Shown here: positions 1 to 64,000 of the stretch, piece by piece
Layout of the letters: each line of letters opens with the position of its first letter
Position numbering within the stretch: position 1 is the stretch's first letter
Sequence record: KJ019146.1
DNA: 64,000 nucleotides
Strand: one strand, 5' to 3'
The notes under the pieces: model-generated
The model's input: the letters and a program-made list of their open reading frames with translations, nothing else
What the model was told of the DNA's origin: nothing
Databases searched by the model: none
Made by a program: the position numbers and the translations under genes

Positions 1-76
1 GGTCAGGAAGCCCCTTACCAAAACGAGGAAGATGTGGTAGAATGGCACCAACAGCAGTGAGGTTCTTATTGGCTAT

Positions 77-1231
77 TTGATCGGCGGTGCGGGTGAAGGA
101 CCTGATGAGGAGATCATTCAGTCGGATAGTGACTACTCCAAACTATCTGATAAACAACTGATCTACCTACGTGGGCAAACTATTAAAGATATTGCGAAGT
201 ATCATAACTTCCAACAGGTGAGAAAGATTACCCTAAACTCCGCTTATGGTGCCCTAGGTAATCAATACTTTAGATACTATAAACTGGCGAACGCAGAGGC
301 AGTGACCTTCTCTGGTCAGTTAAGTATCCGTTGGATTGAGAATAAGATGAATGGATTCATCAATGAGATTCTAAAAACAGAGGGTAAGGATTATGTGATC
401 GCCTCTGATACTGACTCTATCTACATTAACTTTGGTGATGTGGTAGATAAGTTCTTGAAGAAGTTTGATGGTGATAAGGAGAAGACTGTATCAATGGTAG
501 ATAAGATCTGTAAGGATCAACTAGAACCATTCATTGATAAGTGTTATGCCCATTTGGGTGAGTATGTGAATGCATACGAACAGAAGATGCAGATGAAGAG
601 AGAGAATATTGCTGATCGTGGTATCTGGACAGCGAAGAAGAGATATATCCTGAATGTATGGGATAGTGAGGGTGTTCGTTATGAGGAACCCAAACTGAAG
701 ATGATGGGCATCGAAGCAGTGAAGTCCTCCACACCTGCTCCCTGTAGAACTATGATTAAGGATGCTCTCCGTATTATCATTGAGAAATCTGAGGATGAAG
801 TTATTGACTACATTGATGATTGTAGAAAGAAGTTTAAACAGATGAAACCAGAGGAGATTGCGTTTCCTCGTTCTGTGAGTGATATGATCAAGTTTCGTTC
901 TGGGACAACAATATATGCTAAGAGTACTCCTATGCATGTGAGGGGGGCGTTACTATTCAATCATCACATTAAGAAGGGTGGGTTGGAGAACAAGTATTCT
1001 CTCATCAATAGTGGTGAGAAGATCAAGTTCTGCTACCTCAAGATTCCTAATCTAATTGGTGAGAATGTTATCTCATTCATCTCCGACTTTCCTAGGGAAC
1101 TTAAGTTGGAGAAGTATGTTGATTATGATACCCAATTCAATAAAGCATTCCTAGATCCACTCAAGATCATCTTGGATGCTATTGGTTGGAACTGTGAGAA
1201 ACAGATGTCTTTGGAATCATTTTTCACCTGA
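77..1231 (+). CDS. 43: T4-like family B DNA polymerase, C-terminal part (gp43B-like: fingers/palm/thumb)
   Basis: Motifs KITLNSAYG, ASDTDSIY, AKKRY and MGIEAVKSSTP are present. The frame is closed upstream by TAG at 38-40, so this is not a window-edge truncation. The start (TTG 77 or ATT 68) is uncertain. Confidence 0.9.
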   Translation: MIGGAGEGPDEEIIQSDSDYSKLSDKQLIYLRGQTIKDIAKYHNFQQVRKITLNSAYGALGNQYFRYYKLANAEAVTFSGQLSIRWIENKMNGFINEILKTEGKDYVIASDTDSIYINFGDVVDKFLKKFDGDKEKTVSMVDKICKDQLEPFIDKCYAHLGEYVNAYEQKMQMKRENIADRGIWTAKKRYILNVWDSEGVRYEEPKLKMMGIEAVKSSTPAPCRTMIKDALRIIIEKSEDEVIDYIDDCRKKFKQMKPEEIAFPRSVSDMIKFRSGTTIYAKSTPMHVRGALLFNHHIKKGGLENKYSLINSGEKIKFCYLKIPNLIGENVISFISDFPRELKLEKYVDYDTQFNKAFLDPLKIILDAIGWNCEKQMSLESFFT

Positions 1232-1259
1232 TATATAAAACCCCCAGAGGAGATCACCA

Positions 1260-1418
1260 ATGGAAAAACAAAATCTAGCGATGGATCTATTCATCGAGTC
1301 TGTAATCAAACCAGACAGTGACCTTAGGGGTCAAGCATCAGAACAGGGTTGTCTAGAAGAACTATTGCAAATCCGTGATGATGTGATAAAATATCTTTAT
1401 AACGAGAGGAAAAACTAG
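1260..1418 (+). CDS. small hypothetical protein (52 aa, MEKQNLAMDLFIESVIKPDSDL...)
   Basis: Read by hand. GAGGAG SD upstream; fills the gap between 43 and the next ORF. Confidence 0.6.
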   Translation: MEKQNLAMDLFIESVIKPDSDLRGQASEQGCLEELLQIRDDVIKYLYNERKN

Positions 1419-1421
1419 TTT

Positions 1422-1655
1422 ATGGCGTTATCCCAATCAGTGGAGAATTCCCTCAGGGAGGCAAGTTCGTCCCTGAGGAATGCTCTAGCTTTTGCTGCCA
1501 GACAGGAGAGATCACATACCTGTCAGCATATTGCTAAAGTATTAAACGATATTGATCTTATTCAGAGAACGGATGAGATGTTTGATACCCTTGATAGTAT
1601 CAAGGATGGTAAGGGTGGTAGCAACCCATTTGGTAAATTTGGTTTTGATGAATAA
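1422..1655 (+). CDS. hypothetical protein
   Basis: 77-aa ORF; its stop overlaps the uvsX start (TAATG). Confidence 0.7.
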   Translation: MALSQSVENSLREASSSLRNALAFAARQERSHTCQHIAKVLNDIDLIQRTDEMFDTLDSIKDGKGGSNPFGKFGFDE

Positions 1656-2662
1656 TGGATTTCTTAAAGGATATTGTAAATGAAATTGGTGGCGACTTCA
1701 CTCAGATTGCCTCAGAGATTGAAGAAAACGAAACATACGTGGACACTGGTTCGTTCATCTTTAATGCTCTTGTATCTGGGTCTATCTATGGTGGTGTATC
1801 TGGTAACAAGATTACTGCAATTGCTGGGGAAAGTTCTACTGGAAAGACTTTCTTCTCACTCGCCGTGGTCAAGAACTTCTTGGATACTAATCCCGATGCA
1901 TATTGCCTTTATTTTGATACTGAAGCTGCAATCAATAGAAACCTTCTTGAGTCACGAGGTATTGACCTTAAGCGGTTGGTTGTCGTCAATGTCGTTACAG
2001 TAGAAGAGTTTAGGATGAAGGCACTTAAGTGTGTCGATATCTACCAGAAGAAACCAGAAGACGAACGCAAACCTTGTATGTTTGTCCTAGATTCTCTGGG
2101 TATGTTGTCTACAGAGAAAGAGATCAATGATGCTCTGAATGACAAGAACGTTCGTGATATGACTAAATCACAACTCATCAAGGGGGCGTTCAGGATGTTG
2201 ACCTTGAAACTAGGTCAGGCTAAGATACCAATGATTGTTACTAACCACACCTATGATGTGATTGGTGCCTATGTTCCTACTAAGGAAATGGGTGGTGGTT
2301 CAGGTCTTAAGTATGCCGCCTCTACTATTATTCACCTCACTAAGAAGAAAGAGAAAGATGGTAAGGATGTTATTGGTAACATTATCAAGTGTAAGACCGC
2401 TAAGTCCAGACTCTCCAAAGAGAATACAGACGTAGGTGTTAGACTATTCTATGATGAACGGGGTTTGGATAAGTACTATGGTCTCCTAGAACTTGGTGAG
2501 CTTGGTGGTATGTGGAAGAATGTAGCTGGTCGTTATGACTTGGGTGACGGGAAGAAAATCTACGCTAAAGAGATACTAAAGGATCCAGAGAAGTACTTCA
2601 CCGAAGAAGTTATGGAGAAACTAGATGTTGTTGCTAGGGGAACATTCTCATATGGGTCATAA
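1655..2662 (+). CDS. uvsX: UvsX RecA-like recombinase
   Basis: Walker A GESSTGKT, YFDTE, VLDSLGML and KEMGGGSG motifs. Confidence 0.95.
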   Translation: MDFLKDIVNEIGGDFTQIASEIEENETYVDTGSFIFNALVSGSIYGGVSGNKITAIAGESSTGKTFFSLAVVKNFLDTNPDAYCLYFDTEAAINRNLLESRGIDLKRLVVVNVVTVEEFRMKALKCVDIYQKKPEDERKPCMFVLDSLGMLSTEKEINDALNDKNVRDMTKSQLIKGAFRMLTLKLGQAKIPMIVTNHTYDVIGAYVPTKEMGGGSGLKYAASTIIHLTKKKEKDGKDVIGNIIKCKTAKSRLSKENTDVGVRLFYDERGLDKYYGLLELGELGGMWKNVAGRYDLGDGKKIYAKEILKDPEKYFTEEVMEKLDVVARGTFSYGS

Positions 2663-2667
2663 ACAAT

Positions 2668-3198
2668 ATGAGTGAGTATATCAAACACTATAGGGGAGTT
2701 CTAACAGACACATCTTGTGATGTTCTGATAGATGCTCTTCTGAGTGTAGATAGAAAGCATATAAAGGAACATCGAACAGATCGTAAAACATTTGATCAGG
2801 TGTTTCTTAATGCTGCAAATATGGATCTGATTCCAGGTATTACTAAAATAGTTGGTAATGTAATCAAACAATACAAGATGGATGTTCCATACTTCACACA
2901 GTTCTTTCCCAAGGGACTGGAGATTGAAACACCAAAGGTCAAAGGTTACAGTCCTGGAGGACAATTCAAACCACATTGTGATGTGGATGCTACTTCCTGT
3001 CCAAGGTATCTTGCCTTTCTATTTTATCTTAATGATAATTTTACAGGTGGACAAACAGAGTTCTTACCTGGTATAATGGTGGAACCTGTGAAAGGTTCAG
3101 TGGTGGTATTTCCACCCAACTGGCAACACCCTCATTGTGGATTACCAGTGGAGACTGGTAACAAATATATTATGTCAACTTATCTAAGATACGTTTAA
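2668..3198 (+). CDS. 2OG-Fe(II) oxygenase (prolyl-4-hydroxylase-like)
   Basis: FKPHCD...FLFYLND...GGQT...HPH...K motif pattern. Confidence 0.85.
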   Translation: MSEYIKHYRGVLTDTSCDVLIDALLSVDRKHIKEHRTDRKTFDQVFLNAANMDLIPGITKIVGNVIKQYKMDVPYFTQFFPKGLEIETPKVKGYSPGGQFKPHCDVDATSCPRYLAFLFYLNDNFTGGQTEFLPGIMVEPVKGSVVVFPPNWQHPHCGLPVETGNKYIMSTYLRYV

Positions 3199-4565
3199 TG
3201 GATCGAATTGAGAATTTAATACTAAGATCACTCTCACATAGTGAAGGGTTTTCTAGGAAGGTTATCCCCTTCATCAAACCAGATTATTTCCATGATAACG
3301 CTGAGAAAGTTCTCTTCGAAGAAATCGCACAATACATTGTCAAGTACAACTCTAATGTTACTGTACAGGCTCTAAGTATTGAGGTGGAACAGAGAACCGA
3401 TTTATCTGATAGTGATGTCAAAACTATCAGAACTATCCTAGATGACTTTGATGCAGTCACAGGAACTGATGAGTGGATGATTGATTCCACTGAGAAGTGG
3501 TGTAAGAAACAGGCAATTTACAACGCTCTTATGGAGTCTGTGAGTATTGCCAATGGAGATAGTCAGACTAAGGCTGAAGACGCTATCCCCAGTATCCTCT
3601 CAGAGGCTCTGGGTGTATCCTTTGATAGTAATGTAGGTCACGACTACATTGAGAACGCAGAGGATAGGTGGGAGTACTATCACCAGAAGGAAGATAAGAT
3701 TCCCTTCGATATTGATCTACTCAATGCGATTACTAAAGGTGGATTACCTAACAAGACACTGAATATCGCACTCGCTGGTACTGGTGTTGGTAAGTCACTC
3801 TTTATGTGTCACGTAGCAGCCTCTAGTTTAATGCAGGGTAAGAATGTTCTATACATCACTGCTGAGATGGCAGAAGAGAAGATCGCGGAACGTATTGACT
3901 CCAACCTACTCAACGTTAATATCAAGGATCTATCTGAACTACCCAAACAGATGTTTGAGAAGAAGATAGATGCGGTATCTAAGAAGACACAAGGTTCCTT
4001 GGTTATCAAGGAGTATCCTACCGCTTCCGCACACTCAGGTCACTTCAAGTCTCTACTTAACGAACTAAAACTCAAGAAGAACTTCACACCAGATATTATC
4101 TTTATTGATTATCTCAATATCTGTGCTTCCTCTCGTATCAGAGCTGGTGCTAACGCTAACTCCTACACACTAGTGAAGAGTATCGCAGAAGAGATTCGTG
4201 GTCTAGCGGTAGAGTTCAACGTTCCTATCGTGAGTGCTACTCAGACGACCCGTAGTGGGTATGGAAACAGTGACGTGGGTATCACAGATACCTCTGAGTC
4301 TTTCGGTCTTCCTGCAACCGCTGACCTTATGATCGCTCTTATCTCCACAGAGGAGCTAGAAGGTCTAGGTCAAATTATGGTTAAACAACTCAAGAACAGA
4401 TACAATGATCCCACCATCCACAAGCGTTTTGTTGTCGGTATTGACAGAGCTAAGATGCGGTTGTATGACTGTGAGCAGGCGGCTCAGGATGATATTCTGG
4501 ATAGTGGTGACGACTCTGAGGAAAAGACTTCCCTCAAGGATAAGTTGGCAAAACTGAGTTTCTAG
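3198..4565 (+). CDS. 41: replicative DNA helicase gp41 (DnaB family)
   Basis: ALAGTGVGKS, EMAEEKIAER, IFIDYLNI, SATQTTRSG and VKQLKNRY motifs. Confidence 0.95.
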   Translation: MDRIENLILRSLSHSEGFSRKVIPFIKPDYFHDNAEKVLFEEIAQYIVKYNSNVTVQALSIEVEQRTDLSDSDVKTIRTILDDFDAVTGTDEWMIDSTEKWCKKQAIYNALMESVSIANGDSQTKAEDAIPSILSEALGVSFDSNVGHDYIENAEDRWEYYHQKEDKIPFDIDLLNAITKGGLPNKTLNIALAGTGVGKSLFMCHVAASSLMQGKNVLYITAEMAEEKIAERIDSNLLNVNIKDLSELPKQMFEKKIDAVSKKTQGSLVIKEYPTASAHSGHFKSLLNELKLKKNFTPDIIFIDYLNICASSRIRAGANANSYTLVKSIAEEIRGLAVEFNVPIVSATQTTRSGYGNSDVGITDTSESFGLPATADLMIALISTEELEGLGQIMVKQLKNRYNDPTIHKRFVVGIDRAKMRLYDCEQAAQDDILDSGDDSEEKTSLKDKLAKLSF

Positions 4566-4573
4566 TGTATAAT
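4545..4573 (+). promoter_or_regulatory. sigma70-type early promoter
   Basis: TTGGCA (4545-4550), 17-nt spacer, TATAAT (4568-4573). Confidence 0.75.
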
Positions 4574-4624
4574 AGTTGTGTTGGGGAGAAAACCCCAACC
4601 TCCTTTGTGATGTGGTGTTTGTTG

Positions 4625-4652
4625 GGGAAGGGGTGGTTCCCTTCCCTTTTTT
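4625..4652 (+). terminator. intrinsic terminator in the mazG leader
   Basis: GGGAAGGG-tggtt-CCCTTCCC followed by a T run. Confidence 0.8.
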
Positions 4653-4676
4653 ATTGTTTATTGGTATTCAATTATT

Positions 4677-5081
4677 ATGAGCGTAGATTTTTCTAAGTAC
4701 GGTGAGTTTGTAGACACAGTAACTAGTGCCCCCTCCAAGGGAACTGGTGAGATGATCGCAGTACTCAAGGACCTTAAGGTTCGTGGAGCACAACCTGAGA
4801 GACTACTCACTGGTGCAGTTGGTATCTGTGCTGAGGGTGGTGAGTTTATGGAAGTCGTCAAGAAGATGGTATTCCAAGGCAAACCTTATGACCACGATAA
4901 CATCTGGCATATGAAGCGTGAGTTGGGTGATATTATGTTCTATGTACAAACAGCGTGTATCGCTCTAGGTACCTCTGTTGATGAGATTGTAGAGATGAAT
5001 GTGGAGAAACTAGAAGCACGATATCCAGGTGGTCAATTTAGTGTAGAGAATAGTGAGAACCGAGTAGAGGGTGACCTATGA
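4677..5081 (+). CDS. mazG: MazG-family nucleotide pyrophosphohydrolase
   Basis: ERLLTGAVGICAEGGEFMEVVKK...KRELGDIMFY...N..KL..RYP pattern. Confidence 0.9.
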   Translation: MSVDFSKYGEFVDTVTSAPSKGTGEMIAVLKDLKVRGAQPERLLTGAVGICAEGGEFMEVVKKMVFQGKPYDHDNIWHMKRELGDIMFYVQTACIALGTSVDEIVEMNVEKLEARYPGGQFSVENSENRVEGDL

Positions 5082-5200
5082 TTTCATCTGATACACACAA
5101 TGAACCCACTGAGTTAATCAGACAAATCAATGATTCAGTGGAACGTGCTAGAATGAAGGAACAAGACGATCAACTAAACTACGACACAGGAGGTAAATGA
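5078..5200 (+). CDS. small hypothetical protein (40 aa)
   Basis: ATGA overlaps with both neighbours. Confidence 0.45.
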   Translation: MISSDTHNEPTELIRQINDSVERARMKEQDDQLNYDTGGK

Positions 5201-5505
5201 TGGACAAACCAATTACAGTTGAGGAATACCAAGAGGCTGGTAAAGAGTTCTGGCCAAAGTATTGGTATGTAGCTAAAGAACTTGGTGAAAACGCTAAGAC
5301 TGAAGATGTCCTACACGTTATGGAGTCTCTTGCTGGTGTTGTTATGGTCAACAGAAGCAATGAAAAGAAAGAATATTCTGGTATGATTGGGTTCAATAAG
5401 TCTCTAGAAGACAACCCATTGGCTTCTGCTACATACCACGGACAACCAGTTACAGAGTGTCCCCCAGGGACTATCTACTGTAACGGTGAATGTTGTGACC
5501 TATGA
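5197..5505 (+). CDS. hypothetical protein
   Basis: 102-aa ORF with GGAGG SD. Confidence 0.7.
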   Translation: MMDKPITVEEYQEAGKEFWPKYWYVAKELGENAKTEDVLHVMESLAGVVMVNRSNEKKEYSGMIGFNKSLEDNPLASATYHGQPVTECPPGTIYCNGECCDL

Positions 5506-5513
5506 GGTAAATT

Positions 5514-5648
5514 ATGGCTAAAAGAACCTATACTACAAAGTCTGGAGATGTGTTTGAGTGGGAAGAGACCCCCGAAACTACTGCAGCACTCAAAGCTCTC
5601 CACAGACAAGTGGCAGAGACAAAACAGAAGCTTGACAGCACCAAGTGA
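5514..5648 (+). CDS. small hypothetical protein (44 aa, MAKRTYTTKSGDVFEWEE...)
   Basis: Read by hand; GAGGT SD. Confidence 0.55.
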   Translation: MAKRTYTTKSGDVFEWEETPETTAALKALHRQVAETKQKLDSTK

Positions 5649-5660
5649 GTCTGTTATAAT
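5632..5660 (+). promoter_or_regulatory. perfect consensus sigma70 promoter driving the RNA cluster
   Basis: TTGACA (5632-5637), N17, TATAAT (5655-5660). Confidence 0.9.
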
Positions 5661-5665
5661 ATGAG

Positions 5666-5738
5666 AGTTGGGAAGGAAACCCCCCAACTGCGGTGATCCC
5701 CTTGGTAGTTCAGGGTTAGCGGCGATAGGAACTACCAC
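5666..5738 (+). ncRNA. candidate structured ncRNA upstream of tRNA-Arg
   Basis: Hairpins AGTTGGG/CCCAACT (5666-5689) and TGGTAGTTC/GAACTACCA (5703-5737) directly follow a perfect promoter; no ORF here. Confidence 0.5.
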
Positions 5739-5740
5739 AA

Positions 5741-5814
5741 GGGTTAATAGCTCAGCTGGACAGAGCAACGCTCTTCTAAAGCGTCGGTCGTTGGTTCGAA
5801 TCCAACTTAACCCG
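5741..5814 (+). tRNA. tRNA-Arg (anticodon TCT), CCA not encoded
   Basis: Acceptor GGGTTAA/TTAACCC, D arm GCTC/GAGC, anticodon arm ACGCT-ctTCTaa-AGCGT, T arm GTTGG-TTCGAAT-CCAAC. Confidence 0.97.
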
Positions 5815-5836
5815 TTGGGGTCTAATTAACCCCATA

Positions 5837-6021
5837 GGATGTGACAGAATGAACCGTTTGGTTAATACCGGTCATTGTATAGTAGGGAAGGCTGTGGTGG
5901 CCGCCAGAAAGACTAGGAGACTAGAGTTCTGAGAACCCATACCAGGGTCCCGAAAGTTCAGAGGTATTACTATTCTTAGTATGACCCCTCTGTTGGAGGT
6001 AAAAAGATAATCCTCCCATCC
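5837..6021 (+). ncRNA. ~185-nt structured RNA between two tRNAs, manA-RNA-motif-like
   Basis: Closing stem GGATG/CATCC; internal stems AATGA/TCATT, CAGAGG/CCTCTG and GGAGG/CCTCC. Size and tRNA adjacency fit the manA motif. Not confirmed by a covariance search. Confidence 0.55.
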
Positions 6022-6027
6022 ACCCAA

Positions 6028-6099
6028 TCCACAATAGCTCAGCGGTAGAGTCGGCGACTGTTAATCGCCTTGTCCCTGGTTCGAATCCAGGTTGTGGAG
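6028..6099 (+). tRNA. tRNA-Asn (anticodon GTT), CCA not encoded
   Basis: Acceptor TCCACAA/TTGTGGA, anticodon arm GGCGA-ctGTTaa-TCGCC, T arm CCTGG-TTCGAAT-CCAGG. Confidence 0.97.
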
Positions 6100-6117
6100 T
6101 TCTTTATTATCTTTGAT

Positions 6118-6834
6118 ATGGATGTATCCAATCCTGATAACTGGTATATTGGTAGATTTTGTGAATCTAACTTCCTAGATCAAACAGCACTCTCCTCAGT
6201 GAGGTCATGGATTGATACTCAATCATGGGTAGATGGAGTTTTAACTTTGGACTACTCTAAAGATAAGGATCCATATCAACTGAAAAGAAATCAGGCAACG
6301 AGAAATATAATCCCACCCAGACTATTTTGGCCACATGTTGATAAGAACGAAAAGTTCGCTCGGTTCACCTGTCCCCGATCAAGCACCGATCCAAACTGCA
6401 CAAAAACATCTAAGGGTGAATACTACAAACCACACTTTGATGATGTAGTTAATGGGCACTTCTCAACTACGATCTTTATCAGTGATCCTGATGAATATGA
6501 TGGTGGTGAGTTAGTTCTGTATATTGACGGGAAGGAAGTATTCTTCAAACCAAAAGCAGGTGAAGGTGTAACTTATGAGACTGGTATTGGTCATAGAGTC
6601 AATACAGTCACAAGGGGTGAGAGATTGGCATTTGTATTCTGGACAGATTGTCGATGGGATGATATTGATGATTATCGTGATTGGCGTTATTATAACTATA
6701 TGAAAGACTACCTAATGACAACTCCTTATGTTGATACCTTATATGAGTTTTGTAACGAACCCCATACTATATTCAAAGGGAAATCATATGATATTATGAG
6801 AAAGGTTATGAGGAAAGTTATTCCTAATGGTTGA
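6118..6834 (+). CDS. PKHD-type 2OG-Fe(II) hydroxylase
   Basis: GEYYKPHFDD...DPDEYDGGEL...HRV..VTRGER. Start moved to ATG 6118 because the track start lies inside tRNA-Asn. Confidence 0.85.
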   Translation: MDVSNPDNWYIGRFCESNFLDQTALSSVRSWIDTQSWVDGVLTLDYSKDKDPYQLKRNQATRNIIPPRLFWPHVDKNEKFARFTCPRSSTDPNCTKTSKGEYYKPHFDDVVNGHFSTTIFISDPDEYDGGELVLYIDGKEVFFKPKAGEGVTYETGIGHRVNTVTRGERLAFVFWTDCRWDDIDDYRDWRYYNYMKDYLMTTPYVDTLYEFCNEPHTIFKGKSYDIMRKVMRKVIPNG

Positions 6835-7360
6835 ATCATTTTACGGAGAAATACTCAACTCGGATGCTACTGGGCATCTGTATTCGTATGCCCAAAGTAT
6901 TCAAGACTGGCAAACCATAAAGCAAGACTATATGGGTAAGAACTATCAGTCTGTTATGGCTCATAAAGTTCCAAAGGGAAATGAAATTGAGAAGTATGTT
7001 GTTAGAACTTTTCTCACATTCAATAAGTTATATTTCAATTACGATCTAGTAGGAACATTTGAAACACAGATTCTAAAGTATAATGTTCATGATGGATATG
7101 ATTGGCATTGTGACTATGGTGTGAGTGAGAATCCCAATGCGATAAGAAAACTGAGTATGATTATTCAACTCAGTGATATGTGGGACTACAATGGTGCAAA
7201 TGTATTTCTAAGGGACTGGCACAACCGAGAACACATCCTAAGTAAGGAATCTGGGTATGTTACCGTATTCGACTCTAGATCACCCCACAGGGTCTCTCCC
7301 CTAGCTATCGGAGAACGATACTCACTGGTAGCCTGGGCTCACGGTCCAGAGTGGAGATAA
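6827..7360 (+). CDS. 2OG-Fe(II) oxygenase
   Basis: YDWHCD...RKLSMIIQLSD...HRVSPL..GERYSLVAW. Confidence 0.85.
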   Translation: MVESFYGEILNSDATGHLYSYAQSIQDWQTIKQDYMGKNYQSVMAHKVPKGNEIEKYVVRTFLTFNKLYFNYDLVGTFETQILKYNVHDGYDWHCDYGVSENPNAIRKLSMIIQLSDMWDYNGANVFLRDWHNREHILSKESGYVTVFDSRSPHRVSPLAIGERYSLVAWAHGPEWR

Positions 7361-7385
7361 ATAAAATACAAAGAAATGGAAACAT

Positions 7386-7700
7386 ATGCTTTCTACACAA
7401 TATCGTCTTCGACTGGAGGCTATCTGCCGAAAGATTGCGAATAGTGAATCTGTAGATTTGAGTGACATGATCTGGGCAGACAAACTGGCAAAGAGTCATA
7501 CTACCGCTAGAGACTGGTTGCAGCAGGCAAGAAGACAATCCGCCCATCAAATTGAAGAAGGTACCATAGATGATTTTATGAATCGGATGAATTTAGGGAA
7601 CCCTGATCCATCCGATCATAAAACTGGGTTCGATAGTGCCGATGACATCAAAGATTGGTTTCGGCAAGATAAGTCCAAAGACTGGAGACAAAGAGACTAA
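7386..7700 (+). CDS. hypothetical protein
   Basis: 104-aa ORF with typical phage composition. Confidence 0.75.
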   Translation: MLSTQYRLRLEAICRKIANSESVDLSDMIWADKLAKSHTTARDWLQQARRQSAHQIEEGTIDDFMNRMNLGNPDPSDHKTGFDSADDIKDWFRQDKSKDWRQRD

Positions 7701-7702
7701 CT

Positions 7703-7882
7703 ATGGCTAATAAAAACGACAAAGGCAATCACCCAAGAGAAGAGGGTTGGTTCACCGAAAAGTTGAAGAGAAGACTCAGGAATGATCTCATACATCCTGA
7801 ACATCTAGTTCCCATTCTTATTGAAGAGAATGAGGCACTTAGAGCAGAGATTGCAACACTAAAAGCAATGCATAAATGGTAA
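7703..7882 (+). CDS. small hypothetical protein (59 aa)
   Basis: Read by hand; packs tightly between its neighbours. Confidence 0.55.
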   Translation: MANKNDKGNHPREEGWFTEKLKRRLRNDLIHPEHLVPILIEENEALRAEIATLKAMHKW

Positions 7883-7883
7883 A

Positions 7884-9185
7884 ATGGCAGCATTAAGTTC
7901 CACTTCCCCAGGACAACTAGGTAAGTATGTCATCCCCACAGTCCAGAAACTAAATGATGCGATGAAACGCAGAACTAGTCTTGGTAGGGGGAGTGGTAAG
8001 TCTTATACCATTAAGAATACTCCTGCAAATGTAGCAGCCATCAAGGAGTTCTCTCGTATTGGTAGCTCTCCTAAGTCACAGAAAGAAGCACTTGCTATTA
8101 GTCTGCAGACCACTGATACTAAAGTTCCTACTATTACTATCGGTAGTATTGATAAACCTAATATCAAATACAACCTTGGGGATATGTCTGAGGCTGTAGT
8201 TGGTGCTGCTATTGCCGCCAGGTTCATCTACAAGAATAGAAGTATTACGGCTTCAAATGTTTATGGTGTCCTATATGGAATGCCACCATCATCTAACTAC
8301 CCAGGGAAGAAGGGAAAATATACAGAGAAGACATTCCAGTCAGTCAATGAAAATAAGAAGGTCACAGATCAGGTTAAGGTGTATATCTCCCTAGCTGAGG
8401 TTAATATGGCTGCTGTGATGGATAGATCCAATAAGGATCTTATTCTTCCTTATGTTCGTTCTGCAGTTAGATATGCTAATAGTACCACTGTCAAGAAGTG
8501 GTCCAAACTACTTTATGAGAACAATAGATCAGATAAGATTGATGTAATGTCCGATGGTCTTGGAGGACAAACCACAACTAAAGTGGATGTATATGTAAAA
8601 GTTAATGATGAGAAAGTAAATATTAATGTGTCACTGAAGGCTGGTGATGTCAAACAGTTTGGTCAGGTCTCTGGTATTGAGTTTGAGAAACAAACTAAAC
8701 TATGGGAAACCTCCTTTGGTTTTGGTAGTGAGATTAAGAGTCTAGAGTCAAAGTATAACCAGTTGATCTCAGATAAATCAACAGTCCCACAGGCTGTAAC
8801 TATGGTATATCAGGAGGTGGCTAACCTTTTCAATCAAGGTATTAAGAGAGGTGATGCTGGTATGATAAGGAAATTTGCCAACTCCATTAAGTATTTTGCT
8901 ACACTAAATGAAGATAATGTAACCCTACTACAGGTGGGTAATGACGCAGCAAAGCTCTATTCGTTTGATGATATATACCAAGGAATAGAAAACATGCAAC
9001 TGAACGCCACTGTTACTATGGGTAAGAGTGGTCTCCCAACTTTACTAATAAACGAGACTGCTAGTGGACAACCTCTCATTCAGTATCGTGTAAAGCAAGA
9101 GTTTAAGCCTGATGGATCTCCATACATCAGAAACTATGTGGAGAAGCAGACTGTTCTAGGAAAACTTATTGGTGAAAACCTCTAG
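7884..9185 (+). CDS. hypothetical protein, possible PD-(D/E)xK-fold nuclease
   Basis: 433-aa ORF. GDMSE...KVDV...NVSLK is reminiscent of restriction-fold motifs I-III. The function call is weak. Confidence 0.45.
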   Translation: MAALSSTSPGQLGKYVIPTVQKLNDAMKRRTSLGRGSGKSYTIKNTPANVAAIKEFSRIGSSPKSQKEALAISLQTTDTKVPTITIGSIDKPNIKYNLGDMSEAVVGAAIAARFIYKNRSITASNVYGVLYGMPPSSNYPGKKGKYTEKTFQSVNENKKVTDQVKVYISLAEVNMAAVMDRSNKDLILPYVRSAVRYANSTTVKKWSKLLYENNRSDKIDVMSDGLGGQTTTKVDVYVKVNDEKVNINVSLKAGDVKQFGQVSGIEFEKQTKLWETSFGFGSEIKSLESKYNQLISDKSTVPQAVTMVYQEVANLFNQGIKRGDAGMIRKFANSIKYFATLNEDNVTLLQVGNDAAKLYSFDDIYQGIENMQLNATVTMGKSGLPTLLINETASGQPLIQYRVKQEFKPDGSPYIRNYVEKQTVLGKLIGENL

Positions 9186-9188
9186 GTG

Positions 9189-9197
9189 TGTTATAAT
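9189..9197 (+). promoter_or_regulatory. extended -10 promoter upstream of dam-like gene
   Basis: TG-T-TATAAT. Confidence 0.55.
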
Positions 9198-9220
9198 ACC
9201 ATTGTAGAGATTGCTATTTT

Positions 9221-10120
9221 ATGAAGGAACGCAGAAAGTATCCAACCGTATTGAGGTATCCAGGCGGTAAGTCTAGGATTATCTACTATTTGTTTAGGGA
9301 AAATATGATCCCTAAGAATGTCAAGGAATACCGTGAGGGTTTCCTAGGTGGGGGTTCTTGTGCTCTTGCGTTCTCTGTGATGTACCCAAACACCCCAGTT
9401 TGGGTCAATGATCTTTACTACAATCTGTATATCTTCTGGACACAACTCCAGAAGAATCCAGATCCACTCATCAATCGTCTCCTAGAACTAAAGGACGAAG
9501 CCTGTGATGCATCAGGTACAGAAGAACTAGAGAAAAAGCATAGAAAACTCTACACAGATATGCGTGATCTCATTAACACCTCTAGTGATCACCTTGATAT
9601 TGCAACCTCCTTCTACATTCTAAACCGATCTAGTTTCGGTGGATTCACTGAACAAAACAAGAATGCCTTCATCCGAGACTCATACAAGAATACTATTTTC
9701 TCTCAGAGTAAAATCCGTAAGTTGGCTAATATCTCTGAGATTATCCAACCCTGGAGAATTACCAATACACACTACAAGGAACTAATGAGAACTCCTGGTG
9801 ATGATGTATTTGTGTTCCTAGACCCTCCATATCTAATCAAGGATATGTTGTATGGTAAGGACAAGGAGATGCACACTGGGTTCTCTCATGAAGAGTTTGT
9901 GAGTGAGTGTAAAGGTTCTACACATGACTGGATGATTACCTACAATGAACATGAGTGGTTGAGATCCCAGTTCGCTGACTATCATATGGAGTCTTTCGAG
10001 TTCCGTTATAGTCTCGCCCACAGGGAAGAGAATGGCAACAAGAAAGAAGAACTCCTCATAATGAACTATGAGATTCCTCGTGATATCCCAAACCCACTAG
10101 AGGTAGTTTTGTATGGATGA
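9221..10120 (+). CDS. dam: DNA adenine methyltransferase (Dam/D12 class)
   Basis: LRYPGGKS, FLGGGS, NDL and FLDPPY motifs. Target sequence unknown. Confidence 0.88.
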   Translation: MKERRKYPTVLRYPGGKSRIIYYLFRENMIPKNVKEYREGFLGGGSCALAFSVMYPNTPVWVNDLYYNLYIFWTQLQKNPDPLINRLLELKDEACDASGTEELEKKHRKLYTDMRDLINTSSDHLDIATSFYILNRSSFGGFTEQNKNAFIRDSYKNTIFSQSKIRKLANISEIIQPWRITNTHYKELMRTPGDDVFVFLDPPYLIKDMLYGKDKEMHTGFSHEEFVSECKGSTHDWMITYNEHEWLRSQFADYHMESFEFRYSLAHREENGNKKEELLIMNYEIPRDIPNPLEVVLYG

Positions 10121-10568
10121 TCTAGAGCTAGAGTATCATCTTTATCTGGATGGAAACCCTATTCAGACACTGAAGGATGACGCTAGTACAATGACTTTAG
10201 CCAAGAAGAGAGTTATCGGTCCTTACATTCGTAGAGCTGAATCTTTTATTAAAATATCAGAACCATTTAGGGAACTACTTCGTCTTGATGATGGTAAGGA
10301 TAAACTTCTAGATGCAATAGGTGTTGTCTGGGCACACTACTTTGAACATAAGATTAACAAGAAGTATATGGTTATCCCTAAGGATGCATCTCTTGATTTT
10401 ATGGAATACTTTGGTACTATGGCACAGAAGGATAAGTTCCCGGATGATAAATATATTAAGAAAGCTCAGCGTATCATTCTCTCTCACGAAAAGAGTATTG
10501 ATGCTTTCATTAAGGCTTTTCATAGTATCCGTTTAGCCAACGACAAATATCTCTCCCTGAAGAAATGA
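10113..10568 (+). CDS. hypothetical protein
   Basis: 151-aa ORF overlapping both neighbours. Confidence 0.7.
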   Translation: MDDLELEYHLYLDGNPIQTLKDDASTMTLAKKRVIGPYIRRAESFIKISEPFRELLRLDDGKDKLLDAIGVVWAHYFEHKINKKYMVIPKDASLDFMEYFGTMAQKDKFPDDKYIKKAQRIILSHEKSIDAFIKAFHSIRLANDKYLSLKK

Positions 10569-12955
10569 TCACACCGAAGTCCCTACTATCATTCCTATCT
10601 GAAGCCGCCGACTCAGAAGCCGCACAAAAGGCTAAGGAAATGGGTTTGACCTCTGCTGGTTATGGTAACTGGAGAGATAAGACAGGTAATGTTGTTGCTA
10701 GAACTGAAGGTGGTCAGTTAGTAATGCTCGAGCCTGGAGATCAATCAGGACAGCAAAGTGGAGCTCCAGAATCTGAAGTAGAACAACCCGAAGCACCACA
10801 AGTCCAAGAACCGGATCCAGCTATGGTTGAGAAAGTAGCTAAGGGTCTTTCTGGTGGTAGATATAATATTGCATCAGCACAGAGGAAGAAAGAGTTACTG
10901 GCTTCTGCTAGACAGATATTAATTAATAAACAGATCCAAGACGCTCAGATGCAGGCTGACGCTGATGCTCAGGCAGCGGCACAAAACCCACCAGAACCCA
11001 CTCCAGAGGAGTTGGAACAACAACAGGCAGATATGGAACTACAGCAACAGAATGCTGTAATGGATACCGAACTGAAGGCACAGAGTGTTGAGAACGGGAA
11101 ACTGGACCTTCAGATGAAGAAGGACCAGATGAAGCAACAGAAGGAGGCAGAGAAAGAAGCCAAGGCTATGGATAAGTTAGCCAAGAAAGCTCAAGCTGAA
11201 CAGGAGGCTCAACAGCAGGCTGAAGTAGAAGCTCAACAACAGGCTGATATGGAAGCCCAACAGCAGGCAGATATGGAGGCACAACAGGCACCACCTACAC
11301 CCAGGAAGAGGAAACCTAAAAAGAAGGTAACTGAGTTTGATGGTAACAGAGTAAATAGAAATGAAGATGAACCAACAGATGAGGAGATGGATGATATCCT
11401 AAAACTAATCAGAAGTGAAGGACCATCTACTGCTGGAGACACTATAACAGCGGCAACTAAGGCAGCAAAAGTTCAGAACGATATTGATAATACAGATTAT
11501 GAGATGGATGATATCGAAAGTGATATTACATCTGGTGATTTTGAGAATGAAATTGATGCACTCTACGAGAAACTGGGAGAACTAACTGATAGGCAGAAGA
11601 AGAATGTAGATAAGAAGTTTGGTCAGGTTCGTAAATCTCTATCTAAGATTAGTGATAAGACTAGTAGGGATAATATGAAACAGGCTTTGGCACTTGCTGC
11701 TACCTATACTGGTCGTGTCAACTCAGGTGCTGGTAAGAACGCTCTCGGTTTAGTTGACTATCAGGTACTAAAGTCTAATACACCCCGTTTAGTTGCTGGT
11801 TATGGTAATGGAACACCCCAAGAAGTTAAGAAGTTCGTAGAATCCACTAGGGTTTACAATGTTTCTGATGAAGAAGTGGATGCATTCTATGAGATGCTCC
11901 CACAAAAACTTAAGAATGGATTTAACAAAGCAGGAACTATTGCTCCATCATATCGTGGTCATTACCTAGGTCAGGATGAAAATGGTGAAGCAATTAGAGG
12001 TACATTGAGTGCCAGTACTTCACAGCGTGGTAAGATTGTTGCTCGTCTTCTACTACAACAGGGACTAAGAGACGCATATACTGGACTACCACTGAATCTA
12101 AATCAAGTAGATCTAGAACATGTTGTTGGTTTCAATAACAATGACTATGGTAAAGCCACACAAGAGGAGTTCAATCAGAGAGAGAATATTGATAACTTTG
12201 TATTGACTGCATCTAATGTCAATCAACTCAAGGCTGATAAGAATATGCAGGACTTTATCACTACAGAAGTTGATAAACTTGACTCATTTACAGAACAGGA
12301 TTTTGATGCTAGAGATGATCTAACGAATAGATCAAACGATATCAATACCTCTGGATCTACATTATCATCACTATTCCTCAATGATGGACAGAAACCTGGT
12401 GGTGATCTGGCTAAGATGATCAGTCCTCAGGCTTCTTATGAGAACTTTGATGCATATGCCGAGCGGGATAGGACAATGACGAAGGATATTAACTCCCAGA
12501 TTAATAAGTTTGCTAAGGGTAAAGGTATCAAACTAGCTGGTGTGAAGAATAGAATGGGATATGAGACTATGAAGAAACTAGGTTTGGGTTCATATATTCC
12601 TAAAGCACCAACCCTAGATGATCAGGGTAGAGTTGTGAAAGAAGGTCGTGGTAATCAATCTAAGTTTGATGATAAGGTCTATGTTGCCTTCCTATCATCA
12701 GTGATGGCTAAGGATGATGCTGGTAGAACCGCGGGTCGTGAAGCCTGGGACAACGCTAGACAGTCAGCCGTTGATGCGATGCAGGTGTCAGGTAATAACG
12801 GAGACGGAAAGAGAGCTATTATCTCCTCACTAATTGAATCTGGATACCTTGATCAGAGATTCTTTGATGATAAGGAGTTTCGTAGAATCCTCAAGGAAGA
12901 GTGTGGTTGGAGTTACAGTCTATACTTGGCAGAACAGAGATTGGGTCTGTTATAA
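10565..12955 (+). CDS. 796-aa protein: internal-head-protein-like N-terminus, Q-rich linker, HNH-type nuclease domain
   Basis: RDAYTG...DLEHVV...NFVLTASNVNQLK forms an HNH pattern. The N-terminal module is shared with ORF 16265. Confidence 0.65.
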   Translation: MITPKSLLSFLSEAADSEAAQKAKEMGLTSAGYGNWRDKTGNVVARTEGGQLVMLEPGDQSGQQSGAPESEVEQPEAPQVQEPDPAMVEKVAKGLSGGRYNIASAQRKKELLASARQILINKQIQDAQMQADADAQAAAQNPPEPTPEELEQQQADMELQQQNAVMDTELKAQSVENGKLDLQMKKDQMKQQKEAEKEAKAMDKLAKKAQAEQEAQQQAEVEAQQQADMEAQQQADMEAQQAPPTPRKRKPKKKVTEFDGNRVNRNEDEPTDEEMDDILKLIRSEGPSTAGDTITAATKAAKVQNDIDNTDYEMDDIESDITSGDFENEIDALYEKLGELTDRQKKNVDKKFGQVRKSLSKISDKTSRDNMKQALALAATYTGRVNSGAGKNALGLVDYQVLKSNTPRLVAGYGNGTPQEVKKFVESTRVYNVSDEEVDAFYEMLPQKLKNGFNKAGTIAPSYRGHYLGQDENGEAIRGTLSASTSQRGKIVARLLLQQGLRDAYTGLPLNLNQVDLEHVVGFNNNDYGKATQEEFNQRENIDNFVLTASNVNQLKADKNMQDFITTEVDKLDSFTEQDFDARDDLTNRSNDINTSGSTLSSLFLNDGQKPGGDLAKMISPQASYENFDAYAERDRTMTKDINSQINKFAKGKGIKLAGVKNRMGYETMKKLGLGSYIPKAPTLDDQGRVVKEGRGNQSKFDDKVYVAFLSSVMAKDDAGRTAGREAWDNARQSAVDAMQVSGNNGDGKRAIISSLIESGYLDQRFFDDKEFRRILKEECGWSYSLYLAEQRLGLL
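11210..11290 (+). repeat. 24-nt degenerate coding repeat (QQQADMEA-like, three copies)
   Basis: QQQAEVEA QQQADMEA QQQADMEA in the translation. Boundaries approximate. Confidence 0.7.
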
Positions 12956-12978
12956 TAACTGTAAGGTTATTATTCTAA

Positions 12979-13722
12979 ATGCAGAGTTTTGATGTTGTTA
13001 TTGGCAACCCCCCATACCAGGATGGTAGTGGGGATAAAGAGAAGGGGTTATCTGGATCAAAGAAGAACCTATACTCTGCCTTTATCACCAAGAGTATTGA
13101 ACTACTAAAACCCAACGGATATCTATCATATATCTGTCCACCTGGATACATCAAAACAACTTCTATTGAGAAACCCTCACCACTATTCAAACTAATCCAA
13201 CAGTATAATCTTATCTCTGTTGACTTCAATTGTAAGAAATACTTTCCAACAGTCTCCCTACCAGTCATCACCCGTTTCCTTCTACAGAACACAAAGGAAT
13301 ATAAGGGAACTGATTTTGGTAGTGAGGTCATTGATATTTCTCTTATGGATTATATACCTATCCATTGTTCCAAAGATACACTGAAACGGTTAGAAGAGGT
13401 AGTATCCAAGAAGAAAACCCTAAACTTTAAGAGAGATGATAGTTTTGGGGTAGTGAATAAGTGTATCAAAGACAAAACTAACTTTGTCGTTATAGCACAA
13501 GTATCACCATCCAAACTAGAAGTTTGTGTGAATGATGTATTGATAAATAAAAAGGGAAACAGGAAACCAGTTCATGTTATGGTATGTGATAATACTAGGC
13601 ATGCGGAACGTATTGGTGATATAATGAGAAGCGAGAATGCCACATTTTTAAATACCACCCTACGATATGGTGATGGAAACGTCTATCCTGGAATCATTAA
13701 CTACCTAAACTATGAAATTTGA
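12979..13722 (+). CDS. N6-adenine methyltransferase-like protein, motif IV plus TRD only
   Basis: Begins MQSFDVVIGNPPY; NLYSAFITKS..LLKPNGYLSYI; no FxGxG motif I. Confidence 0.75.
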   Translation: MQSFDVVIGNPPYQDGSGDKEKGLSGSKKNLYSAFITKSIELLKPNGYLSYICPPGYIKTTSIEKPSPLFKLIQQYNLISVDFNCKKYFPTVSLPVITRFLLQNTKEYKGTDFGSEVIDISLMDYIPIHCSKDTLKRLEEVVSKKKTLNFKRDDSFGVVNKCIKDKTNFVVIAQVSPSKLEVCVNDVLINKKGNRKPVHVMVCDNTRHAERIGDIMRSENATFLNTTLRYGDGNVYPGIINYLNYEI

Positions 13723-14617
13723 TGTTGTTATTGGCAACCCTCCATATCAGAATCCTGATGGTGTAAAGAACAAGAAGATCTGGTTATCTTTCTTTGATCT
13801 TGGTGTCTCCCTCCTAAAGAAGGGTGGCACCATGTGTTATATCACGCCCACCACTCACTTCTGGAGTTTGGGTAGAAAGTGGCAAACTGGTGTGTCTGCT
13901 GATATTCTACTGAAACAGAACAACCTTCGTAGTGTAGATTTCACTACATCCAAACACTTCCCACAGGTTGGTGACTACATCTGCAACTATGTTCTACGCA
14001 AAGAACCTCCCAGTGGTATGGTAGATGTTATTGAGAAAGATGGGACAGAGGTTCTACGCCCACATAATGATGTCTATGATTGTGATGAGGAGAGACAAAA
14101 GGCAAAGTTCTTCTCTGCTATGAGAGAACTACGAGAGAAGTATGGGAAGTATCATATTCCCCACGACACAAGAGATAAGAGTCATTATAGTCAGACACAG
14201 GAGGGTGTGTATCAGCATCCTACTTATATTTCGGCAGCAAAACAGATATGGTATGCTGACAGTCCTACACTAGGAACTGATACATTAAAGATTATTATGA
14301 ATATGTCTTCCTACTTCTGGAATATCAATGATACTCAGAAGTATATGAGGATTGATTCAGGTCCTGGTGTTGGGTTATTGGGAAGAATGTTGGCAATTGA
14401 TAGTGTGAAGGATGGTGAGAAGATAGTTGAGTACCTAACTTCACCACTAGTGAAGTTCTACATTGACTGTATGAAGAGGACATCCCCATGGAACCACGCG
14501 ATGTATCAGTTACCAAAGTGTCACCATATGACAGAGAGTGAGATCCTAGATGAGATGGGTTGGACTAGAGACCAGTTTGAAGAAATGTATCCAGAACGTC
14601 TGGAAACCAAAGTATAG
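13712..14617 (+). CDS. N6-adenine methyltransferase-like protein, motif IV plus TRD only
   Basis: Begins MKFDVVIGNPPY; LLKKGGTMCYITP; no motif I. Confidence 0.75.
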   Translation: MKFDVVIGNPPYQNPDGVKNKKIWLSFFDLGVSLLKKGGTMCYITPTTHFWSLGRKWQTGVSADILLKQNNLRSVDFTTSKHFPQVGDYICNYVLRKEPPSGMVDVIEKDGTEVLRPHNDVYDCDEERQKAKFFSAMRELREKYGKYHIPHDTRDKSHYSQTQEGVYQHPTYISAAKQIWYADSPTLGTDTLKIIMNMSSYFWNINDTQKYMRIDSGPGVGLLGRMLAIDSVKDGEKIVEYLTSPLVKFYIDCMKRTSPWNHAMYQLPKCHHMTESEILDEMGWTRDQFEEMYPERLETKV

Positions 14618-14646
14618 TTGACAAGGGACCCCAGGTGTGTTATACT
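14618..14646 (+). promoter_or_regulatory. sigma70-type early promoter
   Basis: TTGACA (14618-14623), N17, TATACT (14641-14646). Confidence 0.85.
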
Positions 14647-14671
14647 ATCTGGGTAGGTTAGGTTATTCTGT

Positions 14672-15553
14672 ATGGTGAAACCCCTGTTTAAGTGGACTGG
14701 TGGAAAGGGGCGACTATTCCAGAAGTATCAAGATCTAAATTTCTTCCCAGAGGCAGACAGGTTCGACACATTTGTTGACCTGTTTTTTGGTGCTGGGTCA
14801 GTGAGTCTTTGGGTTGCGGAGAAGTATCCAGATAAGAAACTTATTATTAATGATAAGAACACGGAACTTATGGGGTTATATACCCAAATACGTGACAACT
14901 GGGGTGAGTTTAGTGAGCACTATAAGAGAGTGTATAACGTATTCCTAGACACCCCAATAGAGAAAAGAAAGGCACTCTACAACTGCTATAAGAAGAGATA
15001 CGCATGGAACTATAAGTGGTTGTCAGAAGCAGAAATTGCGGCAAACCTCCTGGTTATGATGAAGATTAACTTCAATGGTATTTGGCTAGCTTATAAGATG
15101 TATGGTCGTAGGTATTCTACGGCACCAGGGAAGATTGATTATAAAGAAAGTATCTTTAGTATGGAGAATGTGGAACAGTTCCGTGAAGTCCTACTACGGG
15201 CAACACTCTACAATAGATCCTTTGAGGATGTTCCTATTCCTGATAACTCCTGGGTATTTGCTGATCCACCATACAGAGACACCAGAGATATGTATTCTGA
15301 TACATTCACCGATGAACTTCAGTCTAAACTGGCAAAGTTCATAGTCTCTACAAATGGACTATACTGTGAGTCTAATAAAGAAACTGGTGATGGTTTCTGG
15401 GGAGAACACTTCCCCATGGAGAACATCCACTTCACAGATCACAAATACACTTGTGGTTATGGGGGTTCCATTAACCCAGTCACTGAAGTTCTTATAAAGA
15501 ACTATGGGAATAATATCCCACAACCAACTACCCTTGATTCCTTTTTTAACTGA
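14672..15553 (+). CDS. second Dam/D12-class DNA adenine methyltransferase
   Basis: FKWTGGKGRL, DLFFGAGS, INDKN and FADPPY motifs. Confidence 0.85.
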   Translation: MVKPLFKWTGGKGRLFQKYQDLNFFPEADRFDTFVDLFFGAGSVSLWVAEKYPDKKLIINDKNTELMGLYTQIRDNWGEFSEHYKRVYNVFLDTPIEKRKALYNCYKKRYAWNYKWLSEAEIAANLLVMMKINFNGIWLAYKMYGRRYSTAPGKIDYKESIFSMENVEQFREVLLRATLYNRSFEDVPIPDNSWVFADPPYRDTRDMYSDTFTDELQSKLAKFIVSTNGLYCESNKETGDGFWGEHFPMENIHFTDHKYTCGYGGSINPVTEVLIKNYGNNIPQPTTLDSFFN

Positions 15554-15555
15554 TT

Positions 15556-16248
15556 ATGCAAAAGAAAAACCGTATCTCCCACGAAGAAGAAATCAAACTA
15601 TGTCGTCAGGCACAACTACAAGATCATACATCCAAGTATGCTATGACTAAAATGGTTAGTGCTAATATTGGGTTGGTTGAGAAACTCGCTAACAAACTCT
15701 ACATCAAGAATGATCAATACTCTTTCGATGATCTATACCAGGAGGGTGTATTTGGTCTTATCAGAGGTGTGAATAAGTTTGATCCTAGTGTTGGGTGTAG
15801 GTTCTCCACATATTCATACTACTGGATCTATAGTTATATCATGAGGTATTGTGAGAATAACCTAGGCAAGATCCGTATTCCAACTCACCTCCGTGAGAAG
15901 ATGAGGAAACAGAAAGATAATAAAACAGAGTTGGATAAACTAAAATCAAAGGTTCCTTCAGTAGTATCATTGAATACAATAGTGGGTGAATCACTACCCT
16001 TGGATAATGTAGTTACATACACCGAGAATATCTCATTTGATGATGAGATGGAACATGTTTTGGTTGTTATGAATGAGGTTTTGGATGAAAGAGAACACCA
16101 GGTTCTCTGTAGTAGGTTTGGTATTGGTGGTGAGAAACCTCTATCACAAAGAGAGTGTGCTAAACTACACAATGTTACCCATGGTGCTATCTATTTGATC
16201 GAGAAGAGATCCATCAAGAAAATCAAACACCATATGGGGTATAAATAA
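15556..16248 (+). CDS. sigma70-family (RpoD/RpoS-like) sigma factor
   Basis: Region 1.2 SHEEEIKL; region 2 ANIGLV...DDLYQEGVFGLIRGVNKFDP...RFSTYSYYWI; region 4 HTH LDERE...RFG...SQRE. Confidence 0.88.
   Translation: MQKKNRISHEEEIKLCRQAQLQDHTSKYAMTKMVSANIGLVEKLANKLYIKNDQYSFDDLYQEGVFGLIRGVNKFDPSVGCRFSTYSYYWIYSYIMRYCENNLGKIRIPTHLREKMRKQKDNKTELDKLKSKVPSVVSLNTIVGESLPLDNVVTYTENISFDDEMEHVLVVMNEVLDEREHQVLCSRFGIGGEKPLSQRECAKLHNVTHGAIYLIEKRSIKKIKHHMGYK
16240..16247 (+). promoter_or_regulatory. T4-type late promoter
   Basis: TATAAATA, 17 nt upstream of ORF 16265. Confidence 0.7.
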
Positions 16249-16264
16249 TACTATAGTAGATTCT

Positions 16265-17482
16265 ATGACGATGAGATCGTTTCTAACATTCCTAACCGAA
16301 GCTCGTTCTCGTGCATCCAAGAGAGCCAAAGAGTTGGGACTCACTGGCAACGGTCATGGTGGATGGGAAGATAGCGAAGGTAACCTAGTCGCTATGACTG
16401 TGAAGGGTGATCTGGAGTTTGTGAAGGGAAGAGAACCCAAAGAGGAAGAAGAACCCACTGAAAAGACTTCTGCCCCTGAAGAGGAACCAACATCCAAATC
16501 ACCAGCACCTGGATTGGATCCAGAGGAAACCGATACACCAGAACAGGAAGAACCAGCTCCTGTTCCCAAAGATAAGGGTATTCTAACTGTTGCTTTTGGT
16601 AGGTTTAACCCCCCTACTATTGGGCATGAGAAACTAATCAATACTGTAGCGGGATATGCTGATGATAATGATTACATTATTATCCCCTCTAGGAGTGAAG
16701 ATAAGAAGAAGAATCCTCTAGATGTTGATACGAAAGTCTCTATCATGAGGCAGATGTATCCACAACACGCCGAGAAGATTGTTAACGATCCACACAACAG
16801 AACTATCTTTGATGTGATGCGTAAGGCACATAACGATGGTTACGCTGGTATTCGTATTGTTGGTGGTGGTGATAGAGTAAAAGAATATGAGAAACTAGCT
16901 AACGCATATAATGGATCTACCTATGACTTTGAGGAGATCGATGTAGTCAATGCTGGTGATAGGGATCCAGATTCCGAAGGTGCAGAGGGTATGTCTGCCT
17001 CTAAGATGAGAAAGGCGGCAGCTGATAACGACTTTGATTCTTTCAGAAAGGGAATGCCAAAGACCCTCAGTAACGACCAGATGGTTTCAATCTACACTCA
17101 GGTTCAGAAGTCTATGGGTGTATCTCCTAAGAAAGTTGCTGCTGAGGGGTGGGAAGTTGCCCCTAGACTGTATCCACAGGAACTGAGAGAGGCTTATATC
17201 CAAAACGAAATCTATAATATTGGTGATACTGTCAGCCATGACACCACTGGTATGGTAGGTAAGATTGTAAGAAAGGGAACTAATCACCTCATTTGTGTAA
17301 CAGAAAGTGAGGAAATGTTCAAGACCTGGACACAGGATGTTAGTCCTGCGGATCTAAAACCACAACCAGCAATCTCTACTCCAAAGGAGAGGGAAGTTGG
17401 AACAGATTCCCTTAGATCTTTCCTTCAAAGGATCACTCCAGGAGAGAAAGAGCAATCCTTTATAAATAAACATAAGAAATAA
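16265..17482 (+). CDS. cytidylyltransferase/NMNAT-like HxGH nucleotidyltransferase with N-terminal extension
   Basis: FGRFNPPTIGHEKL, VGGGDRV and MSASKMR motifs. Confidence 0.85.
   Translation: MTMRSFLTFLTEARSRASKRAKELGLTGNGHGGWEDSEGNLVAMTVKGDLEFVKGREPKEEEEPTEKTSAPEEEPTSKSPAPGLDPEETDTPEQEEPAPVPKDKGILTVAFGRFNPPTIGHEKLINTVAGYADDNDYIIIPSRSEDKKKNPLDVDTKVSIMRQMYPQHAEKIVNDPHNRTIFDVMRKAHNDGYAGIRIVGGGDRVKEYEKLANAYNGSTYDFEEIDVVNAGDRDPDSEGAEGMSASKMRKAAADNDFDSFRKGMPKTLSNDQMVSIYTQVQKSMGVSPKKVAAEGWEVAPRLYPQELREAYIQNEIYNIGDTVSHDTTGMVGKIVRKGTNHLICVTESEEMFKTWTQDVSPADLKPQPAISTPKEREVGTDSLRSFLQRITPGEKEQSFINKHKK
17461..17468 (+). promoter_or_regulatory. T4-type late promoter
   Basis: TATAAATA upstream of ORF 17502. 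Confidence 0.7.
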
Positions 17483-17501
17483 GACAGTTCCTTTTTAGAA
17501 G

Positions 17502-19262
17502 ATGGATTTCAACGTAACCGAAGCTGTCGAGCTAATCGTATTGTTAGCCGAGACAGAACAGCTAACACTACAAGATGCTCTACAGGAGTTCCTATCAGAG
17601 ACCGAGTTGGACTCTGAAACGGCATCCCATCTAAAGGGTGCCCTCTTTGAGAAATATTCACTCAGAGAGATGGCGACTGACGCCGTAACAAACGCTATGA
17701 TGAAAGTGTTTGTTAGTCGTCCAGTAGTAGAGGAGGAAGTGGAAACTCCTGATGGTAATCTCTATTTTGTAGAGGTTGAACTAGAGGAGGAAGTTCTAGA
17801 AGGTTATCTAACCCTAGAAGAAATCCAGAATATGAGAGTGGATGCTGACGTTCTATCCGTCAAGTTAGTTGATGAAGGTGTTCGTGACACTGACGCCAAG
17901 AAAGGAACAGAGGAAAGAAAGAAACGCCTTGAGAAGAAGCGTGGAATGAAGTTGGATGATCATCCTCAGTATCTGGAAACAGATATGAAGAAGCGTCAGG
18001 AGAATAACGAGAATGCTCGTAAGGATATGGATAAAGTGAAGGGTCAGAAGAATCCTCACTTCGAAGAGTATGATATTTCTGAAGGTCGCAAAGAAGGTGA
18101 GTCTTCTAAAGATTACGCCGATAGAATGACTAAGAAGTATTCTGGTGGTAAGTCTAAGTCCTATGATCCCATGAAGGATAAGAACTTCGACCATGACAAG
18201 GCAGAAAGAACCCGTGGTTCTATGGAAGAAGGTGTTATGAAGGGAAGTGGTTCCTTCAAGAGAGGCGGACAAGCTCATCAAGGTAAAGGGGCTGCTCAAG
18301 CTTCTGTTGGTGGTATGTCTAATAGCAAAGTTTATGGACTTGGTGCTTCTAAACCAAAGGGTAGTGACAAAAAGAGATCCGACAAACAGAAAGCTCAAGC
18401 TTTGGCTGATCGTAAAGCAGCTGCAAAGGATAGGATGAAGGATGGAACATCTAATTCTAAACTTGACAAATTGATCAAAAAAGTTCAGAGTGAGGGTCTA
18501 GATCCAGTAGGTGGCGAAGACGCTGACATTAATAACGATAATAAGGTTGATAAGACTGATAAGTATCTACACAATCGTCGTAAGGCTATCGGCAAGGCGA
18601 TGAAGAAGGAGTCAGCTTGGGCTGAGTATCTAAATCGTAGAGGAATCTCTGAGGAAGTATTCTCTGAAGGTGACCTAATCGACGCAGGTCGTAAGAATGA
18701 GGGAGAACGAAAGGGAAAAAAGATTACCGGGGAGGGTGTTGATAACTCCTCCTCTGTGAAGTTGATGCCCCGTATCGCTGAAGCCGCTATCATCACTGAG
18801 AAGTCAGAGAGTAAGTCACAACAGCGTCTCTTTGGTATGGTAAGAGCAGCTCAGAAGGGTGAGAAACCCGCCTCTGGTAAGGTTGCTGAACTAGCTTCTA
18901 AGGTTGGTAAGAAAGACGTTCTAGACTTCGCTAAGACAAAACACAAGGGTTTGAAAGAGCAGTGTTGCCCTGATTGTGGAACTCCTGATTGTTCCTGTGA
19001 TGAGAAGCCCAAGGCTAAGAAAAAGAAAGCTAAACTAGATGAAGCAGGGATGCCTATTCTAGAGTATTCTAGAAACAACGCTGAAGGTCCTACACCTGAA
19101 ATGATTGATCCTCCAAAGGATGAAGAAGGTAAGAAGGGTGTAAAGAACCCTAAAGGTAAGGCTAAGAGACCTGGTGCAGGTGACAGAAGACCTAACGATG
19201 GTGGTTCTGAACTACCATTCGATATGGGAACTGTACCTGGTGGCGGCGGCTGTGGTTGCTAA
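17502..19262 (+). CDS. highly charged low-complexity protein, probable virion internal protein
   Basis: 586 aa, K/E/D/G-rich, follows a late promoter; EF-hand-like DINNDNKVDKTD. Confidence 0.55.
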   Translation: MDFNVTEAVELIVLLAETEQLTLQDALQEFLSETELDSETASHLKGALFEKYSLREMATDAVTNAMMKVFVSRPVVEEEVETPDGNLYFVEVELEEEVLEGYLTLEEIQNMRVDADVLSVKLVDEGVRDTDAKKGTEERKKRLEKKRGMKLDDHPQYLETDMKKRQENNENARKDMDKVKGQKNPHFEEYDISEGRKEGESSKDYADRMTKKYSGGKSKSYDPMKDKNFDHDKAERTRGSMEEGVMKGSGSFKRGGQAHQGKGAAQASVGGMSNSKVYGLGASKPKGSDKKRSDKQKAQALADRKAAAKDRMKDGTSNSKLDKLIKKVQSEGLDPVGGEDADINNDNKVDKTDKYLHNRRKAIGKAMKKESAWAEYLNRRGISEEVFSEGDLIDAGRKNEGERKGKKITGEGVDNSSSVKLMPRIAEAAIITEKSESKSQQRLFGMVRAAQKGEKPASGKVAELASKVGKKDVLDFAKTKHKGLKEQCCPDCGTPDCSCDEKPKAKKKKAKLDEAGMPILEYSRNNAEGPTPEMIDPPKDEEGKKGVKNPKGKAKRPGAGDRRPNDGGSELPFDMGTVPGGGGCGC

Positions 19263-19288
19263 ATAGTGATGTAGTTTTTAGGTATTAC

Positions 19289-19465
19289 ATGTCAAAAGTA
19301 GTGAGTCTACTCAAGCCAGCACTTCTCTGGTTACGTGATTCTACCGAAGTGAAGAGACTAGTAATTGAACTCCTCCAGCGTTACGCTGAGAGTACGAAGA
19401 CTGATGTTGATGATTTACTCGTCGCCACAGTCAGTAAAGCACTCCTCCCCGAAGGAGTTGAGTGA
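19289..19465 (+). CDS. small hypothetical protein
   Basis: In-frame ATG 19289 chosen over the track start. Confidence 0.6.
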   Translation: MSKVVSLLKPALLWLRDSTEVKRLVIELLQRYAESTKTDVDDLLVATVSKALLPEGVE

Positions 19466-19638
19466 TGGAGTGTTTGTTAGTATCCCATACTACGTTTTGG
19501 GTACTAACAGGCGCGTTACTTCTTTCTGAAGCTATCGGTGAAACCAAATGGATTAAATCCAATGGAATTTTGTCATTCATCTTTGAACTTTTAGAGCATC
19601 TAGCTCGTATAGTCCGAAAGGTACTATATCAACGTTAA
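19465..19638 (+). CDS. small membrane protein (57 aa), holin-like candidate
   Basis: Read by hand; TGATG overlap; hydrophobic segment, KSNGILSFIFE and a basic C-terminus. Confidence 0.5.
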   Translation: MECLLVSHTTFWVLTGALLLSEAIGETKWIKSNGILSFIFELLEHLARIVRKVLYQR

Positions 19639-19674
19639 CCTAGGGGGTATTTAAAACCTTCTAGGTTTTTTCTA

Positions 19675-19682
19675 TATAAATA
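19675..19682 (+). promoter_or_regulatory. T4-type late promoter
   Basis: TATAAATA upstream of ORF 19718, preceded by a CCTAG/CTAGG hairpin and T run. Confidence 0.7.
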
Positions 19683-19717
19683 AAACTACCGGATATTCAC
19701 ACTAAAGGAATCAACAA

Positions 19718-20524
19718 ATGGCACTCTGGGGAAACAAAGACAATTTATCAGGTCCAACTCCAGTTACTATTGTCGGCACAGCAACCTCCGAGTTTTGGAC
19801 TGCTGCCGCAACTGGAATTGGCACTATCGCAACAGGAACAACCATCGTATTAGGTGATGGTGGTTCAGCAGGTTTTGCAGTCATCGAAGCAAGTTTGGGG
19901 GCAGACCTAGTAAAGGTTAACCACCTATCAGCACTTGCTGGATCTAACTCGGCTGTATACTCACTACAACCTATTTCACTTAAGAACGATCCTGGATACG
20001 CACCTACTTCAGCCGATGGCTCACTAGGACGTACTCAGAGACCAGTTGGTTTGAGTTCTGCAAACATGACAGCATCAGCTGGAACTGTGTGGGAAGCTGA
20101 TCACAGTGGTTGGGTTGGAGTTACAACCTACATGGACAACTCAGCAACACCTCCAGTGATGCGTGTTAAGAAGGAAGTTCTAGTCGCTATGTCTGGTATT
20201 CAGACTGGTGGACGTGAGTATCCTGGTATGTTCAGTAACGCAGCTGCCGCAGTTGTTATTGGTGCAGCATCCGTAAGTGGTTCTGCCACACCTGTAGCAC
20301 TCACACCATCAGCATATACAGTATCTACTGCTTCAGCAACCGCTGGTGACCTAACCTATGTTTGGTCTACTAACGATGGTTCTGCTACAATTACTGGTGG
20401 CACTACAACTACCGCTAACATTGGATTCAGTACAGCTGGTAGCTACAACGTTACTTGTACAGTTTCTTCTGGAACTGCCTCTGATTCACCATCAGCAGAT
20501 ACACTTGCAGTAGTCGCTAGCTGA
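19718..20524 (+). CDS. virion structural protein with C-terminal Ig/PKD-like domain
   Basis: A/G/S/T-rich; LTYVWS...GSYNVTCTVS pattern; late promoter and AAGGA SD. Confidence 0.6.
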   Translation: MALWGNKDNLSGPTPVTIVGTATSEFWTAAATGIGTIATGTTIVLGDGGSAGFAVIEASLGADLVKVNHLSALAGSNSAVYSLQPISLKNDPGYAPTSADGSLGRTQRPVGLSSANMTASAGTVWEADHSGWVGVTTYMDNSATPPVMRVKKEVLVAMSGIQTGGREYPGMFSNAAAAVVIGAASVSGSATPVALTPSAYTVSTASATAGDLTYVWSTNDGSATITGGTTTTANIGFSTAGSYNVTCTVSSGTASDSPSADTLAVVAS

Positions 20525-20540
20525 TAACCAAGAGTAAGAG

Positions 20541-20924
20541 ATGAGATTTGACGAACTAAATGATGATAATTATCTCTTGTTTGCTATCAAGTTTTACGAG
20601 AACCCTCACGCGGTAACCCGTGATGATTTTGAGGATGATCTGAAGAAGATTAAGTATGTTAAACGTCTACTAAGACGTTATAGAAATATGGGTGTGTTAA
20701 AAACGCACCTCATACTTAATCACTTGATAGTATTATTTAATGTATTTGGGGATGCTGCCGTCCCTCTCCTGTTCTATAACATAGAAAAGGATCTATGGCC
20801 AGCACTAAAGGGGTTTCTTGTGTTTATGCACAAACTTCCTGAGTTTCCTAGGACACTTATGGATGAAGTTCCCCTAGACGAATATTGCCTAGAACAACTG
20901 GAGAACATAGATGAGTCATCCTAA
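20541..20924 (+). CDS. conserved cyanomyovirus hypothetical protein
   Basis: 127 aa, MRFDELNDDNYLLFAIK... Confidence 0.75.
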   Translation: MRFDELNDDNYLLFAIKFYENPHAVTRDDFEDDLKKIKYVKRLLRRYRNMGVLKTHLILNHLIVLFNVFGDAAVPLLFYNIEKDLWPALKGFLVFMHKLPEFPRTLMDEVPLDEYCLEQLENIDESS

Positions 20925-21096
20925 ACTAGATATTCTAATAGAAGCCTTCAGGAGACTGAGGGAAGACGCAGGGATGACTGTAGGTGGTGGTAACATTGCC
21001 GGTATGCCTCCAGAAGATACTGATCCCCCTGTGGATCTAAAGAAGAAAAAGAAGAAGGTATTATCTACCTTCCGTAGAAGTTTACCCAACCAGTAG
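20911..21096 (+). CDS. hypothetical protein
   Basis: 61-aa ORF overlapping the previous stop. Confidence 0.6.
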   Translation: MSHPKLDILIEAFRRLREDAGMTVGGGNIAGMPPEDTDPPVDLKKKKKKVLSTFRRSLPNQ

Positions 21097-21103
21097 GAAA
21101 TTT

Positions 21104-21490
21104 ATGTTCCAGAGGAATGACAATGTGAAATTGGCAGTCCTTGAGGAGAAACTAAGTACAGCATCTGAAGTTATCTCCAAGCTTGATGAAAATATCGAGC
21201 AACTTAGTCATCTGAGTGTCAATGTCAGCAAAATGTTAGCTGTCCACGAAGAAAAGATAGAGGTTTCCAGAGAAGCCCACCTAGAAACTGAAAAGGAAAT
21301 AGGAGAACTATCAGACAGATTAGAAGAAAAGTATAAATGTTTAGCTAAAAGACTCACTGCTTTGGAGTTTAGAGTCTGGATGGCTGCGGGCGCCTTTGCT
21401 ATTATAGGTATCTGCCTCCAAATTGGTATTATAGAGGGCGTCACATTATCCCAAAAGTCTGTTATAATGGAGGTGTCCCAGACTGAGTGA
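21104..21490 (+). CDS. coiled-coil protein with C-terminal transmembrane helix
   Basis: Heptad-rich body followed by VWMAAGAFAIIGICLQIGII. Confidence 0.65.
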   Translation: MFQRNDNVKLAVLEEKLSTASEVISKLDENIEQLSHLSVNVSKMLAVHEEKIEVSREAHLETEKEIGELSDRLEEKYKCLAKRLTALEFRVWMAAGAFAIIGICLQIGIIEGVTLSQKSVIMEVSQTE

Positions 21491-21497
21491 ATACTGA

Positions 21498-22478
21498 ATG
21501 GATTTTGTTGATTCCAAGTTCATAAGTCTAGTATCCTCTCGCTTAGAGAAGTTCAAACAGAAGAAGTCTGACCTGTATAACTGCAGGTGTCCCATTTGTG
21601 GAGACTCTTCTAGGAACCGAACTAAAGCGAGGGGATATATTTATGCAGTGAAACAAAATACAAACTACAAATGCCACAACTGTGGTGTGAGTATGTCATT
21701 CTCCAACTTTATAAAGGAGATAGATCCAGTATTACATAAGCAGTATGTTTTTGAGAAGTTCAAGGGGAAGAACTCTACGCCCATCAAGAACACTAAGTCA
21801 GTTCTGGATAAGTTCTCCTATGAACCTAAGTTCAAGAAGAAGACAAAGATTGATTTACCCTCCGCCTTTGATGTAAAACTATCTAAGGAGTATCTGGATA
21901 ACAGAAAGATCACCTCTGGGGAGTTTTATTACACAGATAACTTCAAAGAGTTTGTGAATGTAATCAAACCAAGAACGTTTGATGACGAACGTGGAGGACC
22001 TAGAATTGTAATTCCTCTGTATGACAGGGATGGTGTATTGTTTGGGTTACAGGGAAGATCTCTTCTCCCCAGTAAGGTTAAATACATCACAATCATCCTT
22101 GATGAAGACCAACCAAAAGTGTATGGTTTGGAGAAGATAGACCCCACACAGAGGGTTTATCTAGTGGAGGGTCCTTTCGATTCCACATTCATAAATAACT
22201 CACTCGCTATGTGTGGTGCTGATGTAGTATTGGATACACTGGGACTACAAGAACTAGTATATGTGTACGATAACGAACCTCGTAATAGGGAGATCTGCAA
22301 TAGGATCAATAAAGTTATCGATCAGGGTAAGAAGGTTGTTATTTTCCCCACAAATATAGAACAAAAGGACATCAATGATATGATCCTAGCAGGGCATGAT
22401 ATAATGACTGTATTGGGATCCAATGTCTACCAAGGACTAACTGCTAAAATTAAGTATAACGAATGGAAAAGATTATGA
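21498..22478 (+). CDS. 61: DNA primase gp61
   Basis: Zn finger CPICGD...CHNCG, TOPRIM VEGPFDS, YDNEPRN and KDINDM. Confidence 0.95.
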   Translation: MDFVDSKFISLVSSRLEKFKQKKSDLYNCRCPICGDSSRNRTKARGYIYAVKQNTNYKCHNCGVSMSFSNFIKEIDPVLHKQYVFEKFKGKNSTPIKNTKSVLDKFSYEPKFKKKTKIDLPSAFDVKLSKEYLDNRKITSGEFYYTDNFKEFVNVIKPRTFDDERGGPRIVIPLYDRDGVLFGLQGRSLLPSKVKYITIILDEDQPKVYGLEKIDPTQRVYLVEGPFDSTFINNSLAMCGADVVLDTLGLQELVYVYDNEPRNREICNRINKVIDQGKKVVIFPTNIEQKDINDMILAGHDIMTVLGSNVYQGLTAKIKYNEWKRL

Positions 22479-24775
22479 ATTCTGTGATCAGTGTTGTTAA
22501 GAGATCTGGTGACAAGGAAGTACTTGACATTAACAAACTTCACGTAATGGTCGAGGCTGCTTGTGACGATCTATCTGGAGTCTCTGCCTCACAGGTAGAG
22601 ATGAACTCAAATATTCAGTTCTATGATGGAATTACAACTGATGCAATTCAGGAAATTCTTATTAAGAGTGCTTCTGATTTGATTGATCTTGATCACCCAA
22701 ACTATCAGTATGTTGCTGCTAGGTTGTTGTTGTTTGCTGTACGCAAACAGGTTTATGATCGTATGCATGAACTACCTGATGTTAAGTCGCATGTTAGAAA
22801 GTGTGTAGACGCAGGTGTTTATGATGCTGAAATCTTTGATCTCTATAGTGACGAAGAGTTTGCTGAGTTTGATAAGATTATCAATCACGACAGAGACTAT
22901 ATCTTCACCTTTGCTGGTCTCCGTCAGGTGGTAGATAAGTACTTGGTTCAGGATAGGACCAATAATAAGATGTATGAAACACCTCAGTTCATGTATCTCC
23001 TTATCGCCGCTACTATCTTCTCTCAGTATTCTAGAGAGACACGAATGTCCTATGTGAAACGTTACTATGACGCAATCTCAAAGCACCGCATCAATATTCC
23101 AACGCCTATTATGGCAGGCGTTAGAACGCCCCTTAGGCAGTTCGCTAGCTGCGTTCTTATTGATTCCGACGACAGTCTCGATTCTATCTTTAGTTCTGAT
23201 ATGGCTATTGGCAGATATGTTGCGCAAAGAGCTGGAATCGGGATCAACGCTGGTAGAATCCGTGGACTCAACAGTAAGATCCGTGGTGGAGAGGTCAGTC
23301 ATACAGGGGTAATTCCTTTCCTTAAGAAGTTTGAAACTACCGTTAGGTGTTGTACCCAGAACGGTATCAGGGGAGGTTCGGCAACAGTTCACTTCCCTAT
23401 CTGGCACCAAGAGATCGAAGATATCATGGTGTTGAAGAATAACAAGGGCACAGAAGACAACCGAGTGAGGAAACTTGACTACTCAATCCAACTATCAAAG
23501 ATTTTCTACGAGCGTTTCATCCAGAATGGAGAGATTAGCTTGTTCTCACCGCATGACGTACCAGGTTTGTATGATGCTTTTGGTACTGATGACTTTGACA
23601 CTCTATATCGGATGCATGAACTCAATGATGCTGTTCCAAGAACGACACACAAAGCACAAGAGTTAATCATGGATCTCTTGAAGGAGAGATCTGAGACTGG
23701 TCGTATCTACTTAATGAATATCGATCACTGTAACTCTCACTCTTCCTTCCTGGATAAGGTGGAGATGTCCAACCTCTGTCAGGAGATTACACTACCTACA
23801 AGACCCCTAAATCATATCGATGATACCGAAGGTGAGATTGCTCTCTGTATCCTCTCTGCGTTGAACGTAGGTAAGTTACGCAACCTAGAAGAGATGGAGG
23901 AGCTATGTGACTTGGCAATTCGTGGTTTAGATGAACTCATTGACTTCCAAAACTACCCCATCAAGGCAGCTGAAATTGCCACTAAGAATCGTAGGTCTCT
24001 AGGTGTTGGTTACATTGGGTTGGCACACTACCTAGCGAAACATAGAGTTGGGTATAATGATCAGGAAGCATTCCAATTGGTTCATGATCTAACTGAACAC
24101 TTCCAGTACTATCTAATCAAGGCAACAACTAATCTCGCCAAAGAGAAAGGAGCTTGTGGTTGGTCTGATCGTACTAAGTATAGTCAGGGTATTCTACCTA
24201 TCGACACATACAAGAGTGATGTGGATGAGATCGTTCCTAACGTTCTCACACTAGACTGGGAAGCTCTACGAGCCGATTGTCTGAAGTATGGAGTCCGTAA
24301 CTCCACCCTCTCGGCACAGATGCCCTCTGAGTCCTCCTCAGTCGTCTGTAACGCCACTAATGGTATCGAACCACCCAGAGGGTTCCTATCGGTGAAGAAG
24401 TCCAAGAAGGGAACCCTGAAACAGATTGTTCCTTCCTATCCATACCTCAAGCAGTTCTACACTCTCCTATGGGAAATGGGTAGTAACGAGGGGTATATTA
24501 AGATTGTGGCTGTGATGCAGAAGTTCTTTGATCAGGCTATCTCTGGTAACTGGTCTTACAACCCTAAGGACTACCCAAATAATGAGGTTCCAATGAGTGA
24601 GATGGTCAAAGATTGGCTCACTACATATAAGTACGGTTGGAAGACTTCTTACTACCAAAACACATATGATATGTCCACCGATACTGGGGAAACTGACACC
24701 AAAGAAGAACTAGAATCATTACTATCACAGATCGAACTTCTCGAAGATGACGACTGTGACAGTTGTAAAATCTAA
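22475..24775 (+). CDS. nrdA: ribonucleotide reductase class Ia alpha subunit
   Basis: ATP cone VVKRSG, FASCVLI, SNLCQEI and C-terminal CDSCKI. ATGA overlap with primase gives start 22475. No intein or intron. Confidence 0.97.
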   Translation: MNSVISVVKRSGDKEVLDINKLHVMVEAACDDLSGVSASQVEMNSNIQFYDGITTDAIQEILIKSASDLIDLDHPNYQYVAARLLLFAVRKQVYDRMHELPDVKSHVRKCVDAGVYDAEIFDLYSDEEFAEFDKIINHDRDYIFTFAGLRQVVDKYLVQDRTNNKMYETPQFMYLLIAATIFSQYSRETRMSYVKRYYDAISKHRINIPTPIMAGVRTPLRQFASCVLIDSDDSLDSIFSSDMAIGRYVAQRAGIGINAGRIRGLNSKIRGGEVSHTGVIPFLKKFETTVRCCTQNGIRGGSATVHFPIWHQEIEDIMVLKNNKGTEDNRVRKLDYSIQLSKIFYERFIQNGEISLFSPHDVPGLYDAFGTDDFDTLYRMHELNDAVPRTTHKAQELIMDLLKERSETGRIYLMNIDHCNSHSSFLDKVEMSNLCQEITLPTRPLNHIDDTEGEIALCILSALNVGKLRNLEEMEELCDLAIRGLDELIDFQNYPIKAAEIATKNRRSLGVGYIGLAHYLAKHRVGYNDQEAFQLVHDLTEHFQYYLIKATTNLAKEKGACGWSDRTKYSQGILPIDTYKSDVDEIVPNVLTLDWEALRADCLKYGVRNSTLSAQMPSESSSVVCNATNGIEPPRGFLSVKKSKKGTLKQIVPSYPYLKQFYTLLWEMGSNEGYIKIVAVMQKFFDQAISGNWSYNPKDYPNNEVPMSEMVKDWLTTYKYGWKTSYYQNTYDMSTDTGETDTKEELESLLSQIELLEDDDCDSCKI

Positions 24776-24832
24776 TCCATAAAGTGATATAATAGGATCA
24801 CTACACAAACCATAAACTAACTCTCACCAACT

Positions 24833-25999
24833 ATGAAGTTTCTAACAAATACAGGAAATATTGAAGGAATGACCGTGTTTAATCAGAATGAAGTTGATGC
24901 TAAGACCCAACCAATGTTTTTTGGTAAGCCTCTGGGGATACAACGTTATGATACCTTTAAGTATCCTATCTTTGAGAAGCTAACTCAACAACAACTAGGA
25001 TACTTCTGGAAGCCAGAGGAGATCTCTCTTCAGAAAGATAGGTCTGACTATCAGAAGTTGCGTCCAGAACAGAAACACATCTTTACTTCTAACCTAAAGT
25101 ATCAGATTCTTTTGGATTCTGTACAAGGTCGTGGTCCTGGTATGGCTTTTGCTCCCTATTGTTCTCTCCCAGAACTAGAGGGTTGTCTAAAAGCATGGGA
25201 GTTTATGGAGATGATTCATAGTAGATCTTATACTCATATTATCAAGAACCTATATCCAGATCCTTCTGAAGTATTTGATACTATTCTGACAGATGAAAAG
25301 ATCCTTGAGCGAGCAAAGACGGTTACAGCGGCTTATAACGAATTCATTAATGCCGCTCACGAATACGACAACGGTAACACATGGCAACACGCAAATGAAG
25401 ACGTACCTACGGCTCTTGTCAACCGTTATGACCTTAAGCGTAAGCTTTACCGTGCTATGGCTAACGTTAATATCCTAGAGGGTATTCGTTTCTATGTTTC
25501 CTTTGCCTGTTCTTTCGCCTTTGGTGAGTTGAAGCAGATGGAGGCATCAGCCAAGATCATTTCACTCATTGCCCGTGACGAATCACAACACCTAGTTATC
25601 AGTCAGAACATTCTGAAGAACTGGAGGAATGGTGATGATCCTGATATGATCAAGATTGCTGAGGAACAGAAGCCTTGGTTGATTGAAACCTTCAAGTTGG
25701 CAGTGGATCAGGAGAAAGCCTGGGCTGAATACCTCTTCAAAGATGGTTCTATGATTGGTTTGAACGAGAAACTACTAGGAAACTATGTTGAGTGGATTGC
25801 TAACCGTCGTATGAAGGCTGTTGGTCTAGAACCCATCTACGATATCGCAGCTAAGAATAATCCTCTCCCTTGGACAGAACACTGGTTGAACTCCAAGAGT
25901 GTTCAGGTTGCCCCTCAGGAGACTGAGATTACCTCCTACATCGTTGGTAATGTGAACCAGGATGTGAAATCAGATCAGTTTGCTAACTTCTCCCTATAA
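24833..25999 (+). CDS. nrdB: ribonucleotide reductase class Ia beta subunit
   Basis: FWKPEEI, EMIHSRSY, LEGIRFYVSF, IARDESQH and APQETEITSY. Confidence 0.97.
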   Translation: MKFLTNTGNIEGMTVFNQNEVDAKTQPMFFGKPLGIQRYDTFKYPIFEKLTQQQLGYFWKPEEISLQKDRSDYQKLRPEQKHIFTSNLKYQILLDSVQGRGPGMAFAPYCSLPELEGCLKAWEFMEMIHSRSYTHIIKNLYPDPSEVFDTILTDEKILERAKTVTAAYNEFINAAHEYDNGNTWQHANEDVPTALVNRYDLKRKLYRAMANVNILEGIRFYVSFACSFAFGELKQMEASAKIISLIARDESQHLVISQNILKNWRNGDDPDMIKIAEEQKPWLIETFKLAVDQEKAWAEYLFKDGSMIGLNEKLLGNYVEWIANRRMKAVGLEPIYDIAAKNNPLPWTEHWLNSKSVQVAPQETEITSYIVGNVNQDVKSDQFANFSL

Positions 26000-26004
26000 T
26001 TTGA

Positions 26005-26646
26005 ATGGAACTATATTATGAAAAGTTAGATAAGAATCTCTATGTATTAGATGATTTCTTTACTATGGATGAATTCATGCCGTTACATGATGAACTACAC
26101 GGCATGTACCATACTTTTTTGAGAAAGAGGGAGAACTATGTGGGTGGTGAAAACCCATATTGGTTTGCACTCAGTAAGAATAATACTCCAAATTCATCAC
26201 CAAATAACGGACTCGGGGAAAATATGGTTTTCCTCGATAGAGCCACAAAGATAAGATGGGCAATAAACAAAATACTGAGACCTGATTTCTCCTTTTACCT
26301 GAAGAGAATCAATACTAACCTGCAATGGAAGTTTCAGGATTCATCTTTCCATTTAGATTCGTATAGTAATGAACTAGACGAGAAATACTGGGGTTGGACT
26401 TTCCTCGCCTGCACCCAAACGGATTGGGATTATGAGTGGGGAGGTGAGTTTGTGTGTCAGGTTGCAGACAGAACCTACAAAAACATCTCATACTCACCAA
26501 ATAGGTGTATACTATTCAATGGGGATTGTTCCCATAGGGGAGCTGCCCCCAATATCTTTGCACGGGATTTTAGAACTACCGTAGCTTGGACATTTGTATC
26601 TGTGGACGCACATATAACCCCCGATGCAACTAGCCATATTTCCTAG
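26005..26646 (+). CDS. 2OG-Fe(II) oxygenase
   Basis: SSFHLD...WGGEF...NRCILFNG..SHRG..P...R.TVAW. Confidence 0.8.
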   Translation: MELYYEKLDKNLYVLDDFFTMDEFMPLHDELHGMYHTFLRKRENYVGGENPYWFALSKNNTPNSSPNNGLGENMVFLDRATKIRWAINKILRPDFSFYLKRINTNLQWKFQDSSFHLDSYSNELDEKYWGWTFLACTQTDWDYEWGGEFVCQVADRTYKNISYSPNRCILFNGDCSHRGAAPNIFARDFRTTVAWTFVSVDAHITPDATSHIS

Positions 26647-26693
26647 ATAGTCACGTCACATGATAGAATGACGTATATCACGAGGAGGATGTC

Positions 26694-26909
26694 ATGTCGA
26701 GTGAACCATTTCTTGAATGGATGGTGAAGCCGCCCATTTCAGATGAAGAGTTGATGTTGATTTGCCTAAAGAATGCCCCGTGTGGTACGAATAGGAAGCA
26801 AGCAATGAAATTGATCAGAGTGTTGGAAGTAAAGTTGGCGGAACCTACGGGATTTGCTAATATATTTCCACAACCCAAACCAGGTGGGGAGTCTGATTAT
26901 GCTGGGTAA
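26694..26909 (+). CDS. hypothetical protein
   Basis: 71-aa ORF with GAGGAGG SD. Confidence 0.7.
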   Translation: MSSEPFLEWMVKPPISDEELMLICLKNAPCGTNRKQAMKLIRVLEVKLAEPTGFANIFPQPKPGGESDYAG

Positions 26910-27027
26910 TGTTTTACTTTGGATATCAATTCCCTTTGTAGTTGCTACCATATTCTTTGGTATCTACAGAGGTGAAAATTATTATTATGAGAGTAGTGAC
27001 TATGATGGAAATGGAACATCGCATTAA
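26899..27027 (+). CDS. ndhP: NdhP-like small subunit of cyanobacterial NDH-1L (42 aa)
   Basis: Read by hand: MLGNVLLWISIPFVVATIFFGIYRGENYYYESSDYDGNGTSH. One TM helix plus a FFG...Y.S..Y.GNG.xH C-terminus, as in NdhP. Confidence 0.7.
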   Translation: MLGNVLLWISIPFVVATIFFGIYRGENYYYESSDYDGNGTSH

Positions 27028-27220
27028 GATGCGTTACGAATTCGCTATGAGTTCGTTCGCTAGAATGTACGGAGTGAGAGCTGTTTCTGGCTCAGGGCAC
27101 CATGTCAAATTCTGCAAAAGGTGGGCAGATACTAGTGTTGAGGAAGCTCCTAATGGAACTCTAACTGAAGTTGATTTCTACTTCAGGGATTTGTGGGACA
27201 TTTGGGGGGAGTATATATAA
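27002..27220 (+). CDS. hypothetical protein
   Basis: MMEMEHRIKMRYEFAMSSFARMYG...; start uncertain. Confidence 0.6.
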   Translation: MMEMEHRIKMRYEFAMSSFARMYGVRAVSGSGHHVKFCKRWADTSVEEAPNGTLTEVDFYFRDLWDIWGEYI

Positions 27221-27303
27221 TGAGAACATATATTCCAGCGTTTTTCATACTAACCTTTGTGATAGTATTTGTTACTTGGGGATTGAATAACGCCTACCCA
27301 TAA
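27220..27303 (+). CDS. 27-aa membrane micro-protein
   Basis: MRTYIPAFFILTFVIVFVTWGLNNAYP; TAATG overlap. Confidence 0.45.
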   Translation: MRTYIPAFFILTFVIVFVTWGLNNAYP

Positions 27304-27311
27304 AATTACAT

Positions 27312-27455
27312 ATGATTGCTTCGTATAAGAAACTCGAAACGGAAAACTTCATGTTGCGTTTGGAAGTCGAGAGACTACGAATGGCACTACAAGAGACCCA
27401 AAACGAGTGGTCACACCCAGAGTCTTGTGTTAGAAAACAAAGTCTCTGGAAATAG
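27312..27455 (+). CDS. small hypothetical protein (47 aa)
   Basis: Read by hand. Confidence 0.45.
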   Translation: MIASYKKLETENFMLRLEVERLRMALQETQNEWSHPESCVRKQSLWK

Positions 27456-27461
27456 GTTAGG

Positions 27462-27487
27462 GGGGTGGTTGCCACCTCCCTTTTTTT
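27462..27487 (+). terminator. intrinsic terminator overlapping a promoter
   Basis: GGGGTGG-ttg-CCACCTCC followed by a T run. Confidence 0.7.
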
Positions 27488-27497
27488 GTGCTATAAT
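27469..27497 (+). promoter_or_regulatory. sigma70-type promoter
   Basis: TTGCCA (27469-27474), N17, TATAAT (27492-27497). Confidence 0.7.
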
Positions 27498-27564
27498 ACC
27501 TTTGTGAAGGGAAACCGGGGCTGCTTAGCATCTAAATACTTAATGAGAGGAGTTATCATTTAAT

Positions 27565-27699
27565 ATGGCATACAGAGTTTGGCATTCACCAATAAAGAGT
27601 ATTATCCTACAAACCTATGAGGAGGTAGTTGTATACTATGCAATGCAAAGAGCAGCACATAACACTACTCCAGAAGGTTGGGAAGAAGTTGCTGCATAG
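27565..27699 (+). CDS. small hypothetical protein (44 aa)
   Basis: Read by hand; GAGGAG upstream. Confidence 0.4.
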   Translation: MAYRVWHSPIKSIILQTYEEVVVYYAMQRAAHNTTPEGWEEVAA

Positions 27700-27722
27700 A
27701 TATGGTAGAATGATTATGTTAT

Positions 27723-28163
27723 GTGAAAGAAGTAAATTATGAGAACCCATGGATATATCTGGAGAGACCTTTCACTGATGATGATATTCTGGACTACTTT
27801 GGTTTTGTTTATCGTATTACCAATAAGACAACAGGGAGGAAGTACCTGGGAAGAAAGGTATTTTGGTTCCACAGAAAGCCTCCTGGTAAGAAACGAAGGG
27901 TAAAGAAACCATCAGACTGGAAGAAGTACTATGGATCCAGTGATGAACTTAAAGCAGATATTCAACTCTTAGGGAAAGATATCTTCACCAGGGAGATTAT
28001 ATCATTGCATAAGACCCTAGGAAAGACAAACTTTGCAGAGACAGAAGCACTCTTCCAATACAAAGTATTGACAGAGAAACTTGACGATGGGTCTCCAATG
28101 TATTATAATGCGAATATACTTTCGAGATACTACAGGAAAGACTACTTTGATTATGAGGACTAA
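27723..28163 (+). CDS. GIY-YIG-like nuclease-family protein
   Basis: FGFVYRITNKTTGRKYLGRK...YYGSS...E...YN.NI. Confidence 0.75.
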   Translation: MKEVNYENPWIYLERPFTDDDILDYFGFVYRITNKTTGRKYLGRKVFWFHRKPPGKKRRVKKPSDWKKYYGSSDELKADIQLLGKDIFTREIISLHKTLGKTNFAETEALFQYKVLTEKLDDGSPMYYNANILSRYYRKDYFDYED

Positions 28164-29251
28164 TGAGTTATTTTACTGATCGTTTTGGTGATACCTATAA
28201 GGTTATCCGTAACTATATCTCTAGTGAAGAAGCAAATACTTTAGGAGAGAACTATAAAGAGTTTGTATCTACTGATGGGATGCCTACAGAGGCAACCATG
28301 ATTACTTCGAATGCATATGATTTCTACAACAGACCTGAACAGGTAGCACTACTATCAGAGAAAGTATCACATATTAATGAACTATTGGGTAAGAAAGTTC
28401 TTCCTGCCTATTCCTTTGTTAGACAATACGGAGTTGGATCCTTTCTAGGCAAACACACAGACAGAAAGTCCTGTGAGGTATCTCTGAGTATCCACCTGTG
28501 TGGTGATAAGGAATGGCCGTTCTGTATAGAGGATAAGGAAGGAAACCCCGTAGAACTCATCCTACACCCCGGAGATGCAGTTCTATATGATGCACCTAAT
28601 GCAACTCACTGGAGAGAAGAATATGATGGTGAGTTCTATATTCAAACCTTTCATCACTATGTAACTTTAGGTGGTGAGTATGAGAATCTATTCTTTGATA
28701 ATAATGATAAAGAATTCTCACTAACCAATTATATTAAACAATATAAGGAATCAGTACCTCCTGATATCTGTGATATGATTGTTAAATACGCAGAACAATT
28801 CCCCAATAGGTGGGAAAATGCTACTACTATACAATCTATAAAAGATAATACTATTGATACTAGGATATGTGAGAGTTGGAATGTTTTACCAACTGATAGT
28901 ATTGATGATGTTGTTTATAAGTATATAACTGAAGCATCTTCTAAGTTCTGTAATACCTTCCCACACTTTAATCTTACTCAGGACACTGGATATCAGATTT
29001 TAAGATACAAACCAGGTGGTAAGTACGACTACCATACAGATCAACATGCCACTTATAACAGGGAAGTTACTATTATTCTAAACCTTAATGATGACTACGA
29101 AGGTGGTAACCTATGTCACATTAAAGACAACCATATGATAAAGATGGGTAGGGGTGATATCATTATTTTCCCTGCTAACTTTATGTACCCACATCGTATT
29201 ACTCCCATAACATCTGGTGTTAGGTATTCTATTGTGACTTGGGCAGTCTAA
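28163..29251 (+). CDS. tandem double-domain 2OG-Fe(II) oxygenase
   Basis: Two HxD...H sets: KHTDR...HWRE and YHTDQ...HRITP...RYSIVTW. Confidence 0.8.
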   Translation: MSYFTDRFGDTYKVIRNYISSEEANTLGENYKEFVSTDGMPTEATMITSNAYDFYNRPEQVALLSEKVSHINELLGKKVLPAYSFVRQYGVGSFLGKHTDRKSCEVSLSIHLCGDKEWPFCIEDKEGNPVELILHPGDAVLYDAPNATHWREEYDGEFYIQTFHHYVTLGGEYENLFFDNNDKEFSLTNYIKQYKESVPPDICDMIVKYAEQFPNRWENATTIQSIKDNTIDTRICESWNVLPTDSIDDVVYKYITEASSKFCNTFPHFNLTQDTGYQILRYKPGGKYDYHTDQHATYNREVTIILNLNDDYEGGNLCHIKDNHMIKMGRGDIIIFPANFMYPHRITPITSGVRYSIVTWAV

Positions 29252-29273
29252 ATACTCTGTTATTTCGGTTACA

Positions 29274-30494
29274 GTGATGAGAATTGATTTCAGTAACTTT
29301 TTCCAATACTATGATGGTGATCTAAAGAACCATGTAGAATCAATTGCTCTACTAGAGCGTGAGATTGAAAAGGTTGCTCCCCATCTCCTCCAGGACGAAG
29401 CAGAGTGGGTTAAGGTATATCGTAATACGGCTGAGGTTGAGAAACCAGATAAGGTTATTGCCTTACCCGTACCTTACTTCCCCCAGACAGATAACTACAC
29501 ACAACCAGAGAGGACTTGTAACTCCTCCTCCTGTGCTATGTGTCTAGAATACTTTAGACCTGGAACTCTAGTTGGTTCTAAAGGTGATGACGCGTATATC
29601 AGAAAGGTATTTGCTGTAGGTGATACTACAGATCACTCAGTTCAAACTAAAGTTCTAGCAGACTATGGTGTAGATTCTGAGTTCAACTATTCACTCAGTT
29701 TTGATAACCTAGATCACGAACTTGAGAACAAGAGACCTGTTGTGATTGGTATCCTCCACAGAGGAACCCTAGCACACCCCACAGGGGGTCATATGGTGGT
29801 TGTGATAGGTAAGACGGCAGAAGGTGATTACATCTGTCACGACCCCTACGGAGACCTTAACGACGGATATACAACCAATGTATACAACGGTCAGTCTGTT
29901 GTGTATAAGAGAAATGTTCTAGAGGCTAGATGGACTCCTGACGGTCCTACCAGTGGTTGGGGGCGTACTTTCCAGGCGAAAGTAACCGCAAAAAAGTCTG
30001 AGGAGGGTAAGTTGCCCTCCGCTGGTGTTGAACTTATCAAAGAGTTTGAAGGACTTCATGTTCTAAAATCTGATGGAATGATCCATGCTTATCCTGACCC
30101 TCTATCTGGTGGTGAACCTTGGACTATTGGTTGGGGTTCTACTAGGGATCTTGATGGATCAGCATTCCATCCTGGGGATAAAATCACCAGAGAGAAAGCA
30201 GACATCCTCCTAGAGGAACAACTCAGAAGGGATTATCTTTCTAAGTTAGAACAAACCATTCCCTATTGGGATGAGATGAATGACAACCAGCATGGTGCTC
30301 TACTCAGTTTTGGGTATAACCTAGGAGCCAGTTTCTACGGAAGTCCTGATTTTAACACAATAACCCGTGTTTTGCGAGACAAAGAGTGGAATAAAGTCCC
30401 CGACGCGTTATACTTGTATCGTAACCCCGGAACTCCTGTAGAGGAGGGTCTATCTAGACGACGGATTGCAGAAGGAGAACTTTGGGAGAGCTGA
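29274..30494 (+). CDS. endolysin: C39-like peptidase domain plus GH24 lysozyme
   Basis: VPYFPQ...CNSSSCAM...GHMVVV...HDPYG, then LIKEFEG...AYPD...WTIGWGST...RRIAE. Confidence 0.88.
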   Translation: MMRIDFSNFFQYYDGDLKNHVESIALLEREIEKVAPHLLQDEAEWVKVYRNTAEVEKPDKVIALPVPYFPQTDNYTQPERTCNSSSCAMCLEYFRPGTLVGSKGDDAYIRKVFAVGDTTDHSVQTKVLADYGVDSEFNYSLSFDNLDHELENKRPVVIGILHRGTLAHPTGGHMVVVIGKTAEGDYICHDPYGDLNDGYTTNVYNGQSVVYKRNVLEARWTPDGPTSGWGRTFQAKVTAKKSEEGKLPSAGVELIKEFEGLHVLKSDGMIHAYPDPLSGGEPWTIGWGSTRDLDGSAFHPGDKITREKADILLEEQLRRDYLSKLEQTIPYWDEMNDNQHGALLSFGYNLGASFYGSPDFNTITRVLRDKEWNKVPDALYLYRNPGTPVEEGLSRRRIAEGELWES

Positions 30495-30914
30495 ATGATT
30501 GCACTTGATATATTCTGTGACTGGTTCACTGGGAGATGGAACAACCGTGCTCAGGCACATTCCAACCCCAGAGGTCAGGCATATGTGATGGCTAGACATG
30601 ATAGAATATCAGACACAGAGTTTCGATGTGTTTATCACTACCATAGGGATAAGACCCCTTATAGGGACTTTACCCTGAATATCAACGGACATGATAGTGA
30701 TATTATTCTGTCTGATAAGGAAACCAGGTTAGTTTATTCTTTATATAACGGCGCGTATACTTGTCACTTTGATAAAGTAATCAAAGGAAAGAGATATGTA
30801 TTTGATTCTGTATTAGCTAATACTTTCTATAAACTTAATGATCAGTGTTTTGATGGAACCCGACTAGTTCGGGGTCTAGAAACCGGTGAGTTCTATGACT
30901 TTAGAAAGGAATAA
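30495..30914 (+). CDS. cpeT: CpeT/CpcT-like phycobilin lyase (short form)
   Basis: WFTGRWNNRAQA.SNP...PYR motif. Confidence 0.65.
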   Translation: MIALDIFCDWFTGRWNNRAQAHSNPRGQAYVMARHDRISDTEFRCVYHYHRDKTPYRDFTLNINGHDSDIILSDKETRLVYSLYNGAYTCHFDKVIKGKRYVFDSVLANTFYKLNDQCFDGTRLVRGLETGEFYDFRKE

Positions 30915-30916
30915 TA

Positions 30917-31102
30917 TTATCTAATCCCCACCCACCATTCGCGAGCACAGTTTGCGATTTGTTCTGCGGTGGGGTTTTCTACGCGGATAATCTCAGAACA
31001 CTCATCTATCATTTCCTCTAGATGTTTATTGCAGGTAGCGAGATCATTCATTTGCTTGTGTCTTGATATTTTCGCAGTCATGAGAATACTAACAATGATC
31101 AC
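30917..31102 (-). CDS. hypothetical protein, sole plausible minus-strand gene
   Basis: Occupies an otherwise empty gap; the true start may be the internal ATG (MTAKISR). Confidence 0.4.
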   Translation of the reverse strand: MIIVSILMTAKISRHKQMNDLATCNKHLEEMIDECSEIIRVENPTAEQIANCAREWWVGIR

Positions 31103-31242
31103 ATATAGAGTTATTTATCTCTCATAGATTTCTCAGGTATAAAAACTATGTAATGTGATATAATGTAAATATCTTTATATTTTCTTCATATACATAATGA
31201 AGAAACTATTAAGTTTCACATTGTCGTTTGTAAATTAAAGTT

Positions 31243-31887
31243 TTGGATTCCAATAAGAGATCGATTATTAGAAAACTAGCAGCTATTGCTGCGATTGGCT
31301 TCGTGGGTATTCCCGCTGGAGCTGGTCTAATCCCTACTCTAGAACAGTTTCAAGAAGAAAATGGATATGGTACTGAGGAAGTAGTAGAGGATACAACTGA
31401 AGAGGTAGTAGAAGAAGTAGCAATGACAAGGCGTTGGGTTCTCCCCAATGGAACACATAATGAGAAGATAGTACTCAGTGCCCTACAGGATAGGGGTATT
31501 ACTGATAAAGTTGCCCTAGCAGTTGTTTTAGGTAACATCAAACAGGAGTCACGATTCCATTCCAATATCTGTGAGGGTGGTGCAAGAGTTAACTATCATG
31601 GTTGTAGATATGGTGGTTATGGTCTTATCCAATGGACTACTTCAGATAGATATAGAGGACTTGGACACTACGCTTCTAGGATTGGTGGTGATCCTTCCAG
31701 TGTAGAAACTCAGGTTGGATATATCTTCAGAGAGAGGCAGTGGTTAGATATTGAATCATCCCTCAAAAGGAATGGTCATAGTGTTGGTTACTACATGAAT
31801 AAGGCATATTACTGGTTGGGATGGGGACACCACGGAGCCAGAACCCACTACTCACATGACTATGCTGCTCGTCTCATCTTTAAATAA
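31243..31887 (+). CDS. phage tail-type lysozyme/cell-wall hydrolase domain protein with N-terminal signal anchor
   Basis: ALAVVLGNIKQES...GYGLIQWT...Q..Y...E pattern. Confidence 0.7.
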   Translation: MDSNKRSIIRKLAAIAAIGFVGIPAGAGLIPTLEQFQEENGYGTEEVVEDTTEEVVEEVAMTRRWVLPNGTHNEKIVLSALQDRGITDKVALAVVLGNIKQESRFHSNICEGGARVNYHGCRYGGYGLIQWTTSDRYRGLGHYASRIGGDPSSVETQVGYIFRERQWLDIESSLKRNGHSVGYYMNKAYYWLGWGHHGARTHYSHDYAARLIFK

Positions 31888-31901
31888 ATAGATGAAACCC
31901 A

Positions 31902-32297
31902 ATGAAAGTCCCAGAGTTTAAAGTCAGTTTTCAGTTTGGTAAGAAGAAGAAAAACCCCCTACGTCTATACATTATAGGGGCAGTTTTGAGCTTTGTTATC
32001 GATATGATACATACTTTTATGAGGGTTCCCACAAAGGACCTCTGGGCTTTGGTTGACGAATTAGGAAAAGAGCTTAGAATAGAAGATATCAATGAGCTCG
32101 TTTTGAATAGTCCCGAACTACTACAGGCTAGAATCGAACGAGAAGTTGATGGAGCTATTGAGGACCATCTTAAAGAAACAGGTCACAAAGACCCAGAGAT
32201 TGAATCAGTATTTACTGAAACACTAAAGGGAGAAACCCCCTTAGGTGGTGAACTAAGAATCCGTGGTAAGTGGGTTCCTGAAAATAAGGAGGACTAA
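31902..32297 (+). CDS. hypothetical membrane-anchored protein
   Basis: 131-aa ORF with one hydrophobic segment. Confidence 0.7.
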   Translation: MKVPEFKVSFQFGKKKKNPLRLYIIGAVLSFVIDMIHTFMRVPTKDLWALVDELGKELRIEDINELVLNSPELLQARIEREVDGAIEDHLKETGHKDPEIESVFTETLKGETPLGGELRIRGKWVPENKED

Positions 32298-32458
32298 TGA
32301 AACGACACAACAAAGTGATGCACCTTATCCGTGAGTCTCTTCGTAACCCAGAAGCATATTCTGAGGAAGAGATTACATATATGAGAGAGCAACTTAAACT
32401 ACTGGAGGGTGAGAAGGAAACCATTAAACGGGAGAAGAATCGTGGATTTGGATCTTAA
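32297..32458 (+). CDS. small hypothetical protein (53 aa)
   Basis: Read by hand; GGAGG SD; TAATG overlap. Confidence 0.6.
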   Translation: MKRHNKVMHLIRESLRNPEAYSEEEITYMREQLKLLEGEKETIKREKNRGFGS

Positions 32459-32888
32459 ATTCATTGGAGATGAGTGTCTTAGGAAACCATCAGTAAATGT
32501 TGAAGATATCACAGAGGATGTGGTAACTTTATCCAAGGCAATGAAACAGAAGATGGTTGAGTGTAATGGTATTGGTCTAGCAGCCCCACAGGTTGGTAGG
32601 AATATCAGACTTATAGTTGTGCGACTAATGTGTGGTATGACTGTGGAGATGATTAATCCACGCATCAGTTGGACTTCTGATGACAGATGCATACTTGATG
32701 AAGGTTGTCTTAGTATCCCTGGAAAAACACACCCTGTTGAGAGGTATAAATCCATCAGAGTTAAATTTCAGGACATTACAGGACAACATAAATATTGGAA
32801 ATTATCTAAGATGGACGCACGAGTGGTTCTACATGAGTATGATCATTTGGAAGGTTTATTGATGGTTGATTACCAGAAGACTGGTTAA
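32442..32888 (+). CDS. def: peptide deformylase
   Basis: GIGLAAPQVG, EGCLS and HEYDH motifs. GTG 32442 is the likely start. Confidence 0.95.
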   Translation: MDLDLKFIGDECLRKPSVNVEDITEDVVTLSKAMKQKMVECNGIGLAAPQVGRNIRLIVVRLMCGMTVEMINPRISWTSDDRCILDEGCLSIPGKTHPVERYKSIRVKFQDITGQHKYWKLSKMDARVVLHEYDHLEGLLMVDYQKTG

Positions 32889-32904
32889 CTTTATAGTATT
32901 AACA

Positions 32905-33096
32905 ATGATTATGAAAACGAAGAGAGAGCGTCTTGAAGATGTCATTATGGAATATCTAGATGAAGAATACTCGTCTCGACGTATCTACGAAGAATTCTTA
33001 TCAGTAATGATGAATGAATGTCAAGGTAGGGAGGAGGCATCTAAGAAAGCCTTAGAACTTAGAGACTTGATGTTAGGTGATAGACCTGTATTTTAA
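32905..33096 (+). CDS. hypothetical protein
   Basis: In-frame ATG 32905. Confidence 0.6.
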   Translation: MIMKTKRERLEDVIMEYLDEEYSSRRIYEEFLSVMMNECQGREEASKKALELRDLMLGDRPVF

Positions 33097-33114
33097 CAAA
33101 GGAGATTATCAATT

Positions 33115-33426
33115 ATGACTAAAGAAGTTAGCGATTTGAAACTCACACGACTTGAGTGTGTGAAGTGTGGCGCCACTTGGATCAATGGTAATCATGTATG
33201 GAAGACTGGTAATACTGGAAGTGAAACCGATCTAGCTGGGTTAGTTTGCAATAAACTAGGTGATGACGATTGCATCAACCCCCTAAGGGGTGCTGAGACA
33301 GGTGACACTTGGGAACAACGCCTTGGTGACCTGGATACTGGATTCAATGCAAGGAGAGAGCGTCTAGAAGACCAGAGAGCAAGGTTCAAAGAACAATATG
33401 GGGAAGACCCTCACTTTGACGATTGA
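33115..33426 (+). CDS. hypothetical protein (CxxC)
   Basis: 103 aa; AAGGAG SD. Confidence 0.7.
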   Translation: MTKEVSDLKLTRLECVKCGATWINGNHVWKTGNTGSETDLAGLVCNKLGDDDCINPLRGAETGDTWEQRLGDLDTGFNARRERLEDQRARFKEQYGEDPHFDD

Positions 33427-33443
33427 GGAAGTGGCACACCCCC

Positions 33444-33472
33444 TAGGCAAACCTATGGGGATGCGTTATAAT
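33444..33472 (+). promoter_or_regulatory. sigma70-type promoter
   Basis: TAGGCA, N17, TATAAT, with GTGGCACA 5 nt upstream. Confidence 0.55.
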
Positions 33473-33494
33473 ATGAAGGTAATCAACCAGAGAG

Positions 33495-33710
33495 ATGACA
33501 CAGCTTAAAACAAAGTTCCGCAGGTATATCGGTGTTCTCACTGAAGCCGTATCTCGTTCCATCGAGTTAGACTACTCACAACCCAAACTCTATAAGAAGG
33601 TCCGAAGGTTCTATGAGGAACAGGGAGTCTCCTTCACTGGAGACGAGGTAGATGACTACCAAATTGTTATGGATTGTTTAACTGAAGATCTAGTAAAGGA
33701 GCCAGTATGA
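33495..33710 (+). CDS. hypothetical protein
   Basis: 71-aa ORF. Confidence 0.7.
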   Translation: MTQLKTKFRRYIGVLTEAVSRSIELDYSQPKLYKKVRRFYEEQGVSFTGDEVDDYQIVMDCLTEDLVKEPV

Positions 33711-33943
33711 AGACTATTCTTGAGAGAGAAGGTTTCCGTTTTATTGAGAAAGGTATTATCGAACTCAATGGAATGCCAGACTACCGACTACAGAAACAAG
33801 ATCACTATTCCCAAAGATGGAATGATGTATATCTCTTCGATAACAAGATGCAGTGTCTAACTGCTATGGAAGATATCGAATATTGTAAGTGGTTGTGTGG
33901 AGAACCCTGTTATGTTCGTGATGTTGTTGGTTCCTATTCATAG
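33707..33943 (+). CDS. hypothetical protein
   Basis: 78-aa ORF; ATGA overlap. Confidence 0.7.
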   Translation: MKTILEREGFRFIEKGIIELNGMPDYRLQKQDHYSQRWNDVYLFDNKMQCLTAMEDIEYCKWLCGEPCYVRDVVGSYS

Positions 33944-34177
33944 ATGAAGACTACATCCTTCCTAAGGTATCTTGGAAATACCTTACTAGTGTTGGGTCAT
34001 TTCACACTCCTTTGGGGGGATACACAGACCGCCTTGACTATCAAAATCATAGGTGGTCTTTCTTTGTTACCCTTTGCCATCTCCTGGAAGTTGTGGGATG
34101 TTGTGGCACTTGAGTTAATATTTGGAGGTATGGATGTAACCAAGTTCATCCAGTTAGTGTTCGGGGAGACACTTTAA
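33944..34177 (+). CDS. hypothetical membrane protein
   Basis: 77-aa hydrophobic ORF. Confidence 0.65.
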   Translation: MKTTSFLRYLGNTLLVLGHFTLLWGDTQTALTIKIIGGLSLLPFAISWKLWDVVALELIFGGMDVTKFIQLVFGETL

Positions 34178-34203
34178 ACTTTTCCCTGGCGCGCCCCAAT
34201 CAC

Positions 34204-34228
34204 ACCACTCCTCACGGGGTGGTTTTTT
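34204..34228 (+). terminator. intrinsic terminator
   Basis: ACCACTCC-tcac-GGGGTGGT followed by a T run. Confidence 0.75.
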
Positions 34229-34249
34229 ATTGCTTATAACTAGTGTAAC

Positions 34250-34558
34250 TTGGGTTACATTATGAAAGCCGACGCACAACTAGAACACCACGCCAATTGT
34301 TGGAATGCTATTCGAAACAATGATAAGGAATACTTTAAGATAGGAGTTGGTGTTTATAAAACCATCAACGCTGACAGGGAATACTATATCAATAGTCGTA
34401 TTGAAACTGATAAGAAGAGTGATATATCAGAAATGGATCAAGTGAAAGAAGCCCACTCTAAACACTTAAGTTACTTCATTGGATACAAATCAGAAGTAAC
34501 AGTTGAAGCTATCAGTAGTGATTGGAAATCTACATTATACCGGGTTACTACCTGCTAG
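34250..34558 (+). CDS. hypothetical protein
   Basis: ~100-aa ORF; the start may be the ATG at 34262. Confidence 0.6.
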
Positions 34559-34590
34559 GGTGTGTTATAATAGATGAAATGCATGTTGTG

Positions 34591-35589
34591 ATGAAAGCTT
34601 TAATCTCTGGAATTACAGGTCAAGATGGATCCTATCTTGCTGAACTTCTACTTAAGAAGGGGTATGAAGTCCATGGTATTATTCGTAGAACCTCCTCGTT
34701 TAATACAGGAAGAATCGATCATATCTTCGATCAGTTACACCTCCACTACGGGGATTTGACTGACTCCCTGAACATAGTCTCTATCATTAAGGAAGTAGAA
34801 CCTGATGAGATCTACAACCTAGGGGCACAGAGTCATGTGAAGGTATCATTCGAGATCCCTGAATACACTGCACAAACAGACGCTCTGGGAACTCTACGAG
34901 TATTGGAAGCAGTCCGTCTCCTAGGTATGGAGAATAGAGTTCGTATCTATCAGGCTTCCACTAGTGAGTTGTATGGATTAGTTCAGGCAGTTCCACAGAA
35001 AGAAGATACCCCATTCTATCCACGATCCCCATATGGTGTAGCGAAACTCTATGGTTACTGGATTATAAAGAACTACAGAGAGAGTTATGGGATGCACGCT
35101 AGTAGTGGTATCCTATTCAATCATGAGTCGCCACGACGGGGTGAGACCTTTGTAACTCGTAAGATTACTAGGGCACTCTCTCGTATCAGTACAGGACTAC
35201 AAGATGTTCTCTACCTAGGTAACCTAAACGCCAAGAGGGACTGGGGACACGCAGAGGACTTTGTAGAGGCTATGTGGTTGATGCTCCAACAGGATAAACC
35301 TGATGACTATGTGATTGCCACCGGGGAACAATACTCAGTTCGTGAATTTGTAGAGGCATCTGCTGAATACTTTGGTATGAAGATTGAGTGGCAGGGTGAG
35401 GGATTAGATGAAGTGGGTATAGATAGATTCACTAAGAAAGTCGTTGTTCGTGTCAGCGATAAGTATTTCCGTCCAGCAGAAGTTGAGTCTCTCTGGGGAG
35501 ATCCTACCAAGGCTAAAGAGGTATTGGGTTGGAAACCTAAGCATACCTTTAGTTCTTTGGTTGAAGATATGTGTATTTACGGTCAGTGA
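34591..35589 (+). CDS. gmd: GDP-mannose 4,6-dehydratase
   Basis: [38 protein letters not shown] and RDWGHA. ATG 34591 follows TG-T-TATAAT. Confidence 0.96.
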
Positions 35590-35591
35590 TT

Positions 35592-36518
35592 ATGAAAAAG
35601 GGTTCAACGGTAGCAGTATTTGGTTCGGGTGGATTGGCTGGAAGTGCCATCACCAGGGCACTCAGGTGTTACTTTATGGCACATAAGATTCTTACCCCTA
35701 GGAGTAAGGAACTAGACCTAAGAGAACAGGCAGATGTTCGTAGTTGGTTTAAGGAGAACAAAGTTGATTATGTATTCTTAGCCGCCGCCCTAGTTGGTGG
35801 TATTATGGCTAACAAGACTAGAAAGGCAGAGTTCTTACACGACAACCTAATGATGCAGTGTAATGTAATTGACTCTGCATACTATAGTGGAGTAAAGAAA
35901 CTCCTATTCTTAGGTACCTCTTGTATCTATCCAGCAGGAAGACACCATCCACTAGTGGAACATGAACTACTCACAGGACTATTAGAACCAACCAATGACG
36001 CATACGCAATCGCAAAGATCGCAGGGATCAAACAATGTGACTTCTACCGAGAACAATATGGATTTGATGCTATCTCTATCATGCCTCCTAATCTATATGG
36101 TCCTGGAGATAATTTCAATGAGGGATCAGGACATGTCCTCGCCTCATTGATGAATAGGTTTCACCTAGCGAAGGAAGCAGGTGCATCTAGAGTTGAATGT
36201 TGGGGTGATGGATCACCTATGAGAGAGTTTCTATATGTGGATGACTTAGCAGATGCTTCCTTATACTTTATGAATAGTTATAGTGAGTCTGGGCACATTA
36301 ATACTGGGACTGGTAGGGATGTAACTATCAAACAACTAGCGGAGACTATTGCTGATGTAGTTGGATACAAAGGTGAGATAGGTTGGGATACAACTAAACC
36401 CAACGGAAACCCAAGGAAACTACTTGACAGCAGTAGGGCAAACCTGTTAGGATGGGAACCCAAGGTTAAATTTGAAGACGGAATCAAACTCACATACAAC
36501 TGGTATCTAGCACAATGA
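35592..36518 (+). CDS. fcl: GDP-L-fucose synthase family epimerase/reductase (Fcl/WcaG/ColC)
   Basis: AAALVGGIMAN, LFLGTSCIYP, YAIAKIAG, NLYGPGDNF and REFLYVDD. Confidence 0.92.
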   Translation: MKKGSTVAVFGSGGLAGSAITRALRCYFMAHKILTPRSKELDLREQADVRSWFKENKVDYVFLAAALVGGIMANKTRKAEFLHDNLMMQCNVIDSAYYSGVKKLLFLGTSCIYPAGRHHPLVEHELLTGLLEPTNDAYAIAKIAGIKQCDFYREQYGFDAISIMPPNLYGPGDNFNEGSGHVLASLMNRFHLAKEAGASRVECWGDGSPMREFLYVDDLADASLYFMNSYSESGHINTGTGRDVTIKQLAETIADVVGYKGEIGWDTTKPNGNPRKLLDSSRANLLGWEPKVKFEDGIKLTYNWYLAQ

Positions 36519-37708
36519 CAAAGATTACAAATGGATATACGTGGCCTCTTATGAAGGACACTGTGACCAAGAGAGATAGGTTGAGGATGGCAAAGTTTAT
36601 CCTCACCAGTGATAGACTAACACAAGGTAAAGAAGTTCGTAAGTTTGAGGAGCAGTGGAGTGAGTGGCTTGGAGTTAAACATTCTCTTTTTGTTAGCAGT
36701 GGCAGTACCGCTAACCTACTTCTTGTGTCTGCTTGGAAGGAATTATACGAGATCCCAGACCAGTCGAAAGTAATTGTACCTGCTTGTACTTGGGTAACTA
36801 ATGTTGCTCCTATCATCCAGTGTGGTTTGACTCCAATCTTTTGTGACATCAACTTAGAAGACTACTCCTTTGATCTGGATAAACTACAGGATATTCGTGA
36901 TGAATATCAAGATGACATTAGAGGTATCTTTGTTACTCACCTCCTAGGATTTCCTGCTAATGTGGAAAAGTTTCGTGATGTTTTCCCCGACGCTCATATT
37001 CTAGAAGATGTATGTGAGAGTCACGGAGCAGTCCTCCCTAGTGGTGATAAGGCGGGAACCTTTGATGTTGGTGGCACATTTAGTTTCTACTTTGGGCACC
37101 ACATGACTACCATTGAAGGTGGTATGGTGAGTACTAATGATCCAGAACTCTATGATCTAATGAGAATGAAGCGTTCTCATGGGTTAGCGAGAGAATCACT
37201 ATACTTTGAAACATACAAAGAGAAGTATCCTGATGTAAATCCACAGTTTCTCTTCGTTACTGAGGGATATAACTTCCGTAATACTGATCTAGCTGCTGTA
37301 TTAGGACAGTCTCAACTGAAGAGACTAGACAGTATGATTGGGATTCGTAACAGGAACTATGAGTTATACCAACAATTACTAAAGAAACACGAACATGACC
37401 TTACACATGAGTATGGTGGTTCTTTCTATATCCCCTCCACACAGGGGGATGTAAGTAGTTTCTGTTTTCCATTTGTAGTTGATAATATGCACTGTTATCT
37501 TAAGTTAAAAGAACTTCTAGAAGAATACTATGTTGAGTATCGACCTATTGTGAGTGGTAACCTCCTACGACAACCATTCTTGAGAGAATATTCTGCTGAG
37601 TGTCCCAAGGCAGATATAGCCCATGAAAAGGGACTATATATTGGGAATAATCACTTTGTAGATGAGTCTAACTTTCACATGCTAGATGAGATTTTGAGCC
37701 AACTTTGA
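36515..37708 (+). CDS. colD: DegT-family PLP enzyme with active-site His: GDP-4-keto-6-deoxymannose 3-dehydratase (ColD-like)
   Basis: SSGSTANL, EDVCESHGA and FSFYFGHHMTTIEGG, with His where aminotransferases have the PLP-binding Lys. Confidence 0.75.
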   Translation: MTKITNGYTWPLMKDTVTKRDRLRMAKFILTSDRLTQGKEVRKFEEQWSEWLGVKHSLFVSSGSTANLLLVSAWKELYEIPDQSKVIVPACTWVTNVAPIIQCGLTPIFCDINLEDYSFDLDKLQDIRDEYQDDIRGIFVTHLLGFPANVEKFRDVFPDAHILEDVCESHGAVLPSGDKAGTFDVGGTFSFYFGHHMTTIEGGMVSTNDPELYDLMRMKRSHGLARESLYFETYKEKYPDVNPQFLFVTEGYNFRNTDLAAVLGQSQLKRLDSMIGIRNRNYELYQQLLKKHEHDLTHEYGGSFYIPSTQGDVSSFCFPFVVDNMHCYLKLKELLEEYYVEYRPIVSGNLLRQPFLREYSAECPKADIAHEKGLYIGNNHFVDESNFHMLDEILSQL

Positions 37709-37709
37709 T

Positions 37710-38504
37710 ATGACATTTTCATTTAATCATATGGGCAACTTGGGGCATCTGGGAAACCAGATGTTTCAGTATGCCGCACTCATTGGTATGGGGGCTAAGC
37801 ATGGGAGGAGTATTTGTATCCCCCATAAACAAAGTTTTGGGCAATCATACTACCAGGATCTTCGTAGTAATATCTACGATGCTTTCAACCTCTCACCCAA
37901 TGGTGTAGGTATCAGTAGGTTCCCCACAGTTCAGGAAGGTAGTTTCCACTTTGATGAAAACTTATTTGAGAACCCACCAGAGGAGAACTGTAACCTCTAT
38001 GGATTCTTCCAGAGTGAAAAGTGGTTCTCACATATCAAAGAAGGTATTAGGAAAGAGTTCACTCTAAAGGATGAGTACCGGGAAGTGGCACAACTGATGA
38101 GAGAACAACTCTCTGGTCAGGTTGTTGCTATTCATGTTCGTAGAACTGACTACCTATCCAATCCAAACCACGGAGCATTGGGTTTAGATTACTATGAGAA
38201 GGCACTGGAGTTGGTTCCCAATAACCTTACAGTAGTTGTATTCACTGATGATCCAGAGTGGGCTAAAGAACAACCACTCTTCCCAGACGATAGGTTCTTT
38301 GTATCAGAGACAGACTGTCCCTATACAGACCTTGCTCTTATGAGTATGTGTGATTATCATATTATTGCCAACAGTTCATACTCTTGGTGGGGTGCATACT
38401 TATCTGATAGTAAGAAAGTAATTGCTCCTAAACAGTGGTTTGGGGAACCACTTAAAACAAATAACCTGAAAGATCTTTATTGTGATGGGTGGGTGAAACT
38501 ATGA
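37710..38504 (+). CDS. GT11 alpha-1,2-fucosyl/colitosyltransferase
   Basis: GHLGNQMFQYA, GFFQSEKWF, IHVRRTDY and IIANSSYSWWGAYL. Confidence 0.9.
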   Translation: MTFSFNHMGNLGHLGNQMFQYAALIGMGAKHGRSICIPHKQSFGQSYYQDLRSNIYDAFNLSPNGVGISRFPTVQEGSFHFDENLFENPPEENCNLYGFFQSEKWFSHIKEGIRKEFTLKDEYREVAQLMREQLSGQVVAIHVRRTDYLSNPNHGALGLDYYEKALELVPNNLTVVVFTDDPEWAKEQPLFPDDRFFVSETDCPYTDLALMSMCDYHIIANSSYSWWGAYLSDSKKVIAPKQWFGEPLKTNNLKDLYCDGWVKL

Positions 38505-39124
38505 GTAACTTTGCAAGTGCTAAACAGTTTATCAAGAATGGTATTGATACACAACAGGAGTCTATCTCTGGTGGTGGCAGCACTATGGCTTCCACAGTTG
38601 CTTTCAGATACTTCCTACCAAAGTATATCAAACAGTATGGTATTGAGAGTATCTTAGACATTGGGTGTGGTGACTGGCATTGGATGTCTACTATCAGAGA
38701 AGAGTTTCCTGATGTAGACTATGAGGGATGGGATGCCTCTGAGGATATGATTAATCCCATGACTGAGAAGTACGGAACAGAGAATACCAGGTTTGAGGTA
38801 AAGGATATCATTGATAACAAGTATCCCAAAGTGGATTTGGTTATCGCTCGTGATGTTCTATTCCACCTCAAAGAAGATTACCTAAAGAAGGTTCTCAAGA
38901 ATATCAGTAAGGCAGGTGTGAAGTATCTACTAGCAACTACCTTCCCAGGTTTACCTAAGAACGAAGAACTCACTCCTAAGAAATATGACGGTTGGGGATT
39001 CAGACCAATCAATCTGGATATCGAACCTTATAATATGAAAGATTATTGTATCAATGATTTCAAGGAAACCACAGCTCCCAACAGAGGGTATCATCGTCAT
39101 GTGTATTTGTATGAGGTAAAATGA
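38501..39124 (+). CDS. class I SAM-dependent methyltransferase
   Basis: SGGGS, ILDIGCGD and DLVIARDVLFHL. Confidence 0.8.
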   Translation: MSNFASAKQFIKNGIDTQQESISGGGSTMASTVAFRYFLPKYIKQYGIESILDIGCGDWHWMSTIREEFPDVDYEGWDASEDMINPMTEKYGTENTRFEVKDIIDNKYPKVDLVIARDVLFHLKEDYLKKVLKNISKAGVKYLLATTFPGLPKNEELTPKKYDGWGFRPINLDIEPYNMKDYCINDFKETTAPNRGYHRHVYLYEVK

Positions 39125-39273
39125 AGATCGAAATTGAACTCTCTAAAGATGTAGAATACAAAGGAGAGAAACTAGGTGAGTATATCTGGAACCTAGAAGA
39201 GGGAATTAATCATGTTACTGGTTTTGGTGATTCACTTGAGGAATGTTTTAAGGAAATTGTGAGGTTTAGATGA
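39121..39273 (+). CDS. small hypothetical protein (50 aa)
   Basis: Read by hand; ATGA overlaps on both sides. Confidence 0.55.
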   Translation: MKIEIELSKDVEYKGEKLGEYIWNLEEGINHVTGFGDSLEECFKEIVRFR

Positions 39274-40001
39274 AGAAAGTAGCTATTATCTTTATTGGAA
39301 CAGGTAGATACCTAGAGTTTCTACCAAAGTATTATGAACAGGCAGAAGCAAACCTCTTCCCTGACAGACCCAAACACTACTATGTGTTTACTGATGGTGA
39401 CTTAGGTAATGAACTACCTGACAATGTAACTGTATACGAACAGGAACATCTCCAATGGCCATACATCACCCTCTATCGTTTCGGTATTATCCAGAAACAC
39501 CTAGAGGAGATTGAGAAGGAGTGTGGTTTCCTACTCTTTATGGATGCTGATACACAGGTAGTATCCCCTGTATCGTTCGATGAAGTATTCAGGAAGGGAA
39601 AACCCTATACAGGTGTTCATCACCCCTGCCACGCCCTGAATATGCCACCACACAATGAGTTTCCTGGTAGTCTAGAAACTAATACAGCATCCAAGGCAGC
39701 ATGTAAACCTGGTGATGACTTCTCTGTATATTGGCAAGGTTGTGTATGGGGTGGAAACATCAAGGGTGCTCGTAAGATTATTGATACTCTCCACCACAGA
39801 ACTAAACAAGATGAGGAGAATGGAATCATTGCTAAGTGGCATGATGAAAGTCATATCAATAGATACTTCCTTGACAACAAAGATAAGGTGAATACCCTAT
39901 CACCTAGTTTCGCATACCCAGAGTCCTTCACTGAGTATATGGAAGACTACGAACCTAAGATTGTACACCTAGCAAAAGAGAATTCTAAGTATCAGGTATG
40001 A
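39270..40001 (+). CDS. GT6 glycosyltransferase (alpha-1,3-Gal/GalNAc transferase, ABO family)
   Basis: IFIGTGRY, YYVFTD, FMDAD, WQGCVWGG and WHDESHINRY. Confidence 0.88.
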   Translation: MKKVAIIFIGTGRYLEFLPKYYEQAEANLFPDRPKHYYVFTDGDLGNELPDNVTVYEQEHLQWPYITLYRFGIIQKHLEEIEKECGFLLFMDADTQVVSPVSFDEVFRKGKPYTGVHHPCHALNMPPHNEFPGSLETNTASKAACKPGDDFSVYWQGCVWGGNIKGARKIIDTLHHRTKQDEENGIIAKWHDESHINRYFLDNKDKVNTLSPSFAYPESFTEYMEDYEPKIVHLAKENSKYQV

Positions 40002-40621
40002 GTTACTTCACAGATTATGACAACGAATTCACAGTATTCGAGGCACCAAAGAACGGGGGAACTACTCTCCGTCTTTGGATATACTACGCAGGAACAGGGG
40101 AGTTAGTAAAGTCAGCGGAGTCTGAATACTACGCTGGCACTGGAGAAACATACAAACAACTCCAAGAGTGGGGTTATGTGAATGGGGAATACGAGAACCC
40201 CAAGACCCAGATGGTATGTATCAAGAGAGACCCTGTAGATAGGTTTGTAAGTGCCTTCTATGATAAGGTAATCAAAGAGGGGAGAATCAAAGTAACCATC
40301 GATGAGTTTCTCTCAAACTATGAAGAGATACTTGATAAGTCTACCCTCAAGATGAATGATGGTAAGACTAACTTCATGAAGTTTCACTTTGAGTCACAGA
40401 CATATCACTTTGGTAAAGATAGAGATCTATATCATAAGGTCTTTGATATCTCAGAGGTCGGTACTGGTTTGAAGAAGTATCTGGAGGGTAAGTGGAATAT
40501 AGAACTACCTGATGTCCATGCTAGAAATAGTGGTGGTGGTAGAAAGTTTGATCTCTCCAGGGGACAACTGAATAGGGTGAAGGAAATCTACACACAGGAC
40601 TATTATAATGGGTGGTACTGA
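39998..40621 (+). CDS. sulfotransferase family 2-like protein
   Basis: 5'-PSB APKNGGTTL and 3'-PB RDPVDRFVSAF. Confidence 0.7.
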   Translation: MSYFTDYDNEFTVFEAPKNGGTTLRLWIYYAGTGELVKSAESEYYAGTGETYKQLQEWGYVNGEYENPKTQMVCIKRDPVDRFVSAFYDKVIKEGRIKVTIDEFLSNYEEILDKSTLKMNDGKTNFMKFHFESQTYHFGKDRDLYHKVFDISEVGTGLKKYLEGKWNIELPDVHARNSGGGRKFDLSRGQLNRVKEIYTQDYYNGWY

Positions 40622-41393
40622 AGGATATATCCTGATAGGTATTGGTGATAGGTACCTACAGATGACAGAGAACCTCACTAAAACTCTAAAGAAACATGGA
40701 GATAATAGAGGATCCCTAACTATCACAAGATCAGATAATAGGGAACTCTATAGTGAGTGTAACACTGAGTTTGAGAGGAATGGAACTCTACCTAAGATTA
40801 CCTTAGATAGATACTTACCTTTTGATCACAATATATTCCTAGATGCTGATATGTTATGTGTAGGTGATACACAACATGTATGGGATCTATTCAGGAGTAG
40901 TGATCAGTTTGTTCAACAGGTAGGATGTTTGGGAAGAGATCCTAACTTCCATGCTCACCAGTATGAGAGTGAGTTGGGTTTTGAGATTCCTAGAGTCCAT
41001 GGTGGTTGTATCTACATCAATAGAGAGAAACTAGACCCAGGGTTCTTTCCCTATATGAGAGAGTGTTTCCTAAACTATAAACAAATATTTCATAATAGTG
41101 GTCTAACCTATAAGAATAGTAGACCAGATCAACCACTATACGCTCTAGCAAATGGTATGTGGGGATTCAAACCTGTGGATCTATACACTAACCCTATCAT
41201 GACTATCGTGAATGATAGTACTCCACCACCACTAGATAGTGTATTCTTCAATAAGAAGAGAGGTCCTAAGTTAGATACTCCTGTTCCCTTTGTTCATGTA
41301 TTCCGTGGAGAAGAGGGTATGTCTAGGGGTTATACTAGAGGTGACCAGAAGATGTTGTTGTCCCATTATGATTACTACCTGAACTATGAATAA
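40608..41393 (+). CDS. GT-A fold glycosyltransferase (GT8-like)
   Basis: IFLDADML DxD motif, HGG, DQP. Confidence 0.6.
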   Translation: MGGTEGYILIGIGDRYLQMTENLTKTLKKHGDNRGSLTITRSDNRELYSECNTEFERNGTLPKITLDRYLPFDHNIFLDADMLCVGDTQHVWDLFRSSDQFVQQVGCLGRDPNFHAHQYESELGFEIPRVHGGCIYINREKLDPGFFPYMRECFLNYKQIFHNSGLTYKNSRPDQPLYALANGMWGFKPVDLYTNPIMTIVNDSTPPPLDSVFFNKKRGPKLDTPVPFVHVFRGEEGMSRGYTRGDQKMLLSHYDYYLNYE

Positions 41394-42174
41394 AACTATA
41401 TGGATGTGTTGGTTCCAGGGTTGGGATAAGGCACCAGAGATTACAGAGAAGTGTTTAGAGTCCTGGAAACACTACAATAGTGATTGGGATATTGTTCTAC
41501 TAGATGAATCCAACTACAAGGATTACATCTCCATTGATAAAGAACTACCAGGACTGAAGACAAACTATATCTCACTGGGTGATATCCTTCGTCTCTTTCT
41601 ACTAAAAGAGCATGGTGGAGTATGGGCAGATGCAACTATCTTCTGCAACAAACCAGTGGATTGGGTTTTGGATTATGAGGATTCTTTCATCTTCACCAGG
41701 AAGGATAAGATGATTGCCTCTTGGTTTGTTGCTGCTCAGAAAGATTCCCATGTTGTAGATGTATGGTATAATAAGATGTTAGAGTTCTGGAAGTATCGTA
41801 TGGAAAATACAGATACTTTCGAGCAACAATATGGTTGGATACACGCTTTGTTCCGTCAGTCCTACGCTCAGGATAAGGGGTTCAGGGATATTGTAGATAG
41901 TATGGATAAGATTGATTGCATGAGTGATGGTCAATCTAGAGGTAAGGGTCCGCACTTCTTTGCACCCTACAGTAAATACTTCTACAACCCTATCAGTGAC
42001 ACGATAAAGAATCGTATAGACTCTAAAGTTGATCCACTATATAAGTTGTCTTACAAGGCAAACACAGACTGGAGAAGTCCAGAGAACAGGGGTATCCACC
42101 CAGCAGACCAAAAGATTATGTTGGAATATCCAACTAATAGTGAACTACATTATCTACTCAACACATTAAAATGA
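41386..42174 (+). CDS. capsular polysaccharide synthesis protein (GT32-like)
   Basis: IWMCWFQG, DILRLFLLKEHGGVWADAT and YKLSYK. Confidence 0.85.
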   Translation: MNKTIWMCWFQGWDKAPEITEKCLESWKHYNSDWDIVLLDESNYKDYISIDKELPGLKTNYISLGDILRLFLLKEHGGVWADATIFCNKPVDWVLDYEDSFIFTRKDKMIASWFVAAQKDSHVVDVWYNKMLEFWKYRMENTDTFEQQYGWIHALFRQSYAQDKGFRDIVDSMDKIDCMSDGQSRGKGPHFFAPYSKYFYNPISDTIKNRIDSKVDPLYKLSYKANTDWRSPENRGIHPADQKIMLEYPTNSELHYLLNTLK

Positions 42175-43076
42175 CAAATAAATCATTGGTTACCGGTGGC
42201 GCGGGTTTCATCGGGTCACATATTGTGGACCGACTTATTACACTAGGACATCAAGTCGTAGTGATTGACAATGAATCCTCTGATGGTCATGATGAATACC
42301 ATTGGAACAGAAGCGGACAAGTACAAAACCATAAGGCAGACATTCGTGACTACGATGCAATCAAACACTTGTTTGGTGGAGTCAATAATGTTTTTCACCT
42401 TGCCGCTAAAGCATCAGTACAGGCGTCAGTAGATAACCCCCTACCAACTATTGCCACACAGGTAATGGGAACCGCCAATGTATTGGAGGCAGCACGACAA
42501 TCTGGTGTGAGTAAGTTTGTATATTCCTCTACTAGTGCTTGTTATGGTAACAACAACCCCATTCCTAATGTAGAAACGATGAGAGAAGATCCTCTCAACG
42601 CCTATGCTATTGGTAAGTTATCTGGGGAACAACTAGTTCGTGCCTATCACTACCTCTATGGTATGAAGACGGTGGCATTCCGTTATACCAATGTATATGG
42701 GGAGAGGGCAAGACATGTAGGACACTATGCTCCTGCTGTTAGTAAGTTCCTAAAGATGAGAGCACAGGGAGAACCTCTAACTATCTTTGGTGATGGTGCC
42801 CAACGCCGAGACTTTATTCATGTATCTGATGTAGTCAACGCTAACTGCTGTATTACCTATGAGGAACTAGAGCAGTGGGGTGAGACCTATAACATTGGTT
42901 ATGGTAAGAACTGGAGTATCCAAGAGATCGCAGACTCTATCAGTCAGGAACAGATTCACCTATCTGCTCGTACTGGTGAGATGCGTGAGACCCTTGCTGA
43001 TATTGGGAAGGCAAAGGCAGAGTTGATGTGGAAACCAAAGACTGACATCATGGATTGGATTAGGGTACAACTCTGA
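42171..43076 (+). CDS. NAD-dependent nucleotide-sugar epimerase/dehydratase
   Basis: VTGGAGFIGSH, FHLAA, YAIGK, RYTNVYG and RDFIHVSD. Confidence 0.92.
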   Translation: MTNKSLVTGGAGFIGSHIVDRLITLGHQVVVIDNESSDGHDEYHWNRSGQVQNHKADIRDYDAIKHLFGGVNNVFHLAAKASVQASVDNPLPTIATQVMGTANVLEAARQSGVSKFVYSSTSACYGNNNPIPNVETMREDPLNAYAIGKLSGEQLVRAYHYLYGMKTVAFRYTNVYGERARHVGHYAPAVSKFLKMRAQGEPLTIFGDGAQRRDFIHVSDVVNANCCITYEELEQWGETYNIGYGKNWSIQEIADSISQEQIHLSARTGEMRETLADIGKAKAELMWKPKTDIMDWIRVQL

Positions 43077-43693
43077 TGCCAGTATTTCAGAAGGACAACA
43101 AGAAAGTTCTATTCATCCATGTTCCCAAGACTGCAGGAAGTTCTGTGAATAAACTCTTTGTGAATAATGGATATGAAATGTCCTACTATTCTGAGAGTTC
43201 TAAAGATCTATACAATGGATTATGTGGACCGCAACATCTAGACTCACTTCTATTGGAAGATGAGTTCCAAGATTTCTCTCAGTTTGATTATATCTTCTCT
43301 ATCTTCAGAGACCCAGTAGACAGACATCTATCTGAGTTCACCTGGGCACCCTGGGGACTAATGGGTAGAAACATCTACACACCAGAAAGATTTGATGAGT
43401 GGTGTCCTAAGATATTCAGGGCGTATCAGGACTCACCATATAGGATGGATAACCACATTAGACCTCAACATGAGTTCTATGTCAATGGATGTGATGTGTA
43501 TGACTATGAAAATATCAATACACTCACAGAGAAACTATGTGATAAAATAGGTCTAGATAATAAAGAGATGCCATATGAAAGGTCTTCACGATATGATAGT
43601 GAGGATTATGTCATCTATGAAGATACTTACAATTGTATTACTGAATTTTACAAAGGAGACTATCAATGGCAAAAGGATTCAGTCCTGTTGTGA
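43076..43693 (+). CDS. sulfotransferase family 2-like protein
   Basis: FIHVPKTAGSSV, FRDPVDR.LSE and HIRPQ. Confidence 0.8.
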   Translation: MPVFQKDNKKVLFIHVPKTAGSSVNKLFVNNGYEMSYYSESSKDLYNGLCGPQHLDSLLLEDEFQDFSQFDYIFSIFRDPVDRHLSEFTWAPWGLMGRNIYTPERFDEWCPKIFRAYQDSPYRMDNHIRPQHEFYVNGCDVYDYENINTLTEKLCDKIGLDNKEMPYERSSRYDSEDYVIYEDTYNCITEFYKGDYQWQKDSVLL

Positions 43694-44544
43694 CTAAGGA
43701 TAAGAACAAGTCCCAGTTCAAACTACAGGGTGTTCCTAGGATTTACTACATCAGTTTAGATGATCATGCTCATCGTCAAGACTATATGGAGTCCCAGTTT
43801 GAAGACTGGGGCATCACTAACTTCGAAAGAATCTCTGCTCATGATGGTAGAGGTGATAATGATCTGAGTGATATTCTCAAAGGATCTTATCCAAAGATGA
43901 TGAGTTCTGGTGAGGTTGGTTGTGTAACCTCTCACCTAAAGGCACTAAAACACTGGTTAGATACTACAGAGGGTGAAGAGTTTCTCCTTATTATGGAGGA
44001 TGATTGTGATATCTCCACTGCTTCCCACTGGGGGTTCTCCTGGAGAGAGTTTGTTGGGAATATTCCATCCCATGTAGATTGTGTTCAGTTAGCAGTTATC
44101 AACCCATCAGAACTACATATCAAACTCCATATCAGGTTTGTGAATGATTTCTCCACTGCCTCATACCTAATCCGTAGATCACACGCAGAGAAGTTAGTTA
44201 GACTCTATTGTAGGGGTGATAAGTATAAACTTGATAGTGATATCAAACCCAGAGCAGTTGCTGATGATCTTATCTACAACTCTGGTGTGACTCTTGCTAT
44301 GCCTCTATTTGCCTTCAAGATTGCACTAGGTTCCAGTATCCATGATGTCCATATCAATACCTTCCACAAGAGTAGTCATGATGGTATCTGGGAGTTTTGG
44401 AAGAAAACAGCACCAACTATTGAGAACTGGAAACCATTCTTCAACTATGATGCCTATCTGGGAACCCTACCACCCAATGTTGTGGTTCAACAATGGCAGC
44501 AAAAACAGGAATCCAAAGCAAAAGATTCAGGGGCTTCGCAATAG
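43666..44544 (+). CDS. GT25 (Lex2B/LgtB-like) glycosyltransferase
   Basis: YISLD...R, FERISAHDG, GEVGCVTSH and LIMEDD. Confidence 0.85.
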   Translation: MAKGFSPVVTKDKNKSQFKLQGVPRIYYISLDDHAHRQDYMESQFEDWGITNFERISAHDGRGDNDLSDILKGSYPKMMSSGEVGCVTSHLKALKHWLDTTEGEEFLLIMEDDCDISTASHWGFSWREFVGNIPSHVDCVQLAVINPSELHIKLHIRFVNDFSTASYLIRRSHAEKLVRLYCRGDKYKLDSDIKPRAVADDLIYNSGVTLAMPLFAFKIALGSSIHDVHINTFHKSSHDGIWEFWKKTAPTIENWKPFFNYDAYLGTLPPNVVVQQWQQKQESKAKDSGASQ

Positions 44545-44588
44545 AACATATATATGTTATAATATTTACATTCACCCATGAGGTTATT

Positions 44589-44708
44589 ATGAAATTTGGT
44601 TTTACCCCCGAAGCAGAAATCCTAAACGCTCGTTTGGCAATGTTGGGATTCGTTATCGCCGTAGGCACTTACTTGACCACAGGTCAGATTATTCCAGGAG
44701 TTCTTTGA
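44589..44708 (+). CDS. hli: high-light-inducible protein
   Basis: [13 protein letters not shown] chlorophyll-binding motif; TGQIIPG. ATG 44589 follows GAGG. Confidence 0.92.
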
Positions 44709-45001
44709 TGGCGTTTTCTGTAACACTTAGATCACCTACTGGTGAAGATAAAGTTGTAACAGTGGAGGGAGATCAATACATCCTAGATGCCGCAGAGGAA
44801 GCGGGTGTAGATCTCCCATATTCATGTAGAGCTGGTGCTTGTTCATCCTGTGCAGGTAAGATTGTATCTGGAAAGGTGAATCAAGAAGACCAGTCATTCT
44901 TAGATGATGATCAGATCGAAGCAGGTTTCGCACTCTTATGTGTATCTTATGCCGAATCTGATTGTGTGATTGAGACGGAAAAAGAGGAAACCCTTTACTG
45001 A
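44708..45001 (+). CDS. petF: plant-type [2Fe-2S] ferredoxin
   Basis: [16 protein letters not shown]...LLCV. Confidence 0.97.
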
Positions 45002-45006
45002 GACTG

Positions 45007-45156
45007 ATGTCTAATCCAAACGCTCTATATGAAGATATGGAGAAACTGAATGCCCTCTACGAAGAACTTTGTTGGGGGCATAACGATGAACTACAATTTT
45101 CCCATGACGGGGAGAGCATTATTATTACCAATAAAACCCAGGAGAAACAAAAATGA
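45007..45156 (+). CDS. small hypothetical protein (49 aa)
   Basis: Read by hand: MSNPNALYEDMEKLNALYEELCWGH... Confidence 0.6.
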   Translation: MSNPNALYEDMEKLNALYEELCWGHNDELQFSHDGESIIITNKTQEKQK

Positions 45157-45362
45157 CAGTAACAACTGAAGACGGCGGACGCACAAACATGTACGCCACT
45201 GAACCCACTATGTTTATTGATCCTTCTTACACTGAGAAGTATGGTTTAGAAACACACGCGGAACGAGCTGAAACAGCAAACGGGCGTTGGGCAATGATTG
45301 GATTTGTTTCTGGTATTGTATCCTATGTTATTACTGGTAACTTCTTCTTTGGTGTTATCTAA
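45153..45362 (+). CDS. hli: high-light-inducible protein (second copy)
   Basis: AETANGRWAMIGF motif. Confidence 0.92.
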   Translation: MTVTTEDGGRTNMYATEPTMFIDPSYTEKYGLETHAERAETANGRWAMIGFVSGIVSYVITGNFFFGVI

Positions 45363-45367
45363 TATTA

Positions 45368-45396
45368 GAAGGAGGGTTTGATACCCTCCTTTTTTT
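45368..45396 (+). terminator. intrinsic terminator
   Basis: AAGGAGGG-tttgata-CCCTCCTT followed by a T run. Confidence 0.8.
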
Positions 45397-45403
45397 GTGC
45401 TCC

Positions 45404-45411
45404 TATAAATA
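45404..45411 (+). promoter_or_regulatory. T4-type late promoter
   Basis: TATAAATA upstream of the tail fibre gene. Confidence 0.75.
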
Positions 45412-45443
45412 CCTTCTAGGCACCCACACACCTTCGTATCAAA

Positions 45444-47852
45444 ATGGCATTTAAGATTAATGGCGTAGTACGCATTGATAATAGTGGCAACGGTTTTCTG
45501 GGAATTGTAACCGCTACCGACGCTAATATCACAGGAGTTCTCACTGCCACTGAGGTGGATGCGAAAGTATCATCTAAGGCAATAACTGAACAAACAGATG
45601 GAACCGTAGATGATGTAACTGGTGCAGATGAACTATTACTATTAGATGCTGAGACTGGTGGATTACTAAGAGTATCAATAGATGAGTTCGTGCAGGGTTC
45701 AGGCATTGGAACTCTAGTAACGGACTTTGATAACTTAACTGTTACTGGTATCACAACCGTTGCCACCCTCAAAGGTATTGGATCTAATAACATCAGTGTA
45801 GGGAGCACACTTTCCTTTGCTGATGGTACAGAGATCATCATGGGTGACTCTGGTGACTTCAGTATTCATCATGATGGTGACCATACTTACCTAGATGAGA
45901 CGGGGCAGGGTAATCTAAAACTCCGTACAAATAACTTTAGAGTAACAAATATAGCAGAAACAAAACCAGCTATTACAGCACAGGTTACTTCTGGTGTTGA
46001 GTTGTATTTTGATGGTAATAAGAAGATAGAAACTACAAATACTGGTGTTCTTGTGAGTGGTATGCTCACTGCTGATAGATTAAGATCAGGTGATATTGCT
46101 GCTAGAAATGTAATCACACTGGGTATTACCACTATCCAAGATCATTTGGAAGTGAATGATAGTACTGGTTCTGGTACCGAATATAATCTTAATGTTAAGA
46201 CTAATGGTAGTTCTACCTTTGGTGTCTTAGGTAATGGAAATATTCTACTTGGAAACAGTTCCGGTGCTCCATTCATGGCGACGAATGATCACCACGCAAC
46301 TTCCAAGAAGTATGTGGATGATGCTATTGATGATTCCGTCAGCTACATCGGCGCTAGTGCTTGGGGTAGTGTTGCTGCTGATGGATCACTTCGGAATGGA
46401 CTAAACTGCACAACTTCACAAACAAGTGGAGGGGTTTATCAAGTCACGTTCACAACTCCTCTTTCTAATGCAAACTATGCTATCACTGGAGCATCTAGTG
46501 ATAGTGCTTTCTGGGTAAAAGATGGTTCAGAAACAGTCAATGGATTTACAGTTTATATAGTTGATGTAGATGGAAATTCAATAAATAGAGATTTATCCTT
46601 CGCCGTCTTCAGTGCCAACGCCATCGTGCCGCCGTCAGGTGTAGGCGCTGACGCCTGGGGAACATTCTCTGGAACGACTGGCGACCTGCAAGCTGGGATG
46701 AATATCAGCTCAACTACACGTACTGCCCTAGGAGAATATGACGTAGAATTTATAACCGAGATGCCTTCGGACTCAGAATATGCCGTAACCGCAGTATCTA
46801 ATGCAAGTCAAGCAAAGTTTATTAATATACGCAATAAGTCTACAAGTGGTTTTAAGGTTGTAACTAGAGATGGTTCTGGAAATATTTCTGACGGAGCCGT
46901 ATCCTTCGCCGTCCACGCATCATCAACAGTCACGCCAACCTATACCTGGACACGCGACGGCACAACGCTGAAGACTGCTAATGATGGTGATGATGTAGAG
47001 GTGAACGGTCGGGGCCTTTTCGAAAGCAGCGAGCCGGCTGACTATGTTGTGAGAGTAAAAAACACCGACACAGGTACTATCAATCCCGCATGTTTGCTGC
47101 TGGACATGCGAGATGTCGATGCTTCTAATAATTATTCAGCCTTAAGGGTAGTAGGTTACAACACTACAACAGGTCTTGATATAAATTCAGACGGCGCTAT
47201 CACGGCTCAGGGGCAGATAACCGCAAACGTCAGTAACCAAGGCGGAGAGAATAGTGCAATCAAGGCAATTCAAACCAACTCCAACGGGTATGCGGTATGG
47301 GTTGGTGATGGACCTAACTCTACAGATAGAACCGCTTCTATAGGCCCTGATGGAAGAGCCACGTTTTCCTCCGGCAAAATTTCGCTGGGTCCGACCGGCT
47401 CGGGGACGTTTGCAGACAATAACATCTTCCTGCAGTCGGACGGACAAGTCAGATGCACGAACGTAATTACATCTTCAGCTTTGGCAGGCTCAGGCACCAG
47501 ACCATTATATGTCGACTCATCTGGTGGTTTAACTATCAGCTCTTCTGATCGTAGTTTGAAGACGAACATCACTACTCTTCCTGATCAGATACAAGTAGTC
47601 AAAGCATTAAATCCCGTTTCGTTTAATTGGATAGAGAAAGAAAGACTAGGTGCAGGTCTTGAAATTGGATTTATTGCTCAAGAAGTAGAAGAAATCGTTC
47701 CTGAGGTTGTTCGTAGCACTGCCGGAATACTTTCAGTAGATTATGCAAAATTAACCGCAACTTTAACGTCTGCCCTACAGGCAGCACTCACCCGCATCGA
47801 AGCCCTCGAAGCGAAAGTCCAATCACTCGAAGAAGGTGTGACACCTGACTAA
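45444..47852 (+). CDS. tail fibre/receptor-binding protein with C-terminal peptidase S74 chaperone domain
   Basis: Beta-rich G/T/S composition; SDRSLKTNI...GFIAQEV...VDYAKL followed by a coiled coil. Confidence 0.85.
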   Translation: MAFKINGVVRIDNSGNGFLGIVTATDANITGVLTATEVDAKVSSKAITEQTDGTVDDVTGADELLLLDAETGGLLRVSIDEFVQGSGIGTLVTDFDNLTVTGITTVATLKGIGSNNISVGSTLSFADGTEIIMGDSGDFSIHHDGDHTYLDETGQGNLKLRTNNFRVTNIAETKPAITAQVTSGVELYFDGNKKIETTNTGVLVSGMLTADRLRSGDIAARNVITLGITTIQDHLEVNDSTGSGTEYNLNVKTNGSSTFGVLGNGNILLGNSSGAPFMATNDHHATSKKYVDDAIDDSVSYIGASAWGSVAADGSLRNGLNCTTSQTSGGVYQVTFTTPLSNANYAITGASSDSAFWVKDGSETVNGFTVYIVDVDGNSINRDLSFAVFSANAIVPPSGVGADAWGTFSGTTGDLQAGMNISSTTRTALGEYDVEFITEMPSDSEYAVTAVSNASQAKFINIRNKSTSGFKVVTRDGSGNISDGAVSFAVHASSTVTPTYTWTRDGTTLKTANDGDDVEVNGRGLFESSEPADYVVRVKNTDTGTINPACLLLDMRDVDASNNYSALRVVGYNTTTGLDINSDGAITAQGQITANVSNQGGENSAIKAIQTNSNGYAVWVGDGPNSTDRTASIGPDGRATFSSGKISLGPTGSGTFADNNIFLQSDGQVRCTNVITSSALAGSGTRPLYVDSSGGLTISSSDRSLKTNITTLPDQIQVVKALNPVSFNWIEKERLGAGLEIGFIAQEVEEIVPEVVRSTAGILSVDYAKLTATLTSALQAALTRIEALEAKVQSLEEGVTPD

Positions 47853-47865
47853 CTGGCACAGGGGG

Positions 47866-47907
47866 TTGGCACCCTGGGGAATCTGTGTTATAATAAACAC
47901 ATAAATA
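47866..47907 (+). promoter_or_regulatory. dual psbA promoter: sigma70-type plus late-type
   Basis: TTGGCA-N17-TATAAT (47866-47894) and CATAAATA (47900-47907). Confidence 0.7.
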
Positions 47908-47934
47908 AGAAATGTAACGTTCTTATTACAACAC

Positions 47935-48045
47935 TTCCATCTAACCGAGACCTATGGGGAAGTAAAATACGTCTCTAATACCTACACCGGAGGGTGGTGT
48001 AGGAATAATACTATCGTCAGCTCCCCCTGGCACTACTTACCCTTT
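47935..48045 (+). ncRNA. structured psbA leader, PhotoRC-II-motif-like
   Basis: Stems GAGAC/GTCTC and CCTACACC/GGTGTAGG. The GGAGGGT loop is complementary to downstream ACCCT. Position matches the known motif; not confirmed by search. Confidence 0.55.
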
Positions 48046-48052
48046 TTACACA

Positions 48053-49132
48053 ATGGCTTCAACACTTACACGCCGTCAAGGCGCATCTATCTGGGATCAG
48101 TTTTGTTCCTGGGTCACATCAACCAACAATCGTCTTTACGTCGGTTGGTTCGGTGTTCTAATGATTCCTACATTGTTAGCCGCAACTGTATGTTTCATTA
48201 TCGCTTTCGTGGGTGCTCCCCCAGTGGACATCGACGGAATCCGTGAACCAGTAGCTGGTTCACTCATGTATGGAAACAACATCATCTCTGGTGCAGTTGT
48301 TCCTAGTTCAAACGCAATCGGTCTACACTTCTACCCAATCTGGGAAGCAGCCACACTCGACGAATGGCTCTACAACGGTGGTCCTTTCCAACTAGTTGTC
48401 TTCCACTTCCTTATTGGTATCTACGCCTATATGGGACGTGAGTGGGAACTCTCTTATCGTTTAGGTATGAGACCTTGGATCTGTGTAGCATACTCTGCAC
48501 CAGTTGCAGCAGCTTCAGCAGTATTCCTAGTCTATCCTTTCGGTCAAGGTTCATTCTCAGACGCGATGCCCTTGGGTATCTCTGGAACATTCAACTACAT
48601 GTTGGTATTCCAAGCAGAACATAACATCCTGATGCACCCCTTCCACATGTTGGGAGTCGCAGGTGTCTTTGGTGGTTCATTGTTCTCAGCGATGCACGGT
48701 TCACTTGTTACATCTTCACTCGTAAGAGAGACAACTGAAACAGAATCCCAGAACTATGGTTACAAGTTTGGACAAGAAGAGGAGACCTACAACATCGTTG
48801 CAGCCCATGGCTACTTCGGTCGTTTGATCTTCCAATACGCCTCATTCAACAACTCCAGAAGTCTTCACTTCTTTCTCGCAGCGTGGCCCGTTGTAGGTAT
48901 CTGGTTCACCGCACTTGGTGTTTCCACAATGGCATTCAACCTCAATGGTTTCAACTTCAACCAGTCTGTTATCGACGGACAAGGTAGAGTATTGAACACC
49001 TGGGCGGATGTATTGAACAGAGCTGGTCTAGGTATGGAGGTGATGCATGAGAGAAATGCACACAACTTCCCACTAGATTTGGCAGCAGCTGAGTCCACAC
49101 CTGTGGCTCTAATTGCACCATCTGTTGGTTGA
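48053..49132 (+). CDS. psbA: photosystem II D1 protein
   Basis: [26 protein letters not shown] and [14 protein letters not shown]; uninterrupted. Confidence 0.99.
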
Positions 49133-49154
49133 TCACTCAACCTGTGATATGATA

Positions 49155-49184
49155 AAAGGGGACTTCGGTCCCCTTTCTTTTTCT
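49155..49184 (+). terminator. intrinsic terminator after psbA
   Basis: AAAGGGGAC-ttcg-GTCCCCTTT followed by a T-rich tail. Confidence 0.85.
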
Positions 49185-49202
49185 TTTGTAATGTAAAGTT
49201 TT

Positions 49203-49433
49203 ATGTCTCACGATCTAATCGAATTGCTCACTTACTATGTGATCGGTGGTGCCCTTATCATAGGACCACCCGCTATCTTTCTCATCATTGCTATGATGGC
49301 AGCACTCCAAAATACGAAAGGTCGCATGGTTGGATACAAAGATCACAAAACTTATGGTGATTCATCCATCTACGATCCGGCACCAAAATTGCCAGTAGAT
49401 CAAACAAAATTCTTCTTGGAACTTAACAACTGA
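49203..49433 (+). CDS. hypothetical membrane protein
   Basis: 76 aa with one TM helix. Confidence 0.65.
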   Translation: MSHDLIELLTYYVIGGALIIGPPAIFLIIAMMAALQNTKGRMVGYKDHKTYGDSSIYDPAPKLPVDQTKFFLELNN

Positions 49434-49444
49434 GGTAAACAAAA

Positions 49445-50506
49445 ATGACGACAAGTACACTTGCACCCCCAAAAAGCAACGGGGGTTGGTATGATATTTT
49501 GGAAGACTGGCTTCTCAGAGATAGGTTTATCTTTATTGGCTGGTCTGGATTACTACTTCTTCCCACTGCTTATCTTGCCATTGGCGGCTGGCTTACTGGC
49601 ACAACTTTTGTCACGAGTTGGTACACCCATGGTCTTGCTTCTTCCTATCTTGAGGGTGCTAACTTTCTCACGGCGGCTGTCTCGACTCCTGCTGATGCTA
49701 TGGGTCATTCTCTTCTTCTACTTTGGGGTCCTGAATCTCAGGGCGACTTCCAGCGGTGGCTCCAACTTGGAGGGCTTTGGTCCTTTGTTGCTCTCCACGG
49801 TGCCTTCGCTCTAATTGGATTCATGCTTCGTCAGTTTGAACTGTCACGACTCATTGGTATCCGTCCCTACAACGCTATTGCATTCAGTGGTCCTATCGCT
49901 GTATTCGTCAGTGTGTTTCTTCTATACCCACTAGGTCAATCTTCCTGGTTCTTTGCCCCCTCCTTTGGTGTGGCAGCAATCTTTAGATTCCTATTGTTTC
50001 TTCAGGGTTTCCACAACTGGACACTGAACCCCTTCCATATGATGGGAGTTGCTGGTATACTAGGTGGAGCACTACTATCTGCAATCCATGGCGTTACTGT
50101 TGAAAATACCCTATATGAAGATGGAGAACAGAATAACACCTTCACTGCGTTCGATTCCACCCAGGAGGAAGAGACCTATTCGATGGTTACTGCGAACCGC
50201 TTCTGGTCGCAAATCTTCGGGGTTGCGTTTAGTAATAAGCGTTGGCTTCACTTCTTTATGTTGTTTGTTCCTGTCATGGGTCTTTGGGTCTCAAGTATTG
50301 GGATCATTGGGCTTGCTCTTAATCTTCGTGCTTATGATTTTGTGAGCCAAGAGATTAGAGCAGCAGAAGATCCTGAGTTTGAAACTTTCTACACAAAGAA
50401 CATCCTTCTTAACGAAGGACTAAGAGCATGGATGGCACCTGTGGATCAACCACATGAGTCATTTGTATTCCCAGAAGAAGTTCTACCTAGAGGTAACGCA
50501 TTGTGA
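49445..50506 (+). CDS. psbD: photosystem II D2 protein
   Basis: [21 protein letters not shown] and [11 protein letters not shown]. Confidence 0.99.
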
Positions 50507-50748
50507 TTAACGCACTCTTCACTTTTATATTTGCTGCGGTGATGTGGGTGCAAGTCCCACAGTGGCAGGATGATTGGTCTAAGTGCGCAGTAGATGTACC
50601 TGATGTTCAATGTCATTGGTATATCACAGCACCCGATAGCACCATGGGTGAAGGATTTAGTTGGGCGAATGCCCCTTGGTTCAGTGCTGAAGGTCTCCTT
50701 GATATTGGAGAACTTCACAACACAGTTCAATCACTTCAGGAGGCATGA
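50503..50748 (+). CDS. hypothetical protein with signal peptide
   Basis: 81 aa; GTGA overlap with the psbD stop. Confidence 0.65.
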
Positions 50749-50960
50749 TGAATATATTATTTTTAGTATTATACTTCGTCTGTTTCTGTCTCATTGCAGG
50801 TGGTGCCGCAGCTATGATGTATGCAAACATACAATCTATCTGGAACACACCACCCGCTCTACCTAAACCAATTCATCCTGAGGCACCTGTAGCAGGTGAA
50901 GAGGTTATGTATGTCGATCTAACAAGAGAAAAACTGGAAGATTTGTACCATGAACATTGA
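50745..50960 (+). CDS. hypothetical membrane protein
   Basis: 71 aa with an N-terminal TM helix. Confidence 0.65.
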   Translation: MMNILFLVLYFVCFCLIAGGAAAMMYANIQSIWNTPPALPKPIHPEAPVAGEEVMYVDLTREKLEDLYHEH

Positions 50961-51072
50961 ATACCTTTTAGGTTGGGTTGCTATTCTTGTTTTGTTTATA
51001 GCAACACAGAATACTGATGATGACGATGATCCAGAAGGTGGCATGATGGTCCCTTCTACCCAATACTCATAA
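50950..51072 (+). CDS. small membrane protein (40 aa, DDDDDPEGGMMVP)
   Basis: Read by hand. Confidence 0.5.
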   Translation: MNIEYLLGWVAILVLFIATQNTDDDDDPEGGMMVPSTQYS

Positions 51073-51194
51073 CAAAACTACAAGGGGATTGCTAACAATC
51101 CTCTTTTTTTATGCCTTTATATTGCCTGATTGTTATATAATGTGTTTATTTTCACACAAACCATATACATAGAGTGTAGAACAAGAGGAGTATT

Positions 51195-51395
51195 ATGTTA
51201 TCGCATAATCTTATTTCGCATAACCAATTAGAAGGTTGGCGAGAATCTTTTCAGAAGATAGATAAATCTACCAATAAAACAACAGACGAACTAAACCTAA
51301 TTAATGATTACTATGATTGCTTAATAGAGTGTGATGATAACCAATCAGCATGTAAGCGTATCTGTAAACATGTATTGACATCTCCACCAATTTAA
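51195..51395 (+). CDS. small Cys-rich hypothetical protein
   Basis: CLIECDDNQSACKRIC; GAGGAG SD; terminators on both sides. Confidence 0.75.
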   Translation: MLSHNLISHNQLEGWRESFQKIDKSTNKTTDELNLINDYYDCLIECDDNQSACKRICKHVLTSPPI

Positions 51396-51434
51396 ATATG
51401 TTAGAATGGAGGGTATAACAACCCTCCTTTTTTT

Positions 51435-51602
51435 ATGCGATTCGATTTAACCATGGATGATTATGCCATCATCCTCAACGCATTACACTATTATAAGAAA
51501 GTAGAGAAGCGTGGCAACTTCAAGCAGTATAATGAGGAGCGAGTTAACGATCTTAGGGACCGAATGGCCCACCAAATCGTCTGGGAACAGGGTGAAGAGT
51601 AG
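51435..51602 (+). CDS. small hypothetical protein (55 aa)
   Basis: Read by hand. Confidence 0.55.
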   Translation: MRFDLTMDDYAIILNALHYYKKVEKRGNFKQYNEERVNDLRDRMAHQIVWEQGEE

Positions 51603-51717
51603 CAAATACCACCATTTTCAGGAACCTCTCACCAAACCTTTGGGATACACTATGGGAAAACGGGTTGTTGATCGCCTATAATAAGGGGGTAGAACACAAC
51701 TGGAGAGAAAATCCACT

Positions 51718-52098
51718 ATGAAAATCCAACAATCAATGCTTCGTCGTCTCGCCGCTAAGAAAGGAAAGACGCAGAACGGATTCACACTAATTGAACTGAT
51801 GGTGGTTGTTGCTATCGTTGGTGTCCTGTCCGCTGTAGCACTTCCTCAACTCACTAAAGCACAAGACCGTGCTAAGTCCGCAGCCGCATCTTCCACCGCA
51901 TTAAACGCTGCTAAGACTTGTTCAATCGCTATCATCGGCGGTGATTCTACAGAGGGTGACGTCGCTGAAGTTACCACAGGGGACGTTACCAATGGAGCGA
52001 TCACTTGCGCTGATGATGCCGAATTCGTATTCATCGGTGGCGGAGACACATGGACAGTAGCGATGGATGACGGCATTCCCGGTAACCCTTCTAAGTAA
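51718..52098 (+). CDS. pilA: type IV prepilin (major-pilin-like)
   Basis: Basic leader, then G21|F22TLIE26LMVVVAIVGVLSAVALP class III signal peptide, and two Cys in the head domain. Confidence 0.88.
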   Translation: MKIQQSMLRRLAAKKGKTQNGFTLIELMVVVAIVGVLSAVALPQLTKAQDRAKSAAASSTALNAAKTCSIAIIGGDSTEGDVAEVTTGDVTNGAITCADDAEFVFIGGGDTWTVAMDDGIPGNPSK

Positions 52099-52104
52099 AA
52101 ATCA

Positions 52105-52668
52105 ATGAACCTAATGTCCGCTCTGGTAGGACTTAGTGTTATGGGGGCTGCGGCTCCCTCAATAACACAAATGTCCATCGCACCATTCGAAGCTCAAAAG
52201 AGAGCACAAAACCTTGGAGTCGCTGAAACTGCTGCTGTAGTATTCGCCGCTACTTACGAAGGTAAGCTCGAACTCCCAGAAGATACAGACACCTGTGTAT
52301 CAAAGTTACGTGAAGGTACTGCAAACGCTTTTAGCGTTACCTGTACTGAAGGTGATGGTAAGTATGTCCAAAGTGTCACTCGTGCCTTCCGTCTAGCTGT
52401 ACCTGATTCAGAACTAGATGGTGGTAATGGAACTGATACAAGCAGAGAGTTTGCATTTGAAACTCCTACTCGTTTCTCAGGACACCAATGTCCAATTCAC
52501 GACAGATGGGGAACTAATGGATACAACGATAGAAATTACTCTGCCTTAGGTGGAGCTTGTATTCCTAACGATGGTTGGAATCAAACTAATTATCAGTTCT
52601 CTAATCCAGACGCTTGGCTTTATGACATCAACAACCGTAATGGTTGGGGAGCACATCCTGACTACTAA
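52105..52668 (+). CDS. pilin/pseudopilin-like protein with N-terminal hydrophobic helix
   Basis: MNLMSALVGLSVMGAAAP...QKRA; four Cys; lies 6 nt after pilA. Confidence 0.5.
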   Translation: MNLMSALVGLSVMGAAAPSITQMSIAPFEAQKRAQNLGVAETAAVVFAATYEGKLELPEDTDTCVSKLREGTANAFSVTCTEGDGKYVQSVTRAFRLAVPDSELDGGNGTDTSREFAFETPTRFSGHQCPIHDRWGTNGYNDRNYSALGGACIPNDGWNQTNYQFSNPDAWLYDINNRNGWGAHPDY

Positions 52669-52850
52669 TGATTGAGTTACTCGCATCTAGCATTATCATT
52701 TACGGTAATGCCAACGGGGTGTGGTCTCCCTCACATCCCGATATTTATCCTTATTCAGAACCACCTACACGAGTAGAAAAACCTGAAACTCCAAAAACAT
52801 CTACGACTAGCGGAAATGGAGATATCATTTTCCCTCAACTATTAGAATAA
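52668..52850 (+). CDS. small hypothetical protein
   Basis: TAATG overlap; followed by a terminator. Confidence 0.5.
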   Translation: MIELLASSIIIYGNANGVWSPSHPDIYPYSEPPTRVEKPETPKTSTTSGNGDIIFPQLLE

Positions 52851-52872
52851 CTAAAACTAGGAAACACACACA

Positions 52873-52894
52873 GGAGGGCAACCCTCCTTTTTTT
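52873..52894 (+). terminator. intrinsic terminator closing the pilin cassette
   Basis: GGAGGG-caa-CCCTCC followed by a T run. Confidence 0.75.
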
Positions 52895-52909
52895 GTGCTA
52901 TAATTACTA

Positions 52910-53209
52910 GTGAGTTGTGAGACTACTATGGATGAAAGAATAAGAACTTTATATGTCTTTCAGTCGGATGATCGTCTCATAACTCATGACGGGCATGTTC
53001 AACTAGGTTGTCACAACATGACTATGGAAGAGTTTATGTCTTTCGATAGGGAGAATATCCGATACATCGAAACCTACTGGTTGCCTGATGTATTTGGAAA
53101 TAGGTATAAGCGTTCTAACTTCCAAGCACACCAGAGGGTATCTGGGGAGAAGGGTGTATTAGAACTATCCAATAACCAACCAGAAAACAGACTTGATAGG
53201 TCTGTATAA
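52910..53209 (+). CDS. hypothetical protein
   Basis: ~95-aa ORF after TG-C-TATAAT. Confidence 0.65.
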   Translation: MSCETTMDERIRTLYVFQSDDRLITHDGHVQLGCHNMTMEEFMSFDRENIRYIETYWLPDVFGNRYKRSNFQAHQRVSGEKGVLELSNNQPENRLDRSV

Positions 53210-53237
53210 GGCACCTATATACACAAAAAGGATTCCT

Positions 53238-53447
53238 ATGGGACCTATAATTGTATTTGCTTGTTTTCTACCTATAGTTGCTATATTCATTGTAATAAAA
53301 CTAGCTGTTTGGGTAGAAGCTGTTAACTCCGAAACAAACTATGTCAGAGAAGAACCTTCAAGACAACGAGGACCTTGGGTGGAAAACCCATATGAGGATA
53401 TTGATGTTGAGGAAGAGGAGTATGGAGATCGCACAGACTATCGATGA
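53238..53447 (+). CDS. hypothetical membrane protein
   Basis: In-frame ATG 53238; N-terminal TM helix. Confidence 0.6.
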   Translation: MGPIIVFACFLPIVAIFIVIKLAVWVEAVNSETNYVREEPSRQRGPWVENPYEDIDVEEEEYGDRTDYR

Positions 53448-53574
53448 AGCGATTAACGACTATTATTCGCTTCATGGACTCCCTGTTCCCGATTGGAAAC
53501 TGAAAAAGAATCCAGACTGGTGGATTGAATACTTACTTTCTCTTGGATTAACTGATAACAATGAACCCCTTTAA
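53422..53574 (+). CDS. small hypothetical protein (50 aa)
   Basis: In-frame ATG 53422 with GAGGAG SD. Confidence 0.6.
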   Translation: MEIAQTIDEAINDYYSLHGLPVPDWKLKKNPDWWIEYLLSLGLTDNNEPL

Positions 53575-53731
53575 GATACTCGGACCTTTCCTGAACCTAT
53601 TGGTGGTGTATAGTCTATGGTATTCTGACTTATACAGTAGGAATCGATACTACGCATATGGTATTGTACTACTACACATTCTCGTACTGGCATCAATTCC
53701 AACCATACCCGCAATTCTATATTGGTATTAA
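53561..53731 (+). CDS. small membrane protein (56 aa)
   Basis: Read by hand; two hydrophobic segments. Confidence 0.45.
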   Translation: MNPFKILGPFLNLLVVYSLWYSDLYSRNRYYAYGIVLLHILVLASIPTIPAILYWY

Positions 53732-53733
53732 TT

Positions 53734-54384
53734 ATGAAGATCTTTTTAGACACCGCTGACTTGAATGAGATCAGAGAAGCATCATCCACTGGTTTGATTG
53801 ATGGGGTGACTACCAACCCAACACTCATTCTAAAGAGTGGTAATGACCTATACTCCACTGCAAAACTATTACAACTAGAATACCCTACATTTGAGAGTAT
53901 CTCCACTGAGGTGGTTGCAGACACCGCAGAGGAGATGGTAGAGCAGGCACGTCAGTATCTTAATATTGGATCTGCAATCACTGTTAAGGTTCCTTGTACT
54001 GTAGAGGGTCTTAAGGCGTGTAGAACACTCTCAGAGGAGGGTGTGAAGACCAATGTGACCCTTGTGTTCTCTGTATCCCAGGCTATCCTGGCAGCTAAGT
54101 CAGGAGCCACCTACGTGTCTCCCTTTGTTGGTAGGGTGAATGATAACTCCTTCAGTGGGGTTGCACTTATCCAAGCTATCTCAGAGACCTTCTCCCTACA
54201 CAGGGTGAAGACAGAGGTATTGGCAGCTTCAGTTCGTGAAGCAAACCAAGTAGGACGTTGTTTTGCAGCTGGTGCTGACATTTGTACCATCCCAACCAAA
54301 GTATTCTGGAAGATGTACGAGCACATTCTCACAGAGAAAGGTTTAGAACTCTTCCAAAAGGACTGGGATAACTCAACACGATAG
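53734..54384 (+). CDS. talC: transaldolase family protein TalC
   Basis: MKIFLDTAD, GVTTNPTL, VKVPCT.EG, TNVTL.FS, YVSPFVGR and LAASVR. Confidence 0.96.
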   Translation: MKIFLDTADLNEIREASSTGLIDGVTTNPTLILKSGNDLYSTAKLLQLEYPTFESISTEVVADTAEEMVEQARQYLNIGSAITVKVPCTVEGLKACRTLSEEGVKTNVTLVFSVSQAILAAKSGATYVSPFVGRVNDNSFSGVALIQAISETFSLHRVKTEVLAASVREANQVGRCFAAGADICTIPTKVFWKMYEHILTEKGLELFQKDWDNSTR

Positions 54385-54447
54385 GGTGTGAATATCCACA
54401 CTTTAAGTATTATATAAATATTAAAGAATACATATTTCTTTGCATAA

Positions 54448-54654
54448 ATGAAACGCCCAGCCTTTTATTTGGTTGCGAGTGTTGTTATTGTTCAGATGCT
54501 AATGGCGGCGGGGGTATTATTTGGTTGTTTCGCACGACCGGATCCCCGTTGTACCGGAGATAAGGCATCTGATTTATTGAATAATATTATTGTACAAACT
54601 TTCGCACTCTATGCGGCTGAGAAAGTTACCCATAAAGATGATAAACAAGTATAG
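54448..54654 (+). CDS. hypothetical membrane protein
   Basis: 68 aa; TATAAATA at 54413-54420. Confidence 0.6.
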   Translation: MKRPAFYLVASVVIVQMLMAAGVLFGCFARPDPRCTGDKASDLLNNIIVQTFALYAAEKVTHKDDKQV

Positions 54655-54693
54655 TGTGGTAGAATAGGGGAGACCACCTCCACCTATTTTTTT

Positions 54694-55182
54694 ATGCCTA
54701 TCAATAAAGAGTATTATGATAAATGGTATGGGATATGGAGTTCCCAATCAGAAGATGTATTGGAAGTTACTGCCTTAGTTAGAGCTATTGAATGTACTAA
54801 TGGGTGTATTCAGTGGGCGTTTAGGGATGATGATGACAGGTCACTACCCATTGAGAAGACCAGAGAGGCTATGAAACTCTCCATGGGTGTGATGAAGAAT
54901 AAAGTTTTACCATTCCCTGATGGTGGGAAGTTTGTTATCCCAGAGGATGTAGTTCCCCTCATGGATAAGTCCAGAGATATTTACATTAGAGGATTCAAAC
55001 AAGGTGATGAGGATGCCTACCAAGAGTTTATGGCACTATCCAAGTCACACTTTGTTGTAATGGGTAGAGAGAGGATGGATAGAAACTTCCAGAAGGTGAA
55101 GGACCATTTCATAGATGTGTTTAGTGACTACTGGATTGAGATGGGTAGGGGATACGTTTATGCCCTTGGGGAGTTTGTATAA
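54694..55182 (+). CDS. hypothetical protein
   Basis: 162-aa ORF. Confidence 0.75.
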   Translation: MPINKEYYDKWYGIWSSQSEDVLEVTALVRAIECTNGCIQWAFRDDDDRSLPIEKTREAMKLSMGVMKNKVLPFPDGGKFVIPEDVVPLMDKSRDIYIRGFKQGDEDAYQEFMALSKSHFVVMGRERMDRNFQKVKDHFIDVFSDYWIEMGRGYVYALGEFV

Positions 55183-55206
55183 ATATCGGGTATCGCTTCT
55201 CCTCCA

Positions 55207-55398
55207 ATGGACGAAAATAGTGCATCACGTATTTTAGATTCAGCAGGAAAAGGTGGGCATGTTAATCCTACCGCCCTGGCTGTTACCATCCGTGCCGCAG
55301 TGAAGGAATGTCTAGACCATAATGGTATGGTTAGTATGTCATCCCTCTACGAACTCAGTTGTCAGTTGGAAAAGAAGGGAAAAGAGTGGTATGATTAG
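55207..55398 (+). CDS. hypothetical protein
   Basis: 63 aa; TATAAATA at 55178-55185. Confidence 0.6.
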   Translation: MDENSASRILDSAGKGGHVNPTALAVTIRAAVKECLDHNGMVSMSSLYELSCQLEKKGKEWYD

Positions 55399-55418
55399 TA
55401 AACTTATTTGGTGATGTC

Positions 55419-55619
55419 ATGAGTGAAAAACTTTGGGTGAAGATGGCGGAAGTATTCTACAATAAGGATGCTGAGACCGCAGAACGAATGGGAGTTGAGA
55501 ACTTCTTCAATAAAGCAGCATCTAAAATGATTGCAGTTGTTGCTGAGAGTGTTGAGGGGGAGGAAAAACTATACCTAGAAGAGCAATCCAAAATAGCAGA
55601 GGCTGAGCAACGAGTATGA
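55419..55619 (+). CDS. hypothetical protein
   Basis: 66-aa ORF. Confidence 0.6.
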   Translation: MSEKLWVKMAEVFYNKDAETAERMGVENFFNKAASKMIAVVAESVEGEEKLYLEEQSKIAEAEQRV

Positions 55620-55843
55620 ACACTTACTATGTGATAGTATACACACTAGTATTCTTTGTTGGTGTGTGTATTATTGAACCCAACCTACTCAAGTGGATAG
55701 AACTCCAGTTTAAGTGGGCAGGTATAAACGTTAGAAGAGCTATACTTATAGTTCAATTTCATCCACGTAACTTTGTTACCAACTGGATAATTCGTAGGAA
55801 GTTTCAGAAGATTATCAGAGAACATAGTCAACCTAAAGAGTAG
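55616..55843 (+). CDS. hypothetical membrane protein
   Basis: 75 aa; ATGA overlap. Confidence 0.6.
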   Translation: MNTYYVIVYTLVFFVGVCIIEPNLLKWIELQFKWAGINVRRAILIVQFHPRNFVTNWIIRRKFQKIIREHSQPKE

Positions 55844-55852
55844 GAGTTAGTT

Positions 55853-56029
55853 GTGATTGAGACTTTGGCATTTGTTTTCCTTTCATGCCAAGATGCACGT
55901 CAGGTTGCGGATCGTGCAATGAATACTGAGAGTATTACCAAAGAAGTAGCCATAGAAGTTATTATTGAACTTGATATAGCTTCTGGTGGTAAATGTAACT
56001 TACCTGGAATAACTGATGGGAATGTTTGA
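55853..56029 (+). CDS. small hypothetical protein (58 aa)
   Basis: Read by hand; AGGAG SD before GTG. Confidence 0.5.
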   Translation: MIETLAFVFLSCQDARQVADRAMNTESITKEVAIEVIIELDIASGGKCNLPGITDGNV

Positions 56030-56405
56030 TACTATAAGATGCTCCTATGATATTGGAGAACTCACTGATGTAGAATGTCAGTCTAAGAATATAGATGATT
56101 GGGGAGGCACTATGTCTTTCTATTGGGTAGATCCTAATGGGAGGTTGTGGTCTCCCAGTTATGCTGGAACCTATGACTTTGTTCCTGAAGAGGGCCCCTT
56201 CCCTGAGCTCGGAAAGGGGAAGCTTAGTCATGTACAATATTTGGGTACTACACCTAATGGAACTCATGGGAAGTATCAGTTCATACCTATGACACGATGT
56301 ATAGAAATATATGATACAAAAACACATGCGGATGGGTATGTAGAGTTTGTGACATGTTACTTGTCATTCTACCAAGGATTACTGAGAGATTACTTTTATA
56401 AATAA
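56016..56405 (+). CDS. hypothetical protein (MGMFDTI...CSY family)
   Basis: 129-aa ORF. Confidence 0.7.
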   Translation: MGMFDTIRCSYDIGELTDVECQSKNIDDWGGTMSFYWVDPNGRLWSPSYAGTYDFVPEEGPFPELGKGKLSHVQYLGTTPNGTHGKYQFIPMTRCIEIYDTKTHADGYVEFVTCYLSFYQGLLRDYFYK

Positions 56406-56430
56406 GTCCATATAGAGTTGTTTTTAACCA

Positions 56431-57918
56431 ATGGACCTCCAATCATATATCCAACTTAAAGAGGCGTACACCAACGTCCACTCCCCAAAGGTAGAAGTCA
56501 CTAGAGAAGAAGTTGATTCTTTCATTGATGCCTTATTGGAAGAAGGATACGATCTAAGTGAGTTTACTTGGGAAGAAGTCCGTGATGCTTACCTAGAAGA
56601 GGGTATTGCTAATAATCCTCGTTATGGAGTTATTGGTCAAGGTGCAAGACTTCTTCAGAAAGGTTTTGGTAACAAACAACAGGGAGATGCTGCTAGGGAT
56701 TATGAGACATCTGTAAATAATATTAATAGTCGTAGAAATCAAAATTCTAGTACATCAACTGCAACTGCTAACGAGATTGCAGCAGAAACCAAAGGTAGGA
56801 AAGCTCAGACAGGTGGTGGATCTAGTTCTAGTGGATCTAGTTCTAGTGGATCTGGTGGATCAAGTCTCTCTGATTCTGTTGCTAGAAAACAGAAAGAGGC
56901 TGATGCCAAACGCGCAAGACAAAGGGAGACTGGTGGAACTGGAGCCACCGACAATAAGCCCGCTGGTGGTTCTGGCGGTTCTGGTGGTTCTGGTGGCTCC
57001 GGTGGCTCCGGTGGTTCTGGTGGATCCGGTGGCGGCAGTAATAGACCAGTAGCAAAGGCTAAGCCAGTACAGACAGCACAACAGAAGGCAGACTCTTCTA
57101 CTAACGCACAGTATGACAAGTTGAGGAAGTCTGATCCAGCTGCCGCTAAGAAGTTTGGTATGGCTGCATCACAGAAGAAGTTTGGTAATCAACTAAAGCC
57201 AAAGACTCCAAATCCATTGATGAGGGGTATGAATACTGCTTCTACTAAGCCAGCAACTACTCCCAAACCAGCAACTACTCCTAAGCCAACAACTCCAGTA
57301 TCAGACTCATCTCCTGTTAGGGCAATGAGTAAGACTACCCCCACACCAGCTGCCTCCAAGCCAAAGGCAACACCTATCAAGTCAAGTCGCCTAAACAAGG
57401 CACTATCCAGTGTTGGTGAAGCAGTGGAATTTGATTCCTTTGATATCATCCTAGAATACCTAGTTGATTCTGGTTTCCCACAACAGGAAGCTCTCGTCAT
57501 CATGGCGGAAATGCCTGAAGAGAAACGCGAAGAGATTCTCGAAGCTATGAAGCATCGTGACGCCAAGACTGGTGAAGTCACAGACAAGCCTGAAATTGGC
57601 AAGACATACTACCCCCATGGTGAGCGTCAGAAGTCTTCTGTAGCTCTTCGCAAAGAGAAGGAGAGGGCAGATGCTAAAAAGAAATCAGTGAAGGAGGATA
57701 GAGCTTCCCTCGCAGATGCCTATCGGGCAGTTTATTCTGAGGAAGCTTCCGATACTAAAAAGGATAAGCACCTAGAGCGTGGTGGTCACTCTGCTAAGAC
57801 TGACTATAGTAAGCCACCTTCTACTGGTAACACCTTCGGTAAGAAGCCATCTATGAGTGAGGAAGATCGTAGTGAGGCTATGGCTAAGATTGTGGCTAGA
57901 ATGAAAGGTAAGAAATAA
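56431..57918 (+). CDS. low-complexity late protein, probable virion internal protein
   Basis: TATAAATA at 56397-56404; GGS and KPATT repeats. Confidence 0.6.
   Translation: MDLQSYIQLKEAYTNVHSPKVEVTREEVDSFIDALLEEGYDLSEFTWEEVRDAYLEEGIANNPRYGVIGQGARLLQKGFGNKQQGDAARDYETSVNNINSRRNQNSSTSTATANEIAAETKGRKAQTGGGSSSSGSSSSGSGGSSLSDSVARKQKEADAKRARQRETGGTGATDNKPAGGSGGSGGSGGSGGSGGSGGSGGGSNRPVAKAKPVQTAQQKADSSTNAQYDKLRKSDPAAAKKFGMAASQKKFGNQLKPKTPNPLMRGMNTASTKPATTPKPATTPKPTTPVSDSSPVRAMSKTTPTPAASKPKATPIKSSRLNKALSSVGEAVEFDSFDIILEYLVDSGFPQQEALVIMAEMPEEKREEILEAMKHRDAKTGEVTDKPEIGKTYYPHGERQKSSVALRKEKERADAKKKSVKEDRASLADAYRAVYSEEASDTKKDKHLERGGHSAKTDYSKPPSTGNTFGKKPSMSEEDRSEAMAKIVARMKGKK
56965..57035 (+). repeat. 9-nt degenerate coding repeat (GGS, about seven copies)
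   Basis: ggtggttct-like units. Boundaries approximate. Confidence 0.8.
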
Positions 57919-57996
57919 TAGTGTTATAATAACCCCATAGGTCCATTCCCATGGGGTTTTTTGTTATGAATACATAAAACTAAATGGACTTACTCC

Positions 57997-58371
57997 ATGA
58001 ATACATATGGTTCTCCTGAAGGATATCTCTTTAACCTTCATACCTGCTCAGCATCAGAAGCGAAGCGAATGTGGAAAGAATCTATAAAGAATGATTGGAA
58101 ACAAAAATGTGCGTATTGTGGATCGGAACATGAAATTACTTTAGATCATATAGTACCCAAAGCAAAAGGTGGCACTAGTCACACAACCAATATCGTAGCC
58201 TGCTGTCGTTCTTGTAACGCCAGTAAGGCATATGAGGATTGGATTATCTGGTATATTCAACAGCCATTCTTCACTGAAGAGAGGAGGGAGGCTATTGAAA
58301 AGTGGATGGAGAAGGGTCTCCTCAACAATAACTTAGTTGCATATCCACCCAGAAGAAATGTCGTTTATTGA
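57997..58371 (+). CDS. HNH endonuclease (McrA-like)
   Basis: CAYCG...TLDHIVPKAKGG...NIVACCRSCNASK. Confidence 0.9.
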   Translation: MNTYGSPEGYLFNLHTCSASEAKRMWKESIKNDWKQKCAYCGSEHEITLDHIVPKAKGGTSHTTNIVACCRSCNASKAYEDWIIWYIQQPFFTEERREAIEKWMEKGLLNNNLVAYPPRRNVVY

Positions 58372-58377
58372 GTCTTT

Positions 58378-58506
58378 ATGAATTCCTATCACCCGTCTAG
58401 GGCAGATCAAGAACTAGAACTAGAACAGCAAGAACTAAAAACAATCATAGGAGGATCTATACTATCCTTCTTCACTGTACTTATACCTTTTATTATACTT
58501 CTCTAA
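58378..58506 (+). CDS. small membrane protein (42 aa)
   Basis: Read by hand. Confidence 0.4.
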   Translation: MNSYHPSRADQELELEQQELKTIIGGSILSFFTVLIPFIILL

Positions 58507-58525
58507 AACCTTTCAGTTCAGGCGA

Positions 58526-58533
58526 TATAAATA
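58526..58533 (+). promoter_or_regulatory. T4-type late promoter
   Basis: TATAAATA upstream of the giant structural gene. Confidence 0.7.
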
Positions 58534-58587
58534 AACCTAAGAAGAGTATATGCGTTCTTCGTCGGATAGCCTGAATCGACAAAAGAG

Positions 58588-61500
58588 ATGATCTCAACAG
58601 CGACTAAGATTAAATTTAAAAGGTCTGGTGTAGCCGGACGTAGACCCTCCTTAGCTGATCTTCAGTTAGGTGAATTGGGGATCAATTATAACGATGGTAA
58701 ACTATTTTTCCGACAGGAAAATGAAGTAGTTGGCTCTCGTATCATTGAACCTGGACAGGGTGATGTAATCGGTAAGACTATTTTCGTATCCACAAAGGGT
58801 AACGATAACAATAGTGGTCTTAACGAAAGAGATGCCAAGAGAACTGTTAAAGCGGCCGCCGCAGTAGCAGAACCTGGTGACTCCATCAAACTGTATCCAG
58901 GTCAGTACATCGAAGATAACCCTATCGTATTTAAGGATAGGGTATCTGTAGAGGGTATGGAGCTTCGTAACGTTCTCGTTACTCCAGCCAACCCCAGTAA
59001 AGACTTGTATCAAGTTGGTGAGGCGTTCCACGCTACCAACCATTCCTTTGTGTCCAATAGGGATTCAACAGATGGTGCCTCTATTATCACCTATCGTCCT
59101 CTAGAGGGAACTGCGTCTGACAGGTATTTTGACGCGGCTAGACTCATCAGGGACAATCTTAGCTTCATTGCTAACGAGACAGTAGGTTTCCTAACCAGTG
59201 GATATTCAGGCTTTGCCGCTGGTCAGAGATCACAGGACGCTGCTCGTGCTCTAGAACTAAACAAGAACTTCATAGTAGAAGAAGCATTTCAATATATTAA
59301 CTCTCCTGATTATACAGGAGCCACATACTTCAACCCAGACCCAGCACAGTGTAAGAGAGACCTAGGAAATATCATTGATGGTTGGAGATATGATCTCATC
59401 TCTGATGGTAACACCAGATCTACTGGTCTTGGTCTAACCTACTACGCACCTATTCCCTTTGTGAATAGTGCTAATGTTGCTGACCTTGTATACAACAGAA
59501 ATAACGGTGATGTTCTAATTGAAACCGACGTAGATACACAGGTTTCAGTTGGTGAGAAGATCAAACTACAGGATATCAGACTAGAGTGTGGTTCCTACAA
59601 CAACGATTTCCTCATCACTGGTTTCAAGTATGATAATACCAGTGGTATTGGAACAGTCAATCTACCATTCATTCATAACGTCAAGGTTGGAGACCTTGTT
59701 AAGTTTGATGGTTTAGAGTTTGATTGTCCTGCCTATGGTGCCATTGAATATGGTATCCAAGACTTCAAGTATAATGAAACTACTGGTGGAAGTGTTGTCA
59801 CACTCACCGAAGATCACGATCTAAAGATTGGTGACACCATTGAACTAAGAGACCTTCAGTTCGATTGTCCCGCCTATGGTGGTGACTTCACTAACATCAT
59901 CAACCTAGAATACAATAAGACCAGTGGTCAGGGTGTTATCACATATGACAAACCCGCCGATCTCAAGTCTGGTGACGTTGTTATCCTCTATGACCTCACA
60001 CTAACTTGTGATGCTTATGGTAACGCTATCTCAGTTACTGATTTCTCTTATGATAACTTCACTGGTATCACTGAAGTAGAAGTAAATAGACCCCACAACC
60101 TCCGTCCCGGAGACCTAATCAAACTAGAGAACCTTAAGTTCTCTTGTGATTCCTACCTTAATGAAACATACAAGGTCTCTAACTTTGTATATAATGAGAG
60201 CACTGGTGATAGTGTCCTCACCCTAACTGAACCACATAGTTTAGTTGCTGGTAAGAACGTCAGACTTGCTGACCTAGTTTTCTCCTGTAACTCCTATGTT
60301 CCAACCGCTAAAGCAATCTCTAATTTCCAGTATGATGAAGTAGTTGGTATCTCTACTATTACTCTAGCATCTCCACACAACTTATCAGTTGGTGAGCAAT
60401 TCAGACTAGAGGACCTAGTATTCTCCTGTAACTCATACTCCTTCACTGATATTCCTATCATTGATGCACCATATGATAATGTAACTGGTTATGTAACCCT
60501 ATCGTTCTCTGGTGACCACGGACAACAGGTTGGTGAGAGAGTAAGACTCAGAGATATTGAGTACTCCTGCCCTGGTGGTTCAGGTATCACTACAACCTTG
60601 TTCCCTGATGGAACCTTTGGTTATGAGTTTGAAATCCTAAGTGTTCCAAACACTAAGAAGATGATTCTTAATGTTGGCACCTCCACTATTGAACACTCCT
60701 ATGTGAGTGGTGGTACTGCTACCGTTGGTATTACAACTACTATCTTCCCTGATGGAACACAAGGTTTCGACTTCAATGTATCCAGTGTTAATAGTTCCAC
60801 TGTTATCGAAGCAAGTGTTGGTATTTCTACCATCGCTCACAACTATGTTTCTGGTGGATCATTATTCGTTGGTTTCACTACCACAGTATTCCCCGATGGA
60901 ACACAAGGTGATACCTTCAGAGTTAATTCTATTCCTTCTAGCACTCAAATCAGTGTTAATGTTGGTGTATCTTCTATCGCCCATACTTTCGTATCCGGTG
61001 GTACAGCAACTGACCTAGACTCTTTCATCCCTGTATCTGGTTTCACCTACAATGAAGGTGACGGAACTGGACTAGTATCCCTAGACAAGGCACACAACCT
61101 AGTGGTTGGTGACTCTTTTGTTCTAGAGGATCTTAAGTTCAACTGTAACTCCTACAGAACAGGTGGTACTTCTACTATTGATATCACTAACTTTGAGTAT
61201 GATAAGGTAACCGGACTATCTACAGTCACACTATCTTCTTCACACAACCTACATGTTAATGATACCGTAGCACTATATGATATCAAGTTCTCTTGTCCTG
61301 GTGGTTCAGGTATTACAACTAATATCTTCCCCGATGGAACCAGAGACAACTTCTATGATGTAGTTGCTGACCTAAACCCCAACCAGATTATTGTTCGTGT
61401 TGGTAAGTCTGACATTACTCACACATACGCTAGTGGTGGTAGTCTATCCGTTGGTATCACTACTAACATCTTCCCTGATGGAACTAGACCTTCTGGTGAC

Positions 61501-62898
61501 TTCTTCCAGGTTATCTCTGTTCCTTCTACCAAGTCTGTTCTAACTCAGGTTGGTCTATCCTCTATCGCCCACTCATACGCAAGTGGTGGTAAGTTCTACA
61601 CTGGTATCACTACTAATGTATTCCCACAGGTATTCACTGACCCCAACATCAAGGTAACCAACGCTGTATATGATGAAGTATCTGGTGTTATCACCATTAC
61701 TACTAACAAGGCACACGGACTTACCGCTACCGCACCTGTTCTACTACAGGACCTAAACTTCTCTTGCCTCTCTGGTGGTGTAGGAAACACCCCAGGCAAC
61801 CTTGTGTTCCCCAGGAACCAGGAAGTTTATGATGTTGTATCCGTTCTATCCCCCACCCAATATACGATCAATGTAGGTCCTTCTGACTTCTCTCACGCAT
61901 ATGTTGATGGTGGTACTTCTACCACACAGAACATCACTAAGGCATCCTACAACAAAGGAACTGGTGATCTAACAGTAACCCTAGACAAGCAACACGGTTA
62001 TTCAGTTGGTGATCGTGCTAGTGTGGTTGATCTCCTCTTCTCCTGTCAGTCTGGTGGTCCTAACAACCAACCTGGAACACTTCTATTCCCTCGTCCTACT
62101 GATGAGTATGAAGTTCTATCCGCAAGTGGTAAGACACTCACAGTTAATGTTGGAGCGTTCCCATCACTAGTTCATACCTATAAGAATGGTGGATCACTAA
62201 CCTATAGTTCTACTGTGCTTCCTGTAACTAACGCAGTTTATGATCAATCAACTGGAGTTCTAACACTCACCACATCAATTGCACTAGGGGCACCTGTTGG
62301 TTCTACCATTAAGATGCAGGGTCTAAACTTCTCCTGTGCTTCTGGTGGTCCTGGTAATGACGCTGGTGCTATTGTATTCCCAAGACTAGACACCCCTACC
62401 TTCAAGGTGAAGGAAGTCAAGAGTGGTGTATCCTATGTTATCAATGTAGGAACCTCTACACTCTCACACACATATACATCTGGTGGTTTCTCCTCACTCA
62501 AGAAGTTGAAGAACGACCCCAATATTTTCAAAGTTATCGACACCCCAACACCCAGTAAGGTTATTACTAATGTAGGTGTCTCATCTATCGCTCATGACTA
62601 TGTGAGTGGTGGTAATATGTTTGTGGGTATCACCACTAATGTATTCCCTGATGGAACTCGCCCTGATGGAAGTAGGTTCGAAGTTATCTCCGCCCTATCA
62701 CCCAACCAGGCATGTTTGTGGGTATCACCACTAATGTATTCCCTGATGGAACTCGCCCTGATGGAAGTAGGTTCGAAGTTATCTCCGCCCTATCACCCAA
62801 CCAGGCACTCATCAACATCGGTGTTTCTACTATCACCCACAACTACGATAGTGGTGGTAGGATGCAGTATGGCACTACCAATGAGAGACCTGTTCTAG
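58588..62898 (+). CDS. giant repetitive virion structural protein (tail/baseplate-associated), N-terminal part
   Basis: Opens with IKFKRSGVAG..P...LQLGELGIN..DGKLF, followed by many ~100-aa repeats. The last ~60 aa are out of frame after the duplication. Confidence 0.75.
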   Translation: MISTATKIKFKRSGVAGRRPSLADLQLGELGINYNDGKLFFRQENEVVGSRIIEPGQGDVIGKTIFVSTKGNDNNSGLNERDAKRTVKAAAAVAEPGDSIKLYPGQYIEDNPIVFKDRVSVEGMELRNVLVTPANPSKDLYQVGEAFHATNHSFVSNRDSTDGASIITYRPLEGTASDRYFDAARLIRDNLSFIANETVGFLTSGYSGFAAGQRSQDAARALELNKNFIVEEAFQYINSPDYTGATYFNPDPAQCKRDLGNIIDGWRYDLISDGNTRSTGLGLTYYAPIPFVNSANVADLVYNRNNGDVLIETDVDTQVSVGEKIKLQDIRLECGSYNNDFLITGFKYDNTSGIGTVNLPFIHNVKVGDLVKFDGLEFDCPAYGAIEYGIQDFKYNETTGGSVVTLTEDHDLKIGDTIELRDLQFDCPAYGGDFTNIINLEYNKTSGQGVITYDKPADLKSGDVVILYDLTLTCDAYGNAISVTDFSYDNFTGITEVEVNRPHNLRPGDLIKLENLKFSCDSYLNETYKVSNFVYNESTGDSVLTLTEPHSLVAGKNVRLADLVFSCNSYVPTAKAISNFQYDEVVGISTITLASPHNLSVGEQFRLEDLVFSCNSYSFTDIPIIDAPYDNVTGYVTLSFSGDHGQQVGERVRLRDIEYSCPGGSGITTTLFPDGTFGYEFEILSVPNTKKMILNVGTSTIEHSYVSGGTATVGITTTIFPDGTQGFDFNVSSVNSSTVIEASVGISTIAHNYVSGGSLFVGFTTTVFPDGTQGDTFRVNSIPSSTQISVNVGVSSIAHTFVSGGTATDLDSFIPVSGFTYNEGDGTGLVSLDKAHNLVVGDSFVLEDLKFNCNSYRTGGTSTIDITNFEYDKVTGLSTVTLSSSHNLHVNDTVALYDIKFSCPGGSGITTNIFPDGTRDNFYDVVADLNPNQIIVRVGKSDITHTYASGGSLSVGITTNIFPDGTRPSGDFFQVISVPSTKSVLTQVGLSSIAHSYASGGKFYTGITTNVFPQVFTDPNIKVTNAVYDEVSGVITITTNKAHGLTATAPVLLQDLNFSCLSGGVGNTPGNLVFPRNQEVYDVVSVLSPTQYTINVGPSDFSHAYVDGGTSTTQNITKASYNKGTGDLTVTLDKQHGYSVGDRASVVDLLFSCQSGGPNNQPGTLLFPRPTDEYEVLSASGKTLTVNVGAFPSLVHTYKNGGSLTYSSTVLPVTNAVYDQSTGVLTLTTSIALGAPVGSTIKMQGLNFSCASGGPGNDAGAIVFPRLDTPTFKVKEVKSGVSYVINVGTSTLSHTYTSGGFSSLKKLKNDPNIFKVIDTPTPSKVITNVGVSSIAHDYVSGGNMFVGITTNVFPDGTRPDGSRFEVISALSPNQACLWVSPLMYSLMELALMEVGSKLSPPYHPTRHSSTSVFLLSPTTTIVVVGCSMALPMRDLF
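62617..62806 (+). repeat. exact 95-bp tandem duplication causing a frameshift
   Basis: 62617-62711 is identical to 62712-62806 (atgtttgtgggtatc...cccaaccaggc). Confidence 0.93.
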
Positions 62899-64000
62899 AC
62901 TTCCTATATGATGGTCAGACTGGTATTTCCACTGTAACCATCAGAGGAACCCATGGTTTGTCACAGGGTGACCTAGTGAAACTCAAAGGTCTTGAGTTCT
63001 CTTGCACCAACTCACCTGGTATTACAACTACTATCTTCCCAGATGGAACTGCCGCTGGTCTCAATATCTACAAGGTTACTGAGATTATTAGTAACAGTAC
63101 CTTCAAGACAAATGTAGGTAGAGTTGGATTCGATCATACTTACATCCAAGGTGGTTCCGCTTTCGTTGGTATCACTACTAACATCTTCCCCGATGGAACA
63201 CAAGGTTATAACTACACAGTTGCCGCCATTCCTAATAAGAATCAGGTAACAGTTGATGTGGGTATCTCCAGTATCCAACATGATTATATTCGTGGTGGAT
63301 CACTATTCTCTGGTAAGACTAACGAGAGAGATATCGCAGACTTCAAGTATGATCACATCTCTGGTGATGCGGTTCTTACCTTCAGAAAGGCACAGAACTT
63401 ATTCACACAAGATCTAGTAAAACTTAAGAACCTTCAGTTTGATTGTCCAAACTCTACTGGTATCACTACTACTCTCTTCCCAGACGGAACCAGAAGTAAC
63501 CTCTTCCTAATCAAGGAGAGACTAAACCCAACACAGTTCAAACTCAATGTTGGCACTTCACCATTCGGTCATGACTATGTGAGAGGAACAGGTCAGGCAT
63601 TCGTTGGTATCACTACTAACATCTTCCCTGATACCAAGACACAACCAAGTAAGTTATTCAAGGTTGTTGATGTTCCAACTCCTACTACTATCTCTGCCAA
63701 GATTGGTGTATCCACTATCTCCCACTCATATGTTAAGGGTGGTAAGGTATTCGTTGGTATTAACACTGATATCTTCCCTGGAGATGAGCAAGTATCACCA
63801 CTAGGTGACACATATACAGTTCAGAGTATCACTAAAGATGGTGAGTTGGTTATCAATGTTGGACTATCTTCTATCAGTCACTCCTATGGTGGCGGTGGTA
63901 AGGTTCTATATGGACAGAGTTCTGGTAACAACCTACAACATATCACTGGTCCTGGTGTACTAGACGCAACCATCGCCGCTATCGATTTCGAGAAACAGGT
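62712..64000 (+). CDS. continuation of the giant structural protein in the shifted frame, open to the window end
   Basis: Read by hand: MFVGITTNVFPDGT...ALINIGVSTITHNYDSGG...; no stop up to 64000; same repeat type as upstream. Confidence 0.8.
   Translation, partial: MFVGITTNVFPDGTRPDGSRFEVISALSPNQALINIGVSTITHNYDSGGRMQYGTTNERPVLDFLYDGQTGISTVTIRGTHGLSQGDLVKLKGLEFSCTNSPGITTTIFPDGTAAGLNIYKVTEIISNSTFKTNVGRVGFDHTYIQGGSAFVGITTNIFPDGTQGYNYTVAAIPNKNQVTVDVGISSIQHDYIRGGSLFSGKTNERDIADFKYDHISGDAVLTFRKAQNLFTQDLVKLKNLQFDCPNSTGITTTLFPDGTRSNLFLIKERLNPTQFKLNVGTSPFGHDYVRGTGQAFVGITTNIFPDTKTQPSKLFKVVDVPTPTTISAKIGVSTISHSYVKGGKVFVGINTDIFPGDEQVSPLGDTYTVQSITKDGELVINVGLSSISHSYGGGGKVLYGQSSGNNLQHITGPGVLDATIAAIDFEKQ

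What the first reader, a model, noticed from the sequence alone, without database searches (positions are those of the whole stretch)
10565..12955. Candidate virion-delivered nuclease: T4 internal-protein-like leader plus Cas9-type HNH domain, beside a methyltransferase battery
Seen in sequence: the protein starts MITPKSLLSFLSE|AA, then a ~40-aa module shared with ORF 16265, a long Q/E/A linker and an acidic stretch. At ~12046-12240 it reads LLLQQGLRDAYTGLPLNLNQVDLEHVV...ENIDNFVLTASNVNQLKADK. This lines up by eye with the Cys-less Cas9 HNH (SpCas9, recalled from memory: [30 protein letters not shown]...[20 protein letters not shown]). No RuvC motifs or CRISPR array are visible. Established: T4 internal proteins use an N-terminal capsid-targeting peptide (e.g. 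MKTYQEFIAE) removed by gp21 after Glu, and are injected with the DNA. Inference: a nuclease packaged in the head and co-injected could attack host or rival-phage DNA at once, while the four neighbouring MTase genes mark self. That would be an injected R-M-like system.
Basis: partly seen in the sequence, partly recalled or inferred. Interest (0 to 1): 0.85.

Follow-up and report, generated by a model that had tools for sequence, protein, structure and literature searches.

The report
Capsid-packaged HNH nuclease of a cyanophage
A marine cyanophage encodes a large protein that joins a Cas9-like DNA-cutting (HNH) domain to a short N-terminal tag also found on enzymes detected inside related phage particles, so it is probably carried in the phage head and delivered into the host cell with the DNA.

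Summary
The window is Synechococcus phage ACG-2014f, a T4-like cyanomyovirus. ORF 10565-12955 (796 aa) is real and reads as described.

**HNH domain.** Single-sequence Pfam and PDB searches found nothing. A profile of 57 relatives hits Cas9 HNH domains (best E 1.5e-8). 32 of 57 relatives match Pfam HNH_4. A pLDDT-94 model finds Cas9 HNH structures first. The (E/D)H..N..N catalytic set is kept in about 120 of 123 family domains. There is no RuvC domain, guide RNA or CRISPR array.

**N-terminal leader.** The leader plus ~40-aa module is shared with the neighbouring cytidylyltransferase (E 4e-15) and with that gene in 388 cyanophage records.

**Virion evidence.** In phage S-CREM2, published virion mass spectrometry detected an HNH relative (gp12), a kinase, a SAM hydrolase, a small basic protein and the cytidylyltransferase. 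Exactly these five of 219 genes carry the leader. Other relatives are annotated as virion proteins.

**Variable locus.** ACG-2014f isolates carry at least five divergent HNH alleles behind one constant leader. The neighbouring methyltransferase cassettes differ with them.

**Untested.** Packaging of this protein, cleavage after E13, nuclease activity and any methylation-dependent self/non-self logic remain inference. I read it as a new variant of T4-style internal head proteins.

The parts
10565..12955 (+). Whole gene: 796-aa leader-linker-HNH protein (Syn7803C16_184, phrog_3561)
   Evidence: ORF list. 100% identical to KJ019146.1 and KJ019151.1. phrog_3561 E 2e-294. 225 family representatives among 1.84 billion proteins.
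10565..10603 (+). 13-aa N-terminal leader MITPKSLLSFLSE, ending L-S-E followed by A: candidate capsid-targeting propeptide and prohead-protease site
   Evidence: It fits the T4 gp21 L/I-X-E motif and the Glu-Ala bond (PMC9026906). The same [SA]F[LM]xE leader occurs on 5 of 219 S-CREM2 proteins, all found by virion MS. In the window the pattern occurs only in ORFs 10565 and 16265, and more weakly in 17502.
10604..10729 (+). ~40-aa module AxKAKEMGLTSAGYGNWRDKTGNVVARTEGGQLV, shared with other cargo enzymes
   Evidence: E 4e-15 to ORF 16265. tblastn finds it in 388 cyanophage records, mostly at the N-terminus of the cytidylyltransferase gene. Also present in S-CREM2 gp12 and twice in kinase gp14.
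10730..11554 (+). Acidic low-complexity linker (Q/E/A-rich 120-245, acidic 262-330, net charge -27), including the 24-nt tandem repeat at 11207-11287
   Evidence: Composition. Tandem Repeats Finder. Poorly conserved and of variable length in homologues.
11555..12004 (+). Basic helical domain before the HNH, with the invariant motif GRVNSGAGKN (G388, K391) and LP445-446
   Evidence: Alignment A1. AlphaFold model m01eb543c125e, pLDDT 80.6.
12005..12259 (+). HNH (beta-beta-alpha-metal) nuclease core; catalytic E518-H519 (12116-12121), N544 (12194-12196), N553 (12221-12223)
   Evidence: Profile A3 against PDB: Cas9 HNH E 1.5e-8. Pfam HNH_4 in 32 of 57 relatives; window alone E 0.09. Model pLDDT 94.1. 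The top nine Foldseek hits are Cas9 HNH. H 122/123, N544 123/123, N553 118/123, E/D518 122/123.
12260..12952 (+). C-terminal helical domain of unknown function, conserved within the family
   Evidence: Model. Whole-domain structural matches to S-CRM01 g51, S-CBWM1 gp174 and the S-TIM5 virion protein. No PDB match.
10113..10568 (+). 151-aa ORF (phrog_3417) overlapping the HNH start by 4 nt (ATGA); contains GATAAATA at 10446-10453
   Evidence: No family or structure match. Not homologous to S-CREM2 gp13.
9221..10120 (+). Dam-type (D12 class) N6-adenine methyltransferase, constant in all isolates examined
   Evidence: PF02086 E 1.2e-24. Present in loci L006, L007, L009 and L010.
12979..13722 (+). 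Eco57I-like methyltransferase-like ORF 1, starting at motif IV (NPPY); part of the variable cassette
   Evidence: PF07669 E 7e-17, profile positions 73-171 only. PADLOC MTase_II hits from mid-model. Present only with alleles A and C.
13712..14617 (+). Eco57I-like methyltransferase-like ORF 2 (phrog_3689); variable cassette
   Evidence: PF07669 E 2.6e-12. phrog_3689 E 8e-133. Present with alleles A, C and D.
14672..15553 (+). Second Dam-type (D12) methyltransferase, constant
   Evidence: PF02086 E 9e-21.
16240..17482 (+). Late-promoter motif TATAAATA (16240-16247) and cytidylyltransferase/NMNAT-like gene (16265-17482) with the same leader and module: a sister cargo protein
   Evidence: Orthologues detected in S-CREM2 and S-SZBM1 virions by MS (PMC10665884; PMC9146016).

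Best explanation
ORF 10565-12955 encodes an ~88-kDa internal head ('cargo') protein of a T4-like cyanophage. I propose the following mechanism. The 13-residue N-terminal leader, helped by the ~40-aa module behind it, directs the protein into the assembling prohead core. The gp21-type prohead protease then cuts after L-S-E13. The mature protein stays in the head beside the DNA and is ejected into the next host cell. There its Cas9-like HNH domain, which keeps a complete (E/D)H..N..N metal-ion site, cuts DNA. It has no RuvC domain and no guide RNA, so it would act as a protein-guided nuclease or nickase. The most likely targets are host or competing-phage DNA. The phage's own methyltransferases may spare its own genome. 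Status of each step: homology, fold, the shared leader and the virion detection of relatives are shown. Leader function is strongly suggested. Cleavage, ejection, nuclease activity, target and methylation dependence are all inferred.
For: HNH domain: a 57-member family profile hits Cas9 HNH domains in PDB, best E 1.5e-8. HNH_4, HNH or HNH_5 Pfam hits occur in 32, 8 and 5 of 57 relatives. The AlphaFold core model has pLDDT 94.1, and its top nine Foldseek hits are Cas9 HNH domains, prob 0.97-1.00, E 0.014-0.15. The catalytic residues are near-invariant in 123 domains.

Leader: it is shared with ORF 16265 at E 4e-15 and with cytidylyltransferase genes in 388 cyanophage records. It ends in the L-X-E|A form that T4 gp21 cuts.

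Virion presence of relatives: S-CREM2 virion MS found gp12 'Cas9-like nuclease' (28 peptides), kinase gp14, SAM hydrolase gp6, gp13 and cytidylyltransferase gp154. gp12 shares both leader/module (E 8e-8) and HNH (E 2e-5) with the window protein. gp12 is a full-length homologue of ACG-2014f alleles B and E (E 1e-67 and 1.6e-73). The motif [SA]F[LIMFV]xE within the first 30 aa occurs in exactly these 5 of 219 S-CREM2 genes and in 0 of 167 non-virion genes. S-CBWM1 gp174 and S-TIM5 AEZ65730 share the whole C-terminal fold and are deposited as virion proteins. S-SZBM1 virions contain the cytidylyltransferase as their only enzyme.

Late expression: exact TATAAATA motifs precede ORF 16265 in the window, and precede the S-CREM2 gp15-gp12 operon, gp6 and gp154.

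Arms-race signature: five divergent HNH alleles sit behind one constant leader in isolates of one phage, with methyltransferase cassettes that differ.
Against: There is no proteomic, cleavage or activity data for this protein or this phage. The window protein alone falls below the Pfam HNH_4 threshold (13.2 bits against 22), and the Foldseek E-values are modest (0.014). The S-CREM2 authors themselves warn that abundant late proteins might co-purify with virions. S-SCSM2R virion MS (23 proteins) did not report its NMNAT/cytidylyltransferase. I defined the leader motif after seeing several of the sequences, so the Fisher p (6.5e-4) is optimistic. The minimal T4 motif [LI]xE alone is not enriched (p 0.16). 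No exact late promoter lies directly upstream of ORF 10565, only GATAAATA 119 nt upstream. The gene lies in the replication module, not the head module.
Confidence: 0.55

Rival explanations
1. Injected R-M-like weapon. The packaged HNH cuts any DNA that lacks the methylation pattern written by the adjacent methyltransferases. HNH alleles and methyltransferase cassettes would then co-evolve as specificity pairs used against host DNA and rival phages.
For: Methyltransferases of four different classes lie next to family members in independent lineages: Eco57I-like and D12 in the window; two N6_N4 plus D12 in L011; C5 DNA_methylase in L012 and S-TIM5; Dam plus an EcoRI-like gene and a virion SAM hydrolase in S-CREM2. 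Within ACG-2014f the HNH body and the methyltransferase cassette vary together among five alleles.
Against: Allele E has no extra methyltransferase, and allele B has only a 169-aa unknown ORF. S-CRM01 g51, L008 and S-CBWM1 gp174 have no methyltransferase neighbour. The two Eco57I-like ORFs lack the AdoMet-binding half seen in gamma-class models. Alleles A and C differ but share the same Eco57I-like pair. No specificity data exist.
Confidence: 0.22
2. Packaged nuclease for host takeover only. The ejected HNH nicks or degrades host DNA, or blocks host replication, without reference to methylation. The methyltransferases serve separately as protection against host restriction systems.
For: Same packaging evidence as the main explanation. 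Family members occur without methyltransferase neighbours. Phage methyltransferases are commonly anti-restriction (general knowledge).
Against: The phage genome would need another way to avoid self-cleavage inside the head and after ejection. The allele diversity suggests selection on specificity.
Confidence: 0.2
3. Intracellular DNA-metabolism or packaging helper (for example a terminase-assisting HNH like HK97 gp74, or a recombination/repair nuclease). On this reading it appears in virion proteomes only through co-purification or incidental trapping.
For: The gene sits in the replication/recombination module. In S-CRM01 and L008 it lies beside gp47/gp46. In L014 it lies near a terminase gene. 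The S-CREM2 authors raise a contamination caveat.
Against: In S-CREM2 it yields 28 unique peptides, comparable with bona fide structural proteins. The leader is restricted to virion-detected proteins. Relatives are annotated as virion proteins in three phage genera. At 796 aa with a long acidic linker, it is unlike the ~100-aa terminase-associated HNH proteins.
Confidence: 0.1
4. Selfish homing endonuclease cassette whose mobility explains the allele diversity.
For: HNH homing endonucleases are common in T4-like phages. Small HNH/NUMOD genes lie nearby in some loci.
Against: It has no NUMOD, IENR or other homing-type DNA-binding modules. It holds a constant genomic position with a constant N-terminal third. 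It is large and has been found in virions.
Confidence: 0.04

Closest known systems
T4 internal head proteins and Alt (capsid-targeting-sequence cargo processed by gp21)
   Same: A short N-terminal propeptide ends in L/I-X-E followed by Ala. Diverse unrelated cargo sits behind one leader. The host is a T4-like phage with a gp21-type protease. Late-promoter motifs precede sister cargo genes. Small basic proteins with the same leader exist (S-CREM2 gp13 and the L011 77-aa ORF).
   Different: I did not test for or find sequence homology to T4 IPs. An additional ~40-aa module and a ~275-aa acidic linker follow the leader. The cargo is a large nuclease rather than a small basic protein or an ADP-ribosyltransferase. 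Processing and ejection have not been shown.
S-CREM2 gp12 'CRISPR-associated endonuclease Cas9/Csn1 (virion protein)' (PMC10665884)
   Same: Same architecture of leader, module, linker and HNH. Detected in virions by MS. It is a full-length homologue of alleles B and E at the same ACG-2014f locus.
   Different: The HNH body is only ~20-28% identical to the window allele. That paper named it from an HHpred hit (92% probability, E 0.2), proposed acquisition from hosts, and says nothing about an N-terminal signal.
Cas9 / IscB HNH domain (Pfam HNH_4)
   Same: Cys-less beta-beta-alpha-metal fold. The (D/E)H..N..N motif and the preceding LxQxGxDxYTG helix are the same. The H-to-N spacing in the short family members equals that of SpCas9.
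   Different: No RuvC domain, REC or PAM-interacting lobes, guide RNA or CRISPR array. The window allele has an 11-residue insert between beta1 and beta2.
Phage P1 Dar system (DarB methyltransferase/helicase packaged in heads)
   Same: Large DNA-acting enzymes are packaged in the capsid and injected to act at the very start of infection (my own knowledge). The PHROG hit list for ORF 12979 includes a DarB-like family through the shared NPPY motif.
   Different: Dar proteins protect phage DNA from restriction. Here the cargo is a nuclease. There is no homology of the HNH protein to Dar proteins.
Engineered T4 CTS-nuclease fusions (CTS-staphylococcal nuclease, IPIII-EcoRI)
   Same: They show that a leader-tagged nuclease can be packaged in a T4-type head and delivered on infection (PMC9026906).
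   Different: Those fusions are laboratory constructs. This would be a natural counterpart.

Membership tests
HNH (beta-beta-alpha-metal) nucleases, HNH_4 / Cas9-type | Beta-beta-alpha-metal fold | tested here: met
   In the AlphaFold core model (pLDDT 94.1), strand 95-99 ends in E-H and strand 125-129 is followed by helix 130-136. The top Foldseek hits are Cas9 HNH domains, prob 0.97-1.00.
HNH (beta-beta-alpha-metal) nucleases, HNH_4 / Cas9-type | Catalytic His preceded by D/E, plus two Asn | tested here: met
   E518-H519, N544 and N553. Across 123 family domains: H 122, N544 123, N553 118, E/D518 122.
HNH (beta-beta-alpha-metal) nucleases, HNH_4 / Cas9-type | Significant profile match to the curated family | tested here: inconclusive
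   The window domain alone scores 13.2 bits (E 0.09), below the 22-bit cut-off. However, 32 of 57 relatives hit HNH_4 (best 1.1e-6), and the family profile hits Cas9 HNH in PDB at 1.5e-8.
HNH (beta-beta-alpha-metal) nucleases, HNH_4 / Cas9-type | Metal-dependent DNA cleavage | not testable with these tools
   Needs a biochemical assay.
Cas9 / IscB RNA-guided nucleases | Split RuvC domain flanking the HNH | tested here: not met
   No RuvC or Cas9 Pfam hit. The flanking regions are helical with no RNase-H-like fold match.
Cas9 / IscB RNA-guided nucleases | Associated guide RNA (CRISPR array, tracrRNA or omega RNA) | tested here: not met
   Rfam finds only manA, PhotoRC-II and two tRNAs, all elsewhere in the window. 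The only tandem array near the gene is the coding repeat.
T4-type capsid-targeted internal head proteins | N-terminal propeptide ending in L/I-X-E, cleaved before a small residue | tested here: met
   L11-S12-E13|A14. Motif definition taken from PMC9026906. This shows the sequence pattern only.
T4-type capsid-targeted internal head proteins | Physical presence in purified virions | not testable with these tools
   No data for ACG-2014f. Relatives: S-CREM2 gp12 by MS; S-CBWM1 gp174 and S-TIM5 AEZ65730 deposited as virion proteins.
T4-type capsid-targeted internal head proteins | Leader shared by otherwise unrelated packaged proteins and absent from non-packaged ones | tested here: met
   In S-CREM2 the motif occurs in 5 of 52 virion proteins against 0 of 167 non-virion proteins (motif defined post hoc). 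In the window it occurs only in ORFs 10565 and 16265, and weakly in 17502.
T4-type capsid-targeted internal head proteins | Processing by the prohead protease and ejection with the DNA | not testable with these tools
   Needs N-terminal mapping and ejection assays.
T4-type capsid-targeted internal head proteins | Late transcription | tested here: inconclusive
   Exact TATAAATA motifs precede ORF 16265 and the S-CREM2 cargo operons. Before ORF 10565 there is only GATAAATA at 10446.
Restriction-modification system | Nuclease gene linked to a methyltransferase gene | tested here: met
   Four methyltransferase-like ORFs lie within 2.5 kb. Linkage recurs in L011, L012, S-TIM5 and S-CREM2 but not in S-CRM01, L008 or S-CBWM1.
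Restriction-modification system | Nuclease and methyltransferase recognise the same sequence, and methylation blocks cleavage | not testable with these tools
   Needs methylome and cleavage assays.
HNH homing endonucleases | Small enzyme with NUMOD/IENR-type DNA-binding modules, inserted in or beside its target gene | tested here: not met
   No such domains. The protein is 796 aa, at a constant locus with a conserved N-terminal third.

The most novel reading that the evidence does not exclude
T4-like cyanophages carry a modular 'cargo system'. One short leader (with an optional ~40-aa module) loads a changeable set of enzymes into the head: HNH nuclease, NMNAT-like nucleotidyltransferase, protein kinase, SAM hydrolase and small basic proteins. 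Within it, the HNH nuclease and its neighbouring methyltransferase cassette would form a natural, injected, restriction-modification-like weapon. Its specificity alleles (at least five in one phage species) would be swapped by recombination in wild populations, to attack host or rival-phage DNA at the moment of entry.
Probability: 0.22. Interest if true: 0.85.

Novelty: new variant of a known kind. Interest (0 to 1): 0.62.

Why it matters
Capsid-packaged effector proteins are well studied in coliphage T4 and in P1. In the abundant marine cyanophages they appear only as unexplained entries in virion proteome tables.

This work links those entries (nuclease, kinase, SAM hydrolase, NMNAT-like enzyme) through one shared N-terminal leader. 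That gives a simple sequence rule for predicting head cargo in cyanophage genomes and metagenomes.

It also identifies what would be a natural packaged nuclease. Until now this was achieved only by engineering T4.

The five-allele polymorphism behind a constant leader marks the locus as a hot spot of phage-host or phage-phage conflict in wild populations. The existing isolate collection makes it directly testable.

The leader could also serve as a tool for loading foreign proteins into cyanophage heads.

Tried and rejected
- **Single-sequence searches found nothing.** Pfam, NCBIfam, PADLOC and PDB searches of the whole protein or its C-terminal half gave no hits.
- **Full-length and C-terminal profiles also failed.** Against PDB they returned only low-complexity noise. 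Only a profile trimmed to the ~160-aa core worked.
- **The 467-residue model gave weak Foldseek results.** Cas9 HNH came first, but at non-significant E values of about 1. The trimmed model improved this.
- **Cas9/IscB membership is rejected.** There is no RuvC domain, no guide RNA and no array.
- **Homing endonuclease and terminase-helper readings are unlikely**, as set out under the rival explanations.
- **The upstream 151-aa ORF is not a homologue of S-CREM2 gp13**. Neither it nor the 433-aa ORF 7884 has any family or structure match.
- **The original virion-proteome papers could not be read.** Those for S-CRM01, S-TIM5 and S-CBWM1 are not held. For these phages I therefore rely on the deposited annotations and on statements in PMC10665884.
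- **The Sullivan 2010 proteomics table did not help.** As held, it does not list the cytidylyltransferase.
- **A shared Cys-rich tag in S-CBWM1 was not found.** I looked for it on kinase gp173 to match gp174, and it is absent.
- **The minimal T4 motif [LI]xE alone is not enriched** among S-CREM2 virion proteins (p 0.16).


Full report
**Identity of the window and the gene.** The region is 100% identical to Synechococcus phage ACG-2014f isolates Syn7803C16 (KJ019146.1) and KJ019151.1. This is a T4-like cyanomyovirus (Kyanoviridae, Atlauavirus). ORF 10565-12955 (+) is intact, encodes 796 aa and is deposited as a hypothetical protein. It lies in the replication module between gp41/MazG and gp61/NrdA. 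The local gene order is: 433-aa unknown, Dam, 151-aa unknown, this ORF, two Eco57I-like ORFs, second Dam, sigma-70-like factor, cytidylyltransferase, 'gp186'. It belongs to phrog_3561, function unknown.

**Check of the observation.**
- The protein begins MITPKSLLSFLSEAA.
- The first ~55 residues and the following spacer align with ORF 16265 at E 4e-15.
- Residues 120-245 are 56% Q/E/A, partly encoded by a 24-nt tandem repeat. Residues 262-330 carry net charge -15. The only cysteine is C780.
- The quoted HNH-like stretch is residues 494-558.

**Is it an HNH?** Single-sequence searches failed. Profiles of the full protein or the whole C-terminal half failed as well.

I collected 18 homologues and then searched 1.84 billion representatives with a C-terminal profile. 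That gave 225 hits at E <= 1e-3. A ~160-residue core (window residues 421-585) is the common denominator.
- In a 57-sequence alignment of this core, H519 and N544 are invariant, and E518, N553, Q499, D503, Y505, T506 and G507 are at least 90% conserved.
- Across 123 domain instances the counts are H 122, N544 123, N553 118 and E/D518 122.
- Scanning the 57 core sequences against Pfam gave HNH_4 in 32 (best 1.1e-6), HNH in 8 and HNH_5 in 5. The window sequence itself reaches only 13.2 bits, E 0.09.
- The core profile searched against all PDB sequences returned Cas9 HNH domains almost exclusively. The best was 6o56_A at E 1.5e-8, with about 55 further Cas9 entries down to 1e-4.
- An AlphaFold model of the core built with this alignment is very confident (pLDDT 94.1, pTM 0.87). 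It shows the strand-strand-helix arrangement with E-H at the end of strand 1 and N544 and N553 in strand 2 and the helix.
- The first nine Foldseek hits for that model are Cas9 HNH domains from Neisseria, Actinomyces and Geobacillus (prob 0.97-1.00, E 0.014-0.15). Other Cas9s and the Gme HNH nickase follow.

The 'Cas9-type, Cys-less HNH' reading is therefore supported at the family level. It is not a Cas9 or IscB. There is no RuvC or other Cas9 domain. There is no CRISPR array or known guide RNA.

**The N-terminal leader.** tblastn with the first 57 residues finds 388 cyanophage records. The match is nearly always at the N-terminus of the conserved 'cytidylyltransferase' (NMNAT-like) gene. ACG-2014f has two copies, ORFs 10565 and 16265. 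Within the HNH family the ~40-aa module can be absent while a short amphipathic leader ending in hydrophobic-x-Glu is kept, for example MDPLEELYQLFE|AE in the S-CRM01 type. The T4 literature defines capsid-targeting sequences as 10-19-residue propeptides removed by gp21 after L/I-X-E. The first cleavage of this kind to be defined was a Glu-Ala bond (PMC9026906). L11-S12-E13|A14 fits this pattern.

**Published virion data on relatives.** The S-CREM2 paper (PMC10665884) reports 52 virion proteins by mass spectrometry. Among them are six 'non-structural' ones: SAM hydrolase gp6, kinase gp14, cytidylyltransferase gp154, 'CRISPR-Cas9 nuclease' gp12 (28 unique peptides) and two endolysins. The small gp13 was detected as well.
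- gp12 has the same architecture as the window protein: leader/module E 8e-8, HNH E 2e-5.
- gp14 begins VKRFDAFLTEE followed by the module, which it carries twice. gp6 begins MKDFDSFLEE. gp13 begins MKDLHSFLTE. gp154 begins MKNFSSFLTE.
- I translated the N-termini of all 219 annotated S-CREM2 genes. The motif [SA]F[LIMFV]xE within the first 30 residues occurs in exactly these five proteins and in none of the 167 proteins not found in virions (Fisher p 6.5e-4).
- A looser motif gives 7 of 52 against 3 of 167 (p 0.002) and adds virion protein gp136.
- I chose the motif after seeing several of these sequences, so the p-values are optimistic. The absence of the motif from the non-virion set is still informative. 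The bare T4 motif [LI]xE is not enriched (p 0.16).
- That paper says nothing about an N-terminal signal. It named gp12 from an HHpred hit to Actinomyces Cas9.

Further support comes from other phages. S-SZBM1 virions contain the cytidylyltransferase as the only enzyme (PMC9146016). S-CBWM1 gp174 and S-TIM5 AEZ65730 share the whole C-terminal fold with the window protein (BFVD E 9e-10 and 2e-9) and are deposited as virion proteins. Against this, S-SCSM2R virion MS (23 proteins) did not list its NMNAT homologue. The S-CREM2 authors also note that co-purification of abundant proteins is possible.

**Expression signals.** All eight exact TATAAATA motifs in the window are on the + strand, 20-60 nt upstream of ORF starts. 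One precedes ORF 16265 and one precedes ORF 17502. In S-CREM2 exact copies precede the gp15-gp14-gp13-gp12 operon, gp6 and gp154. Upstream of ORF 10565 there is only GATAAATA, at 10446 inside the overlapping 151-aa ORF. This is weak evidence.

**A hypervariable locus.** Only 2 of 45 ACG-2014f records hold the whole gene. The others share just the first ~625 nt at 88-90% identity. Fetching the locus from other isolates shows at least five alleles between the same flanking genes:
- A: 796 aa, 2 records, followed by two Eco57I-like ORFs.
- B: 961 aa, 11 records, followed by a 169-aa unknown ORF.
- C: 953 aa, 5 records, followed by an N6_N4 methyltransferase, both Eco57I-like ORFs and a small HNH.
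- D: 892 aa, about 19 records, followed by Eco57I-like ORF 2 only.
- E: 980 aa, with no extra gene.

All alleles keep the leader, the module and the start of the linker. All match the HNH core model (E 1e-7 to 1e-10), but their bodies are only 20-40% identical. Alleles B and E are full-length homologues of S-CREM2 gp12. Close relatives of allele A (70-93% identity) occur in several metagenomes.

**Genomic contexts elsewhere.**
- In S-CRM01 and metagenomic contig L008 the gene lies between gp55 and gp47/gp46, with no methyltransferase.
- In L011 the order is: kinase-like protein with the module; a 77-aa leader protein homologous to S-CREM2 gp13 (E 3e-20); HNH; two N6_N4 methyltransferases; a second phrog_3561 paralogue; Dam; a leader-bearing cytidylyltransferase.
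- In S-TIM5 and L012 a C5 or other DNA methylase is adjacent on the opposite strand.
- In S-CBWM1 the gene lies next to the major capsid protein gene.
- In an unrelated terminase-bearing contig (L014), the HNH protein and the upstream 182-aa protein share a different, Cys-rich N-terminal tag (E 1e-9). That upstream protein has weak HxGH similarity to the cytidylyltransferase. The tag occurs in 15 of 100 family representatives, including S-CBWM1 gp174.

Methyltransferase linkage is thus recurrent, and it involves four methyltransferase classes. It is not universal.

**Interpretation.** The best-supported reading is that this is a head-internal cargo protein of the T4 type whose payload is an active-looking HNH nuclease. 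It would be loaded via the leader, probably trimmed after E13, and delivered with the genome. Homology, fold, the shared leader and the virion detection of relatives are shown. Leader function is strongly suggested. Cleavage, ejection, activity, target and any dependence on methylation are inferred.

The covariation of alleles with methyltransferase cassettes and the repeated linkage speak for it. Against it are methyltransferase-free contexts, allele E, the sharing of one cassette by alleles A and C, and the truncated look of the two Eco57I-like ORFs.

**Novelty.** The kind is known: capsid-targeted, ejected phage proteins. A relative has already been listed as a Cas9-like virion protein. Three things are not described in the papers I could read:
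- a common leader that ties together the enzymatic cargo of cyanophage heads;
- the family-wide definition of the HNH core;
- the five-allele polymorphism with varying methyltransferase cassettes.

I rate it a new variant of a known kind, with interest 0.62.

Noticed in passing
window 17502-19262 (+): 586-aa 'gp186' homologue (phrog_3326). It has an exact TATAAATA at 17461 and an internal EFLSE|TE at residues 29-33. It is rich in K/E/D low-complexity sequence and ends in GGGGCGC. It looks like another candidate head-internal protein.
   Followed up: partly
window 12979-13722 and 13712-14617 (+): Both Eco57I-like ORFs begin directly at catalytic motif IV (DVVIGNPPYQ) and align to gamma-class methyltransferase models only from mid-model on. 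They lack the usual N-terminal AdoMet-binding half, so whether they are active, permuted or partnered enzymes is unclear.
   Followed up: partly
ACG-2014f loci L006, L007, L009, L010 versus window 10565-14617: At least five divergent HNH alleles (796-980 aa) sit behind an identical leader/linker in isolates of one phage species. Each has a different methyltransferase cassette. The flanking genes are constant.
   Followed up: yes
L016 (S-CREM2) gp6, gp12, gp13, gp14; L015 gp154; L018 gp136: The leader motif [SA]F[LM]xE marks exactly the five non-structural, non-lysin proteins detected in S-CREM2 virions. gp136 (MQTFSMFFSE), a virion protein of unknown function, may be a sixth.
   Followed up: yes
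L014 4448-6387: In an unrelated contig with a Terminase_6N gene, the HNH family member P0088 and the upstream 182-aa protein share a Cys-rich N-terminal tag (CxxGWQCGDSCIS, E 1e-9). The upstream protein is weakly HxGH/nucleotidyltransferase-like. The tag occurs in 15 of 100 family representatives, including S-CBWM1 gp174. It may be a second, lineage-specific targeting tag.
   Followed up: partly
L011 2042-2275 and L005 7311-7547: Small (77-78 aa) basic proteins with the leader MKDL(N/H)xFLxE are translationally coupled upstream of the HNH gene in two phages (E 3e-20 to each other). One was detected in virions. They resemble T4 internal proteins in size and charge. The window has an unrelated 151-aa ORF in this position.
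   Followed up: partly
window 5741-6099 and 47921-48016: Rfam finds a manA RNA motif (5816-6026) between two tRNA genes (5741-5814 and 6028-6099), and a PhotoRC-II motif at 47921-48016 just upstream of ORF 48053.
   Followed up: no
window 16240, 17461, 19675, 45404, 54413, 55178, 56397, 58526: All eight exact TATAAATA motifs are on the + strand. At least five (16240, 17461, 19675, 45404, 56397) lie 17-34 nt upstream of an ATG ORF start, and 58526 lies 55 nt upstream of one. They are likely T4-type late promoters.
   Followed up: partly
L001 1-2667 (window 1-1231 region): The gp43 DNA polymerase is annotated as two separate CDS with two small ORFs between them, so the polymerase gene appears split.
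   Followed up: no
window 15556-16248 (+): A sigma-70-like factor (regions 2 and 4) lies between the second Dam gene and the leader-bearing cytidylyltransferase. S-CREM2 also encodes a sigma-70-like factor (gp65).
   Followed up: no

Follow-up and report, generated by a model that had tools for sequence, protein, structure and literature searches.

The closest described relatives of the two phage genes treated here are the adenine methyltransferases M.TaqI, CamA and M.BseCI, in which the strands of the Rossmann sheet follow the order 3-2-1-4-5-7-6. The first 96 residues of M.TaqI comprise motifs X, I, II and III and provide most of the contacts to SAM. A modular organization is known from Type I restriction-modification, where a constant HsdM is combined with an exchangeable HsdS, the whole catalytic domain being constant and only the recognition subunit varying. 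It is customary to regard a DNA methyltransferase as a single catalytic domain, and genes such as those described below are labelled 'hypothetical' or 'DNA methyltransferase' by annotation pipelines, which overlook that half of the active site is absent. M.AquI, a natural split C5 methyltransferase made of an alpha and a beta subunit, has its break at the boundary of two structural domains, after motif VIII and ahead of the recognition domain (cited in PMC5944983). For an adenine methyltransferase with its break between motifs III and IV, phages included, no description was found in the searchable literature, nor was one found there for the family of small N-terminal half proteins (N-halves) dealt with below.

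The DNA under study belongs to Synechococcus phage ACG-2014f isolate Syn7803C16 (KJ019146.1), a T4-like cyanomyovirus of 225 kb with whose record it shows 100% identity. The window denotes the whole stretch of 64 kb that was analyzed, the first base of which is base 124001 of the record; positions are those of the window unless the record is named. Two consecutive genes, both labelled as hypothetical proteins in the public record, and a short block recurring near their 5' ends form the core of the locus:

12979..13722, plus strand: ORF1, half methyltransferase of 247 aa (motifs IV-VIII and its own C-terminal region), matched by Eco57I and phrog_14586
12988..13010, plus strand: 5' block, copy 1, 23 nt, coding for FDVVIGNP
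13712..13722, plus strand: overlap of the ORF1 end with the ORF2 start, 11 nt
13712..14617, plus strand: ORF2, half methyltransferase of 301 aa (beta4-beta7 and a TaqI-type target-recognition domain), assigned by Eco57I and by model
13718..13740, plus strand: 5' block, copy 2, 23 nt, containing the TGA stop of ORF1 (13720-13722)

The N-termini of ORF1 (MQSFDVVIGNPPY) and ORF2 (MKFDVVIGNPPY) lie three to four residues ahead of the strand that carries motif IV, NPPY occupying residues 10-13 and 9-12, respectively, and the 11-nt overlap likely entails translational coupling of the two genes. Both open frames match the Eco57I profile of Pfam from motif IV onward, at positions 73-171 of 171 only (E 7e-17 for ORF1 and 3e-12 for ORF2), and phrog_14586 matches ORF1 over its full length. 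The proteins, which are 26% identical as paralogues, share 37% identity across their first ~90 residues and are unrelated thereafter. As regards the features of the gamma class, motif IV on beta4 is present in both, as are the C-terminal half of the Rossmann fold and a recognition domain (for ORF2 by model, for ORF1 by alignment only); motifs X, I, II and III, which belong N-terminally in the same chain, are absent from both. The beta-class order (IV-VIII, recognition domain, X, I-III) does not apply either, no SAM lobe being found after the recognition domain of ORF1 or ORF2, and a profile of the absent half gave no match in the six frames of the 64-kb window (best E 0.28). A previous sequence-only reading of the window had held that both genes start at FDVVIGNPPY, are devoid of motif I, end in unrelated C-terminal regions and share an identical 23-nt block, and that the SAM-binding half is not encoded in the window; all of this was borne out, the block (TTTGATGTTGTTATTGGCAACCC) being identical at 12988-13010 and 13718-13740.

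The AlphaFold model of ORF2 (pLDDT 85.6) opens directly with a beta strand formed by residues 3-8. In structure comparisons, residues 1-284 of the model match residues 157-577 of CamA (Z 11.3), and further matches comprise M.BseCI 125-576 (Z 11.2) and M.TaqI 97-410 (Z 9.5), these three alignments extending over 240-265 residues, as well as residues 500-923 of BREX PglX. Because the model covers only CamA 157-577 and M.TaqI 97-410, ORF2 is without a SAM-binding lobe, and it represents a TaqI-type adenine methyltransferase with no equivalent of the first 96 residues of M.TaqI. The stretch SGPGVG in ORF2 was considered as a cryptic SAM motif and rejected: it sits within the TaqI-like recognition domain of the model, which aligns throughout with the recognition domains of CamA and TaqI. 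For ORF1 the assignment is by sequence only, residues 4-243 aligning with residues 114-354, the end, of a full-length relative of 354 aa (P0047).

A gene for the absent motifs emerged elsewhere in the same genome. Searching KJ019146.1 with the helicase-methyltransferase fusion of phage MA01 uncovered a module at 35.9-39.4 kb of the record, which consists of a 134-aa ORF, a 703-aa helicase and a 337-aa NPPY protein with a short N-terminal extension of 65 residues; in phage MA01, the helicase and the NPPY protein form a single chain of 1074 aa. The small gene is located as follows:

35880-36281 of record KJ019146.1: N-half ORF of 134 aa with motifs X, I, II and III, stopping before motif IV

Its product contains GEVFTP (motif X), FLDNSAGCGNF (motif I), YCVELMEDN (motif II) and a motif III-like segment, ends 13 residues past the latter, where motif IV should begin, and matches the Pfam N6_Mtase profile at positions 20-90 of 311. 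The search of the genome for a short ORF with motifs X and I, which had been put forward as a check on the sequence-only reading, has thereby found its target. Complementary but separate genes of one genome tile a complete enzyme without overlap; adjacency and co-translation occur in relatives and not here, where the 134-aa ORF, the only N-half copy in the genome, lies ~100.7 kb from ORF1. Moreover, it is only 57-58% identical to the N-halves that adjoin ORF2 orthologues and is of a different subtype.

The N-half family comprises at least 214 sequence clusters, almost all of them unannotated, with lengths of 113-146 aa in all 120 listed, and is present in S-CAM7, Bellamy, S-SKS1, P-SSM2, P-SSM5 and MA01-type phages. 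An N-half occurs in 35 of the 35 phage records that possess an ORF1/ORF2-like gene, records which represent only four genera. Among 80 IMG/VR loci retrieved via the N-half, 70 contain an NPPY gene, mostly directly upstream of the N-half; these NPPY genes are mostly ~190 aa long and start at motif IV with M(K/R)F..AIGNPPY, as does P-SSM2 gene 036, and in most such loci their end overlaps the start of the N-half by 4-29 nt. In two independent marine contigs (L095 and L097), a homologue of the large variable gene that lies upstream of ORF1 in the window is followed by an ORF2 orthologue (72% and 74% identical) and then by an overlapping N-half of 127 or 122 aa; in L098, as in ACG-2014f, the ORF2 orthologue does not adjoin an N-half. 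Several NPPY genes may also precede a single N-half, as in the arrays of L022, L029, L071 and L118, and five tandem NPPY-first genes followed by one N-half gene were found in L109. A narrow pattern scan of bacterial genomes yielded one locus with the same arrangement, which is too little to generalize from.

As a control set, 78 loci were retrieved only by similarity to the C-half, and their genes were scored for a separate N-half gene no more than 2 kb away:

N-half motifs absent from the gene itself: separate N-half gene at this distance in 40/49, or in 43/49 with the L109 array included
N-half motifs present in the gene itself: separate N-half gene at this distance in 16/30

The difference lies in the predicted direction (Fisher P against 16/30 of 0.01 for 40/49 and of 0.001 for 43/49), the counts not being independent since many of the loci are mutually related. 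Because the N-half also follows about half of the apparently complete methyltransferases (16/30), its adjacency does not reflect complementation purely, and adjacency alone is no proof of complementation. In L116 and L120, near-identical N-half genes stand behind an NPPY-first gene in the one case and behind a complete gene in the other, a pattern that may be read as a constant small gene beside a slot with a swapped large gene. A fused C-half/N-half ORF, that is, a circularly permuted single chain, was found in none of ~160 related loci.

The two kinds of chain were also compared at the level of structure. The model of an N-half located beside an ORF2 orthologue (P0040; pLDDT 75.7) displays the order helix, beta1, helix, beta2, helix, beta3, followed by a disordered yet conserved tail ending in FF, and its residues 8-111 match CamA 27-158 (Z 9.0, rmsd 2.6). 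Since P0040 corresponds to CamA 27-158 and ORF2 to CamA 157-577, an N-half of this type and ORF2 are predicted to tile the single-chain enzyme, with the seam at residue 157/158. By hhalign, the N-half family falls on residues 17-66 of P0047, the same protein whose residues 114-354 correspond to ORF1. Given the strand order 3-2-1-4-5-7-6, a chain severed between beta3 and beta4 yields two half-sheets that face each other along beta1 and beta4.

It thus appears rather probable that ORF1 and ORF2 are the subunits for catalysis and specificity in a gamma-type N6-adenine DNA methyltransferase of two chains, of which the 134-aa protein would be the SAM lobe. The anatomy of the proteins and their conservation are shown, as are the pairing of the genes in relatives and the tiling of the structures. 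Each half protein brings beta4 with the NPPY adenine pocket and the remaining C-terminal half of the Rossmann fold, together with a DNA-recognition domain of its own, and the separate 134-aa protein would supply the SAM lobe with the helix of motif X, the glycine loop of motif I, the acidic residue of motif II and motif III. The beta1 edge of the small protein would dock onto beta4 of either half, completing the seven-stranded sheet as well as the cofactor site opposite NPPY, and its conserved tail may clamp the pair. One cofactor subunit could in this way work with both ORF1 and ORF2, and probably also with the 337-aa NPPY protein encoded beside the helicase, and subunits with different targets would provide several methylation specificities against host restriction, protection of the phage DNA from which is the likely role. 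Binding, activity and the sharing of one partner are what we infer here. Against the two-chain reading stands the fact that the N-half of this genome is 100 kb off and adjoins another candidate partner. The earlier proposal of split methyltransferases that share a SAM-binding partner in trans accordingly fares well with respect to the N-half gene in the genome, the pairing of its family with NPPY-first genes, the tiling and the selection on ORF2 described below, and less well with respect to the distance and the subtype of the partner.

Alternatively, the half proteins may be cofactor-free DNA binders, perhaps capable of flipping adenine, which act as site-occluding anti-restriction proteins, decoys or regulators. 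Such a function, which is unlikely, would suit proteins without a SAM-binding lobe whose partner gene is distant in the ACG-2014f genome, and it would accommodate odd variants of motif IV such as NFPF in an S-CAM7 isolate, NIPF in L109 and NYPY in S-SKS1. In ORF2 orthologues, however, NPPY and its surroundings are invariant: the motif is kept in every member of a 20-sequence alignment, where F, V, G, N, P, P and Y do not vary, and the 14 complete aligned orthologues start with M-x-(x)-F-[DSN]-V...GNPPY. That relatives so consistently pair such genes with one for a SAM lobe would also be difficult to reconcile with a binder devoid of cofactor.

Another explanation, which is quite improbable, regards one or both half genes as debris of recent cassette exchange, cut at the NPPY-coding block and left open but functionless. 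The two genes occupy a cassette slot within a methyltransferase island:

9221..10120, plus strand: complete D12-class adenine methyltransferase, the second one of the same island (PF02086, E 1e-24)
10565..12955, plus strand: large variable gene, 796 aa (phrog_3561), left border of the cassette slot
14672..15553, plus strand: complete D12-class (Dam-like) adenine methyltransferase (PF02086, E 9e-21), right border of the slot

The large variable gene encodes 892 or 953 aa in sister isolates against 796 aa here. A TATAAT element is conserved upstream of the first half gene. Both in L095 and in the window it coincides in part with the stop codon of the preceding gene, to whose conserved C-terminal end its conservation may partly be due; it is not claimed as a promoter. 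The locus is hypervariable, with four arrangements among the isolates and three among 26 close relatives:

Arrangement A (the window and one other isolate): large variable gene of 796 aa, then ORF1, then ORF2
Arrangement B (five isolates): large gene of 953 aa, then a complete beta-class methyltransferase of 257 aa, then ORF1, then ORF2
Arrangement C (nineteen isolates): large gene of 892 aa, then ORF2 directly

In addition to this hypervariability, with four arrangements among isolates, the debris explanation can draw on metagenome contigs that are devoid of both ORF1 and ORF2, position 12936 being joined to 14616, and on ORF1 itself, which is found in only 7 of the 26 close isolates; its differences, 0 of them synonymous and 2 non-synonymous, are too sparse for an estimate of dN/dS. 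The material on ORF1 is thin, with one diverged relative only (P0042; 58% identity; called at 265 aa, an internal Met lying shortly ahead of the motif); yet this relative keeps the architecture, being also without a SAM-binding lobe, and has the same neighbours as ORF1. ORF2 counts against debris as well. Its orthologues, recovered by word search in at least 25 clusters at 50-96% identity, are all 301-303 aa long, the length thus being conserved down to 50% identity, and its dN/dS amounts to 0.02-0.15, both among near-identical isolates and versus orthologues at 72-74% identity. Because lengths and motif residues are conserved over this range of identity and dN/dS is so low, the truncated form of ORF2 is under strong purifying selection.

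It is very improbable, furthermore, that the halves are completed by a host protein, by a neighbouring complete methyltransferase or by self-association instead of by the 134-aa protein. This explanation can point to the local N-half, a different subtype from those beside ORF2 orthologues, and to the two or three complete adenine methyltransferases that flank the half genes, since the island has two complete Dam-like genes within the window, joined in type B isolates by a third one of the beta class. The D12-class gene at 14672..15553, ahead of which a promoter-like site is found at 14618-14646, is a member of the island and not a component of the split enzyme. D12-class and beta-class enzymes have a different domain order, none is known to lend a SAM lobe, and the N-half family is the one neighbour of the half genes that recurs systematically in different lineages. 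A programmed frameshift or read-through that joins the halves to an upstream SAM-binding region, which the sequence-only reading had named as grounds for its own refutation, has a negligible probability and can be set aside, because the half genes start at the same residue behind three different, unrelated kinds of upstream gene in sister isolates, no frame of the window matches the N-half profile and the 796-aa upstream protein shows no methyltransferase similarity (Pfam, PHROG), whereas nothing in its favour was found other than the 11 nt by which the upstream gene overlaps the ORF2 start.

The 23-nt block raises the question of exchange among the half genes. The identity of its two copies extends over 31/33 nt up to a Q codon and then collapses. 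Given identical residues, the coincidence of the first seven codons has a probability of 0.0024 under the codon usage of the window, the shared codons including GGC, which accounts for 6% of Gly in the window; the same codon is used at 9/11 positions in the block as opposed to 26/53 identical residues elsewhere (Poisson-binomial P ~0.01), and since the feature was chosen post hoc, the significance of these chance estimates is modest. Within the block, ORF2 differs from its own orthologues (72-74% protein identity) at 4-6 nt and from its paralogue ORF1 at 0-2. On account of the codon statistics and of a paralogue that is closer to ORF2 than its orthologues are, the block appears more alike than descent and protein constraint predict, with the modest significance of a post hoc comparison. 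In the L109 array, genes one and three likewise share 29 identical nt at the same place, their bodies having diverged.

The borders of homology between isolate types lie within a few bases of the block. In types B and C, the upstream beta-class methyltransferase and the large variable gene, respectively, also stop at the TGA of the block, such that TTTGATG supplies the TGA stop for three kinds of upstream gene; a cassette severed at the block would consequently retain its own start and the stop of its neighbour. Marine metagenome contigs that share only 13711-13750 with the window and then diverge may simply contain other family members with the same conserved motif. Arrangement C was considered as a block-to-block deletion of ORF1 and rejected, because the sequence upstream of the block is ORF2-like and not ORF1-like, and the existing isolate arrangements include no simple block-to-block recombinants. 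A constraint on translation start would yield the same pattern of the block. The notion that the block serves as a recombination handle, which the sequence-only reading had advanced, is therefore suggestive only and more doubtful than not: the homogenisation within the genome, the likeness in L109 and the cassette borders at the block are in its favour, and the absence of simple block-to-block recombinants from the isolate arrangements is not.

Tentatively, the locus may be envisaged as part of a combinatorial system of cyanophages, in which one SAM subunit would be combined with up to five interchangeable catalytic/recognition subunits and the genes of the latter would be shuffled, duplicated and replaced by recombination at the 5' block, which contains both the stop of the gene before it and the start context of the gene after it. 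If so, phage populations would harbour rapidly varying methylation specificities against host restriction, and the genes would be living examples of the split intermediates that have been postulated for the circular permutation of methyltransferases. The two-chain reading, if true, has consequences of its own. An abundant unannotated phage family of ~133 aa (at least 214 clusters) would gain a function, and predictions of cyanophage methylomes would have to pair genes up to 100 kb apart. Specificities could be multiplied cheaply, one cofactor lobe sufficing for many recognition modules. Such enzymes would furthermore provide natural material for the long-standing question of permuted motif orders in methyltransferases and a ready-made design for split, programmable adenine methyltransferases.

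Among known systems, M.TaqI, CamA and M.BseCI (Pfam Eco57I/N6_Mtase) resemble ORF2 in motif IV, in the C-terminal half of the Rossmann fold and in the kind of recognition domain, and their N-terminal lobe is matched by the N-half (Z 9.0). These enzymes are each one chain, however, whereas here the cut falls between motifs III and IV and two genes result, the order of which in most relatives of ORF1 and ORF2 is reversed compared with the single-chain enzymes (IV...TRD, then X-I-III). Likeness to the helicase-methyltransferase fusions of Type ISP and Type IIG (LlaGI-like) is seen in the N-half gene, which lies, here and in relatives of the phage, in a module with a helicase and an NPPY protein, and likeness to DarB of phage P1 in the PHROG matches, which include DarB-like families; ORF1 and ORF2 differ from both in that they are stand-alone proteins without helicase or nuclease. 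With Type I restriction-modification (HsdM/HsdS), the proposed enzyme would share the modular logic of a constant methyltransferase part and variable specificity subunits, but the variable subunit would comprise the catalytic pocket together with the recognition domain, and the constant part would be the SAM lobe only. M.AquI, finally, is alike in being a DNA methyltransferase built from two polypeptides. It is split between domains (PMC5944983), whereas the present cut divides the Rossmann sheet of an N6-adenine enzyme in its middle, so that cofactor binding and catalysis fall to different chains, and one small subunit appears to serve several large ones.

Natural variants of the methyltransferase island exist in which both half genes (ORF1 and ORF2, which start at the NPPY motif IV) are missing: in contigs of two marine metagenomes from different studies, window position 12936 is joined to 14616 with 7 other letters in between, and such variants therefore coexist with the type represented by the window. 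On the left, this slot is adjoined by the large variable gene (window 10565-12955), which is itself a swapped cassette. Its first ~200 residues are retained across sister isolates (compared with L002:2350-5211 and L003:3333-6011) and are followed by C-terminal bodies of three different kinds (proteins of 796, 953 and 892 aa), each of which features an HNH-like D.(E/D)H motif.

An N-terminal leader of ~55 residues is common to the large variable gene (10565-10864) and the 'cytidyltransferase' gene (16265-16564), with 35% identity (E 1e-16) and the pattern ...SFL.FL.EA...AKE.GLT..G.G.W.D..GN.VA... A related start is found in the homologue of the large variable gene on the marine contig L095, and the leader could constitute a common targeting or packaging signal.

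The right side of the island comprises two further features:
Window 14618-14646, strong promoter-like site in front of the Dam-like gene, preceding the sigma-70-family factor gene
Window 15556-16248, sigma-70-family (RpoD-like) factor gene, directly after the methyltransferase island

In the stand-alone SAM-lobe family, the residues C-x8-H-x-H-x2-C are invariant or nearly so in the family alignment (e.g. residues 86, 95, 97 and 100 of P0040, whose gene adjoins an ORF2 orthologue) and would suit a putative metal site. The C-terminal tail of the family, which ends in FF, is conserved though disordered. Outside the window, the same genome carries this gene within a module:
KJ019146.1 35880-39449 (L008:1005-4574), SAM-lobe gene, 703-aa helicase and 337-aa NPPY protein

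This NPPY protein possesses an N-terminal extension of 65 residues with a degenerate glycine loop (IIGDPSGIHT). Phage MA01 carries the helicase and the NPPY protein as a single fusion.

Variant motifs occur in further genomes. In S-CAM7 isolate 0809CC03 (L007:2471-3827), another gene of the NPPY-first type (317 aa), with NFPF replacing NPPY, is followed by an overlapping 136-aa SAM-lobe gene of its own, so that this genome has a second copy. The architecture is seen in its most extreme form in the array of IMG/VR contig 3300028364_000095 (L109:3114-7888): five genes in tandem all begin at motif IV, which reads NIPF rather than NPPY in two of them, and a single overlapping SAM-lobe gene of 161 aa follows.

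Follow-up and report, generated by a model that had tools for sequence, protein, structure and literature searches.

Among the rare sugars of bacterial surfaces is colitose, which has been described chiefly in enteric O-antigens and in some marine bacteria. Viruses can also provide sugar nucleotides themselves: chlorovirus PBCV-1, a eukaryotic virus without 3-dehydratase, has GMD and GMER enzymes with which it synthesizes the GDP-6-deoxyhexoses used in virus-directed glycosylation, the products being fucose and rhamnose. Among the large cyanomyoviruses, P-SSM2, S-SCSM1, S-SKS1, S-SRM01, and DSL-LC03 carry GDP-fucose modules consisting of gmd-fcl, and GT11 and other glycosyltransferase genes are found nearby in a similarly variable glycan island. 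In Escherichia coli O55:H7 (also O111), gmd, colC (wbdJ), colD (wbdK), and wbgN encode the same four enzyme families as found in the phage DNA analyzed here, and WbgN is a GT11 colitosyltransferase (PMC11987014), as had been stated in the original prediction on this DNA. A literature search revealed no paper tying colitose to phages.

In this study, we analyzed a DNA stretch of 64,000 nucleotides (the window), which matches isolate Syn7803C16 of Synechococcus phage ACG-2014f at 100% identity (KJ019146.1; window coordinate = record coordinate − 124000). Near the head of a packed block of 11 kb with 18 ORFs (34262–45362, plus strand), four sugar genes were found. A terminator-like hairpin with T-run upstream (34204–34223, plus strand; 8-bp stem with 5 GC pairs, consensus match only) likely represents the upstream block boundary, and another one (45367–45393, plus strand; 11-bp stem with T-run) the likely block end. 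The first gene of the block is a 98-aa ORF without assigned function (34262–34558; phrog_3568, no Pfam match). It is followed by gmd (34591–35589), an fcl-like gene (35592–36518), a DegT-family gene (36515–37708), and a GT11 gene (37710–38504), which according to the ORF calls are spaced by +2, −4, and +1 nt, the second junction being a 4-nt ATGA overlap. These ORFs lie at exactly the positions that had been predicted, contiguous, overlapping, or 1–2 nt apart; the span 34591–38504 places the four genes correctly, but the glycan cluster continues to approximately 44544. The four-gene cassette is retained in 45 ACG-2014f genomes, and the genes are under purifying selection (dN/dS 0.06–0.14).

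The product of gmd is a GDP-mannose 4,6-dehydratase (559 bits on TIGR01472, cutoff 415; 507 bits on PF16363) with 64–65% identity to E. coli Gmd proteins. A gmd gene also adjoins the ColD-type gene at most genome loci and is located within 6 kb of it in 69 of 80 IMG/VR loci. Moreover, at four DPANN archaeal loci both enzymes are encoded by Gmd-ColD fusion ORFs of 741–776 aa, which independently support the pathway link in a "Rosetta-stone" manner.

The DegT-family protein (203 bits on PF01041 for the DegT fold) is, as judged from its sequence, a ColD-type PMP-dependent GDP-4-keto-6-deoxy-D-mannose 3-dehydratase. Its residues 190–203 are SFYFGHHMTTIEGG, and in pairwise and PDB alignments G194-H195-H196 is aligned with S187-H188-H189 of ColD. 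Thereby, H195 falls into the column of ColD H188, and the predicted His at the position of the Schiff-base Lys was found. Exactly at this column the mutant structures 3b8x (H188N) and 2r0t (H188K) differ from wild-type ColD, and E. coli O157 perosamine synthase as well as other aminotransferase paralogues have N-K there. All of 37 family members and 80 viral copies have this His, and the motif SFYFGHHMTT does not vary across the family, although motif conservation in the genome-contig loci is partly built in because these were retrieved with a pattern containing FYFGHHMT. ColD Ser187 is replaced by Gly194; since this serine is not conserved among characterized dehydratases (10.1101/2021.09.04.459008), it is a weak criterion for ColD. 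The best PDB sequence match was ColD (2gms; 177 bits, E 6.6e-51), with E1 and perosamine synthase at 108 and 94 bits, and a Foldseek search with the AlphaFold model (pLDDT 91) returned ColD for all of the top 12 matches (TM 0.83–0.90). E. coli ColD shares 45 of the 57 family-invariant residues, RfbH 37, and Per 33. The substrate is presumably GDP-linked.

In the Fcl-like protein, an extended SDR, the Ser/Thr-Tyr-Lys triad as well as the Cys/His acid-base pair are in place, with the catalytic residues T107, C109, Y136, K140, and H179 retained (E. coli Fcl numbering; S/T at 107). The protein reached 419 bits on NF047922, the GDP-L-fucose synthase equivalog, and thus remained below the cutoff of 500; E. 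coli Fcl scored 551, ColD-less phage Fcl proteins 455–462, and E. coli ColC 304. In pairwise comparison it shares 49% identity with E. coli Fcl (301 bits) versus 38% with E. coli O55 ColC (204 bits). Within the clade of cyanophage Fcl proteins, from which the enzyme descends by this tree, the ColD-linked cyanophage Fcl trio is set off by a long stem (0.61). ColD-linked Fcl homologues are polyphyletic, and the Fcl tree requires at least 12 gains or losses of the linkage to ColD. Among the Fcl homologues compared, no residue reliably marks ColC: Tyr75 gave a raw Fisher p of 1.8e-7 and was not significant in independent pairs used as phylogenetic control, and this Fcl-typical residue is retained in 19 of 58 ColD-adjacent homologues. 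In 51 of 81 viral copies, colD has an Fcl-like gene as its direct neighbor; at some viral loci, colD is located beside generic SDR genes without an Fcl-like gene, and in phage S-CAM7 the cassette is present with no other SDR nearby. We infer that the Fcl-like enzyme serves as ColC (GDP-L-colitose synthase), possibly also as GDP-fucose synthase.

The GT11 protein (98.5 bits on PF01531, cutoff 23.9), belonging to the alpha-1,2-fucosyl/colitosyl-transferase family, shares 32% identity with WbgN of E. coli O55, and its HVRRTDY is aligned with HIRRGDY of the latter (H-x-R-R-x-D-Y donor motif). Its gene is located right behind colD in both ACG-2014f and S-CAM7, and the same arrangement is seen at many IMG/VR loci. 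WbgN and human FUT2 each take GDP-Col and GDP-Fuc, and the donor choice of GT11 enzymes is governed by sugar availability and not by sequence (PMC11987014). Therefore, the donor cannot be read from the sequence, and donor and acceptor named below are putative.

The remainder of the cluster, all on the plus strand, encodes a SAM-dependent methyltransferase (38501–39124; Methyltransf_12/25/31), a 50-aa ORF without assigned function (39121–39273; phrog_3687), and a GT6 glycosyltransferase of the ABO/BoGT6a family (39270–40001; PF03414 75.7 bits, NF041524 174 bits), whose best PDB matches are B. ovatus GT6a and human ABO transferases. These are followed by a sulfotransferase-like protein (39998–40621; PF03567 29.5 bits), a 261-aa protein without assigned function but with a faint GT8 resemblance (40608–41393; PF01501 E 0.017, below cutoff; phrog_1903), and a Caps_synth/DXD sugar-binding glycosyltransferase-like protein (41404–42174; PF05704 141 bits, PF04488 35.6 bits). 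An SDR resembling UDP-hexose 4-epimerases of the GalE/WbpP/WbgU type (42171–43076; TIGR01179 176 bits, below cutoff) has UDP-glucose 4-epimerases, WbpP, and WbgU as best PDB matches. A second sulfotransferase-like protein (43076–43693; PF03567 33.6 bits; phrog_3347 "Galactose-3-O-sulfotransferase") and a GT25 glycosyltransferase of the LPS/LOS-type family (43666–44544; PF01755 47.7 bits) complete the glycan genes. With gaps of at most 5 nt, the same block continues with hli, ferredoxin, a 49-aa ORF, and a second hli (44493–45362, GenBank annotation). None of the ORFs of the block encodes a membrane protein, and no flippase, polymerase, or initiating transferase is encoded in the glycan cluster. 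A tail-fibre gene (45444–47852) starts 50 nt past the downstream hairpin, and a phage-encoded type IV pilin-like protein was found at 51718–52098.

Altogether, it is probable that three phage enzymes form a route by which host GDP-mannose is converted to a GDP-3,6-dideoxyhexose, and that the phage also encodes a transferase for this sugar. In this route, Gmd would convert GDP-mannose to GDP-4-keto-6-deoxy-D-mannose, from which the ColD-type enzyme would remove the 3-OH to yield GDP-4-keto-3,6-dideoxy-D-mannose; it would do so without Schiff-base lysine and without Fe-S cluster, using His195 as general base and glutamate for regeneration of PMP. C5 epimerization and C4 reduction by the Fcl-family enzyme would then give GDP-L-colitose, and the same enzyme may also convert the un-dehydrated intermediate to GDP-L-fucose. 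GT11 would transfer the L-sugar in alpha-1,2 linkage onto a galactose-type acceptor, and GT6, GT25, the GalE-like epimerase, the methyltransferase, and the sulfotransferase-like enzymes could build and decorate the remainder of an ABH-like glycan. These downstream enzymes would act in the cytoplasm, with the acceptor coming from the host or the virion. The original prediction had proposed a complete GDP-colitose-type pathway. The ColD-type enzyme, the gene set, and the colC-colD order indeed match O55; the ColC role, the donor, and the target proposed there (host LPS, pili, or the virion) are putative. Because the Fcl-like protein is nearer to Fcl than to ColC, no residue marks ColC, and GT11 enzymes take both donors, GDP-L-colitose is only the most economical reading of the product, possibly beside GDP-fucose, and for the same reasons the claim that the sugar is not simply fucose is unproven.

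Regarding the dehydratase itself, two other functions are suggested by database names. In the GenBank record of S-CAM7, in UniRef, and at JGI, the protein is named as an E1/RfbH-type CDP-4-keto-6-deoxyglucose 3-dehydrase, and the catalytic His is common to E1. However, it scored 183 bits on NF011936 against a cutoff of 423, with 783 for bona fide RfbH. Also, the columns of the E1 [2Fe-2S] cysteines C251, C253, and C261 of RfbH are occupied by Arg, a gap, and Leu; these cysteines, which E. coli ColD likewise lacks, are found in bona fide RfbH as well as in the enzyme of phage S-H68, and the lack of this motif separates ColD from E1 and SpnQ (PMC8987622). In the tree, every His enzyme falls into one clade (support 100), and the family groups with E. 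coli ColD (SH-aLRT 98), the only biochemically characterized ColD reference, which has a long branch and 32% identity; RfbH is separate. Since the neighborhood also contains neither genes of a CDP-glucose pathway nor an E3 reductase, gmd being adjacent or fused instead, we consider an E1-type function highly improbable. A sugar aminotransferase, e.g. a perosamine synthase, would agree with the DegT fold and the label "aminotransferase" in RefSeq and phrog_3139, but is extremely improbable: the Schiff-base position is not occupied by Lys in any family member, Per falls into the outgroup of the tree together with other N-K enzymes, and according to the literature an H-to-K change alone does not turn ColD into an aminotransferase. 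The phylogeny with ColD, Per, and RfbH, which had been proposed as a check, thus agrees with the predicted ColD-type enzyme, as do the His in place of Lys, the best PDB match, and the missing Fe-S cysteines, and a perosamine aminotransferase had rightly been discounted.

With the ColD-type assignment retained, the product can still be read in other ways. As in P-SSM2 and S-SCSM1, the Fcl-like protein could act as an ordinary GDP-L-fucose synthase and GT11 as an alpha-1,2-fucosyltransferase, with a ColD branch that is minor, serves another transferase, or depends on a host reductase. The identity to E. coli Fcl, the complete set of catalytic residues, the nesting among ColD-less cyanophage Fcl proteins, the Tyr75 retained in part of the ColD-adjacent homologues, and the fact that some phages have gmd, fcl, and GT11 and lack colD are in favor of this. 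Nevertheless, we regard it as unlikely, since the overlap of fcl and colD with GT11 at 1 nt, a core conserved in two phage genera and many viral contigs, and the strong purifying selection on colD speak against it; in addition, a dehydratase product without dedicated reductase would be a dead end, and the S-CAM7 cluster contains no other candidate reductase. Very unlikely is a reduction of the ColD product without C5 epimerization or by another enzyme, so that the resulting GDP-3,6-dideoxyhexose would not be L-colitose. That a 3-deoxy substrate undergoes C5 epimerization and 4-reduction is not proven by any sequence feature, and generic SDRs are paired with colD at some viral loci; yet both epimerization residues, Cys109 and His179, are retained, the second SDR of the cluster resembles GalE/WbpP-type UDP-hexose 4-epimerases and not an Rmd-type GDP-sugar reductase, and no GDP-linked 3,6-dideoxyhexose other than colitose is known.

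The cassette, read as a route to a GDP-3,6-dideoxyhexose, recurs in S-CAM7 and in at least 206 IMG/VR contigs. As the ColD-type family is labelled "aminotransferase", "hypothetical protein", or "CDP-...-3-dehydrase" in RefSeq, PHROGs, GenBank, and JGI, virome metabolic surveys misread at least these 206 contigs. If the route is correct, abundant ocean viruses bring their own 3,6-dideoxyhexose pathway and transferases, which would widen the known chemistry of virus-directed glycosylation. The system is tractable because S-CAM7 grows on Synechococcus WH7803. A further-reaching idea, which we put forward as speculation and rate as quite unlikely, is that cyanophages such as ACG-2014f and S-CAM7, along with hundreds of uncultivated relatives, employ the block in infected cells to assemble an ABH-like glycan that is capped with colitose, methylated, and sulfated, and attach it to a non-LPS target, i.e. 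their own tail fibres or capsid or the pilin-like protein, with Fcl as a natural bifunctional Fcl/ColC enzyme. In that case, receptor masking, superinfection, or grazing would be altered.

Compared to known systems, the phage locus resembles that of E. coli O55 in organization: there, too, colC lies ahead of colD and overlaps it by 4 nt, ColD carries the catalytic His but lacks an Fe-S motif, and a GT11 partner is present. The phage locus differs by low identities (ColD 32%, ColC 38%, GT11 32%), by four contiguous genes without manB/manC, wzx, and wzy, and by an Fcl-like enzyme that is closer to Fcl than to ColC. To the GDP-fucose modules of the cyanomyoviruses named above, identities are 75–80% for Gmd and 53–56% for Fcl; those phages have no ColD-type gene, which in ACG-2014f, S-CAM7, and related contigs is inserted between fcl and GT11, and Fcl of the ACG-2014f/S-CAM7 type is on a long branch, unlike Fcl of the ColD-less cyanomyoviruses. 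E1/RfbH as well as the products of E1-like genes in cyanophages S-H68, S-B05, and S-B43 are also PMP-dependent 3-dehydratases with His for Lys, but the E1 types have a C-X57-C-X-C-X7-C Fe-S motif, about 430 aa, a need for a reductase, and CDP-sugars as substrates, features that the window enzyme does not have. Finally, GT11 and GT6 two genes apart and a GalE-like epimerase in the cluster follow the ABO(H)-type logic of human FUT2/ABO and Bacteroides ovatus GT6a, in which GT6 enzymes of the ABO/GT6a kind require a 2′-fucosylated galactose acceptor; unlike there, the L-sugar of the phage may be colitose rather than fucose, and methyl- and sulfotransferases are added.

The window matches Synechococcus phage ACG-2014f isolate Syn7803C16 (KJ019146.1) at 100% identity. 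This phage is a T4-like cyanomyovirus (Kyanoviridae, genus Atlauavirus); coordinates in the window correspond to record coordinates minus 124000. The same stretch is present in 45 ACG-2014f genomes with 95-100% identity and in four S-CAM7 records with 60-80% identity. The original prediction of four contiguous ORFs was exact in its coordinates: gmd (34591-35589; equivalog model 559 bits, cutoff 415), an fcl-like gene (35592-36518; GDP-fucose-synthase model NF047922 419 bits, below the cutoff of 500), a DegT/DnrJ/EryC1 gene (36515-37708; profile match) and a GT11 gene (37710-38504; profile match) follow each other with spacings of +2, -4 and +1 nt. These predicted family assignments are firm. 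The GC content of the cluster (0.40-0.43) is like that of the remainder of the window, and dN/dS values of 0.06-0.14 identify the cassette as a real gene set under selection. Comparison of two ACG-2014f isolates (window 34591-37708 and locus L002:8077-11194) gave dS values of 0.59 for gmd, 0.11 for fcl, 0.012 for colD and 0.026 for GT11, a contrast suggestive of a recombination mosaic whose breakpoint lies within the cassette.

The DegT protein carries the motif SFYFGHHMTTIEGG, and its G194-H195-H196 aligned to S187-H188-H189 of E. coli O55 ColD, thereby confirming that His occupies the position of the Schiff-base Lys. The deposited ColD mutants H188N and H188K depart from the wild type exactly at this column, where the E. 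coli O157 perosamine synthase (Per) has N-K. As references, we used ColD, ColC, WbgN, Gmd and the colanic-acid Fcl from the O-antigen region of E. coli O55:H7 CB9615, Per and Fcl from the E. coli O157 region, and a bona fide Salmonella RfbH (783 bits on model NF011936). On the same RfbH model the phage protein reached 183 bits (cutoff 423). Its PDB sequence matches were best for ColD (177 bits), followed by E1 (108) and perosamine synthase (94). The [2Fe-2S] cysteines, the defining feature of E1 and SpnQ (PMC8987622), aligned to RfbH C193, C251, C253 and C261; RfbH and the E1-like enzyme encoded by cyanophage S-H68 keep all four, and the window family, characterized by SFYFGHHMTT, resembles E. 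coli ColD in retaining only the first and missing the loop that bears the other three. Maximum-likelihood analysis placed all His enzymes in a single clade (support 100), within which E. coli ColD grouped with the whole SFYFGHHMTT family (SH-aLRT 98) apart from the RfbH/E1 types; Per was placed with the Lys enzymes. The phylogeny called for by the original prediction thus separated the protein from both RfbH and Per. Of the 57 near-invariant residues of the family, E. coli ColD shares 45, RfbH 37 and Per 33. The 12 best PDB matches of the AlphaFold model (pLDDT 91) were all ColD chains, followed by E1 and then aminotransferases, with TM-scores of about 0.8 across the whole family, so that the fold alone discriminates weakly. 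The sole mismatch is Ser187 of ColD, replaced by Gly, at a position not conserved among dehydratases (10.1101/2021.09.04.459008). PDB ranking, tree and invariant residues agree with the prediction that the DegT protein is a dehydratase rather than a perosamine synthase; with the Fe-S loop absent, it is very probably a ColD-type, Fe-S-free 3-dehydratase.

A GDP-sugar is the presumable substrate, as read from gene linkage. The ColD homologue nearly always adjoins gmd in genome loci of bacteria and archaea. Four loci of DPANN archaea each have one ORF (741-776 aa) that combines an N-terminal Gmd with a C-terminal ColD-like domain and is followed by an fcl-like gene. These fusion ORFs, from Pacearchaeota and Nanoarchaeota MAGs (L010:4897-7227, L012:4897-7146, L013:4900-7230 and L016:474-2699), are succeeded by a second gmd as well. 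FYFGHHMT was among the patterns used to scan the genome contigs, so motif conservation is partly built in there and these loci are unusable as an argument for it. IMG/VR contained at least 206 stretches encoding relatives; among the best 80, gmd lies within 6 kb in 69 and an fcl-like gene in 53, and the latter directly flanks the colD gene in 51 copies.

The weak link of the pathway is the Fcl-like enzyme, for which the role of ColC is suggested only by its position: the gene overlaps colD by 4 nt, the order colC-colD is that of E. coli O55, and the S-CAM7 cluster holds no further candidate reductase. In sequence, the protein is nearer to E. coli Fcl (49% identity) than to E. coli ColC (38%), which are themselves 39% identical, and the catalytic residues are retained in all three. 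GDP-fucose is therefore a possible co-product. In the Fcl tree, the ColD-linked sequences of ACG-2014f, S-CAM7 and one metagenomic contig formed a clade (100/100) nested among Fcl proteins of cyanophages with gmd and fcl but without colD (P-SSM2, S-SCSM1, S-SKS1, S-SRM01, DSL-LC03). The stem of this clade is 4-9 times as long as neighboring stems, which would fit, without proving, a change of function after the arrival of colD. A ColC signature was sought at Tyr75 of E. coli Fcl, where the phage enzyme has Arg, as does E. coli ColC. In a first set, Tyr occurred in 9/9 ColD-less sequences and another residue in 12/12 ColD-linked ones; with 122 sequences the association was weaker (51 Tyr and 13 non-Tyr unlinked vs. 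19 and 39 linked; Fisher p 1.8e-7), and phylogenetically independent pairs gave no significance (6 pairs, median p 1), so the residue is not diagnostic. As the tree shows at least 12 switches of ColD linkage and Tyr75 failed, ColC forms no separable clade. Scores on NF047922 were likewise discarded as a discriminator, being graded (551, 462, 455, 422, 419, 304) with no clean break. A second SDR (42171-43076), considered as alternative 4-reductase, is instead a GalE/WbpP-type UDP-hexose 4-epimerase, and the second 'Fcl' of some viral loci is actually a GDP-mannose-3,5-epimerase-like paralogue.

The GT11 protein shares 32% identity with WbgN, a known colitosyltransferase (PMC11987014), and keeps the HxRRxDY motif; comparison with the sequences of solved GT11 structures gave no match. 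WbgN and human FUT2 both take GDP-Col as well as GDP-Fuc, so the product is decided by sugar supply (PMC11987014). We regard GDP-L-colitose as a reasonably likely product of the cassette. Of the predicted rare 3,6-dideoxyhexose, 'not simply fucose or perosamine', the ColD-type dehydratase stood and perosamine is very unlikely, but fucose may be made as well; the Fcl-homologous ColC is suggested by gene order and not by sequence.

The cassette forms just the head of a longer unit, in which ORFs between 34262 and 45362 are packed with gaps of at most 32 nt, 4-nt overlaps being commonest, and terminator-like hairpins lie at its upstream (34204-34223) and downstream (45367-45393) ends. Located 3' of GT11 are a SAM methyltransferase, a GT6, two sulfotransferase-like genes (39998-40621 and 43076-43693), a Caps_synth-type transferase, the GalE-like epimerase (42171-43076) and a GT25. 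Among structures, the GT6 is closest to B. ovatus GT6a and to human ABO transferases, and enzymes of this type have 2'-fucosyl-galactose as their acceptor. Two hli genes and a ferredoxin gene (44493-45362) precede the downstream hairpin, and photosynthesis-related and glycan genes thus appear to be co-transcribed. The glycan proteins have no predicted membrane span, and no flippase, polymerase or initiating transferase was found among the block genes, which implies that the glycan would be assembled cytoplasmically, on an acceptor from another source. In S-CAM7 the gmd-fcl-colD-GT11 core is followed by an adenylylsulfate (APS) kinase gene (L030:14639-15208), where the window has sulfotransferase-like genes, then GT25 and a tail-fibre gene; kinase and sulfotransferase-like genes together hint at a sulfated glycan. 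No Rfam match to an RNA element upstream of gmd was found near the cluster; in the S-SCSM1 record, a wcaG RNA is annotated. A promoter scan gave 31 matches vs. 37.9 expected by chance, hence no excess. Elsewhere in the window, a manA motif (RF01745, 90 bits; 5816-6026) is flanked by tRNA genes (5741-5814 and 6028-6099), and a PhotoRC-II motif (RF01717, 69.5 bits; 47921-48016) lies directly upstream of psbA. Positions 51718-52098, about 6 kb downstream of the block, encode a 126-aa protein resembling type IV pilins, in which PF07963 (E 1e-9) marks the N-terminal methylation motif. Pilins are glycosylated in other bacteria.

Related loci occur in other phages. S-H68 encodes an E1/RfbH-like 3-dehydratase (L035:4842-6137; 431 aa) with the His and all four Fe-S cysteines, clustered with a dTDP-4-dehydrorhamnose 3,5-epimerase and a GT11; similar enzymes are present in S-B05, S-B43, RB11-B and RN05-S. 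This cluster is a predicted second, separate deoxy-sugar route in cyanophages. The uncultured 642-kb megaphage LR756502.1 (L031:8001-10100) has fcl-like and colD-like genes in the same order, with motif AHH, and megaphages LR756501 and LR756508 have fcl and lack colD. Several IMG/VR loci (L123-L202) show the order Per-Gmd-Fcl-ColD-GT11-GT11-GT6, with a Lys-type aminotransferase alongside ColD and two or three tandem GT11 genes; in others, colD is paired with a GDP-mannose-3,5-epimerase-like gene.

Cyanophage gmd, fcl, GT11 and GT6 genes were already known, and full-text literature searches gave no link of colitose to cyanophages or phage-encoded synthesis. NCBIfam profile searches matched no ColD or ColC model. 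The DegT protein is named 'hypothetical protein' or 'aminotransferase' in ACG-2014f records and 'aminotransferase' in PHROGs. The best interpretation of the cassette is a colitose-type pathway borne by the phage, a moderate rather than high surprise that provides a useful re-annotation of ColD-family genes. In the S-CAM7 GenBank record, the ColD homologue is a 'putative CDP-4-keto-6-deoxy-D-glucose-3-dehydrase', the reaction class being right and the nucleotide wrong. In the E. coli O55:H7 RefSeq (L028:8701-9867, 16227-17099), the archetypal proteins are named generically by PGAP: ColD as 'DegT/DnrJ/EryC1/StrS family aminotransferase', ColC as 'GDP-L-fucose synthase family protein' and WbgN as 'alpha-1,2-fucosyltransferase'.
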